Below, piece by piece: positions 1 through 58,935 of a stretch of DNA of 58,935 nt. Location of the stretch: contig NC_069000.1 of the NCBI RefSeq assembly GCF_001194135.2, positions 13,863,776-13,922,710 on the forward strand. Reading direction: 5' to 3'. The stretch's first letter is position 1. Each line of letters opens with the position of its first letter. Source of the stretch: Octopus bimaculoides (taxonomy: Eukaryota). A program made the position numbers and the translations under genes. The notes beneath the pieces were generated by a model. That model was not told the origin of the DNA and searched no databases. It saw nothing but the letters and a program-made list of their open reading frames with translations.

Positions 1-411
1 CGGGGCCAGTTGCCGAATTTGAGCTCATTTCATTTATTGCAGCTATTACATCTTCCTCTTCAATGTCAATGTAGGTAATGGATGCAGTCTTTTTTTCTGT
101 TGAGTGCTATTGTCAAAGAAATCAGCTGGGTTCTTTATCTGCATGTGACTCAGAGGAGAAGTGAAGACACTCTTGAATTGTGTACTGAGCACTTCACTTA
201 TCCATGTGGGATCTGCAGTCAGTGAGCCATTAGGCAGGAATAGGGGTCCTATCTTATACTGTACCGTAGCAGTCTCTTTTGCAAATCTATAGAAAGCCTT
301 TACTGAACTTATTTCTTCTTACGTTGTCTACTTTTAGTCTCTTCAACTTTTATCAATTAACTTTATTAAGATATACCTTTGCTTTTAATATCTTTGTTTT
401 ATTTGCTGTAG

Positions 412-606
412 AGACTTTTTGATCCTATTAATCCCGACAAAGACACAATTCAAACGAGGAATTTAAGTGAGGAAGAAAGAAATGACAAAGAAGAACTAGT
501 TATTCAACATTTGGACAAACTCCTGAAGAAAGCTAACTTCCACAAACTTTCAGATAAATTGGTGGAAAAATCCCTAATGGAAAGTCCAATTAAAGGAGGA
601 TTAAGG
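412..606 (+). CDS. TMEM143: TMEM143 (DUF3754) internal coding exon
   Basis: tgtag acceptor and GTAAAT donor, 65 codons: RLFDPINPDKDT...LDKLLKKANFHKLS. Matches the recalled TMEM143 motif YDPINPD...LLAQANF. An alternative acceptor 2 nt downstream cannot be excluded because the previous exon is outside the window. Confidence 0.85.
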
Positions 607-779
607 GTAAATAAGGCTAATTGTTTTTCTATGCTTTCTGTGATTGAGATCCTTAATATAAAACTTCTAAAATGTCTAGATTATGATTAATATAATAATA
701 TGATAATTTGTAATATTTATTGAAAATGTTAATTAAAATATTTCTGTCATCATAATCCTTTATAAAGCTTTTCAGCTAA

Positions 780-1830
780 TATTTCTTCTGCTTATCCTGT
801 GTGCTCTTACCTGCTTTTATTCCCTTTGGTCATTCTGGTCATCTTGTGTGTACTTACCTATTATATTCCCTCTGGTCGTTCTGATCCTTTTGTGTGTGCT
901 ACCTGCTTTTATCCTCTTTAGTCATTCTGGTCACTTTGTGGATCCTTACCAATTCTATTCCCTCTGATCATTCCGGTCATCTTGGGTGTCCTTGCTTATT
1001 TTATTTCCTCTCGTTATTTTGTTCACCTTGTAGCTCCTTACCTATTTTATCCCCTCTGATCATTCTGGTCATCTTGGGTGTCCTTACCTATTTTATTCCC
1101 TGTAGTCATTCTGTTCAACTTGTGGTTCCTTACCTATTTTATTCCCTCTGATCATTCCGGTCATCTTGGATGTCATTTCTTCTTGTTATTTTGTTCACCT
1201 TGTAGCTCCTTACCTATTTTATTCCCTCTGATCATTCTGGTCATCTTGGGTGTCCTTACCTATTTTATTCCCTGTAGTCATTCTGTTCAACTTGTGGTCC
1301 CTTACCTATTTTATTCCCTCTGATCATTCCGGTCATCTTGGATGTCCTTGCTTATTTTATTTCCTCTTGTTATTTTGTTCACCTTGTAGCTCCTTACCTA
1401 TTTTATTCCCTCTGATCATTCCGGTCATCTTGGGTGTCCTTACCTATTTTATTCCCTGTAGTCATTCTGTTCAACTTGTGGTTCCTTACCTATTTTATTC
1501 CCTCTGATCATTCTGGCCATCTTGTGCATGCTTACATGCTTTATTCCCTTTGGTCAGTCTGGTCCTTTTGTGTGTGCTTACCTCTTCTTAACCCAACTGG
1601 CTACCTTGTGTGTGCCCCTCCTGTTTTAATTCCCCTGGTCATCCTAGTCATTTTGTGTGTGCTTATTTTATTCTTTCTTCCCTATTTTCAGTCCTTTGGT
1701 CACTCTGGTCATTGTGTGTGATTATCCTATTTTATCCCCTCTGGTCATTATAGTTATCTTGTGTGTGCTTACCTGCCGTTATTCCCTCTGGTTAACTTGT
1801 GTGTGCTTACCTGGTTTATATTCCCTATGC
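780..1830. repeat. 46-bp minisatellite with a 184-bp higher-order core (945-1531) in a TMEM143 intron
   Basis: Monomers such as cttacctattttattccctctgatcattctggtcatcttgggtgtc, in order (C-D-A-B)x3+C. One D copy has a 12-bp deletion; the flanking monomers are diverged. Confidence 0.92.
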
Positions 1831-2129
1831 TCATTTCATATGAGCTTACTTGTTTTTACCATTACCATATTTATTTGTATATAATATGCACCATTAATTA
1901 TGTCCCATAAAATCTCCGAATAAAAATCTCATGTATTATACACGTTAATTCTTTAGTGCTATAATGTATAGAAAAAGGAAAGTTTTAGTTAGGTTTATAA
2001 AACTTTATCCTAAAAACTATAAGGAAATTCGATATTCACAGGTGTAGGCTGTAAAAAATATCTAGTGTAAAATCAGTTGTGAATAGTCAACTAGTATGGA
2101 AGGAAATAAGTCATAATGCAGAATGTAAA

Positions 2130-2620
2130 CAGGCATCATGGCCCTTTGTCATCTTGTCTGAAAGATTCAATGTCCTGAGGTCATTCTTCAGTACTTCATC
2201 CTATGTCTCTCCATGTACTTTGAGAGACTGGCACTTCCTTATGGAGCTGTCGGCATCCATCCGCATCACATGACCAAACCAGCACAGTCTTCTCTTTTGC
2301 ACACAGCAACTAATTCCTCTTATGCTTGACTTCTTTCTCAAAACACTAGCATTCTGTCGAACATGTAAACTTACATTACACATCCAGCGGAACATACTAG
2401 CCTCATTTCTTTCTAACCTTCACATATCCTCTGCATTCAGAGCCCAGGTCTTACTACCATGTAGAATTGTTGTCCATATATATGCATCATACAATCCTCC
2501 TTTCACTTGGAAAGAGAAATTGTTTTATAGCCAATAGAGGTAACAGCTCTCTGAATTTCCTCCATCCTATTTTTTATTTTAGCTATCACACTCTCCGTGC
2601 TTCTTCCCCCATCTATAAAA
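2130..2620 (-). mobile_element. RTE-clade LINE fragment (post-RT C-terminal region)
   Basis: MFRWMCNVSLHVRQ...RGISCCVQKRRLCWFGHVMRMD matches the RTE C-terminal signature RRLRWFGHVxRM; degraded. Confidence 0.75.
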
Positions 2621-2749
2621 ATGCGTGTTGGAGAAGAACAAATAACATTTAGTTCTCATGTATAATACACATCCCTAAAATTTAGATTTTAAAACCTGCA
2701 TATTATATACGAATAAATACAGTGATTTGTCTCTGTTCATAACCTTCGT

Positions 2750-3150
2750 AAGACTTCCCTGATTGGTGAGATTGATGTCTGTGATGCTCATTTTGAATTT
2801 TTCTTGGTTGATGCCTGCAGGAAAAACATTTACAATGAGAGAATTATAAATCTAGAAGATGAGACAGTTATTCAGCAGAACAGAGGATATTGTTGTAGCA
2901 ATATAAGAGCTAGAGAGAAGCAGCTGCACATCAGTAAGCCAGTGGCTGTCGCATGTTGGTGAGCAAGTCTTTTTGTACAGATTTAAGATGTGATCTTGGA
3001 TCTTTGTGTTAGTGTGTGTGGAGGTGGCATGGTAAGCCAGAGCTTGTGCCAGATATATGAGCTGTACTTAATGTTGGTTTACACTTCATAGAGGATCACA
3101 AATTGATCAGAGTTGAAACGTTTTTAAATCTGGTAAAGGCAACTTCATCT
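2750..3150 (-). mobile_element. Degraded CR1/L2-type LINE 3' fragment
   Basis: Broken reading IYNSLIVNVFPAGINQEKFKMSI resembles the CR1/L2 C-terminal LWNSLPxxVFP...FK motif. Confidence 0.4.
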
Positions 3151-3341
3151 TTGAGATGTAGCTTTAACAATCTTATATTATGTGACTATTTGTTGCCAAC
3201 TTGAAGGTTTTATTTGTGTCATTTATGTGTAGGTGAATTTTATAAAACTATGATTATGGGTAACTGTTTTCTACATTTCTGCTATAATCCCAATCCAGCC
3301 AATGCTTTATGACTAGAATTGGTTGACAGAAACTTAACAAA

Positions 3342-3545
3342 GGCGGCGAGCTGGCAGAATCGTTAGCATGCCGGGTGAAATGTTTATCGGTATTTCGTCT
3401 ACCGCTATGTTCTGAGTTCAAATTCCGCCGAGGTCGACTTTGCCTTTCATCCTTTCGGGGTCAATGTAATCGACTTAATCCCTTTGTCTGTCCTTGTTTG
3501 TCCCCTCTATGTTTATCCCCTTGTTGGCAATAAAGAAATAAGAAA
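3342..3545 (+). mobile_element. tRNA-derived SINE family A (representative; about 20 further full or partial copies, e.g. 7298, 7845, 13170, 15207, 16400, 17900, 23770, 35520, 37630, 49180, 55065)
   Basis: Repeated ggcggcgagctggcagaatcgttagc...ctgagttcaaattccgccgaggtcgactttgcctttcatcctttcgggg with A/B-box-like motifs. Confidence 0.85.
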
Positions 3546-3874
3546 CTTAACGAAGTTCATCGTATGCGTAACACCTGAGAAACAGATTAAAAATGGGATA
3601 TTTAAATCTATTTTTATTATTGATTGGCTACTATTATATGCCCATCTCATTTTTTCAGGTAGTGAACTGCAGAGTCCAATGTGTCCTTCCTTTTCTAAGA
3701 AGGTAGGCTGTAATTTGAGGAAATTTGACTGCATTTTCTATCATGTCAAGCAACCACATAAAACCTCCTTCATGAATTTCTATATAAGTGACATTTGTAG
3801 CTTCATAGCAATATTGACATTTTATTTTAAAGTCACTTACAATTTTTTTTCCATTTCTTTCTCTTCTCCAATAG

Positions 3875-4475
3875 ATTCAAGTTGACCCTCGTAAGTATGA
3901 AATATTACATTTTTGGGCACTTGGCCTAAGCACTGTGGTAACAAAAAATAATTGGTACAACAGAATGTGGGAAATATTTCCCAAGTCTTCCATTCCACAT
4001 CCGGACTACTACAGAAGATTGATTGTGGCATTACGTCTGAAAGGAGAAACCAAACTTGTGTTAAAGGGCTTTAAAGATATTCCAATAGATGCTCTTGAAA
4101 TGCTGCTTCCTGATTGCAGAATCAAGTTGAATCATTTAGATAAAGGAATTATTACTGCTTCAATCAGTATTGCTATCACTGGTGTAGTTGCCAAAACCCT
4201 CACCACATTAGTGGAGTTGAACTTTCAGTGGTCATTCGTGACTGCTTTAATATTGTCTTTGATAGCCGCAAGAATATGGACGGTGTACAAGAACAGGAAA
4301 AATTCTTATCTAGTCAAATTGTCACAAATGCTCTATTATAAAAACTTGGCCAATAATCGCAGTCTGCTGACACTTCTGGTTGACAGAGCTGAAGATGAAA
4401 GTTTCAAGGAAGCAATGTTAATCTACACATTTCTCCATGCTAAACAGAGAAGAGAAACATCTAATTTGGAATTGG
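3875..4475 (+). CDS. TMEM143: TMEM143 penultimate coding exon (both TM helices)
   Basis: Polypyrimidine tract + AG at 3873-74, phase 0 after the previous exon. IQVDPRKYEILHFWALG...LVLKGFKDIPIDALEMLLP...MLYYKNLANNRSLLTLLVDRAEDESFKEAMLIYTFL. GTAAG donor at 4476, phase 1. Confidence 0.92.
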
Positions 4476-4645
4476 GTAAGAATATTTGTTTTACTCTTTG
4501 CTCTTTTTACTGGATTCAGTTGTTAAGCTGTGGTCATGCTGGAGCACATTCCTTCAAGGCTTTTTTGTTGAACATGTCAAGCTTACTTTTCTTTTTGAGT
4601 CTCATATCTATTTCATCAAACTGTTTGTTGAACTATCAAATTCAT

Positions 4646-5053
4646 ATTATTTACATTATCTACATTTGACGGATATTCGTCCTCATCTTGTTTGTTGTTA
4701 ACACAACGTTTCGGCTGATATACCCTCCAGCCTTCGTCAGGTGTCTTGGGGAAATTTCGAACCTGGGTTCTCATTCCTATCGATGTTACTATTATTATTA
4801 TTATTAATCAGGTCGCTGCCGTGAATCGAACTCGGAACCTTGGGGTTAGTAGCCCGCGCTCTTAACCACTACGCCATATGCCCGTGGGCAATTATGGGTT
4901 GAATTTAGATCTATTATTTTTCTATCCTTCCTCAATACCGGTTCCCATATGCTATTCATATCTGCACTCGGTCTGCTTAGGAGGTTGTTGTGTCCTAGCA
5001 TATGTGCTGCTTCTTTTAGTTTTCGTATTTTCCAGTGTTGTTCCCTGTCTATT
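4646..5053 (-). mobile_element. Penelope-like element, left arm (GIY-YIG end + pseudo-LTR)
   Basis: Near-identical reverse complement of 5943-6354 (few substitutions, one ~10-bp indel). Encodes IDREQHWKIRKLKEAAHM. Confidence 0.85.
4700..4745 (-). ncRNA. Minimal type I hammerhead ribozyme, intact core
   Basis: GACAC-CUGACGA-A-GGCUG-gagggtatat-CAGCC-GAAAC-GUU-GUGUU: stem I 5 bp, stem II 5 bp, palindromic AACGUU stem III as in dimeric PLE hammerheads. Confidence 0.8.
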
Positions 5054-6123
5054 NNNNNNNNNNNNNNNNNNNNNNNNNNNNNNNNNNNNNNNNNNNNNNN
5101 NNNNNNNNNNNNNNNNNNNNNNNNNNNNNNNNNNNNNNNNNNNNNNNNNNNNNNNNNNNNNNNNNNNNNNNNNNNNNNNNNNNNNNNNNNNNNNNNNNNN
5201 NNNNNNNNNNNNNNNNNNNNNNNNNNNNNNNNNNNNNNNNNNNNNNNNNNNNNNNNNNNNNNNNNNNNNNNNNNNNNNNNNNNNNNNNNNNNNNNNNNNN
5301 NNNNNNNNNNNNNNNNNNNNNNNNNNNNNNNNNNNNNNNNNNNNNNNNNNNNNNNNNNNNNNNNNNNNNNNNNNNNNNNNNNNNNNNNNNNNNNNNNNNN
5401 NNNNNNNNNNNNNNNNNNNNNNNNNNNNNNNNNNNNNNNNNNNNNNNNNNNNNNNNNNNNNNNNNNNNNNNNNNNNNNNNNNNNNNNNNNNNNNNNNNNN
5501 NNNNNNNNNNNNNNNNNNNNNNNNNNNNNNNNNNNNNNNNNNNNNNNNNNNNNNNNNNNNNNNNNNNNNNNNNNNNNNNNNNNNNNNNNNNNNNNNNNNN
5601 NNNNNNNNNNNNNNNNNNNNNNNNNNNNNNNNNNNNNNNNNNNNNNNNNNNNNNNNNNNNNNNNNNNNNNNNNNNNNNNNNNNNNNNNNNNNNNNNNNNN
5701 NNNNNNNNNNNNNNNNNNNNNNNNNNNNNNNNNNNNNNNNNNNNNNNNNNNNNNNNNNNNNNNNNNNNNNNNNNNNNNNNNNNNNNNNNNNNNNNNNNNN
5801 NNNNNNNNNNNNNNNNNNNNNNNNNNNNNNNNNNNNNNNNNNNNNNNNNNNNNNNNNNNNNNNNNNNNNNNNNNNNNNNNNNTATAGCTGATCATGTATG
5901 GAAAAATGGAAACCACCTCCCCCTGTGGGATGAAGTTAAAATAATAGACAGGGAACAACACTGGAAAATACGAAAACTAAAAGAAGCAGCACATATGCTA
6001 GGACACAACAACCTCCTAAGCAGACCGAGTGCAGATATGAATAGCATATGGGAACCGGTATTGAGGAAGGATAGAAAAATAATAGATTTATAAGCCTTAA
6101 AATTCACCCCATAATTGCCCACA

Positions 6124-6195
6124 GGCATATGGCGTAGTGGTTAAGAGCGCAGGCTACTAACCCCAAGGTTCCGAGTTCGATTCATGGCAGCGACC
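6124..6195 (+). promoter_or_regulatory. tRNA-like Pol III internal promoter cassette inside the PLE pseudo-LTR (mirror copy 4811-4882, -)
   Basis: A-box TGGCGTAGTGG at 6130-40 and B-box AGTTCGATTC at 6174-83. The acceptor stem does not pair well, so this is not a tRNA gene. Confidence 0.7.
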
Positions 6196-6254
6196 TGAAT
6201 AATAATAATAGTAACATCGATAGGAATGAGAACCCAGGTTCGAAATTTCCCCAA

Positions 6255-6300
6255 GACACCTGACGAAGGCTGGAGGGTATATCAGCCAAAACGTTGTGTT
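6255..6300 (+). ncRNA. Minimal hammerhead ribozyme with a core G12-to-A change (probably inactive)
   Basis: Identical to the 4700-4745 motif except AAAAC replaces GAAAC at 6288. Confidence 0.72.
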
Positions 6301-6725
6301 AACAACAAACAAGATGAGGACGAATATCCGTCAAATGTAGATAATGTAAATAATGTAAATAATTCCTCATCTCTTAAATATAGAACTGTATTATCAAATT
6401 CATCATTATCATCATCGTCGTTTAACGTCCGCTTTCCATGCTAGCATGGGTTGGACGATTTGACATATTTAGTCATGGGGAAGTAATTACCTGCCTTGGA
6501 AACAGATAAGGATTGGTGACAAGAAGGGCAGCTAGCTGTAGTAAATCTATCTCAAATAAATTCTGTTCAACCCCTGCGAACATGGAAGAGTAGATGTTAA
6601 TGATGATGATACTGTAGTAGTATTAGTAGCAGTGTATGAATTCTGTAATTTCTTTTAACTGATAAATCAACTGTCTTAATATATATATATTATAAAAACT
6701 ATTTTTCACTTTGTGATTCTTTCAG

Positions 6726-6967
6726 ATGGGATATCCAATAAAATACTGGAGCAAAACATTGAAAAATGGATTTTCTCTGTAACTGGTACCAGAATAGAGT
6801 TTGATGCTAGAGAAGCAATTGCTCTACTAAAATCTTTTGATATTCTTCATTATGTGAACAATCAACTAGTTGTTCAACCTTTGAAATTGGCTACAGACAC
6901 ACTTTCCAAAAATTTCACACCAAATAAAACTTTCAGAGATAATTCGTTGAAAATAAATATCTCGTAG
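6726..6967 (+). CDS. TMEM143: TMEM143 last coding exon
   Basis: ttcag acceptor; G+AT=Asp restores the frame. ILEQNIEKWIFSVTGTRIEFDAREAIALL resembles the recalled EVENWL..SGCEVTFNGTRAL. TAG stop at 6965-67; ATTAAA at 7027-32. Confidence 0.88.
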
Positions 6968-7139
6968 AAAGTAAACTAGAAAAACTTTTTTATATCTATT
7001 TAAATTTTTTATATATTATACATTTTATTAAAATGTTACTGATTGTTTTTTTTTGTTGTGAAACTTTACTTTCTCATTTCAGCATTTCTGACATGGGAAA
7101 TTACAAAAATATTTATCAGAAGATTTAAGTAATTATTAT

Positions 7140-8450
7140 TATTATTATTATTCCACCAAAGTTGACTTTGCCTTTCATCCTTTTGGGGTCGATAAATTAA
7201 GTACCAGTTGCATACTGGAGTGAATCTAATCGACTGGCCCCTCCCCCAAAATTTCAGGTCTTGTTCCTAGAGTACAAAAGATTATTATTATTATTAAGGC
7301 AGTGAGCTGGCAGAATCATTAGCATGTGGGGCAAAATGATAAGCTGTATTTCATCTGCTGCTATATTCTGAGTTCAAATTCTGTTGAGGTTGACTTTGCC
7401 TTTTATTGGGGTGGATGAAATAAGTACCAGTTATGCACTGGGGTCAATATAATCAACTAGCCCCCTACCCCCACAAAAATTTTCAAGGCCATGTGCTTAG
7501 AGTAGAAATAATAATAATTATTATTATTATTGTTATTATTATTAAGTGCATGGCCTAGTAGTTGGCGTGTTGCACTCATGCAGTCATGATTTCAAATCCT
7601 AGACTGGGTGGTGCATTGTGTTCTTGATCAAAACACTTCAGCTTACGATGTTCTGCAATCACTTTGACACCTGATGTGTCACCTGTTCAGACAACATTGA
7701 TTTGATGGAGGGTGTGAGTTAATGTACAGGGCATACATATGATCACTATAAATGAATCATTTTTGCAGGCTGCTCTGCCAAAGGCTGAACACTCATACAT
7801 TGTCTTTGATGGGAGAGTCCATTATTATTATTATAACCATCAAAGGTGATGAGCTGGCAGAATCATTACTATGCCAGGCAGACTGCTTCATGATTTTCTT
7901 TATGTTCTGAGTTTAAAATTCCACTGAGGTCAACTTTGCCTTTCATCCTTTCAGAATCAATAAAATAAATACCAGTGAAACACTGGGGTCAATATAATCA
8001 ACATACCTCCACTCCACTAAAATTGCTGGCCATGTGCCAAAAATCAAAAAGATTATTAATAATAATTATAAAAATAGTAAAAATGACGATGATAATAATC
8101 CTTTCTACCGTAGGCACAAGACCTGGAATTTTGTGGGTAAGAGCTAGTTGATTACATTGAGTCCGATGCTTGATTATTACTTATTTCTTCAACCCTGAAA
8201 GGATGAAAGTAAAGTTGACTTCAGCAGAATTTGAACTCAGAATGTAGAGCCTGAAGAAAGGCTACTAAGGATTTTATCTGATATGCTTACCACTCTGCCA
8301 TCTTGCTGGCTTTATAATCCTTTTTAACTATAGACACAAGGCCTGAAATTTTGGGAGAGGTAGTAGGTTGATTACATCAACCCCAGTGCTTGACTGATAC
8401 TTATTCAATTGATCCTGAAAGGATGAAAGACAAAAGTCAACCTTGGACAA
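7140..8450. mobile_element. Cluster of SINE family A/F copies separated by (ATT)n
   Basis: At least five copies in both orientations between the converging genes. Confidence 0.8.
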
Positions 8451-9122
8451 AAAAAACCACTGAGCATCTTGTTTGGCTTGCTAACGATTTTGCTAGTTTG
8501 CCATTTCAATGATTATAACTAATAATTAGATTATTAAATACAATCAAGTGCACTAAATCATTGGAAAGCAAGGAATGAGGGAACAGAAAGCAATAATAAG
8601 TAAAGCTAGTCAAAAGTAGATGCATGTTACATAGAATAAAACATGAAAAGAAACAGCAAAACAGCAAAAGTGCCAAAAAGGGGAAAGGACGCTTAGGCAC
8701 ATCAGAAATAGTGTTGGCAAATTTCAGGAAGCATGAAATTTTTGGAGGGTTTAATATCATGACAGTTAACAACTGACACATGCTTTCATGATTCTGAGCA
8801 TAGAAAAATGTTTCTGAAAGTCATGGGTGCTGCACTATCTTTTGATGTTATAAGGATGTCCATAAATGGTAGAGGTATTGAATTCAAAAGAGTAGCCAAA
8901 TTTGTTGTTGAAAAGGTGGTGGATAATTTTATGGGCTTCTACCAAATCAGCTACCTTGTATCAAAACTTTAGTATGTGAAATGTTCAGAGATGTAAGACA
9001 TTGATGATATGGTAAGTGACTTACGGAAGGAATTCATTTGGTTGTACATATCTGGGCAGCTTCCAGTAGATTGATATTCAGCTCAGATGGTGGTTCCTGA
9101 CTGCAGATGCAAACTGTAAGAT

Positions 9123-9468
9123 CAGTGGTTCTCAACTAGGGTCCGAATGACTCCAGGGGTTGGGGTCCATATAAGATTTTTAGGGTCCACACGAGCAAAA
9201 TAGTAAATTGGGTACCTACAGTAGTATATAAAGCATCTGTGAAAAAATTTTCCTTTAGATTTATTTATTGCAAGAAACAGCTATGTTTCTTTCTCTGACA
9301 TTTTACATAGTTCAAGCTACACAAGTGAACTTAGGAAAAATACACAAAAGCTGTTTTGAAAGAAGTATCTATAAAATTAGTTTTTAAACATCGAATGGCT
9401 ATGGGGATCCACCAGAATAAAATAGCAATCAAGGGGGTCCGTAGATAAAAATGGTTTGAGAACCACTG
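9123..9468. mobile_element. hAT (Charlie-like) MITE
   Basis: TIRs cagtggttctcaa / ttgagaaccactg; TSD degraded (tgtaagat vs ctttaaat). Confidence 0.65.
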
Positions 9469-11101
9469 CTTTAAATAGATGGTGAATGACTGATGCCGAT
9501 TTTATTGCGTGAACCAATATTACAAAAGAAACTATTTAGCTAATTTTCAGACAGACTTTCAATATATCATCATCTACCATTCTCAAATATCCCCTTAAAA
9601 TGTAACATTTAATAAATAGTAAGAAAATGTGATGTTTCTTAATGATTTTATCTTACCTGGTGTTCTTTGGCCGTAGACTGGCTATGCCTGAAAAGACCGG
9701 TGATTAAAAGCAATCCACTCGTGACCATTCATGCGAATTATCTAAGGTTATGCTAATATGTCTCCTTTTATTTTTTCACCAAGACGGTAAAGATTAATTT
9801 GATGGAGATTTTTGCTATCATTTCTAGCAAATTTTTTAAAGGGAGGTCACTCCAAAATAATTCCAATGGGAAATAACTCTATCGGGGTCGGTCGTGTCCA
9901 TGACTATTTTCGGCAACATTGACGCTACGATATAGATAAATATGATGAATGGCGTTAATATTCAATCTGAATTATTAGGGAGTAATGAGCAACTGGAACG
10001 GGAAGGAAGTTTTAAAAGAGATGTAGTTCTACAAAAGACACTGTGATAAACTATTTACTGTCTAGATCTTTTTTATTATTTATTTTCTGTTATCTTTTAT
10101 TTGTTTTAGTCACTAAACCGTACCCATATTGTGACATTCAAACAAATCGACCCCTATACTTATTTTTAAGTATAGTAAACGAACCAGCAAAGGTCGCCAA
10201 GCGGTGGAGGACAAACACAAAGATACAGAAATATATATATTGACGGAGGAAGGGGTGCAAAACTAGTAACCGGTGTAGAATGAGTAATTTCTAATTTCTT
10301 GTTATTTTCCCCCTACGTGTTTGAAACCATTACATTTCAAGTGTTGCATCATCTTTGGGAGTAAAAATTAGTCAGCATGGTTGTTGTTACAGTTGAGAGA
10401 GTTTGGAACATCGATAACAGATACTTTTTTTTTTTTTTTTCAAGAAATTTTTCTTCAACTTTGACCCAGTTGTAATTGAGGTTGCTAATAAAATATCTAG
10501 ACAATTTTTGGTGTTTAACAATCAATATTCTTATCTCTGTTGGATTCCAAGTCAATTTTTTCCCCATACTAATATTTAATTTGATAAAATTCAATTCTCA
10601 AAAAAATGATATCTAAAATGGGGTAAAATGAGTAATGGCTGCTTCAATAATTTGTTCTGTTTAACTTCATGGTGCATAAATATATCACAAAGCAGACACT
10701 CCAGCAGATCGTGAAGCATCAATAGAGAATATTTTATGCTGAGCTTTTTGATTTAGTTGAATTTCATTAATTTCATATTATGTGCAATTTTTCCATGAGC
10801 CTCCTTCAATTATTTTCAATATTTAAAATTTTTGTAGAATTTGCGATCTTTCTAATGACTAAGGATGGATAGTGGTGTGTATGAGTCTGCTTTGAAATGC
10901 AATTCTAGAGAATTGAAGAGGCAGACTTACCTTGTCTTGTTTTACTCATTTTGCCCCAGCTAAAATTGTCTTTTATATACTCAAAGAGAACGGTGATAAT
11001 TTTCTGAAATAGTGATCTGAATATGTGTATTATAGCGTTTTTAATGCATTTAGAGAAGGTAATTTGCTTAGCTGATATAATTTTTGTAAGGTAGTGAACA
11101 T

Positions 11102-11555
11102 AGGCTATGTGGTAAGTAGCTTGCTTACCAACCACATGGTTCCGGGTTCAGTCCCACTGCGTGGCATCTTGGGTAAGTGTCTTCTACTATAGCCTCGGGC
11201 TGACCAAAGCCTTTTGAGTGGATTTGGTAGACGGAAACTGAAAGAAGCCCGTCGTATATATGTATATATATNNNNNNNNNNNNNNNNNNNNNNNNNNNNN
11301 NNNNNNNNNNNNNNNNNNNNNNNNNNNNNNNNNNNNNNNNNNNNNNNNNNNNNATATATGTCTGTGTTTGTCCCCCCAACATCGCTTGACAACCGATGCT
11401 AGTGTGTTTACGTCCCCAAAACTTAGCGGTTCGGCAAAAAGAGACCTATAGAATAAGTACTAGGCTTACAAACAATAAGTCCTGGGGTCGATTTGCTCGA
11501 CTAAAGGCGGTGCTCCAGCATGGCTACAGTCAAATGACTGAAACAAGTAAAAGAG
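11102..11555 (+). mobile_element. SINE family B with central (TA)/(TG) microsatellite (other copies 34135, 38363, 48212, 50840, 53790, 56385)
   Basis: Head gctgtgtggtaagtagcttgcttaccaaccacatggttccgggttcagtccc and tail gcatggccacagtcaaatgactgaaacaagtaaaag recur across the window. Confidence 0.88.
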
Positions 11556-12102
11556 TATTTGTAAAAAATATATATTCTCTCAAAGTAAAAAAATGTGGCA
11601 AAAACTCCTCATTGTGCTCCCACCCCACCTACACAGCAGGCTTCCATACAGTTACTATCTACCAAATTCGCTGACAAGGCATTGGTCAGCCCAAAGCTAT
11701 AATGGAAGATACTTGCTCAAAGTGCTATACACTAAATCTGAACCTCAAGTCTTCTTAACCACACAGGTATGCTTGTACCTATTTAGTGAAGAAGGAAAGA
11801 TAGTATCCATGGCCATCTATTGCACCTCTAACAGACTTTCAATACATCGTCATCTGTCATTCACAAATATCTCTATAAAATTCAGTAAACAGAAAGAAAA
11901 GTGATGTTCCTTAACAATTTTGTCACACTGCACACATAAGTGAAAAGAAGGGTATTGTATTTACTTACCTATGTCTGTTTGTCTGTGTGTTTGTAAAATT
12001 ACTGGAAAACAACTGAACAGATTTTCACCAAATTTGGCAGAAATACTCATTGGGTGAGCGGCTTAAAATGATGAAAATTTGGTAATTTGGTTTGATTATC
12101 TT

Positions 12103-12396
12103 CGTGGCCGTTGCCAGTACCGCGTGACTAGCCTTCGTGCCGGTGGCACGTAAAAGCACCCACTACACTCTCGGAGTGGTTGGCGTTAGGAAGGGCATCC
12201 AGCTGTAGAAACTCTGCCAAATCAGATTGGAGCCTGGTGTAGCCATCTGGTTTCACCAGTCCTCAGTCAAATCGTCCAACCCATGCTAGCATGGAAAGCG
12301 NNNNNNNNNNGCCATCTGGTTTCACCAGTCCTCAGTCAAATCGTCCAACCCATGCTAGCATGGAAAGCGGACGTTAAACGATGATGATGATGATGA
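12103..12396 (+). mobile_element. Retroposon 3' tail family D ending in (ATG)n (others 16110, 18770, 28620, 30040, 35800, 55280)
   Basis: Recurrent gttaggaagggcatccagctgta...ccatgctagcatggaaagcggacgttaaacgatgatgat. Probably an RTE-type 3' UTR (inference). Confidence 0.8.
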
Positions 12397-13715
12397 TACA
12401 TAAATACATACATAGATATGCGATGCTGTGTGTGTGTGTGTGTGTGTGTACAGTGATGGATTCAAGGGTTTTGTTTATTTATGAGTTGATTTATTAATTT
12501 CACTGGAGTATAAATACCTAAAATGGTGATACTTACAAGAAAAAATTAATTTAGTTCAATTAAAAAGCAGGTAAGCAACGCATTGTAAGCCCTGCTATAA
12601 TTTGCGAAAAAATTTATCTGCGTGCTGGGTATGCATTGCCCCACCAATGCCCTTTTTTTTTTCATTTTATACGTTGTTGTTTTATCCCTGAGAAGACTTG
12701 TGATCAAAGGCAGTCCAGTAATGGATTCAAGTATTGAACATGGTGTGACAGAGTAATTCTACTACCCAGGTTGGCCATGGTAGGATTTGAACTCGGAATA
12801 CAAAAAGAAGAAATGCCATAGGGCATCCTACTCAAAGCTCTACTGGTTCTGTCAGTCCATTACTCTGGACTGGCACTTTATTTATTGACCTCCAGAAGGA
12901 TGAAAGTTGATCCATGCTGGATTTGATCTCAGATCACAAAAAGCTGGAATAAATATTGGTTTCAAATTTTGGTGCAAATTCCAGCAAGTTCAGAGTGAAA
13001 CAGTTAGCCAATTACATTGACCCCTAACCCTCAACTCTGAAAGCCTGAAAGGTAAATTTGGCCTTGATAGAATTTGAACTCAGAACATAAAGACAGATAA
13101 AATACCACTATGCTTTTTGTTTGGAATGCTAATGATTCTATCAGATAGCTGCCTTTATGCTGGAATAAATGTGGGTTTCAAATTTTGGCACAAGGCCACC
13201 AATTTCAGGGGAGGGTAAAAATTGATTACATTGATCCCAGTACTCATCTGGTACTTATTTTATTGACATCGAGAGGATGAAAGGCAAGGCCAACCTCAGT
13301 GGAATTTGAACTCAGAACGTCAAGACAGACGGAATGCCAGTAAGCATTTTGCCTGGTCTGCTAACGATTCTGCCAGCTCACTGCCTTAACTGCTGGAAAA
13401 AATATTACAAAACAAGGCATCCAGTCAACCTACTACTATCCCAGCCATCTCCACAGAAATTCTGTGACATAAATTTTATTGGAAAATTTAATTAAATATG
13501 GACAAAAATCGTTCTTTAATATCTGGTTGCTACTATGTCAAACAAAATGTAATTCTAATAGTCATCCATATATCATATTTAACTTAAATACGTCATTGAA
13601 AGCTAGTAAATTTCCTTTCAACAACGTGTTTACAGTAACTGTGATGTATAGATGACTATTTTAATTCAAATGTAGTTTTGCTTAAGCAAAGAAATTTTAA
13701 ATTAGAAACAGTATG

Positions 13716-13933
13716 CGAGGGGGTGCTGAAAAGTTCCTGGCTTTGGTTAAAAGAAAATACAGAAGGATCAGTTAGTTAGGATTTTATTCAGCATATTCCT
13801 CTCTCAGATTCACACACTTATTGCAGTGGTCCTTTCAGTTTTTCTAAACCCTGTAAAAGAACTCGGAAGGTTGGGCCTCCAACCAGGCCTTTCACGATAG
13901 CCTTAAAGCCAGGGACTTTTCAGTACCCCCTCG
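13716..13933. mobile_element. Mariner-derived MITE in the dynein 3' UTR region
   Basis: ~29-bp TIR cgagggggtgctgaaaagttcctggcttt / aaagccagggacttttcagtaccccctcg; TA on the right, TG on the left. Confidence 0.88.
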
Positions 13934-13976
13934 TATGTTCTGACACATAAGTCTGCAGAATCATCATGATGTACTT

Positions 13977-14372
13977 TCACTTGATATCACAAAGTAAAGC
14001 AACTCCTCTTTTCACCCACTTATCCGCAGTATTATTTTCCACTTTAAGTGTGACACTCGCCACATAAGTCAAATCAGTACGACAAGGTTTCTTGTAAATG
14101 GGGCAAACATACGTCTTGCTGTCAACTGGTCGTGGCTGATTCACTGCATACATATGAATCACTGGTATTGGTTCGGAGAGAATCTTGGGTTTTGCCTCCT
14201 GGAGTCTACTATTGGACCGGTCCCATCCAGCTCCTTCTAAATATAAACCATAAATGTAAACACCTTCTGAGGGGATAGTTAGAGTTTCCTCCTTCCGTTT
14301 TGTGGTCACATCATTCTGGAGATAAACACTATCCAAAGCCCATCCTTTATGCTTATACTTCCGAGTTACTTC
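13977..14372 (-). CDS. DNAH5: Dynein heavy chain, last coding exon
   Basis: EVTRKYKHKGWALD...EGVYIYGLYLEGAGWD...YVCPIYKKPCRTDLTYV...KWVKRGVALLCDIK then TGA. The C-terminus is typical of DNAH5/DNAH8 (outer-arm gamma type); the symbol denotes a DNAH5/8 co-orthologue. Confidence 0.96.
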   Translation of the reverse strand, partial: EVTRKYKHKGWALDSVYLQNDVTTKRKEETLTIPSEGVYIYGLYLEGAGWDRSNSRLQEAKPKILSEPIPVIHMYAVNQPRPVDSKTYVCPIYKKPCRTDLTYVASVTLKVENNTADKWVKRGVALLCDIK

Positions 14373-14879
14373 CTGAAACATAAAAGCAATGGGAATCAAT
14401 ATTAACATAAATATTAATGTAGGGCAAGCATGTGTGTGTGTGTGTGTGCGTGCATGTGTGTGTGTGTATGCATGTACATGTGTGCATGCATGTAAGTGTG
14501 TGTGCCTTCATGAATGTATGTGTGGGCATGCATGTATGTCTGTGTGCATTCATGTAAGTCTGAGTGATACAAAGAAACTATCCACTACTATAAAGTATTC
14601 ACTTCTATCTGTTCAGATATTAGATCAGAGGCAATTGCATATCACCGTGGTCATCATCGTCATTTTCGTGTCCCCTTTGCTATGTTTACATGAGTCAGAC
14701 AGAATTTAGTTTCCGTTACCAAATCCACTCACAAGGCTTTGGTTGGCCCAAGGCTGTAGAAGAAGACACTTGCCCAAGGTGACACGCAGTGGGACTGAAC
14801 CCAGAACCATGTGGTTGGGAAGCAAGCTATTGTCTGGAATACCACAGAAATTAATTCAAAGGCTCAGCCTTCGGAGCCA

Positions 14880-15158
14880 CAGTTGTAATAATAATTATTA
14901 TAATTCTTTCCACTATAGGTACAAAGCTTAAAATTTTGTGGGAGGGGGCTAGTTGATTATACTGACCCCAGTCCTCAACTGGTACTTATTTTATTGGCTC
15001 CAAAAAGATGAAAGGCAAAGTTGACCTTGGCAGAATCTGAATACAGAATGTAAGGCTGGAAGAAATGCTGCTTAGCATTTTGTCTAGATTGCTCGTGATT
15101 CTGCCAGCTTGCCACATTAATAATAATAATAAAAATAATAATAATGAAGATGATGATG

Positions 15159-15209
<51 letters not shown>

Positions 15210-16620
15210 GTTTCAAATTTTGGCACAAGGCCAGAAATTTTGGGGGTACGAAGCTAGTCAATTACATCAACCCCAGTGTTCAACTTGTACTTAATTTATT
15301 AGATCTCTGAAAGGATAAAAAGCAAAGTCAACCTCGGTGGAATTTGAACCTAGAACATGCTGACAGTCGAAATGCCACAAAGCATTTCTCCCTGCGTGCT
15401 AATGATTCTGCCAGCTTGCTGTCTTAATAATAATAATAATAATAATGATAATAATAATAATAATAATGCTATAGACACAAGTCCTGAAATTTTGTGGTAG
15501 GGGGCTAGTCGATTACATCAACCCCAGTGCTCAGATGGTACTTATATTATTGACCTCATAGAAGAGGCTTATAGTCAATTAACTTGACCCTGAGGAAATA
15601 AAAGACAAAGGAGACTGGAATTAATAGAATGATTTTAACCTTGAACATAATGGGTTGTAACTAGATACCATTATGATTATAGTCAAATACTTCATTGCTT
15701 CCACTACTCTATTGCTTTCGTTAATAAGTGTTTATCACTTTGACACAAGATATATATATATTTACTGCGCAATAGCTTGAGCAAGTGTCTTCTACTCTAT
15801 CTTCGGACCAACCAAGGTCTTGTGGATGAATTTGGTATGAAAGGATGAACGGCAAAGTTGACTTTGACAGAATTTGAAATCAGATTGTAAAGATAAACGA
15901 AATGTCGCTAAGCATTTTGTCTGGTATTCAAAGAATTTTACCAACTCGCTGTCCTTTCTACTATAGGCACAAGGCCTGAAATTTCAGGGGTAGGGGCTCC
16001 ATGATTACATGTATCCTAGTGCTCAACTGGTACTTATTTTATTGACCCTGAAAGAGTGAAAGACAAAGTAGACCCTGGCAGAATTTGAACTCAGAACATA
16101 AAGCCAGATCAGATTGTAGCCTTCTGGCTCACCAGTCCTCAGTCAAACCGTCCAACCCATGCCAGCATGGAAAGCAGACGTTAGACGACAACAATGATGA
16201 TGATGACATACATATGTATATATGTGTGTGTGTGTACTCTCAGATTTTAAAGATCTGACAGCAAACATGTTATCCAATACTTCACACAAAAGTTGTAATA
16301 AAATACCATATGTCGAAAGTTGCCACAACATAACTAAAACAAACAAAAAAGAAAAGAAGTAAAAACAGAATAATTCCCTACTGCAAGAACTGTCATTAAA
16401 GTCAGTGAGATGGCAAAATCGTTAACACACCAAATGAAATGCTTAGCAACATTTCATCCATCTTTATGTTCTGTGTTCAAATTCCATCGAGGTCGACTTT
16501 GCTTTTTGTCCTTTTGGGGTTGATGAAATAAGCACCAGTTGAACACTGGGATTGATATAATCAATAAGACACTTCCCCCAAAACTTCAAGCCTTGTGTGC
16601 ATGCAGTAGAGAGGATTTAT
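14880..16620. mobile_element. Tandem SINE family A cluster with long (AAT)n spacers
   Basis: Copies at ~14905, 15207, 15468, 15830, 15955 (-) and 16400 (+); (AAT)n at 15118-15207 and 15425-15467. Confidence 0.8.
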
Positions 16621-17609
16621 GCCGAAGATTTATATTTTATTTATGTGTGCAAATTTAATTGACTAAAATATTTTTTTAATTAGCTCACTGCATCAGTTAA
16701 GTTATCCGTCATTTAATGATATATTATAAACATGCTTTCTTCACATTTTAGAGCACTTGACATAGATGCTTACAAGCAACATATGACCTGGTAATTTGTT
16801 CATGCCTTTACTAACTGACACACATAACAATATAGTGTGGACTCCATGTTTCCGTCATGCTTATTTTTAACCTCTACTGACAGCCTTAATGAAACACACT
16901 GGTGTCTTATATCAAGTGATGTGTGCACGCGCACGTGTGTGTGTGTGCGTGTGTGTGGTCTCTAATACTGAATTCAAATTTTGGCACAAAGCCAGCAATT
17001 TCGGGGAGAGGCTTAGTTGATTAAATTGGTCCCAGTGCTCAGCTGGTACTAATTTTATCAACCCTGAAAGTTGACCACAGTGGCATTTGATACCAGAATG
17101 TTGTTGTTGGCACTCCGTCGCATACGACGTCGAGGGTTCCAGTTGATCCGATCAACGGAACAGCCTGCTCATGAAATTAACGTGCAAGTGGCTGAGCACT
17201 CCACAGACACGTGTACCCTTAACGTAGTTCTTGGGGATATTCAGTGTGACAAGGCTGACCCTTTGAATTACAGGCACAACAGAAACAGGAAGAAAGAGCG
17301 AGAGAAAGTTGTGGTGAAAGAGTACAGCAGGGTTCGCCACCATCCCCTGCCGGAGCCTCGTGGAGCTTTTAGGTGTTTTCGCTCAATAAACACTCACAAC
17401 GCCCGGTCTGGGAATCGAAACCGCGATNNNNNNNNNNNNNNNNNNNNNNNNNNNNNNNNNNNNNNNNNNNNNNNNNNNNNNNNNNNNNNNNNNNNNNNNN
17501 NNNNNNNNNNNNNNNNNNNNNNNNNNNNNNNNNNNNNNNNNNNNNNNNNNNNNNNNNNNNNNNNNNNNAATATCAAAAAAAAAAGTTTAATATTTGAAAA
17601 AAATCTTAC

Positions 17610-17762
17610 TTGTCTCATTGCTGTTAAAAATCCTTGAGGGTTGAAAAATCCAGTCATCCAGAATGCAGCAGGTCTCCCTTCAAAACACCAGCTACGAAAT
17701 TGAGCATTTCGATCACTGAGTTCAGTAAACCAAAATCCAAGGTTGCTTGATTCCCAGGAAAT
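17610..17762 (-). CDS. DNAH5: Dynein heavy chain, exon 10 of 11
   Basis: [51 protein letters not shown]. 153 nt, AG/GT. Confidence 0.96.
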
Positions 17763-19424
17763 CTAATTTAAACAAATGCAGAGGAGAAGACAGAAATTAA
17801 ATGGACACAAAATGAGAGGAAAATAAGGGTGTTTTTAGCCATTTTATTATTAAGCATCTGTTATTTGCTTTCTGTTCTGTTTTGTTTTTTTTAATATAAG
17901 GCAGCGAGCTTGGCAGAATCATTACCACACCAGACAAAATGCTTAGTGGTATTTCGTCCATTTTTATGTTCTGAGTTCGAATTCTGCCAAGGCTGACTTT
18001 AACTTTCATCCTTTCAAGGTAGATAAAACAAGTAGCCATTGAGCACTGGGGTTCAAGGTAATCAACTCACCCCCCCTCCCCTGAACTTGCTGGCCATGTG
18101 TCAGAAGTTCAAAACCAATATATGCATATAAGTCCTAAATGTGGAATTGAACACGCAATCTTATGGTCGTGAACAAAGCACCCTAACCAGTAGGTTATGC
18201 ATATTCAAAGAATTATAGAAATAATGGAAATAATATATAAACTGTAATATATTAAGAGAAATATGTTTCCTTTAATCAAACAATGAAGCTGTTATATTCT
18301 AGAGAAATGATTAATTTGATTACACTCCTTCAACTACTCAAACATTTATCAGGTGATATCTTCTTTCACTTTTATCAGAAAGAATTGCAACACAACATTG
18401 GAGAAATGTAAAGAAGGGAACTGCCAAAAACAGAAGAAAAACTGGTGGAAGGGTAATAGAATAAAACATGAAGGCTATAAACTGGTGTTTTGAAATAAAT
18501 GTAGTTGGCATTTCCTATAAGATTTCAGAGAAGTAAACTGACCTGTTTATATATTTTGCACAAACTTATAAGCATTTTATCAGACTAGTAGTGTGTATGT
18601 TTTGTGTCCTACATTAAACTACTTGCTCTTATGCTCATATATGGGATGCTGCAGTTGCTATACACACATACATTTCAAACTGCATCAAAATATATACTAT
18701 GTAACTAAGGTCATCTTTTACTCCTAAATATGCTACATCTAGCAACTCAATATACTTTACTCTTTTACTTGTTTCATCATTATCATTTAATGTCCGCTTT
18801 TCATGTTGGCATGGTTTAGATGATTTGACTGGAGCTGACAAGCCAGAGAGCTGTACCCAGCTCCAGTCACCTGTTTTGGCTTGGTTTCAACAGCTGGATG
18901 TCATTCCTAACGCCAACCATTTCACAGAGTGTACTAGGTGCTTTTTACATGATGCTGGCATAAGGGTTTTTTACATGGCACTAACACGGGTGCTTTTTAC
19001 CTGAATGTGTATATTTTTGCATGTGTGTGTGTGTATGTGTGTTTGTGTGCATGTGTTTGCCTCTGGTGCCAAAAAGTATCATCACTGAAACAGGCTCAGT
19101 GTCCAGCCAGCCATGCCAAATTTCCAGCATCCAAGCAGACACACCCATTCTCCACATTCCAATATTGTATTCTTGGTTGCATATACACCAAAAAAACTTG
19201 TCTAATCTTCTGACCTAATCATCTTTTCTTTTTACTCTGAATCTCTAATTAGTCTACCAAGCCACCAGCCTAGTTTATTCATCATCGTTGTCATCATCGT
19301 CGTCATTGTCATTTAATGTCCATTTTCTGTGCTAGCATGTGTTGGACAGTTTGGCAGGAGCTGATAAGGCCAGGGGCTACACCAGGCTCTATTTGTCTTA
19401 ACAAGTTACTAATCTGCAACTTAC

Positions 19425-19794
19425 TTTTTGCCAATAAGATGGTATTCTTGCATTAAACATGGCATCTAAAGCATGCCTCAGATGTTCATTCATGATTATT
19501 GCTCCATCAATGGCCAGTTTTAGGTCTAGCAATGTATTTCTGACGGCAGTGATAACTCGTTGCATCCGGTCAATTTCCTGTCGTAGGAAAATATTCATTG
19601 GTTCTAAGGCTCCGACCTTTTCAAGTTGAGCTTTGACATCGAACATAACATAGTCAGCAGGAAGACTTTCAAGCATATCATTGCTTATATTGTAAACAAT
19701 GGATTCTCTAGTTTCACCACTACCACCACTGCTGTCTTTTGGTTGAATATTAAGAATTGTGTCCAGAATTGATTGAGCTGTGTTACTTGAATAT
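19425..19794 (-). CDS. DNAH5: Dynein heavy chain, exon 9 of 11
   Basis: AC (39107-8) + A gives Thr, then [30 protein letters not shown]...[16 protein letters not shown]...[14 protein letters not shown] donor. Confidence 0.96.
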
Positions 19795-19949
19795 CTGAAA
19801 GGGATTTAAAAAAAAAAAAAAAAGAAAACTCCAGATAAGTATTGATTATAGTGATTACATTAATTAGTTAATGACAACAGAATTAGTGATTACACACATA
19901 CACACAAGTGACAATCAAACAGATAGGCATCAAAAGTACATAGATAGAT

Positions 19950-19987
<38 letters not shown>

Positions 19988-20644
19988 AGAGATAGACAGA
20001 CTGATAGACAGAGACAGCTAGACAGATAGGCATACAGACAGACAGAGAGATAGATATCTGATAGATAGAAAGATGTATAGACAGGTATTTGATAGATTAA
20101 ACAAGCAGATAGGTAGATAGACATTGTCCCCCAACACGACTTGACAATTGGTGTTGGTCTGTTTCCATCCCTATAACTTAGCAGTTCAGCAAACTACCAA
20201 TAGAATAAGTACTAGGCTTAAAAAAAAAGAAATAAGTACTGGGATCAAGTCGTTTGACTAAAATTCTTCAAGGTAGTGCCCCAGCATGGTCACAGTCTAA
20301 TGATTGAAACAAGCAAACGATAAAAGATAAAGGAAATATATATACATATATATAGCCCCTTACATTATTGTGTGTGTGTGTGTGTGTGTATGTGTATATA
20401 TATATANNNNNNNNNNAAGGGATGATGTTATTGTTGTTTTAGCCCCAAGAGATTTAGAAATAATAATATTTATATATACATATATATATATATATATATT
20501 CAAATAGGAATTAGAAGGAGCTGACCCATGAACTAAACACACACACACTCCTTGTGTATGTGTGTTTGATTTTGTTTATATATATATAGTCCATGATATA
20601 ATAATAATAATAATAATAATAACAACAACAACAACAACAACAAT

Positions 20645-21018
20645 ACAAACAAGACCACTCAGAGAGCACAAACCTCTGCCAAGGCAACACCAACGTCCCC
20701 TCAACAATTAGCCGGAAATGATTTTGAAAATGAGAACATCTGAAATAAACTCGACTGCTCTCACAAACGAGAATATTAAAAATGGACCTGACTGCACTCA
20801 AGAATTAAGCAAAAAATTAGGAAAAATAATCCAGAATCCTTGTCCAGTACTGGATCGATCCCAAAATCTAATCAGTTCATGCCAGTCAGGAAGCCAAACC
20901 TCCTTGAAAGTTTCATCCGAATCCATCAAGCGGTTCTTGAGATATCTTGTCAACAGACAGACAAACAAACAAACATGACTGAAAATAATACCGCCGCCTT
21001 AGTGAAGGCAGAGGTAAT
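20645..21018 (+). mobile_element. Helentron/DINE-1-like non-autonomous element (second copy 32520-32890 -, fragment 43835-43888)
   Basis: aagtttcatccgaatccatcaagcggttcttgagatatc core, (ACAA/ACAG)n microsatellite and a 3' GC-rich hairpin accgccgcctt-agtg-aaggcagaggt. Confidence 0.65.
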
Positions 21019-22659
21019 AGTAATAATAATAATAATAATAATAACAATAACAATAATGGACTCTCCTGTTGGTTTCGACATGAAGACCTGACAACCTACA
21101 TTTTCTTTGTCAGTCAAAATCCTTATGTCAACTGTGACATTTAAGTCCCGCCAATGATTTGTAAAGAAGCCCACTAATGTTGCAAGTATGAGGATTGCAG
21201 GTCAATGCAGGCAGTATATTTGCAGCTGCTTTTCTCCTTAGCCTTGCACTCCTTGTTAATGCTGATTACAACAAAGCCCATTATAGGTCGTCAAAGTTAG
21301 TCAAGTATGAAATTTGTAGAAAGGGGAAAAAAAAGTTTACTAATGTTTTATAAATACAAGGAATAGTTTTATTCATCAAAGTATGCACCCATATTTTCAA
21401 TACACTTTTGCCATTTCAGTGGTAGCTTGTCCAGAGCAATGTAGAATTAAAAGGGTGTTTTTTTTTTTTTTGTTTTTGGGCTAGTCTGTCATGGTTCAGT
21501 GGTTTTTGAGACTGGTCTTAGAGGTCCAGTTTCCCATGCTTGCATGGATCAGTCGAAATTTGTTGAAGCAGATTTTGTTCAATCAGATGCACTTCCTGTT
21601 GCCAACCTTCATGTTTCCAAGCAAGATATACACACACAAGTCGAGGGTTCCAGTTGATCCGATCAACGGAACAGCCTGCTCATGAAATTAACGTGCAAGT
21701 GGCTGAGCACTCCACAGACACGTGTACCCTTAACGTAGTTCTCGGGGATATTCAGCGTGACACAGTGTGACAAGGCTGACCCTTTGAAATACAGGCACAA
21801 CAGAAACAGGAAGTAAGAGCAAAAGAAAGTTGTGGTGAAAGTGTACAGCAGGGTTCACCACCATCCCCTGCCGGAGCCTCGTGGAGCTTTAGGTGTTTTC
21901 GCTCAATAAACACACAACATCCGAGTCCACTGCCCTAACCACTGGGCCATTGCGCCTCCGCATGTATGTATATACAATGCTAAAACAGACTAAATATATT
22001 TTTAACAAAATGCTAGTTTCCCTGCTAAATGCTAGATGCAAAAGTTTCTGCAGCTCTACTTTAAATTAAATTGTTGATTTAGCATTAAAAATTCCTAATT
22101 GGTAACACAGCAATTAACACTAACATTTAAATCAGTCATATCTAACCCAAATATTTTACCTGTTTTATGTTCAAACCAGCCAGATCTGGCCTCTCAAACC
22201 TACCCTGCAATGTTATTCTAAAAATATATAACCATATCATCAGAATTTTGAAGCTTCAAAATAATGCAAGATTAATGAAAAATAGTGTGGATGAAAAAGC
22301 ATTAGATTTTGACAGATTAATTTGGATGTTAAAGGGTTAATGTCAATGACCTTATAAAATCCCCATAAAACAAGGATTTTCCATTCAATAACATGATTTA
22401 AGTGATTCGATTGATAACAGAGAGAGAGGGGGCAGAGAAAGAGACTTGTATGAAATAAAATGGCATTCCATGACTAGACACAGAAAGCAAGCAACAAGAG
22501 AATGAGAGAGAGTTAGAGAAAGAGAGACAGAACAAGAGAGAGAGAGAAACAGAGAGAGAGAGAAACAGAGAGAGAGAGAAACAGAGAGAGAGAGATAGCG
22601 ACTTATAAAATAAAGAAGCATTCCATGACTAAACAAGCAACAAGAAAACAAAAGAGAGA

Positions 22660-22990
22660 GAGGCAGAGAGAGTGAGTGAGTGAAAGAAGAGAAAGACTGA
22701 GTGAAACAAAGAGAGAGACAGAGAGAGTGAGTGAGTGAAAGAAGAGAAAGACTGAGTGAAACAAAGAGAGAGACAGAGAGAGTGAGTGAGTGAAAGAAGA
22801 GAAAGACTGAGTGAAACAAAGNNNNNNNNNNAAGAAGAGAAAGACTGAGTGAAACAAAGAGAGAGACAGAGAGAGTGAGTGAGTGAAAGAAGAGAAAGAC
22901 TGAGTGAAACAAAGAGAGAGACAGAGAGAGTGAGTGAGTGAAAGAAGAGAAAGACTGAGTGAAACAAAGAGAGAGACAGAGAGAGGGTAA
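22660..22990. repeat. 55-bp GA-rich tandem repeat, about 6 copies, collapsed across a 10-N gap
   Basis: Unit aaagagagagacagagagagtgagtgagtgaaagaagagaaagactgagtgaaac. Confidence 0.9.
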
Positions 22991-23220
22991 GGAAACTGAA
23001 GGGGGCATGGGAAATTTTCTGCCATTTTTTTTCAATGATATATATTACATTGTTTATTTCATAACATACTGGATATACTCTTGTTTTTCTGGGTTTTTTT
23101 TTATAGTTCATAATTACATTCACACAATTAGTCAGCATATAACATTATAATATACACCATTTTATCTTCATCAGGATTATTCTGACATAGCTAATCTTTC
23201 CCAAAATTTTCCACACTTCC

Positions 23221-23320
23221 NNNNNNNNNNNNNNNNNNNNNNNNNNNNNNNNNNNNNNNNNNNNNNNNNNNNNNNNNNNNNNNNNNNNNNNNNNNNNNNN
23301 NNNNNNNNNNNNNNNNNNNN
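23221..23320. other. Exactly-100-N scaffolding gap (left border of inverted block)
   Basis: 100 N counted; only one other gap in the window has this length. Confidence 0.95.
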
Positions 23321-23358
<38 letters not shown>

Positions 23359-25689
23359 ATATGTATACATCTATAACGTATGAGTAGCGCAGTCTGTTGT
23401 GAACATGGTTTTCTATACTTTGTCACAGCTCCCTTCCTTCCTTTTTAAGTGTGTCTGTTTATATATATATGCATTCGTAAATGCACGTGTCTGTAATTTT
23501 ATTTTCTATATATCTTTCTAAATAAACATACACATATACACTCACTCAAATATTATATATGAATATATTTTACACATACACACACACACACACAAATACA
23601 ATATATTTGAATCTTTACTTCGGAAATACTATAAAAACTACCTTTATAAAAAGTACATGTCTGAAGTACCAAGAGCAGATATCTTGGGTTGCATTGTCTG
23701 CACACATGGCAGGAATATCAGGTGCAATCACCCCTGCAAAGAGTCTTGATATTCAATATTCTATTAATATTCTTTTCTACTCAAGGCGCAAGGCCCGAAA
23801 TTTTTGGAGAGGGGGTCAGTCGATTAGATTAACCTCAGTACGCAACTGGTACTTAATTTATCGACCCTGAGAGGATGAAAGGCAAAGTAGACCTGGGCAG
23901 AATTTGAACTCAGAACATAAAGACAGACGAAATACCGCGAAGCATTTCGCCCGGCGTGCTAATGTTTTTGCCAGCTCACCGCCTTATTAAGTAAATAAAT
24001 ATTCTTTTCTACTCAAGGCGCAAGGCCCGAAATTTTTGGAGAGGGGGTCAGTCGATTAGATTAACCTCAGTACGCAACTNNNNNNNNNNNNNNNNNNNNN
24101 NNNNNNNNNNNNNNNNNNNNNNNNNNNNNNNNNNNNNNNNNNNNNNNNNNNNNNNNNNNNNNNNNNNNNNNNNNNNNNNNNNNNNNNNNNNNNNNNNNNN
24201 NNNNNNNNNNNNNNNNNNNNNNNNNNNNNNNNNNNNNNNNNNNNNNNNNNNNNNNNNNNNNNNNNNNNNNNNNNNNNNNNNNNNNNNNNNNNNNNNNNNN
24301 NNNNNNNNNNNNNNNNNNNNNNNNNNNNNNNNNNNNNNNNNNNNNNNNNNNNNNNNNNNNNNNNNNNNNNNNNNNNNNNNNNNNNNNNNNNNNNNNNNNN
24401 NNNNNNNNNNNNNNNNNNNNNNNNNNNNNNNNNNNNNNNNNNNNNNNNNNNNNNNNNNNNNNNNNNNNNNNNNNNNNNNNNNNNNGCCTACACTCAAGAG
24501 TTCCTACATACGCAATAACAACATACACTGGGTTCCTAGACCCAGTGGCCTCTCAGACAACTGCGTAGCATGTCTATGCTTTAAGACGTTAGTAGTATGG
24601 ATGTGTATGTGTGTATGTGCATTGGTTTACGTGATCTTTTGTATGTTTTGGAATGTGTGTGTGTGCAAGTGTGTGGGCTCATGCATGTGAACCTGCGCGC
24701 GTGTGTGTATGTGAGTGCGCATGTGTGTTAATGTTTAATTTTCTTCTCCACGTGTTTACAGGGATACTATGACAAGCAGGAACAGTAAAGATAAACCAGT
24801 TTAGGACGGTTTTAGATAGCGTAAAGTATATGTGTGCGTGCACGCGCGATAGAGACTTTGTAGTTATTTTAAAATTGCTTTTCATTAAGTTTATTTTGGT
24901 GTGGGTTTTTTCCAAGGTAGCTGTGTACTGTTATTGTGCCTCATGTGCATGTGTTTAGCATGTGATATACATTTGTTGCATTCTACAACGATGTCTAGTT
25001 ATGTATGTTTGTTTGTGTGTTTATGTTAGCTTCTGAAATAAATGTATAAGAACGCAGAATGCGTATGTGTGTTATTTTCTCAGAAAATAACACACATACG
25101 TGAGAGTAGTGTATGTTTTGTTTCTTTGATTGTTTGTATAGCATTTTCTCCTCTATATGCACACGCTTTTCTTGCGTGTGAGCATGTGCGAGCTTCCTGG
25201 GCGTGTCTTTGTGTCACTGTTCCGAGAATGTCTATTTGTGCGGTTGTGTACGTGTGTGAAAGTAGAGAAACATATATATACACGTGTGTAAGTTGTTAGG
25301 AAAAAAGCACGGTCTTAAAGAGATTCAATAGTCTCACTATTATATAGACGGGTAGTATATTCCTGGCTATGGTATAAAAGTGGTTAGAAAATTGCCATTG
25401 GTTTCGCCTCAAATATTAACTTGACAATATAGATGACTAATTACACATGCAGGTCATATACTACTCGACTATATAAAAGCGCGTGCATGTGCGCGCGTAT
25501 AGTCCAACAAATTGCTGTGAGTCAGAAAAAAGCAGCACTCGTAAATTGGGTTAATACAAAGGGTATATTGCGCAATATTTTTTATTGTACAATATACCCG
25601 TCATGGTACCTAATATCTGAGTACTGCTTTTTCTTGATTTATGAAAATTTACGGGACAACTGTGCTGGAGACGATTCTTAAACTCTGAA

Positions 25690-26030
25690 TGGATAAAGTA
25701 CGCAGTGGAAGGGCCATGCATGTTTCAACAAGATCCAGCACCTTCTCAAAATGCGCACGTATCCGAAGAATGGATGTCAAACAATCTTTACGATCATGAA
25801 ACAAACAAATCTGGGGCCTCAAAAACTCGTCAGCTTTAAAATCTTGTGGACCACGACGTTCAAAGTATGTTGGAAGGGAGACGCCCTAACAATTCTATAG
25901 TTTCACCTAATTGTTACTAATATCCAACTGACGTCTGAAATGAACAAGGACTGTTCAGTGCTGGCATGTCAACGATTCCAATCCTGCATTGATGCAATCA
26001 TTGAAGCTGAAGGCCTATCGAGGACATGCG
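25690..26030 (+). pseudogene. Tc1/mariner-superfamily transposase C-terminal remnant
   Basis: Fragments FQQDPAPSQNAHVSEEWMSNNLYDH and ACQRFQSCIDAIIEAEG; stops and frameshifts. Confidence 0.75.
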
Positions 26031-26954
26031 CTCAAATATTTTTTTTATTAAAATACATTTGGCGGGTCTTTTTTAATTTCTTCCAACCATTCGCATATTC
26101 TCAAATTTTCTGTTTGTTATCATGTCAACTCCAGCCTATCCACGGAACCATAAACAAATTTTTGAAAATCAAAGCAGAAAGAGGACCGTAAAAATTTAAT
26201 GAAAGACTATAAGAAAACATGAATTTTTGAAACCGAAAACATTACGAAACCTTGAATTCTGAAAAAAAAAAAAAAAAATGAATAAAATAATTTTTTCGGA
26301 TTTCTCTAAAAGAAATTAATTAAAGAAAACAATAATGAAATTAATTAGAGAAAACAATAAGGAAATGAATTTATTTCAGTTTTTTTTAATATATATATAA
26401 TGGAATACAATGAAAGAAACGGAATGTAATGAAAAATTTGGCGAGAGATTGCAATTGTTGTACCTGTGATGCGGTATTGTTGTAAGTGGGTCTCCTTTTA
26501 TCATAGTTATATTCAATGACAGCTGACTTAACTACAACCAGGCTTTCAAAATACAAATGTTACAAATTATTCTACTAAACCAATTTCTATTATTCAAGGA
26601 TAAAATGTTTAAATGCTGTCTCGTAGTTATTGCAGTTCAATTTTGGAGGCGGGGAAAAGAAAAAGTTCCATTACTCATGGCAAATATGCAAAAAAAAGGA
26701 AAATGTAGAATTAGATTAGAACTAAAATAGCTAGAATTTTCTTCGTTACATTCAGAAAAAATTTTCCACCATAACGTAAATACCATCAAATTTTTGATAA
26801 TTATACAATGAAACTTTCATAATCAACTACACATCGCTTAGTGCATATGAACACATCTACACAATTTAGAACAGTTTAGAATTTGTCATATGTCAATAGA
26901 AAAAAATAGTTAAATAAAAAGTGGTGTTACCATAAGTTTATCCACCCCTACATA

Positions 26955-27379
26955 CAGCACTGGATTAACCATAAAGCAAAATAAGCACGTGCTTAGGGCA
27001 TCAAGGGAAGGAAGGGGAACCACAGAAATGGTAAATGGTCTACAGCACAACAAAAGAAATCACTTTAAACTTGCTAAAATAATATTTGGGATGCCTTTAT
27101 CTATATTAAGTATAGATGCAGATGTGTTACCTAAGATTAATTTTGAGGATCTGATCAAAGACTTTGCAATTCAAAAATGTAGGAGGAAACTTTTCAAATA
27201 GAAATAAAGTGGAACTAGACAATAATAAACATTATTTTCCCTCTTACTGTTTTGTTTCATTTAGAAAAATAAAAATTTATTTTATGGTTATTGTTTATAT
27301 GTTGAATTTCATAATCTTTTATGGGAGCACCAAAATCTTTTAAGTGCTTAGGGCCTCGATGGGTCTTAATCTGGCCCTG
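26955..27379 (+). mobile_element. Non-autonomous hAT element retaining the transposase C-terminal tail
   Basis: Perfect 8-bp TSD cctacata (26947-54, 27380-87); imperfect TIR cagcactggattaacc / ggtcttaatctggccctg; LSILSIDADVLPKINFEDLIKDFAIQKCRRK. Confidence 0.88.
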
Positions 27380-27388
27380 CCTACATAC

Positions 27389-27430
<42 letters not shown>

Positions 27431-27910
27431 CATTTTATCTAGTTTCACCTCATGAGCTGTGGCCATGCTGGGGCACCATACACACACACACACACTGCCA
27501 CTTCATAGGTTACAACAATTTTTCCAGTTGATCCAATCAACAGAATAGCATGCTCATGCAATTAATGTGAAAGTGGCCGAGTACTCCACGATCATGCATA
27601 TGCTTCTTGTAGGTCTCAAGGAGATTCAGTGTGACAAAATGTGACAAGGCTGGCCCTTTTGAATTACTGGTACAACTCATTTTCACCAGCTGACTGAACT
27701 AGAGCAATGTGAAATAAAGCGTCTTGCTCAAGGACACACCATACCACTGGGAATTTAACTCACAACCTGGTGATCACGAGTTGAATACCCTAACTGGTAA
27801 GCCACACGCCTTATATATATGTGTGTATATATGTGTGTGTATATGTATACACACACATATATGTATATATACACACAGACACACATACATACATACATAC
27901 ATACATACAT

Positions 27911-28278
27911 GGTGGTGGTTGTCTACTCCTTACACAGAGTTTGACCACCTCCTGTACCTACACCTTAGCCCTTTCATGGCGTCTGATGTGGCTTTTTAAA
28001 CCAGACAGTGTTTTGAAAAAACACCCACACAGATTGCACCTCTGATTTGCACTACCAATACCTGCAGGTAAGTTCTGTTCATTGTGGATCCTAACATGTC
28101 TTTTAAGACCCCCATTGGATTTGCAAGCCCTCTGGCACACACCACATTCAAACGTGTGCACAGACATATAACCAGAATAGCTGGTTGAAGTTTGTTTTCC
28201 ATGGGTTCACAGGTGAGATTTGGGGCCCGCCAAAGACAGGCATGGTCTGTCATAGACTGTGCACACAAAAAGGTCCTT
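27911..28278 (-). mobile_element. 5'-truncated LINE (RTE-type) 3' end encoding three C2H2 zinc fingers
   Basis: One frame: FVCTVYDRPCLSLAGPKSHL*TH (stop 28207-09), FECGVCQRACKSNGGLKRHVRIH, RCNLCGCFFKTLSGLKSHIRRH, TAG at 27958. Then a short UTR and (ACC)n. The LINE assignment is inference. Confidence 0.6.
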
Positions 28279-28421
28279 GTTATTCACCTTCTCAATCTAT
28301 ACATACATGTAGCACATCCTCATCACTCTCCTCATTACTTGCATTATCACCACTATTACAAGTGCCATGTTCCAAGATTCCACCTCAAACTGTTTAATTC
28401 TTTTCTTTTCTTTGTCTGCAG

Positions 28422-28543
28422 GAGGTGCTTCTCTTGACCTGAATACAGTTGCACCGAAGCCATATCGCTGGATTTCCGATATAACCTGGTTGAATCTTGT
28501 AGAGTTGAGTAATTTGCCTCAGTTTTCAGCTATTTTGGAACAG
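28422..28543 (+). CDS. DNAH5: Dynein heavy chain, exon 4 of 11 (on opposite strand)
   Basis: [43 protein letters not shown] (48865) + GA gives Gly, reading FIKGGASLDL. ctgcag acceptor, GTAAT donor. Confidence 0.93.
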
Positions 28544-30831
28544 GTAATCTTTAGCAATTTCTATATTGTTATACTAAATATTTAGCATAAATAGTCTGGT
28601 TACATTATAAAAGGCACTGGTGCTGGTGCCACATAAAACTCACTGATGATGGTGCCATGTAAAAATCACTGGTGCTGGTTCCACATGAAAGGACTGGTGA
28701 TAGTGTCATGTAAAAAGCACCCAGTACACTTTGTGAAGTGATTGGCATTAGGAAAAGCATTCAGGCATAGAAACCAAGCAAAAACAAACAGACTATGGAA
28801 CCTGGTATGACCCCTGGCCTTGCCAGTTCCTGTCAACCCATCCAACCTATGACAGCATGGAAAATGGATGTTTGATATTGATGATGATAATGATGGAGAT
28901 GATGATGATAAACTAAAGTTGCATGAAGCAATGTAGAAAAAAATATATTGATGTAAAGTCATATTTAATACACTCGAGGGATACTCAGATATAGGGAAGC
29001 CTTTTGCTGTGCAAATAGGTTTGGAAGAAAATTCTCCTCCTTGATGACAGGTGTGAAAATATGTTAGGCTGTGAATGACTCACTGAATTGTAGGGATGTA
29101 TGCATTTCTGTGTTGTTATGCGTCATCAGTTATGAAATCTTCCTTTCACTATCTGAAAAGAATGGTTTGCTCTTATGTAAGAGCACAAATACTTGATAAG
29201 TACAAACAAATCATCCTTGCAGGGAGGGAAGCGATAGGAAGGAGGAGGAAGAAGAGGAGAAGAAGAAGAATTTGAAGAAGAAGAACTTTCTTATAAATAG
29301 CAGAAAAATCTACCTCAGCCTTAATAACATTCGACAATGTAGCCTCAGATCCCTAGTGTCTGAATACTTGTAAGTTTTCTCCACTAGACTCAAAAACAAC
29401 AGCAGTAGTAATAGTAACAACAATGAAGTAGTAGTAGTAGCATTAGCAGCAATAGTAGTAATAGTTTATATCATAAATAACATGTAAGAGACAAAGTTGA
29501 AGGGAAGAAATTAAATTTAAGTATATTAGGAGTGTACGTGAAGAATACTTTATGATGTTCCTTTTTTCAGTCTGTGTACATGTGTATGTATGTATATGTG
29601 TATGTATGTATGTATGTGTGTGTGTGTGGGGGGGGGGCTACATCACAGATCAAAGTGATAACAAAATCAACTGATTAATTAGATAAGAGGAAGAAGCAGG
29701 AAAATAACTGCATAAATGTGAGTCACTGTTAGAGAGCTGGCGGTGGATAAAGACAAAGCTGTAAGGGTGGGGGTGGTAATTTATGAAGACAAGGGACTAA
29801 TGAATGGAAAGAAGAAAAAAAAAAATTTAATGATTAGATAAGATATTGGTATAAAAACTTTGATAAGTTCTGTAGTGAGGTCAATGAGCAAGTAAGCGGT
29901 GGTGGAAAGTAGTTTGATAAAATGATAATGAATATTTAGTTTGATGTAGTGAAGTGAAGTGCAGGTGTAGATTCAGTTAAAAGAAATTTATGTAGACAGC
30001 CAGCAAGAGTTTAAATTGGCATTACAGGAAAATGGTTTCATCATCATCATCATTATCATATAAGGTCTGTTTTCCACGCTGGCATGGGTTGGATGGTTTT
30101 GACAAGAGCTTGAAAGGCCATGAGTCATACCAGTCTGTTTTGGCGTGGTTTTTACAGCTGGATACCCTTCCTAATGCCAAACACTTCACAGAGTGTACTG
30201 GGTGCTTTTTGCATGGCACAATCACCAGTGCTATTTACGTGGCACCAGAGAAAGTTCTGATGGATATATGTTAATTGTGGTGTGGATCCTAGATCCACAT
30301 GTGCCAATTGTAACTGAGAGTAAAACTAAGTGAGGTTGGTTACAAGTTAGTTAAAGTTAGTAGGTTGGTAGATTTTGTTGTGGTGTTGATGTAAAATACT
30401 TATATCAATAAAAGAGTTGTGTAAGAATAAGATTAAGTGTGAAAGAGTGTAATAAGGGAGCAAGATTAGTAGGAATTATAATGAAAATTATTAAAAGGAG
30501 ATAAATAAATTTAATCTGCAAGCAAAGATTGCAGATAGAGGCAGAATTTGAATTTACAGTGGATATCTTTTCAGGATTCTATTTGTACAAAAAGAAAATC
30601 CGTTTTTGATATTTGTTAAAAAGATGTCCTTTGGTAAGAAAAATATAGATGTTCTCAGATGTACATAATTTACAAGGTCTTTGTTCTTAGACAAGATGCT
30701 CCATTTGAAGCAGGATAATGAAGTTTTATTATTATTTCTATTAGGAATTAGCAAGTAATAATCATTGCTTTTATATGGTGATGATGATGATACAAATTGT
30801 ATTTCTTAATTTCATGTCATTTGATTGGTAG

Positions 30832-31153
30832 GTCACCAGGAACGAAAAGCAGTGGAAAGCTTGGTTTGACAAACGATGTCCTGAAGAAGAAATGATTCCA
30901 GATGGTTACAGTACATCACTGGATACTTTCCGGTGTCTGCTGCTGGTTCGTTGCTGGTGTCCTGACCGTACATTACCACAAGCAAGAAATTATATTGCTG
31001 ATACACTTGGTGATGTATACGCTGAAGGTGTCATTCTTGATTTGGCAAAAGTGTGGGAAGAAAGTGATAGCCGTACACCATTAGTTGGAATGCTTTCAAT
31101 GGGAGCAGACCCCAGTAGTAATATCGAAGCGCTTGCTAAGAAACATAAGATTG
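30832..31153 (+). CDS. DNAH5: Dynein heavy chain, exon 5 of 11 (on opposite strand)
   Basis: [13 protein letters not shown]...[20 protein letters not shown]...[21 protein letters not shown]. Phase 0 in, phase 1 out; GTAAG donor. Confidence 0.95.
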
Positions 31154-32059
31154 GTAAGCCTTTGAACTTTAGATGTTATATAATAAAATCTGTATAACAA
31201 ATGACCATACAAAATTTTGGCTTTTTCCAGTTCATTGAACTTAGTTTTCCTACAAAGATAAATGACTATTTGGCCAATTCCTTCATGTGCTGGCTTTAGA
31301 TTTCACTTTAGTACCCCTGTACTGCTTAGTGCATAGGGCACCAAGATTCCTCCACCAAATTCACATCATGGCTACTCTTGCACATCCATTCCATGCAATG
31401 TTGACTGTCTTTGACTTGACTTTGTGTTGCAATGTTGACTGTAATCTTAAAATGTCTGCCACCAACTGTTCTTTGGCTTTTCCTTTTTATGTCTGGTGAC
31501 AAGTGGTGCGCAAACAGTAGTAAAGGTTTGACTATTTGGTAAATTTGACCCCACCCCTGCGCCTCCTTTTTCCAAACAAAAATAATGGGTTTCCGGCATA
31601 TTAGGAGGTCAGGGTACTTGATTCCACGCAAAAAATCTGAATCATTATTTTCCGTAGTGAAAATCGTGCGGGTGAAAGCATCGAAATTTACCTACTATTC
31701 TTTTCAGCAACTTTTGAAGGTGCTTCATTAAGCAAAGGTAATTGCAACTATCCTTAACCTGTCAAACAATTGTACTGTATTACCATTTGCTGAGTGAGTC
31801 TTTCTTTGTTCTCAGCTCCATCATAGGCTTTCATTTGTGTGAACTCCATAAGACATTTTTCTAATTTCTTTTACGGTTTATTGACCTCCTTTCCATTTCT
31901 GTTTTGTTTAGGTCCTGTAAATTCTAAGTAATGCATCACTGTTCTAGTTACAAACTTTCAACATCCTCAGAGAGCGCTATATTCTGTGTATCCTACTGCT
32001 TTGTATTATCTTCTCATGAACTCATTCACTTTTATATTTTCCTTCTTCCAAACATGAAA

Positions 32060-32412
32060 GTGTATGGCTCAGTGGTTACAGTGCCAGGCTCACAATCATG
32101 AAGTACTGAGTTTGATTCCCAGACCGGGCTGTGTGTGTTGTGTTCTTGAGCAAGACACTTTATTTCATGTTGCTCCAGTTCACTCAGCTGTAAAAATGAG
32201 TTACAACATCACTAGTGCCAAGTTGTATCCGCCTTTGCCTTTCCCTTGGGTAGTATCAATGGTGTGGAGATGGGGGGGGGGGCAGGTATGCATGGGCAGA
32301 CTACTGGTCTTCCATAAACAACCCTGCCCAGAGTTGTGCCTCGGAGGGTAACTTTCTAGGTGCAATCCTATGGTCATTCATGACCAAAGAGGTTTTTTAC
32401 CCTTTACCCTGT
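32060..32412 (+). mobile_element. tRNA-derived SINE family F ending in tttaccc repeats (second copy 36095-36432)
   Basis: atggctcagtggtta...gagtttgattcccagaccgggctgtgtgtgttgtgttcttgagcaag shared between copies. Confidence 0.8.
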
Positions 32413-33848
32413 CCCATAAAATGAGTGCTACAGATGTCTTGGTAGTGATGTAAATTTATTATACAAAGATGTACAAAAAGACAGTGACCAAGACACATTC
32501 TCAGTTATCATTTTACATTATTACCTCTGCCTTAGCAAAGGTGGACGTATTGTTTTCAGTTGTGTTTCTTTGTTTGTTTGTCCATGGACAAGATATCTCA
32601 AGAACCGCTGGATGGATTTTGATGAAACTTTCAGGGATGTTTGGCCTCGTGACTGGCATGAGCTGATTAGATTTTGGGATTGATCTGGCACTGGACAAGG
32701 ATTCTGGATTATTTTTCCGTTTTTTTAAATTCAATTTTTCAGAGTAGTTGGGTTCATTTTTAGTATTCTTGTTTGTGAGAGCAGTCGAGTTTATTTCAGA
32801 TATTCTCATTTTAAAAGTCATCTCCGGCTAATCGTTGGGAGGACATTGGTGTTGCCTTGATGGAGGTTTGTGCTCTCTGAGTGCACTTGTTAATAATGAG
32901 TTTAAGGCAGTGAGCTGGCAAAATTGTTAGCACACCAGGTAAAATACTTAGCAGTGAGAAAACTCCACTGCTACCCACTGACCTCGATGACCTTAAACAC
33001 TGAACAACAACAGCAATTAACTCAGTGTATTGTGATATGATGATGTGCATCTGGGAGGAATTCTGCAGGTGGTCGCCAGATCAAATACTTGTAAGAGAAG
33101 AGATAAATGTTGATTGTGAGTAAATACTTGTGACTTAGCTGGAGTATTCTATTGCTTTTCCATATTAAAATATTGCCTGATGAAATCAGTTCATTTTTTT
33201 TTTAATTACCCTGTATTATAAATTCACATTTCTATCTTGGTTTAATGACTAAGAGTCAATACAATGATCGTGAAAAATTTGGGTTTTTAATGTATGACAA
33301 AAGATCATTTAATGTTTTCTGCCAATCCAGGCTGTAAGCAAAAAGGTAGAAGTATGAAATACTCTTCTGAATTTTAACATCGCACTTCATCTGTACTTGA
33401 TATTTCCTGAAGGGAGTTTGTTTTTATTTTAGAAATCAGCTTTAACGTTATAGGATGTTTTCTGTTTATTATTTTTTTTTTAGATATGCATACACACATG
33501 CATGTGTCCACACACACACATGTACATGTGCACACACACACACACAAATATATATATATATATACAAGCACATATCAATTCAAATACATACATACGTTTC
33601 AGATGTACGCACACAGACCACACCACACACACATTTATGCTTACAAAAACATCAATTCAGACATACACGTAAAGATATTCGTGCATGCACACACACACAC
33701 ACAGACACTTGTACACAACAGACACACTCTCACAAGTATTTTGCAAAAAGATACACATCAATTCACACACACACACACATACACACATACACACAAGAGT
33801 TCTTACAATATTTTCTGATGTTTATACATAAGTCTTATTTTCTTTTAG

Positions 33849-34075
33849 AGTGTCGTGCCTTATCAATGGGCCAAGGGCAAGAAGTACATGCACGCAGGTT
33901 GCTCCATCAGGGCTTCCAACAAGGAGGTTGGCTACTGCTACAGAACTGCCATTTAAGTCTTGATTTCTTAACAGAAATCGTTGAGACAGTTTTGGAAACA
34001 GAAAATGTGAACTCGCAATTTCGTCTTTGGGTTACCACCGAAGTCCACCAAAAATTTCTTATAAATCTGTTGCAG
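33849..34075 (+). CDS. DNAH5: Dynein heavy chain, exon 6 of 11, AAA6 (on opposite strand)
   Basis: AG-CRALSMGQGQEVHARRLL...GGWLLLQNCHL...FRLWVTTEVHQKFLINLLQ. Canonical AAA6 motifs SMGQGQ and LQNCHL. Confidence 0.95.
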
Positions 34076-34322
34076 GTAATTATTGATTATTTATGGTAGT
34101 TCTGATCCTAGAAATATATATATATATAAATATAGGCACAGGAGTGGCTGTTTGATAAGTAGTTGTAAGTGTGGTAAGTAGCTTGCTTACCAACCACATG
34201 GTTTCAGGTTCAGTCCCACTGCGTGGCCACCTTGGGCAAGTGTCATCTATTATAGCCTCGGGCTATAGTGGATTTGGTAGACAGAAACTGAAAGAAGCCC
34301 ATCGTATATATATATATATATC

Positions 34323-34353
<31 letters not shown>

Positions 34354-34414
34354 GCTTGTGTGTCTGTGTTTGTCCCCCCACCATCGCTTGACAACTGATG
34401 TTGGTGTGTTTATG

Positions 34415-34588
34415 TAACATATATGTATGTATTTTTGTATATATATATATATATATATACGTATATATATATGTATATATATGTATATATACATACATAT
34501 ATATATATATATGTATATATATGTATATATACATACATATACATATGCATATATATATGTATATATACATACATATGTATGTATATAT

Positions 34589-34629
<41 letters not shown>

Positions 34630-34639
34630 NNNNNNNNNN

Positions 34640-34673
<34 letters not shown>

Positions 34674-34690
34674 CCACACGCACACACACA
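34415..34690. repeat. Compound (TA)/(CA) microsatellite (representative of many)
   Basis: Direct reading; contains a 10-N gap. Confidence 0.95.
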
Positions 34691-35393
34691 TTTATATCAT
34701 GTGATTAATAGAAAATATCAGCATTTCGGGAACAATTGAATATCTTGTCCTTAAATCTCTAAATCTCTAAAAATATACACACCATTTAATGTTCTGCCTA
34801 TGCCATTATGGCATGAAACTATCCTTGAAATTTGTTTCGAGATTCCTACTGACGTGAGATCAGAGGAAATGTACCAGCTAACGTAGATATGTCCGGAACA
34901 CTTGAATATATTGTCACTCACAGATAACATTGTTATGCATATATCATTGGGACAGTTTGGCTGTGTAGCAAGTAGTTCAGGAGCATAAGTTTCTGGGTTC
35001 ACTCCTACTGCATGGCACCTTGGGTGAATGTCTTCTACTTGAACCTTGAGGCAACCAAGGCCTTCTGAATGGATTTGGTGGATGGAAACTGAAAGAAGCC
35101 TGTCAAATATACATATTTATATATATATATGTCTGTGTGTGCATGTGCTTTTGTGTCTCTGTCTGTCCCCCACCATTGTTTGTCAATTGGTGTTAGTCTG
35201 TTTACATCCTCATAACATAGTGGTTCGGCAATAGAGAGCAATGGAATAAGCACCAGGCTTAAAAATAATTACTGGTGTCAGTTCATTTGATGAAAGTTTT
35301 TCAAAGTGGTGCCCCAGCATAGCCACAGTCTAATGGCTGAGACAAGTAAAAGATGAAATATAAAAGATATGTATAAAGTATTTTGTGTGTGTG

Positions 35394-35432
<39 letters not shown>

Positions 35433-35433
35433 A

Positions 35434-35464
<31 letters not shown>

Positions 35465-37140
35465 TTCCCTGTCTATCTGTCTGTCTCTCTTTCTCATGAT
35501 GGATAAATAATAGTTTCAGATGCTGACACAAAGCCAGCCATTTCGGGTGATGGTATAAGTGTCGATTACATCACCCCACCCCCCTCAATATGCAACTGGT
35601 ACCTATTTTATCAACCATGGAAAAATGAAAACCAAAGTTGACCTCAGCAGAATTTGAGCTGAGACTGTAAAGATGTACAAAATGCTGCTAAGCATCTTAA
35701 CCCCGCTTACTTAATGAACCTGCCAGCTTGCTCCCTTTGGGGAATAAACAATATCAGTAAATTTTCCAACTTTGTTATATTTTGTTATATATATGTTATA
35801 TATATGCCAAATCAGACTGGAGCCTGGTGTTGCCATCCGGTTTCACCAGTCCTCAGTCAAATCGTCCAACCCATGCTAGCATGGAAAGCGGACGTTAAAC
35901 GATGATGATGATGATGATGATATGTGTGTGTTTGTGTTTGAGTCATTATGAAAATATTATTATGTGAAATGAGACGATGTAAAAACTGATAGTTTTTCCA
36001 GTGAGTGACAAGGTCATCCAGCAATGTAATATTTGGTAAAAACAACCTACTTTGTTTCTGCTGCTACAGCTGTAGTTTTTTTTACATGGTTTGTGGAGGC
36101 ACATGGCTCAGAGGTTAGAGCATCAGGTTCACAGTCATGAAGTAGTGAGTTTGATTCCCAGACTGGGCTGTGTGTGTTGTGTTCTTGAGCAAGGCACTTT
36201 ATTTCGCATTGATCCAGTTCATTCCACTGTTGAAATGAGTTGCAACGTCACTGGTGCCAAACTGTATTGGCCTTTGCTTTTCCTTTGGATAGCATTGGTG
36301 GCGTGGAGAAGGGGGGCTGGTATGCATGGGTGACTGTTGGTCTTCCATAAACAACCTTGCTCAGACTTGTGCCTTGGAGAGTAACTTTCAAGATGCAATC
36401 CCATGACCGAAGGGGGTCTTTACCCTTTACCCAGTCAAATGGAATAAGCTGTGTGCATTGTAGTTGCAGGCTCTTTGAGTTTGATGAGATTGATTTGTCT
36501 GATGGTTTTGGTGGAACAAAAAAACATGTTTGATTCTACAGGAACAACTTATGATAATAGATTTCCAGAGGTGTAATACTCCGTAGAAGAACGGTCAGAT
36601 AAAAGTGATTATTTCTGGGTTTGGAAAAGGAAGAAATACTGGAGACAAGAATGGATGAATGGGTGAAGAGAATTTTGGCGAAGGGGTTGCATAATCAGTT
36701 CCGAAGTGCAGTAACCAATCTAGTTGTGATACAAAAGGTGACTTCAAACAAATTAGTCACATTTTTTAAATTTTTTGTTTTTCTTAACTTACTGAAGACC
36801 TAAATTTCATGGCAAAATCTATTACAGAGTTGCAGTAAAAGTACAAAACTAGAAAAACAATTCTGGTCTTCCAAGTTTAAGGCTCAGTAAGACAAACAAA
36901 AAAAACAAAAACACATGTAACTTTGTCAGTTTATATAATGACTTTCTCCCATGATTGTCTAATTGTTTTAATACAATGGATGAAAGACTCAGCGAAAAAC
37001 CACGTAGCATCATGCCGCTGCTACAGTGATCTGAAGCTTGACGCCAAAAACGGTATATTTATTTTGAATTCAAACTATATTAGATCTGTCCTCGCTTTTC
37101 ACCTCCTTGCCTTAAATGATTAATTCAATTTCTCATTATA

Positions 37141-37338
37141 CAAGGGGGTGCTGAAAAGTTCCTGACTTTGTATAAAAGAATATACTGGAGGGTCAGTTAA
37201 TTATGATTTTATTCAACATATTTCCCTCTTAGATTCACTTTCTTATTGCAGCAGTCCTTCAGTTTTTTTAGAAGGTTGGGCCTCAAACCAGGCCTTTCGC
37301 AATACCCTTAAAACCAGGAATTTTTCAGCACCCCCTTG
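37141..37338. mobile_element. Mariner-derived MITE (same family; third copy ~55548-55748 in reverse orientation)
   Basis: TA-caagggggtgctgaaaagttcc...tttttcagcacccccttg-TA. Confidence 0.9.
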
Positions 37339-38036
37339 TACATTTTGTTGTGAAGGTCATTATGCCAGCATAATAACAAACATCAGTTTTATTTCACTTC
37401 TTTAATTATTAGTAGTAAATTAGTTAATCATTTAACCAATTACCTAATCAGTTCTTTGATTAATCGTTCAGTCAATCAATCAATACCCTCTCTGCACTAG
37501 ATCTGGAGCAGAGAGGGAAAGTCATGAAGGGTGATAAAAGGACTTTGACAAATCTGATTGGCAGAACAATTAATCAGACAATTAATTAGTTAATTGGTTA
37601 AATGGCTAATTAATTGTCTAATAATAATAATCCTGTCTACAATAAGCACAAAGCTTGAAATTTTCGGGAGGTGTTTCATTGATTACATCAACTTCAGTGC
37701 TCAACAGGTACTTATTTCGTTGCCTCTGAAAGGATTTCGCAGAATTTGAACTCAGAATGAAATGTTAATAAGCATTTTGTCCAGAACAATAACATTTCTG
37801 CCAGTCCACTGCCTTTAATTGATTAATGATAATAAAAGAAGTGATATAAGACCAGTGTATGTGTTTATTGTAATGACCCTCCCTAGGTACAACAAACTCT
37901 GTTTCAGCATGTTTTCACATTGGGAATCTTGCAAACCAAATGGTAAAACAAAAAATTATAACACACCTCTATTAAAATTGACATGTCTAAGAAATGAATA
38001 TCTTTTTTTTTTTCACATTTTTATTTTATTTTTCAG

Positions 38037-38309
38037 ATATCCATAAAATTCACAAATGAACCACCTCAAGGGATCAAGTCAGGTCTTAAACGATCTTACA
38101 CAGCCCTTTCACAGGATTTTCTTGATGTTACCAACCTACCACAGTGGAAGCCTTTGATTTTTGTTATAGCTTTTCTACATAGCATTGTCCAAGAACGTCG
38201 GAAATTTGGACCACTTGGTTGGAATATTCCTTATGAGTTCAACACTTCGGATTACAATGCCAGCATCCAGTTCATACAGAACCACTTGGATGATATTGAT
38301 ATCCGGAAG
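38037..38309 (+). CDS. DNAH5: Dynein heavy chain, exon 7 of 11 (on opposite strand)
   Basis: [21 protein letters not shown]...[27 protein letters not shown]...IDIRK. 273 nt, AG/GT. Confidence 0.96.
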
Positions 38310-38845
38310 GTAAGCAGTTCATATGAACATCATGTTTTAAGATATATATATAAATATATATATAGGCGCAGGAGTGGCTGTGTGGTAAGTAGCTTGCTTA
38401 CCAACCACATGGTTCTGGGTTCAGTCCCACTGTGTGGCACCTTGGGCAAGTGTCTTCTTCTATAGCCTCAGGCCGACCAAAGCCTTGTGAGTGGATTTGG
38501 TAGGTGGAAACTGAAAGAAGCCCGTCGTATATATGTATATATATGTGTGTGTGTGTGTGTGCATGTTTGTGTGTCTGTGTTTGTCCCCCAACATTGCTTG
38601 ACAACCGATGCTGGTGTGTTTACGTCCCCATAACTTAGTGGTTCGGCAAAAGAGACCGATAAAATAAGTAGTAGGCTTACAAAGAATAAGTCCTGGGGTC
38701 GATTTCTTCGACTAAAGGCGGTGCTCCAGCATGGCCACAGTCAAATGACTGAAACAAGTAAAAGAATAATAAAACTTTCCATAAATATTTAACTTTCAGC
38801 CTAAAATGTATTTCTTACTTTTTTTTTTTCTTTTGTATATCATAG

Positions 38846-39108
38846 GGAGTAAATTGGTCCTGTGTTCGCTACATGATTGGAGAAATTCAATATGGTGGTC
38901 GCGTGACAGATGATTTTGATAAACGCCTCTTAAACACATTTTGCCGGAGTTGGTTTGGAGAAAACATGTTTCAGACAAACTTTGAACTCCATAAAGGCTA
39001 TATAATACCCAAAGGAACTAAGCTGCAAGATTATCTCGATTATATTCAGAGCTTACCAAGTACAGACAGCCCAGAAGTATTTGGGTTACATACAAATGCT
39101 GATATTAC
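38846..39108 (+). CDS. DNAH5: Dynein heavy chain, exon 8 of 11 (on opposite strand)
   Basis: [29 protein letters not shown]...[20 protein letters not shown] donor at 39109, phase 2. Confidence 0.96.
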
Positions 39109-40092
39109 GTATGTATTAATTGTCATTTCATTTCATTTAAAACTATTTGCAGAGAGAGTTCTTGAACAAATGTAAATAAAAAAGAAATGCAGCATATACA
39201 GAATGCCCACCACTACCACCACAAAAAAAAAAAAAAAAGTGCACATAGTGAATGATTATAAAGTCAGTGTTTTTTTTTTTTTCATTTTCAGAATTTAATA
39301 GTCTACAGACAAAATTTAATATTTTTATGAATGCCTGTTTTGAAGCTGATAATCATTTTTCTCCATGCACGTTGATAACATGAAGTAATGGAATTGCAAA
39401 CATCCCTGTACATTTATTCAGTTTTTGCATGTGATCTTTTTCACTTGTTGCCCTCAATTCATCAACTGTTACTGGTTTTGTACAGTAAACTTTATAGTTT
39501 AAGTATCCCCATAAAAAATTCTAGTGGTGTAAAGTCTGGTGAATGCAGTGAATATTCTACAGAATCTCTTTGTCTGTTTGACAAAAACCCATCAAAGTAG
39601 GGCCTTATGTTGCTATGGTAGTGTGGGAGCACCCCCATCTTGCTGAAATAAAACTATATCTTCAAAATCTTCTTGAATGTTTGATGTGATAGATTGTTGT
39701 AGTACGTTCAAGTAGATGGATCCCGTCACAATTACATCAAAAAGAATGCTTAAAATAATTATTATGATGAGAAAAGACATCATTCTGTTACTTCAGGTAA
39801 AGTTCCTTTATAACATACTGATTCTCAAGTCCCTGGCAGGTGCAATTGTGTCGCTAATTGAGACATTTAATTTAAATGTAGCCTCATTACTCCGAGCACA
39901 CTGGGCAAAATGTCTAGCAACAGTTCTTGCAACTCATTACTTTCTGAGTTCAAATCCTGACAAGGCCAGCTTTGCTCTTCATCTTCTTTGAATGAAAAGA
40001 ATAAAATACTAGTCAAGTACTGAAGTCAGTGTTATTGACTTGCCTACTTGCCTCAAAATTGCTGGTTTTGTGTCAAAATTAGAAGGAATTAT

Positions 40093-40133
<41 letters not shown>

Positions 40134-41260
40134 CATACATATGAATGTCTGTTTGTATCTATCAATATATATATATATATATATATATACTCACTTTTAC
40201 TTGTTTCAGTCATTTGACTGCGGCCATGCTGGAGCACCGCCTTTAGTTGAGAAAATCGACCCCAGGACTTATTTTTTGTAAGCCTAGTACTTATCCAGTT
40301 TCCGTCTACCAAATCCACTCACAAGGNNNNNNNNNNNNNNNNNNNNNNNNNNNNNNNNNNNNNNNNNNNNNNNNNNNNNNNNNNNNNNNNNNNNNNNNNN
40401 NNNNNNNNNNNNNNNNNNNNNNNNNNNNNNNNNNNNNNNNNNNNNNNNNNNNNNNNNNNNNNNNNNNNNNNNNNNNNNNNNNNNNNNNNNNNNNNNNNNN
40501 NNNNNNNNNNNNNNNNNNNNNNNNNNNNNNNNNNNNNNNNNNNNNNNNNNNNNNNNNNNNNNNNNNNNNNNNNNNNNNNNNNNNNNNNNNNNNNNNNNNN
40601 NNNCTGGGGTCGATTTTCTCGACTAAAGGCGGTGCTCCAGCATGGCCGCAGTCAAATGACTGAAACAAGTAAAAGTGAGTATATATATATATATATATAT
40701 ATATATTAATAGATAATTCCAGGAGTGAATAGAAAAATTCTGAAACTTGAGGGGATGGGCCCCCCCATATATGGATTCTAATGGCACAGGGGCCCACTTG
40801 CCATCAAGCAAGCTGTCAACCTGGCCAGTCTACCACTGGTCATGAGCCAGAAACTCTAACCACTTCTGTGTGTATGCAAACATGTGAGAGAGAGAGAGAG
40901 AGAGTGTGAGAATATCTAATTATAGTAAGGAGAGAGGTTTGGAAAATTTTTTTTGTCAAGAAAGTATGTCACAATAATCTTGATGGACAAGATAAAACCA
41001 TGCTGAGTAACTGTGAACAAAACAAAGAACAATAACAACAATAGTTGAATAAACATACATCATGCATGACAACAAATAAACAATGTACTGAGTATTTCTC
41101 AAGAGGAAGAATGTTTCCCATCTTCTCTTTGAGTTCTCTTTTCTCTCTTTCTTCTTCTTCTTCCCCTCCGTCTCTCTCTCCTTCTCTCCCTCCCACTTTC
41201 ATTCTCTCATTGTGTGTTTAGTCTGTGAATGTTTATTCTATGAACATGTCTCGCTCTCTC

Positions 41261-41325
<65 letters not shown>

Positions 41326-41831
41326 TTGTGTTACCTACTGAGTCATTTCTCATTACACTGAACGGAAAATCCCAGTTACATGAAAATATTTTTAATGTCA
41401 TCTATCATTAAATCATATTAACTACAGTGTTTATAATTTAAAATCATTAATGCTAGATCTAGTTTGTTTTCATTCTTCTTTTTTTTTTTTTTTGAGAAAT
41501 TTACAAGATCTTGTCTTGCATTTAGTAGGGAAAGTAAAAAAAGTAACATTTTTCCAATTTATTCTACACTTTTTAGCATTACGCACACATATGCGCACGC
41601 GCACACACACACACACATGCATGCACTTGCACACATGCACTCACATGTATGCATACATATACACATACAGGCACACACATGCATTCATGCACGCATGTGC
41701 ATACAGATGCACATAGTCACACATATGCACACACAGATGCATGCACATACAGGCACGCACAGCTGTGCGCATGCACACACATACACACAATGTAATTTTA
41801 AGAAATTTTGAAATTACATGCCTAAATTTAA

Positions 41832-42441
41832 CCCTTTAGCATTTAAATCAGCCATGTTGTTGTTGTTGGCGCTCCATCGCTTACGACATCGAGGGTTCCA
41901 GTTGATCCGATCAACGGAACAGCCTGTTCGTGAAATTAATGCGCAAGTGGCTGAGCACTCCACAGACACGTGTACCCTTAACGTAATTCTCGGGGATATT
42001 CAGCATGACACAGTGTGACAAGGCTGACCCTTTGAATTACAGGCACAACAGAAACAGGAAGTAAGAGTGAGAGAAAGTTGTGGTGAAAGAGTACAGTAGG
42101 GTTCGCCACCATCCCCTGCCGGAGCCTCAGGGAGCTTTAGGTGTTTTCGCTCAATAAACACTCACAACACCCGGTCTGGGAATCGAAACCGCGATCCTAT
42201 GACCACGAGTCCACTGTCCTAACCACTGGGCCATTGCGCCTCCACTAAATCAGCCATATACAGCCCTAATATTCAATTTGTTTTATGTTCAAATGGACCA
42301 GATCTGGCCTCTCACACATACTCTAAAATGTCATTTTAAAAATAAACAATCACATCATTGAAGTCTGAAAGCTCTGAGATAATTCATGATTAATTCAAAA
42401 CAATGTGAATAAATAATCATTACATTTGAACACTAAAAGGG
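41832..42441. mobile_element. piggyBac-like MITE interrupted by SINE C (uninterrupted copy 22118-22336)
   Basis: TTAA-ccctttag ... ctaaaaggg-TTAA; the 22118 copy shows the empty site. Confidence 0.75.
41856..42245 (-). mobile_element. Full-length SINE family C with 12-bp TSD (others 17097-17427, 21640-21960, 56561, 57281)
   Basis: tRNA-like head gtggaggcgcaatggcccagtggttagg, (CAA)n tail; TSD taaatcagccat at 41844-55 and 42246-57. Confidence 0.92.
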
Positions 42442-42610
42442 TTAAACTGTCTATGTACCTTCATATCCAACCTAAATATCACATCTACCCTACAATATCA
42501 TTCTAGAAATAAACAATTATGAGACAATGCATAATCAATCCAAAACAATGCAAATGAATGAACATTAGCACAGGAGTGGCTGTGTGGTAAGTAGCTTGCT
42601 TACCAACCAC

Positions 42611-43248
42611 CAGTCACTGTTCGGCCCCAAAAAGTTTCATTTGTGAGATGTGATAGCAAAGAAGAGCACACATTCACTCTCTGCATGCGATTAGACTCGA
42701 AAAGTTTGTGAGGAACCCACTGACCCAATTTGCTGACTTTTCTGATGGCACGCAGGTGTCACTGAATGGTTGAATGACCAAATCCAAGCTTCTCTGCTAG
42801 TTCCTCAACAGCTGCGATGGGATTTTGTTCCACCAAGTTTTGCAGAATGTCCTCATTGAGCTCTACTGATCTTCCAGGATGAGGCTTATCCGCTAGGCTT
42901 GTAGTTTCCAGCTCAGAATTTCTGGAACCACCATTGACACTGGCTTACGCTTATTGCCCAATCTTCATATACTGCATTAATATTCCTTGTACTTTCTGTT
43001 ATGCTGTCGCCTTTATTGAACCCATAATGCAAAATATGCCGAATATGCTCCTTTATCACTTCCATTATAGCTTTGAAAAATATAACTATTAAAATTGAAC
43101 TGCACTCTTCTTGCAATAAGAATAAGGTTTGAGGTAAAATTACTCCCTGCTTTTATAGCAAGTTGATCCAGGTAGTTATTCTTCCCCCCTCTGACTTTTA
43201 ATTCATGCAACTGAAAAAAAAACCCATATTATTTATGGGATGACCCAA
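42611..43248 (-). pseudogene. Decayed mariner transposon (second family)
   Basis: TA-ttgggtcatcccataaataat TIR at 43248; KEHIRHILHYGFNKGDSITESTRNINAVYEDWAISVSQCQWWFQKF; breaks at RTVTG (first catalytic Asp region). Confidence 0.85.
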
Positions 43249-43888
43249 TACTAACATATTTATAGGGGAAGAAAAAGAAGGGAAAAACCCATAATTAGCC
43301 CACCGAAGAAAAAAATAAAAAGAAAAAATATGGTGGGGATTAAGCAGCAACAGATGATGGCAGTGGGGTAGGTGGGTGGGTGTAATAACAGGTTGTACAC
43401 CCTAGAACAAATTACACAAGCGTTGCCACGGAGAATGGTCAATGACACTAACTATTCAGCCAGCGCACTACTTAATGAAATAGTAGGTTTGAAGGTTCTC
43501 AGATGCAAAGAAAATTCACACCTGATTTCTTTATGCTTGTCCTACTCACTCTTCTCTTCCCACTCCCCACTGTCTCTTGTTCTCTTTCTTTCTCATTGTA
43601 TTTGATCACAAAACTCACATGTACTTTGTATGTGTATCACTCACATTTCTTAATTGTTTGTTGTCTCGACTCTTCCTATTTTATCGAAAGGGAAATTCCA
43701 CTTAAGTGGGGGTTTTTTGAAGGTTAGGAACCATCATAATTATGATGACATGAATTCCTTATCAAACGTTTCAATTTTACAAATCATGTAAAGACCTGTT
43801 GCACACACAAACACACACACACACACAACCACACACAAGCAACACCAACGTCCACTCAATGATTAGCCAGAGATGATTTTTAAAATGA

Positions 43889-43988
43889 NNNNNNNNNNNN
43901 NNNNNNNNNNNNNNNNNNNNNNNNNNNNNNNNNNNNNNNNNNNNNNNNNNNNNNNNNNNNNNNNNNNNNNNNNNNNNNNNNNNNNNNN
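43889..43988. other. Exactly-100-N scaffolding gap (right border of inverted block)
   Basis: 100 N counted; it truncates a Helentron-like repeat at 43888. Confidence 0.95.
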
Positions 43989-43994
43989 ACAACA

Positions 43995-44031
<37 letters not shown>

Positions 44032-44715
44032 CCAGCTTGCAAAACACATTTTAGCAAAAAAAACTCCCACATATTGGGCCCTGGACAAAACTTCTCGTAT
44101 AACATTGCGACACACACAAGCTGATATCTAATATGCACTGTGTATGTGTAAAACAACTGCATGCATGGAGACACACATACAAACCCTATACAACCATAAG
44201 AAACAAATTTAAAAAATCAAACCAATCACACATACATAATTTAGAAAAACACAAGCACATTCATAGTCATATACACTAAGTCTAGTCACATTATCTCTCC
44301 TAATCTTGTCAATGTTTTAAACATGTTCTTTCCTTCTCAAATCTAGTGATTTCCATTATTCAGTGTGGCTTTAATATTTGCACATGGAATTTTTTTTCTG
44401 ATATATTTTTTAAAAATTTTATTTTCGCTATTTTTTCATTTTTACTCGTTCATACTTCTGATGAAGAGTTTATGTCAAAAATATTAAGGTATGAGACTAA
44501 CGATAAAAAAAAAAACTTTTATTTTATCTTTTCTTGTTTTACATGTTGCTATTTTCATGTTTACACACACACAAAAGATGGGTAATAGTAACACAAAAGT
44601 AAAGAAAAAATACAATAAAGCCTTTTGTTAATTGGTCTCACGCCCAAAGTAATAAAAACATCTGCTTTTATCTCAGATGTTTTATGTGTGTGTGAATTAT
44701 ATATGCATGTATATT

Positions 44716-44823
<108 letters not shown>

Positions 44824-44919
44824 TAGACTTTACACTATTTGCATATGTAGTACGAGGTGACAGCACTAAGCAGTGCTGTATATAAATACAAATTTGTTAT
44901 CAGTTCAAATATGCTTGAG

Positions 44920-45201
44920 GGCGATCTTTCGGTACGAGTTCCTAAATATCGGCCTTTTCCGTAACACCCGCACGTTTTTCACTACGGTGTTAGGGTTAGG
45001 GTTTTAGGGTTAGGGTTAGGGACGGAATTCCCTAACGCAAACCCTAAAACCCAAACCGTAAACCTAACCCTAACTCTAAACCCTTCAAAATAAATCACGC
45101 TCTCTGTATGTCTTTCACTGTTATGACGTCGTTTCCCTGTTTCTCTCCAACACTTTTTATGGAAAAGGCCGATAATTAGGAACTCGTACTGAAAGATCGC
45201 C
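44920..45201. mobile_element. MITE with GG termini, 8-bp TSD and inverted TTAGGG core (Merlin-like)
   Basis: 45-bp TIR ggcgatctttcggtacgagttcctaaatatcggccttttccgtaa; TSD tgcttgag at 44912-19 and 45202-09. Confidence 0.88.
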
Positions 45202-45466
45202 TGCTTGAGGTATATTAAAAACCATTACAAAGCCATTTGTTGCATTTTGCCATGGATAAAATTTTTACTGTTGACAAATGGGCGTAAATACACAGGATTG
45301 ACTTACAGTGCCACCTGACCAGACTGGAGGATGCATGCATTTCATAGTGGTTATCTCCTCTTCAGCCATAGAAACAGGACAAGAAACCACTGCGAACTGA
45401 CACGAGAGATAGGATCTCTCTAATGACATTCTTGTCCCTCAGTCAATGACTGGTTGCACTATTCAG

Positions 45467-46018
45467 GGATCTTTTTTAAAACGGGGGCCACATTTTTCAT
45501 TAATGTTTTACGTAGTGTTTTTGGTACCGAAAGACTTTCAAACTTCGTATACTTATCTATTTTGTGTTATAGAACAGAAAAATATTTTTGTATTCGAATT
45601 TATTTCATGTAAAAAATTGTCTTATTTCGATAATTTCAACCAATCACTGACGTCCATTCAGCCGATATACATTAAGTGCCGACTACATAAACAAACGATT
45701 CTTCGTTTTATTTGCTTTTTTCATTTTAAATTTGCTTTAACCCTAACCCTAACCCTAGAGTTAGGGTTAGGGTTAATTGTTTCAGAATCGTTTGTTTGTG
45801 TAGTCGGCACTTAATGTATATCGGCTGAATGGACGTCAGTGATTGGTTGAAATTACAGAAATACGACAACTTTAACATGGAATAATTTATGGATTTCTTT
45901 TTTTTTTTTTTAAGAAGACTAAGAGAAAAAGATGTTTTATATGACACATTCTACCAGTGTTCCAAGTTTCAAAGTGTTTCGTTAATGAAAAATGTGGCCC
46001 CCGTTTTAAAAAAGATCC
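45467..46018. mobile_element. Fold-back MITE with GG termini, 8-bp TSD and CCCTAA/TTAGGG palindrome (Merlin-like)
   Basis: 37-bp perfect TIR ggatcttttttaaaacgggggccacatttttcattaa; TSD ctattcag/ctattgag; inner 72-bp inverted repeat 45631-45702/45784-45855. Confidence 0.88.
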
Positions 46019-46502
46019 CTATTGAGCGACTTACCTTAAATAAAATATTGGGTCACAATGCTAAGCAGTGATGTGTACAAATACAAAATTGCTTGAGACA
46101 TATTCAAAACCTTAATAAAGCCATTCATTGTGTTTTGTCACAGAGAAAATTTCACACTGTAAGCAAATGAGTGTGAATACGTTGAATCAGGTCACTGTGC
46201 CACCTGAACAAACTGGGGGAATGTGTGTGTTTCGGAGTGATTATCTCCTCTTCAGCCATAGAAATTGGACAGAGAGGTACTGCAAAGTGACACGAGAGAC
46301 AGTATACATTTACATATAAGTCCCAAACTGTGATATCGTTTTGAGGTGTGTTGAGTATATGATACTGAAACGCTACAATAATAGTGGAAGAGTGATATCG
46401 ATCATCTTTGCTCATCTCAGGGTGAGTTTCTTGCCCAGTCTGGGACATTCATGTAGGGAACTTTCCCAGGATGCTATCCCCCAAGAAATTGGTGTATAAA
46501 CA

Positions 46503-46567
<65 letters not shown>

Positions 46568-46582
46568 TATATATATTTACAT

Positions 46583-46901
46583 GTGGAGGCGCAATGGCCC
46601 AGTGGTTAAGGCAGCAGACTCGAGGTTGGAGGATCACGGTTTCGATTCCCAGACCAGGCGTTATGTGTGTTTATTGAGCGAAAACACCTAAGTTCCACTA
46701 GGCTCTGGCAGGGGGTGGTGGCAACCCCTGTTGTACTCTTTCACCTCCACTTTCTCTCATTCTTTCTTCCTGTTTCTTGAGTAAAGCTGTGATGGACTGG
46801 CGTCCCGTCCAGCTGGGGTGGGAACATATACGCCATAGAAACCGAGAAACCGGGCCCATGAGCCTGGCTAGGCTTTAAAAAGGCACAAAAGAAAGAAAGA
46901 A
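46583..46901 (+). mobile_element. SINE with family C head but a different 3' body
   Basis: Matches family C up to cttcctgtttct (~46777), then gctgtgatggactggcgtcccgtccagctgggg...aaagaaagaaa. Confidence 0.75.
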
Positions 46902-48864
46902 ATATGTATTTACACACTCTTTACCTATCTTTCTATCTCTTTCTCTCTCTCTGTATGTGTATTAACTTTCATGCACTGCCTTCATTTCGTTTACAACCTT
47001 ATCTTCTAATATTTAATTTCATATTAGGACACTCTGCTTATTACACACAAAGTGCTTAGCTATCAAATCCTGTTTTCTGATTGGGTAAAAATGAACAAGC
47101 TCTAAACCTATGCAACATTTTTCTAAAGTTTTTCTGGAATAAATTAATCACAATCTCGGATTCAGCATTAAAAAAATATAGCAATATGCCAAACTTGAAA
47201 ATGTTCACTTAACTGTAAAATTTCAAAGTCTGTGACAGCCATAGGGTGAAAGTAAATAATTCCATGGGGAAACTGATATAACTGAAGCTTTATAATACAG
47301 CATTTCTCTATTATAACAATTCCCAATATATTATAACAATTTCAAATATATTATATGTAATAATTCAGAATATAACTTTTCTATAATATAAACAACTTGA
47401 AACAGTTTTCTTGTATTTCTTCCACAACAAAGTATACCATAGTTCATTAATTTTAAGGGTATGACTAAATACTGAATCAATTATCTTCTCCATTTGTTGT
47501 CTAGGTGATAAATCAGTTGCTCTGATATAGTGTTGTATTCTTTGTCTATTGCTTTCATTTTTCACATTTCTAATGATGAATTTTTCTCTTCTCTGTATAT
47601 ATTTACCAGACACACACTCTCTCTCACTCTATAAAAGTATATTGCTCACAATGAGCAATATGCTTGTCAGTGTGTGTAAGCATGTGTATAAAGAATTTCA
47701 TTAGAACAACACAGTGATTTAAAAGAAAGGTATGTAACAGATAATTTATTTTAATAGGGTACTCTTCTGTTAGCAAATATGATTTTTCTTACACACACAT
47801 GGACTCACTTGGCACAGGGTGGGGGTTAAGAATTTTAATTACAATTTTTTTGTTGATGTTGTTGCTTAAATTTCAGCAATGGACCACTGCATTATCATTC
47901 CATAAAATGTACTTATGGGGAGAAAAATACTGAAAAACATCAATACATGCTATAGTGACAAAGAAACTAGGAAGAGACCAGGTGGTCATGACATGTGTTA
48001 GAAACAACAGCTAAATCTCCCTTAAATCACACACTTTTTTTGCATGAAAATTATTTTGAAATTATAAACAACAAACAAATTTCAGATTTGGATTGTACAT
48101 ATTTTAAAACTGACTTAAAAAAGAATTCTGAGAAAAAAAAAAAAAAAAATTCAGGATTGGGGTGGGGTTGGGTGAGGGTCAATGAAAGAAATTTTTTTTA
48201 ATTTCACTATAGGTACAGGAGTGGCTGTGTGGTAAGTAGCTTGCTTACCAACCACATGGTTCCGGGTTCAGTCCGACTGCATGACACCTTGGGTAAGTGT
48301 CTTCTACTATAGCCTCAGGCTGACCAAAGCCTTGTGAGTGGATTTGGTAGAGGGAAACTGAAAGGAGCCCGTTGTGTGTATATATATATATGTATGTATG
48401 TATGTATGTATATATGTGAGTGTATGTTTGTATGTGTTTGTCCCCCACCCCACCGAACATCACTTGACAACCCATGCTGGTGTGTTTACATCCCCGTAAC
48501 TTAGTGGTTTGGCAAAAGAGACCAATAGAATAAGTACTAGGCTTACAAAAAATAAGTCCTGGAGTTGATTTGCTCGATTAAAAGCAGTACTCTAGCATGG
48601 CCACAGTCAAATAACTGAAACAAGTAAAAAGAATATTGTTTTTAAATTATGTTTCATTTTCTGTCTGAAAATAAAAGAAGTGAAGATTGTAATGGTGATC
48701 ACTGATCACCAAAATTTCTTATTTTAAATTCTCAAGGCTTTTTCCATTGCTTTTAAGAGCATAGTGCAAAAAAGACAGGCCAAAATCAGTATTGAGTTGG
48801 GGAGAGGGTTTTGAAAAAGTTCATAAATTTTCTCTCTCAATGAAAAGTAAATATAAATAATCAC

Positions 48865-49055
48865 CTTTAATGAAAGTCAGAAATTCTTCATGCCTTATTT
48901 TTTGTGCTTGAAGGTCAATTTTCAGGGTTAACAAGAGAGTAAAGGTCAGTTTATCTGTTGCATATAGACTTCGGACAGTATACTTGTAAATTTCATAAGT
49001 CATAAACCGTATGATGTTCAGAATTCTCTTTTGAGTTATTGGTGATTTAGCTGAT
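48865..49055 (-). CDS. DNAH5: Dynein heavy chain, exon 3 of 11
   Basis: [65 protein letters not shown]. Phase 2 in, phase 1 out; GTGATT donor. Confidence 0.95.
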
Positions 49056-49463
49056 CTGAGAATCAAACATAGATAAAGGCATAATGATTAGTATTTTCAT
49101 AATAATGGAATCTTCAAGTGATTCCTTTCTCTCAAACTCAATTAGAAATTTGTCTGAAATTTCTGAGATGTATTATTGGTGAGCAGGCAGAATCATAAGC
49201 AGTTCAGACAAGATACTTAGCAGGATTTCTTTAAGCTTGTTGTGTTCTGAGCTCAAATCCTGCTAAGGTCAACTTTACCTTTCATGCTTTTGAGCTACAT
49301 AAAATAAGCACCAGTTGAGCACTAGAGTTGATTTAATTAACTTACCCTACACTAAAGTTGCTGGCCTTGTGCCAATATTTCAAACAATTACTATAGACAG
49401 TTGTAGTGTATATATAGATCAGTGTCTACATGATAGGCCTTTATCTTGGTTGTTGTGGCCACA

Positions 49464-49601
49464 ACCTTTCAGCCATGGTACCTTTCAGCCATGGTACCTT
49501 TCAGCCATGGTACCTTTCAGCCATGGTACCTTTCAGTCATGGTACCTTTCAGCCATGGTACCTTTCAGCCATGGTACCTTTCAGTCATGGTACCTTCCAG
49601 C
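49464..49601. repeat. 16-bp minisatellite, about 8.5 copies
   Basis: Unit acctttcagccatggt, with a C-to-T variant in copies 5 and 8. Confidence 0.95.
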
Positions 49602-51576
49602 TTTCTTCAGGAGCCTGTCAAGTTCAGTAACATTCACAAGATTTCAAACCACATCCATTATTAAATCCATAGGAAGAGATTGTTCTCATTTCATTGTCCA
49701 TATAGGGATATTCTCCTTCTTGGGTTATTGCTCACAATGTTTTGATTGTTCCATGGAGCTATAACAGAAAACAATTGTCCAAGGTGTCACCCAATGGGGC
49801 TGGATATTAAAAGGAAATCTATATTAATTAATCCAGTGGAACTAATTTTGTTCTCAACATTTCTTTTTATTGTTATCGTTGTTGTATCGTCCCTGATCAA
49901 CATTGATTGAACAGATCAATAGTTAAAGGTGCTCCAGTCATAACTACTCCTTGTGGTTTATCAAGAACCATATTGTCCAGTGAGTTTTCCTTTTTGAACA
50001 CGGTAGAGTGTAATTTTAGGACATTTCATTGCTATTTCTAGCAAGTTAAATAACTGCTTATAGATACCCTTGTCTCCACTAGTCTTAGTATTCATCTGTG
50101 ATAAGTAATTGGAGAACTTCTATATTGTTATTCGACCTGCTAGAAATAGCAGCCAAATAACCATCAAATCATGTTCGATAAAGTTAAAAATTACACATTG
50201 GATAATTTAGTCCTAGATACATTTTGTGTGAAAATAAAAAGAGATTGTCACAGCCAGAAAACCTCAATTGTATACCTGTTGAGGATAAACAGCTGCAGCA
50301 ACAACACATATTTAACCAAACAAACAAGATCAAAGAGTAGATCTTATCTGACACTCAAGCAAAAATTTATATTCTGTTTCATGGAAATAGAATACGAATT
50401 TTAAAATTCATAGATTCACATCAGTTACCTCCGACTAAATTGGAATCTGTTTCTACAAAATGCTGCCCAAAATTTAAGTTGCATAAATTAATACCAGATA
50501 CTTACAAAGAAAAATAGTTAAAACATACATGGATGCAACCACTACAATAGATAAAATGTCACAGTGTTACACGTTTTTCAGTTACATGACTGCTGAGTGT
50601 GAGAACTAAAGCACATATAATGTAAACATCAATAATACAGGCACTCTATTTATGTTTTTTCCAAGAAAAGGGTTGGATGTCAAGTAAGATACTTATAAAT
50701 TTTAATGATGCATTTTTGTTAACATGTTCCTGGTGAAAACAAATTTTCTGAGAAAAAATACAAAAATTTATTTTTGTTTGAATCTGCTTCTGTGAAGTAA
50801 CTTTTCTTAATTACACCACACCCAATAGAATTATTACAGACTTAGCTGTGTGGTTAAGAAATTTGCTTCCCAACCACTGGTTCTAGTTTCAGTCCTACTG
50901 CATGGCACTTTAGACAAGTGTCTTCTACTACAGCGCTGGGCTGAACAAAGCCTTGTGAGTGGATTAGGTAGATGGAAACTGAAAGAAGTAGCCATTTACA
51001 TACATACATACATCCGTTCATACTTACATATATATGTATGTATGTATGTTTGTATGTATGTCCAACAATCACCCTCCTCACCAAGCAAGCTGGATGGGGT
51101 TACCAGTTTAGATGCTGAAGACCAGACCATGCAGAACGATACATAAGACCTGTCAAAGGGCAGAAGAGCTCATGAGCAGTCAACAGCCATCCAACGATAT
51201 GTGCATATGTTTATGTATGCATTATGTATCATTCATTTACAACATTCTGTGAAACCATGTGTAGTCACTGGGGAAGTACTACTTCGCTTAGAAACAAGCA
51301 AGAGCTGGTAACAGGAAAAGCGTTAAGGCAAATAAAATATGCTTCAATAAAATCCATCTGACCTATGCAAACACAGGTGAACATTAAAGCGATGATGATG
51401 ATGATGATGATGATGCTTGTTGTTGTAAATTGAAAGTTGTTATAATGATTTTGTTCCTAAACAACATGAAACAGTTTTGCAAACACCACTGTACCCTATC
51501 CAGCTTCGTACATAAAATAAAAAAAATAAAAAAAGAAGTTTACCCTCTCAGAACAAATAACAATGAATGAATATAC

Positions 51577-51830
51577 CTTTCCATTGACATATCAAACAGC
51601 TGAAGAAATTGTTCTAGTGCTGTCTGATACATGCAATTTACCAAACTCATTTCAGTGATGAGGAAATACAAGATACTTCCTCTGGTAGCAACAGGCCGAA
51701 ATTCTTCCCGTGCTTCGTTAATTTTCACTTCTGTTTCAGCAGCTGTAATTAACTTCTGTTTCACTTCTTGTGATGTATCTTTTGTGATATGGAGAACATT
51801 GATTAAATTAGAATCCTCAACTAACGAACC
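51577..51830 (-). CDS. DNAH5: Dynein heavy chain, exon 2 of 11
   Basis: [13 protein letters not shown]...[55 protein letters not shown] boundaries, ends phase 2. Confidence 0.95.
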
Positions 51831-51892
51831 CTGTAATAGAAGAAAAGATAATCAAAACATACATTTTGCATTTTCACATGTATATATATTAA

Positions 51893-51936
<44 letters not shown>

Positions 51937-51954
51937 GTATGTGTGTAACAGATA

Positions 51955-52238
51955 TATATTAATCAATGAAATTCCAGCTTAATCTGATTTTCACGTTTTG
52001 TTATTTGCAATTTTTACAATATTGAAATAAACTAATACTTTCATGTGTTATGCAGTCATCAGTTTTATGTAGCGACAGTCATGTTCTGTTAATTGTGGAA
52101 CACGACTGTCGCTAATTAAACCTGATGATTGAATAACACATGAAAGTACTAGTTTATTTCAATATTGTAAAATTGTAACAATTGCAAATAATGAAATGTG
52201 AAAATCAGACTAAAATGGAATTTCATTGATTAATATAT
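51955..52238. repeat. ~285-bp imperfect palindrome with a hammerhead-like motif in each arm
   Basis: Arms 51955-52086 and 52098-52238 are reverse complements (roughly 85% by eye) around an 11-nt loop. Confidence 0.88.
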
Positions 52239-53276
52239 TGTTNNNNNNNNNNNNNNNNNNNNNNNNNNNNNNNNNNNNNNNNNNNNNNNNNNNNNNNNNN
52301 NNNNNNNNNNNNNNNNNNNNNNNNNNNNNNNNNNNNNNNNNNNNNNNNNNNNNNNNNNNNNNNNNNNNNNNNNNNNNNNNNNNNNNNNNNNNNNNNNNNN
52401 NNNNNNNNNNNNNNNNNNNNNNNNNNNNNNNNNNNNNNNNNNNNNNNNNNNNNNNNNNNNNNNNNNNNNNNNNNNNNNNNNNNNNNNNNNNNNNNNNNNN
52501 NNNNNNNNNNNNNNNNNNNNNNNNNNNNNNNNNNNNNNNNNNNNNNNNNNNNNNNNNNNNNNNNNNNNNNNNNNNNNNNNNNNNNNNNNNNNNNNNNNNN
52601 NNNNNNNNNNNNNNNNNNNNNNNNNNNNNNNNNNNNNNNNNNNNNNNNNNNNNNNNNNNNNNNNNNNNNNNNNNNNNNNNNNNNNNNNNNNNNNNNNNNN
52701 NNNNNNNNNNNNNNNNNNNNNNNNNNNNNNNNNNNNNNNNNNNNNNNNNNNNNNNNNNNNNNNNNNNNNNNNNNNNNNNNNNNNNNNNNNNNNNNNNNNN
52801 NNNNNNNNNNNNNNNNNNNNNNNNNNNNNNNNNNNNNNNNNNNNNNNNNNNNNNNNNNNNNNNNNNNNNNNNNNNNNNNNNNNNNNNNNNNNNNNNNNNN
52901 NNNNNNNNNNNNNNNNNNNNNNNNNNNNNNNNNNNNNNNNNNNNNNNNNNNNNNNNNNNNNNNNNNNNNNNNNNNNNNNNNNNNNNNNNNNNNNNNNNNN
53001 NNNNNNNNNNNNNNNNNNNNNNNNNNNNNNNNNNNNNNNNNNNNNNNNNNNNNNNNNNNNNNNNNNNNNNNNNNNNNNNNNNNNNNNNNNNNNNNNNNNN
53101 NNNNNNNNNNNNNNNNNNNNNNNNNNNNNNNNCTAATGTATTTATATTAATTTCTCATTCTACATATTAACATTTTAAAAGTTTAAATAAAATATTTTTC
53201 AATGTGAAAATTTGTAAATATATATATAAATAAATATATGTATAAATAAATATAAATTGCTCCATTTATTATTATT

Positions 53277-53311
<35 letters not shown>

Positions 53312-53958
53312 TTTATACATATCAGCGTATGTATTACATATGCATGTCTGTGTGTATGTGTGTGTGTATGCACATGCATAAATGTATGTGTATGTGTATT
53401 TGAGTGCATATATATGTGCGTGAATGTGTTTGTGTGTTTGCATGTACAGAGTATTTTAATTTCTGCCATTAGAGCCTCTCCATAAAATGCCAACAGCACA
53501 GTCTGCTGACAGTTTCAAATGACATTGCCTGCACCGAGGCTCTCTTGAATTAAAATACAAAATATGCGCACATTCCTAATTATTTGAACAAATGGAATTT
53601 TTACTGTTTACTTTTCAACAAGTAGATATGAAATGCTGAACTCTACTTCCCAAATAAATAATTTTATATGCTTGCATAAGAAATCTGAGAAAAAATATTG
53701 TTCTGCTTTATAATTTGATAGAATATGTAACCTCAACATTCTTTATATAAGTTTTTTCATAATAGCTTCTATTATAATTAAAAACTGGTATGGTGGCTGT
53801 TTGGTTAGGAAGCTTGTTTGCAACCAAGTTTTTTGGTGTTCAATCCTACTTTACAGCATCTTAGGTATTATAAATATTATGACTCCAGGCTAAGTAATGC
53901 CTTATGAGTGAATTTGGTAGGCAAAAACTGTAAAGAAGCCCATGATATATATAAATTG

Positions 53959-53994
<36 letters not shown>

Positions 53995-54599
53995 ATTTGT
54001 GTCTGTGTTTGTCCCCACATCACTGCTTGACAACCGGTGTTGGTGTGTTTACATACCCCCGTAACTTAGTAGTTCAGCAAAAGAGACTGATTGGATAAGT
54101 ACTAGGCTTAAAACAAAAATTCCTGGTGCCAGTTTGTTCAACTAAAACCCTTCAAGGAGGAGCTCCAGCATGACCACAATCAAATGACTGAAACAAGTAA
54201 AATTTTAAAAGAATAACAATAAAATATTATTAGGAATTGTATAAAAATTATTATTAAAATAGTTTCTTTATTGCAGAAATATAACCGATTCATTGCAGAT
54301 AAATTTTAACAATTAAAATCTTATATGGACCCTCAAGGGCCTTACAGACCCCTGCTTGAAAACTATGGTGCTAGAATAAGTAACACACTTGAAAATAGTA
54401 AGTACTGGGGGCAATTTGTTCAACTAAATCCTTTAAGGCTATGCCCCAGCATGGCCACAGTCCAATGACAAACAAATAAAGGTAGTAGATAATATGGATA
54501 CAAGAACTGAAATTTGGAAGAACTGAAATTTGAAGGTAAAATCCAGGGGAATAATTACAACATCCTGAGAGTTTGTCTCCTTGTTCAATTTTCAATTAT

Positions 54600-54642
<43 letters not shown>

Positions 54643-55516
54643 NNNNNNNNNNNNNNNNNNNNNNNNNNNNNNNNNNNNNNNNNNNNNNNNNNNNNNNNNN
54701 NNNNNNNNNNNNNNNNNNNNNNNNNNNNNNNNNNNNNNNNNNNNNNNNNNNNNNNNNNNNNNNNNNNNNNNNNNNNNNNNNNNNNNNNNNNNNNNNNNNN
54801 NNNNNNNNNNNNNNNNNNNNNNNNNNNNNNNNNNNNNNNNNNNNNNNNNNNNNNNNNNNNNNNNNNNNNNNNNNNNNNNNNNNNNNNNNNNNNNNNNNNN
54901 NNNNNNNNNNNNNNNNNNNNNNNNNNNNNNNNNNNNNNNNNNNNNNNNNNNNNNNNNNNNNNNNNNNNNNNNNNNNNNNNNNNNNNNNNATATATATATA
55001 TATATATATACACGTCATACGACAGGCTTTTACTAGTTTCCATCTACCAAATCCACTCACAAGAACTGAAATTTGGAAGGAGAGGTGGGGTTAGTTGATT
55101 ACATCAACCCCAGGATTTGGCTGGTACTTTATCTTATTGACTTTGGAAGGATGAAAGACAATGTTAACTTTAAAGTTTGAACTCAGAATGCAAAGAGAAA
55201 GAATAAATTCCGCTCTAAAGATTCTGCTTATTCACCCACTCTATCAGCGTCTTACAAAATACTTCAAGTCCACAATGTAAAGTGACTGGTGTTAAGAAGG
55301 GCATCCAGCTGTAAAAACCATGCCAAAACTGACCTTGCCTATGCAAGTGCCACGTAAAAAGTACTCAACCCACTCTGCGGTGTGGTTGGTGTTAGGAAGG
55401 GCATCCAGCTGTAAAAACCATGCCAAAACAGACACAGAAACATGGCACAGGTTCCTGCCTTGCCAACTCCTGTCAAACCTTCCAATGCATGCCAGCATGG
55501 AAGGAGAATGTTACAC

Positions 55517-55547
<31 letters not shown>

Positions 55548-57073
55548 GTGGGGTGCTGTAAACCTTCGTGAAAGGCCTGGTTGGAGGCCCAACCTTCCAA
55601 GCTCCTTTACAGGGCTTAGAAAAACTGAAGGACTGCTCTGCAATAAGTGTGTGATTCTTAAAGGGGAATACGTTTAATAAAATCATAATTAACTGATCTT
55701 CCTGCATTTTCTTTTACCCAAAGCCAGGAATTTTTCAGCACCCCGTTGTATATTCTGTATTCTCCAACATTGTGTAATACAGTTTCACATGTGATCACAT
55801 GACCGACCAGACTATCATATGTTGTTACACATCGCTGGTCACAATGCACTTTGCATTGTTTTGGCCTTCAAATGACACTGCCTGGTTGGCTAGGCAAGCA
55901 GGTCAACATTCCACCCCACTTATTGAAAAGAGAATTGGAGCAATGTGAATGAAGTGTTTTGCTCAAGCACACAATGCACTACCCAGTCTTGAAATTGAAC
56001 CAATGATCTAGCCATCAGGAATGCAACAGCTTAACCATTAGACCACATGCCTTCCCATAATACAGCTTATCACTGAGATGAAATCAAAGCCATACATCTC
56101 CCGAGTACAGTAATATTCTGTTTAACCTATTGAATACAATACTAGCAAGCTTGCTTGCTATGCTGCACTAGGGAAGTATTTATGGCATTGGTCTGGCTGA
56201 TCTGAAAATGCCAAATTTACAATGCTTAGTTGCATACATGTGATTTGTCAAATGTGACTCTCATAGTACTGGCAGAGATTAAATGTCATCTTTCAGTAAG
56301 TAGATTTATATCCCAGGGCTGCAATATGAATTGTGTAGTTACTATATTTAATACATTTGAACCAGACAATGCAGAGAAATAAACATAGGTGCAGGCAGAG
56401 CTGTGTGGTAGGAAGCTTGCTTCCTAACTACATGGTTCTAAGTTCAGTCCCACTACAAGTCACCTTGGGCAAGTGTTTTCTACTTTAACCAAGGCCTTGT
56501 GAGTGGATTTGGTAGATGGAAACTAGTAAAAGCCTGTCGTATGTACATATATATATATATAGGAGGTGCAATGGCTCAGTGGTTAGGGCAGCGGACTTGC
56601 GGTCATAGGATCGCGGTTTCGATTCCCAGACCCGGCGTTGTGAGTGTTTATTGAGCGAAAACACCTAGAGCCATATTTTACATTGCTTGAAGTTTCTACC
56701 TATCGCAATGGAGCCCAGCAATTTCCTTAAATAGAACAGTTGTACAAGTTGTATCTACTTTCCTAACAATGTTTAGCTAAACCACGAGAGGATATGCTAA
56801 AGCTCAGAAAGAACTTGAGCACTTTTTTTTTTTTTTTTTTCCATCTCTAATCATAACTTGTTAAGAGCTAATTAAAACATAATTACTTATAAACCATCGT
56901 AAACATAATAATTCACATCAGCTGATCCGGAAGCTTGCTTCCTGTGATAAGAAGTGATGCATACGGTGATGGAAATATTGAGAAAAACACTTAAGAAATG
57001 TAAACAAAGCAACTCCAAACGACAATCCTGTAGAATACAAAATGTCACATCGAGTGCAAACAAGAAATCAAAC

Positions 57074-57178
57074 CTGAGTACTGGTCAGTCTATAGAGAAG
57101 GTTGTCTTCTAACTCTTGCATCTTTTTTTTGTTTGTTGTGATGTCTTCCATTAACTTCACTCGTTCACTTTCAAGTTC
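57074..57178 (-). CDS. DNAH5: Axonemal dynein heavy chain (DNAH5/8-like), exon 1 of 11 in window
   Basis: Not in the ORF track; read manually. CAG acceptor, [41 protein letters not shown] donor, 105 nt, phase 0/0. Confidence 0.93.
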
Positions 57179-57869
57179 CTGTTTACAAGAAAATCAATAT
57201 TGTTTGAGTTATCCCTTTTGGTTAAACAGATATCTGAGTATCTGACAACAATAAACAAAATGTGTGATGTTTTTTTTATAGCCACTTGCATGTTAATTTC
57301 ATGAGCAGGCTGTTCCGTTGATCGGATCAACTGCAACCCTCGACGTCGTAAGCGACGGAGTGCCAACAACAACAACAACAGCAACTGCATTGTTACCACT
57401 GCCAGATGGCAAGCTGGCTGAAATGTTAACACAGCAGGCAAAATGCTTAGTGGCACTTTATCCATCTTTATATTCTGAGTTTAAATTCCACCAAGATCCA
57501 TTTTGCCTCCCATCCTTTTTATGATTGTGCAATAATACATTAACATGAGCATGATTTAATGTAACCTTGATATCTTCCATCTGTCACAACCTCCTTACCA
57601 TAAATACATACAAAGCCTGTTATTATTTCCCATAAATATGTAAACAAATAGTCTCAGTTTCCTATAGTCTTCCAGTAAACAGTACATGCTGTCTATTACT
57701 TCAGTGTACTTAGAGTATGACAATCTGGAAATCACTTGAAACACAATTGTGCCTTCTATGTACTGACTGCCTCTTCCTTCTGTTTCTATGACGCATGTCT
57801 TCAATTTGTTTTTAATTTTCTAATATCTGAGTCATTTATCCATCAAAGTTAGATATAAAAAGCTATGTA

Positions 57870-57903
<34 letters not shown>

Positions 57904-57904
<1 letters not shown>

Positions 57905-58565
57905 AAGGGGATGCTGAAAACTTCCTGGCTTTAAGGGTATTGTGAAAGGGTAGAGCTGTTATCATTAGGGGGGCATAAGACAACTATTTTGGAGAAGATA
58001 TGCAAAAAATCATGATGGTATACAATATATCTTTCTCTTTTATGCAGATTTAATGCATGAAAGCAGCTTCTACAGTGGATTTTGGTAAGATTGAAGCATG
58101 AGTGATCATGAAGTTTCTCTTTTTGCAAAGCAAAGGAATGGCAGAAATCTATCGCAAGATAAAGGAAGTCTTGAATGATGACTGCTCATCTTATTCCACA
58201 GTGAAAATTTGGACGTTAAGGTTTTGGACTCATCCTTTTGAGGTCACAGATGAAGCTCAGTCAGGATGGCCAACTTCTGCAACCACAGATGGAGGACAAA
58301 GCCAATGCTGTGCATGTCTGATTCTCAAAGACTGCCGGGGTTTCAGCTAAGGTCATAGATGAGACTCTGGGAATTTCTCATGAAAGTGTTGGCCACATCA
58401 TCCACAACATGAGAAAGCAAAATGGGTGCTGAAATGCCTGAACACAGATCAGAAGTACATCAGAGGTGATTTTGAACTGGTTTGCAGCAGGAGAGGCTGA
58501 TTTTATTGCTCATTTAGTCACCATGGATGAAACATGGCCTCATCATTATGATCCCCAAACCAAGC
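57904..58565 (+). pseudogene. Decayed mariner transposon (TIR + transposase remnant)
   Basis: TA-caaggggatgctgaaaacttcctggc TIR. HTH remnant IMKFLFLQSKGMAEIYRKIKEVLNDDCSSYSTVKIW and DDD start LVTMDETWPHHYDPQTKQ; frameshifted. Confidence 0.85.
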
Positions 58566-58569
58566 AGCA

Positions 58570-58890
58570 TCTATATATATAAAAATGAGAATGTGTGTGT
58601 GTGTGTGTCTGTCTGTCTGTATGAATCCCTAAAACTCGAGAACTACGCAACCAATTTCATTCAAATTTTACACATGCCTTACTTAGGGTTCCAGTTGTGT
58701 TTTAGTCAAAAAAAATGATTAACTTCTTGCAGAGTTCGAGCACACGGCAACATAATATCTCCTCCACTATTTAAGTATTACGTGTCAAAAGTGAAACAAA
58801 AACACTCATGTCAAATACTTTCACTTTAAAAATGAAACTATTCCATTAACTGAAACAATCACATTTCGATACTGTAGTGACAGATACTTT
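58570..58890 (+). mobile_element. Helentron/DINE-1-like fragment truncating the mariner remnant
   Basis: (GTCT)n followed by aactacgcaaccaatttcattcaaattttacac, typical of this element class. Confidence 0.5.
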
Positions 58891-58926
<36 letters not shown>

Positions 58927-58935
58927 TATATGTAT

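Follow-up and report, generated by a model that had tools for sequence, protein, structure and literature searches.

In the stretch of Octopus bimaculoides DNA analysed here (58,935 nucleotides, hereafter the window), a block of 20.6 kb has very probably been mis-oriented by the scaffolder, and the dynein exons that it places on the opposite strand would then be an assembly error in a gene that is itself intact and colinear. The exons of this gene join without interruption of the reading frame, the gene is colinear in two related species, and the splice sites used at one of the two strand switches are orthologous to those of an ordinary intron. The first-pass annotation of the window had likewise ranked mis-orientation as the most likely explanation, a ranking that now finds support in an O. 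sinensis contig, in an O. vulgaris gene model and in the literature on scaffolding.

Exon organisation of the dynein gene

Eleven exons, delimited at every internal boundary by AG and GT, encode the C-terminal 891 residues of a DNAH5-type dynein heavy chain, and when joined they provide 891 codons and a stop codon, with no internal stop and no frameshift. The minus strand carries exons 1-3 and 9-11, whereas exons 4-8 belong to the plus strand and fall within the block 23321-43888. On the minus strand, E1 (57178-57074), preceded by an AG, in phase 0 at its start and equivalent to O. vulgaris residues 3346-3380, is followed by E2 (51830-51577) and by E3 (49055-48865), the latter ending in ...FLTFIK plus a single G before the donor GTGATT, which is orthologous to position 4720 of the O. 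sinensis contig VCDQ01003366.1 (L001). On the plus strand, E4 (28422-28543) begins with GA GGT GCT (GASLDL) behind the acceptor ...CTGCAG, orthologous to L001 position 19658, and E5 (30832-31153), E6 (33849-34075, carrying the AAA6 motif SMGQGQ) and E7 (38037-38309) lead on to E8 (38846-39108), which ends in ...NADI plus AC before the donor GTATGT. Back on the minus strand, the acceptor ...TTTCAG of E9 (19794-19425) precedes A TAT TCA (T-YSS), and the series is completed by E10 (17762-17610) and by the last coding exon, E11 (14372-13977, the stop codon included in this range), ending in ...LLCDIK and the stop.

At both cross-strand joins the interrupted codon is rebuilt exactly. At the E3/E4 join, the minus-strand sequence ...TTCATTAAAG/gtgatt meets the plus-strand sequence ...ctgcag/GAGGTGCT, and G+GA gives Gly in FIKGGASLDL; at the E8/E9 join, the plus-strand sequence ...GATATTAC/gtatgt meets the minus-strand sequence ...tttcag/ATATTCAAGT, and AC+A gives Thr in NADITYSS. 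Flipping of the block 23321-43888 yields join introns of nominally 10,077 and 8,306 nt, the 100-N placeholder in each not being a measured length. What the first-pass annotation had claimed about these features holds throughout: the minus, plus, minus layout, with its outer coordinates (57178 to 48865, 28422 to 39108 and 19794 to 13977); the exact rebuilding of the Gly and Thr codons; the 891 residues free of stops and frameshifts, now in the eleven-exon model; and the colinear minus-strand gene obtained on flipping, the introns of which had been put at about 10.1 and 8.3 kb.

Identity of the encoded protein

Judged from its sequence, the gene is that of a DNAH5-type outer-arm axonemal dynein heavy chain, ordinary and conserved. 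The alignment with human DNAH5 (residues 3738-4624) takes in all 891 residues from end to end and has no indel over the central 675, which implies colinearity far beyond chance and leaves no exon hidden in a gap. Human DNAH5 is also the best match (1372 bits), the inner-arm chains DNAH10, DNAH2 and DNAH3 reaching about 465 bits at most. The Pfam domains follow one another in the normal order, AAA_9 (1-58), Dynein_heavy with the D6 P-loop (304-413), AAA_lid_11 (444-583) and Dynein_C (590-888), and the C-terminal succession required of a DNAH5-type chain, the end of AAA5, AAA6, the lid and Dynein_C, is present. In its colinearity and domain order the protein resembles both human DNAH5 (PDB 8j07 chain n0; gamma-type outer-arm) and O. 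vulgaris CAI9737797.1, and what distinguishes the window from the DNAH5 family is the apparent strand switch, which is not a family property. A protein search with a 589-residue query spanning a join gave no match above 71% identity among the matches listed, which were mostly long proteins of other phyla, and an exact look-up of the last-exon open reading frame (13980-14408, minus strand) gave no match. The window covers only the last (3') quarter of a DNAH5-type gene.

Gaps and edges of the inverted block

The changes of strand fall only across unsequenced 100-N joins and not in contiguous sequence. Runs of exactly 100 N occur in the window at two places only, 23221-23320 (the left join) and 43889-43988 (the right join), each having the fixed size of a scaffolding placeholder, and the listing of all N runs thus upholds the earlier siting of the inverted exons between the only two such gaps. 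The remaining eleven runs comprise 10 (four times), 82, 141, 277, 347, 406, 829 and 890 N. Between the two joins, positions 23321-43888 would represent one first-tier scaffold of 20,568 bases, reversed relative to its neighbours, carrying E4-E8 and containing internal sized gaps of 406, 10 and 277 N; these (24080-24485, 34630-34639 and 40327-40603) are intronic, at distances of 3937, 555 and 1219 nt, respectively, from the closest exon boundary. All exons in the window are free of N runs, the nearest run (17428-17568) being 42 nt away from E10. Both junctions consist of N placeholders, with (GT)n and (AT)n microsatellites at the contig ends and no read-through of a breakpoint.

Colinearity in related octopuses

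The O. sinensis contig L001, which comprises 30,783 bases and no N, matches the window with 82-93% identity. Its positions 885-9007 correspond to the right flank, running from 50523 down to 44041 of the window on the minus strand, and its positions 10975-27303 correspond to the start of the block, on the plus strand from 23352 up to 34343. In this gap-free contig the right flank hence runs into the block start, that is, into the flipped configuration across the right join. The orthologues of window positions 44041 and 23352 are separated in O. sinensis by about 1.97 kb made up of (AT)n microsatellites, SINE copies and palindromic repeats, and on either side of the right join homology with L001 reaches the microsatellites that end both contigs; the block end and the edge of the left flank had no unique match in L001. 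A single cis intron of L001 has, at its two ends, the orthologues of the E3 donor and of the E4 acceptor, flanking intron bases included. Relative to O. sinensis, 289 codons of E3-E6, which include three of the five block exons, give a dN/dS of 0.08 (dS = 0.16), a value indicative of strong purifying selection and thus of a functional gene.

In O. vulgaris, the protein CAI9737797.1 is 97.1% identical to that of the window (867/893) with no indels, and its single-strand gene model, which extends over 352 kb on a 73.5-Mb chromosome of GCA_951406725.2, includes all eleven exons in order and spans both joins. For the left join (23221-23320) the coverage consists of this protein model only and not of aligned DNA, and a protein query composed of E8 and E9, across the second join, found no octopus protein. 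Synteny with other Octopus assemblies, proposed earlier as a check, is accordingly colinear in O. sinensis at the right join and in the O. vulgaris model at both joins. We infer that the arrangement is colinear in the sequenced animal itself.

Probable origin of the inverted block

Reversal of the block restores the full colinearity of a conserved gene, with eleven exons, 891 codons and matching phases. The present arrangement very probably arose in a two-tier assembly, in which a short-read assembly would have produced scaffolds with sized gaps and a proximity-ligation scaffolder of the HiRise type would then have chained these scaffolds with fixed 100-N joins. The first-tier scaffold 23321-43888 would have broken off at microsatellites inside two long introns and would have been set in the right position in the wrong orientation, and this reversed placement would be the reason why its five exons are seen on the plus strand. 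The gene in the animal would be a colinear minus-strand gene spliced in cis, with nothing out of the ordinary at the RNA level.

Such an origin accords with what is known of scaffolding. Dovetail/HiRise writes 100 Ns at each join that it makes, without gap sizing (PMC5545040), and in Hi-C scaffolding orientation errors are concentrated in short contigs, local error rates with short-read contigs being 4-12% overall and misoriented short contigs affecting gene prediction (PMC7672694). Between them these two papers bear out the earlier statement that scaffolders insert 100-N joins and mis-orient small pieces. The chromosome assembly of O. bimaculoides was obtained by applying HiRise to the 2015 shotgun assembly as it stood, without closure of gaps (PMC9068888 supplement), and comprises 713,915 contigs (PMC10700109); from the gap pattern in the window, we infer that the assembly analysed here is a HiRise product. 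The block resembles known orientation errors of Hi-C/Chicago, HiRise and 3D-DNA scaffolding in being a piece of about 20 kb that lies between fixed-N joins, correctly placed yet reversed, with a broken gene model as the outcome. It departs from the known proximity-ligation errors in no respect.

Alternative explanations

Were the present orientation true, the consequence would be either a null DNAH5 allele or a remarkable double trans-splicing, and the evidence leaves little room for either; a real inversion and trans-splicing, taken together, are improbable. Inversions on the megabase scale are reported between O. vulgaris and O. bimaculoides (PMC10700109), and the sequence as given does show such an arrangement. 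A genuine inversion of the five exons, in the species or in one haplotype, giving rise to a broken dynein allele, would nevertheless need both of its breakpoints exactly where orientation rests on the scaffolder alone. The comparison genomes belong to other species (dS about 0.16), and lineage- or individual-specific breakpoints could sit in the two unassembled stretches, but at the right join, the one that is testable, O. sinensis homology extends to the very edges of both contigs. In an inverted gene, cis-splicing from E3 to E9 would skip 1207 nt, shift the frame and encounter a stop 37 codons later, with loss of AAA6 and of the C-terminal domain. The outer-arm dynein would thereby be reduced to a null allele, at odds with a dN/dS of 0.08 (289 codons of E3-E6) and with the intact frame of 891 codons. 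This conflict makes a fixed inversion very unlikely, such that only a recent heterozygous allele would fit, and we regard the inversion as a whole as decidedly unlikely. In humans, loss of DNAH5 leads to ciliary dyskinesia.

Orientation is relative, and the data show only that the block and its flanks disagree. The block could in principle be the correctly oriented part and the two flanks the misplaced ones, both inverted and swapped, but this would demand that two pieces be flipped and exchanged as against one piece flipped, and we consider it hardly probable; it would in any case still be an assembly artefact, with the same biological conclusion.

The mod(mdg4) gene of Drosophila has an antisense arrangement that is established in the genome sequence and serves alternative 3' exons. 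A process of this kind, in which the orientation is real and two trans-splicing events join a plus-strand pre-mRNA containing E4-E8 between two minus-strand pre-mRNAs, has a next to negligible probability in the octopus: the phases match, canonical splice signals are present at the two cross-strand joins and the gene is clearly under selection, but a flipped piece would produce matching phases just as well, trans-splicing leaves the coincidence with the 100-N joins unexplained, in O. sinensis the E3/E4 splice sites flank a normal cis intron, and colinearity is seen in the O. vulgaris gene as well. With colinear relatives, trans-splicing would have to be a very recent novelty, for which an essential gene would have needed two new promoters as well as two trans-splicing reactions; if true, it would be a case of recently evolved, double trans-splicing of internal exons in an essential motor gene. 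The likeness to mod(mdg4), namely exons of one mRNA on both strands in compatible phases, is superficial, since the octopus arrangement is absent from two congeners, involves internal constitutive exons and coincides with scaffolding joins.

Consequences for annotation

If, as we consider very probable, the block is a flipped scaffold piece, the biology is unaffected, and the window would contain an ordinary conserved outer-arm dynein and not a real strand-switch feature. Annotations on the present assembly, on the other hand, would be expected to contain a DNAH5 model that is split, truncated or devoid of about 402 residues (AAA6 and the lid). Errors of the same type are probably common at small first-tier scaffolds flanked by 100-N joins, and phase-exact exons that become colinear when flipped would offer a cheap genome-wide means to find and correct such pieces.

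Repeats at the joins

A transposon or repeat cut by the 100-N joins, with halves that match only after the flip, was looked for at the joins and was not found. Only dispersed repeats are common to the flanks, in direct orientation at 21641-22309 and 41889-42427 and in inverted orientation at 46583-46777 and 42245-42050, and they carry no orientation information. In the flipped configuration, the right flank, which starts with ACAACA(AT)n, would adjoin the block at its (CA)n end, an abutment that is not evidence when taken alone and is suggestive of a compound microsatellite.

Dynein exons and the two joins

The coding exons were located by stop-to-stop ORFs together with tblastn using the Octopus vulgaris dynein, and their boundaries were set by the AG/GT requirement and by best agreement with the O. 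vulgaris protein. In the resulting model E1 (57178-57074), E2 (51830-51577) and E3 (49055-48865) lie on the minus strand, E4 (28422-28543), E5 (30832-31153), E6 (33849-34075), E7 (38037-38309) and E8 (38846-39108) on the plus strand, and E9 (19794-19425), E10 (17762-17610) and E11 (14372-13977, stop codon included) on the minus strand. Joined, the eleven exons form one open frame of 891 codons plus stop, free of frameshifts and internal stops, reproducing the coordinates and 891-aa length of the first-pass annotation. The codons which it had described as rebuilt at the strand changes are likewise recovered: Gly at E3/E4 (E3 ending ATT AAA G before GTGATT, and CTGCAG preceding E4 GA GGT GCT) and Thr at E8/E9 (E8 ending GAT ATT AC before GTATGT, and TTTCAG preceding E9 A TAT TCA). 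The block 23321-43888, lying between two 100-N joins, contributes about 402 of the residues (1207 nt), comprising AAA6 and its lid.

As judged by homology, the gene encodes an outer-arm axonemal dynein heavy chain of DNAH5 type. The match to human DNAH5 reaches 1372 bits against about 465 bits or less for inner-arm chains, and the Pfam domains AAA_9, Dynein_heavy (D6 P-loop), AAA_lid_11 and Dynein_C follow in normal order. All 891 residues align end to end with DNAH5 3738-4624, the central 675 without indels (3772-4446), while tblastn covers O. vulgaris dynein residues 3344-4236 completely and consecutively, at 867/893 identity and again without indels. Because both the DNAH5 alignments and the run of O. 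vulgaris residues are complete, the gaps conceal no dynein exon.

The top-scoring solved chain, PDB 9fqr chain I3 (4730 residues, 1377 bits), gives the end-to-end alignment of a DNAH5/DNAH8-type dynein heavy chain, yet is named 'Cilia and flagella associated protein 57'. Since the names of several further 9fqr chains are equally unfitting for dynein-length sequences, the chain labels of this entry look shifted.

Arrangement in other octopuses

A short query over the E3/E4 join retrieved, at 99% identity, the Octopus sinensis protein XP_029655398.2, encoded on contig VCDQ01003366.1 (assembly GCA_006345805.1; 30,783 bases, no N), itself 82-93% identical to the window in nucleotide sequence. Contig positions 885-9007 align in minus-strand sense with window 50523-44041, which is right-flank sequence with E3; positions 10975-27303 align in plus-strand sense with window 23352-34343, which is block sequence from the point where it becomes unique, with E4-E6. 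On this pattern the right flank in O. sinensis runs on into the start of the block, which is the flipped configuration. Homology ends only at contig-end microsatellites, (AT)n at 43989-44040 and (GT)n at 23321-23351, and the interval between the two matches consists of 1.97 kb of (AT)n tracts, SINE copies and palindromic repeats, the kind of sequence that breaks short-read assembly. One ordinary cis intron of this contig has ends orthologous to the E3 donor and the E4 acceptor, adjacent intron bases included. Alignment to the contig found no unique match for the block end or for the left-flank edge, both of which would be expected there were the present arrangement ancestral.

The left join is covered, at the level of a protein model, by O. 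vulgaris CAI9737797.1, which clusters with XP_029655398.2 and derives from the chromosome-level assembly GCA_951406725.2. This model of 4236 residues is a single gene, all on one strand, that occupies 352 kb of a chromosome of 73.5 Mb, and holds both joins, the first as …FLTFIKGGASLDL…, with every window exon in order.

The O. sinensis orthologue is fragmented too, the 30.8-kb contig being a separate record and XP_029655398.2 a 270-residue partial model, so that this annotation is also without an intact DNAH5.

Origin of the orientation

The block is very probably a mis-oriented scaffold piece and not a biological feature. This reading, preferred in the first-pass annotation, is borne out by the O. 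sinensis arrangement, the cis intron and the single-strand O. vulgaris model. A genuine inversion in the octopus is improbable, as both breakpoints must then land exactly where the scaffolder alone decided orientation. Over E3-E6 (289 codons) the comparison with O. sinensis yields 28 synonymous and 9 non-synonymous differences (dS 0.163, dN 0.013); the dN/dS of 0.08 shows strong constraint on the gene since the split, reported at 34 My (PMC10700109), with which the measured divergence fits. With the present orientation and cis splicing, E3 is computed to join E9, skipping 1207 nt and shifting the frame to a stop 37 codons on. A fixed inversion would thus have let the remaining exons decay, and such decay is absent; given the intact frame and low dN/dS, any inversion must be recent. 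A mirror-image artefact, in which the block is right and the flanks are wrong, is more doubtful still, requiring two errors rather than one, and would leave the biological conclusion unchanged. Trans-splicing across a real orientation has hardly any chance of being correct, since it also demands a pair of new promoters and a pair of trans reactions, and this in an essential gene which a congener cis-splices at identical sites.

The worth of mis-orientation as a finding lies in an assembly correction, namely reverse-complementing 23321-43888; the DNAH5 model in this assembly will be broken.

Gaps and assembly structure

The window contains 13 N runs, two of them exactly 100 long (23221-23320 and 43889-43988) and the others of 10, 10, 10, 10, 82, 141, 277, 347, 406, 829 and 890. 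This coexistence of sized gaps with fixed 100-N runs suggests two assembly tiers, sized gaps first and a fixed placeholder later. None of the 13 runs overlaps an exon; the nearest lies 42 nt from E10, and within the block three runs are separated from their closest exon boundaries by 3937, 555 and 1219 nt. The O. bimaculoides chromosome assembly comprises 713,915 contigs (PMC10700109). For short-read contigs local orientation errors of 4-12% have been reported, worse with shorter contigs and said to hinder gene prediction, and Hi-C contacts orient short pieces least reliably (PMC7672694), the class to which this 20.6-kb block belongs.

A purine-rich 55-nt tandem repeat at 22655-22985 (99-100% matches) is broken at 22822-22831 by a 10-N gap, some 240 nt away from the left join; because the sequence on either side is nearly identical, the assembler may simply have stuttered in the repeat here.

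Neighbouring gene and repeats

Convergent with the dynein 3' end is a plus-strand gene at 412-6964, whose long exon ORF (3875-4666, +) matches Pfam DUF3754 (E 3e-17) and is TMEM143-like. ORFs 412-687 and 6680-6964 (+) resemble further exons, with no Pfam match, and an 829-N gap (5054-5882) falls inside its span. A tandem array at 786-1583, built of 46-nt sub-units with higher-order periodicity at 184/356 nt (89-91% matches), yields spurious ORFs of some length in several reading frames.

Decayed remnants of a Mos1/mariner transposase lie at two places, 42916-43152 (-), inside the block and some 0.7 kb away from the right join, and 58102-58347 (+), with HTH_48 at E 1e-17 and 8e-7. An 82-codon ORF at 27961-28206 (-), 216 nt upstream of E4 on the opposite strand, carries two C2H2 zinc fingers (E 8e-10); the probable source of this fragment is a transposon or the C2H2 family, which is expanded in octopus. 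A weak, inverted match (82%) joins window 27918-28221 to O. sinensis contig positions 29444-29744. The left flank and the block have about 670 nt in common, in direct orientation (21641-22309 and 41889-42427, 94% over 285 nt), with a third, inverted copy at 46583-46777; these copies belong to a dispersed repeat family uninformative on block orientation. Copies of a dispersed, SINE-like repeat, about 430 nt long and present in either orientation, lie at 38342-38774 (between E7 and E8), 48208-48632, 11359-11557 and 34169-34415, with at least 8 copies at 81-91% identity in the O. sinensis contig.
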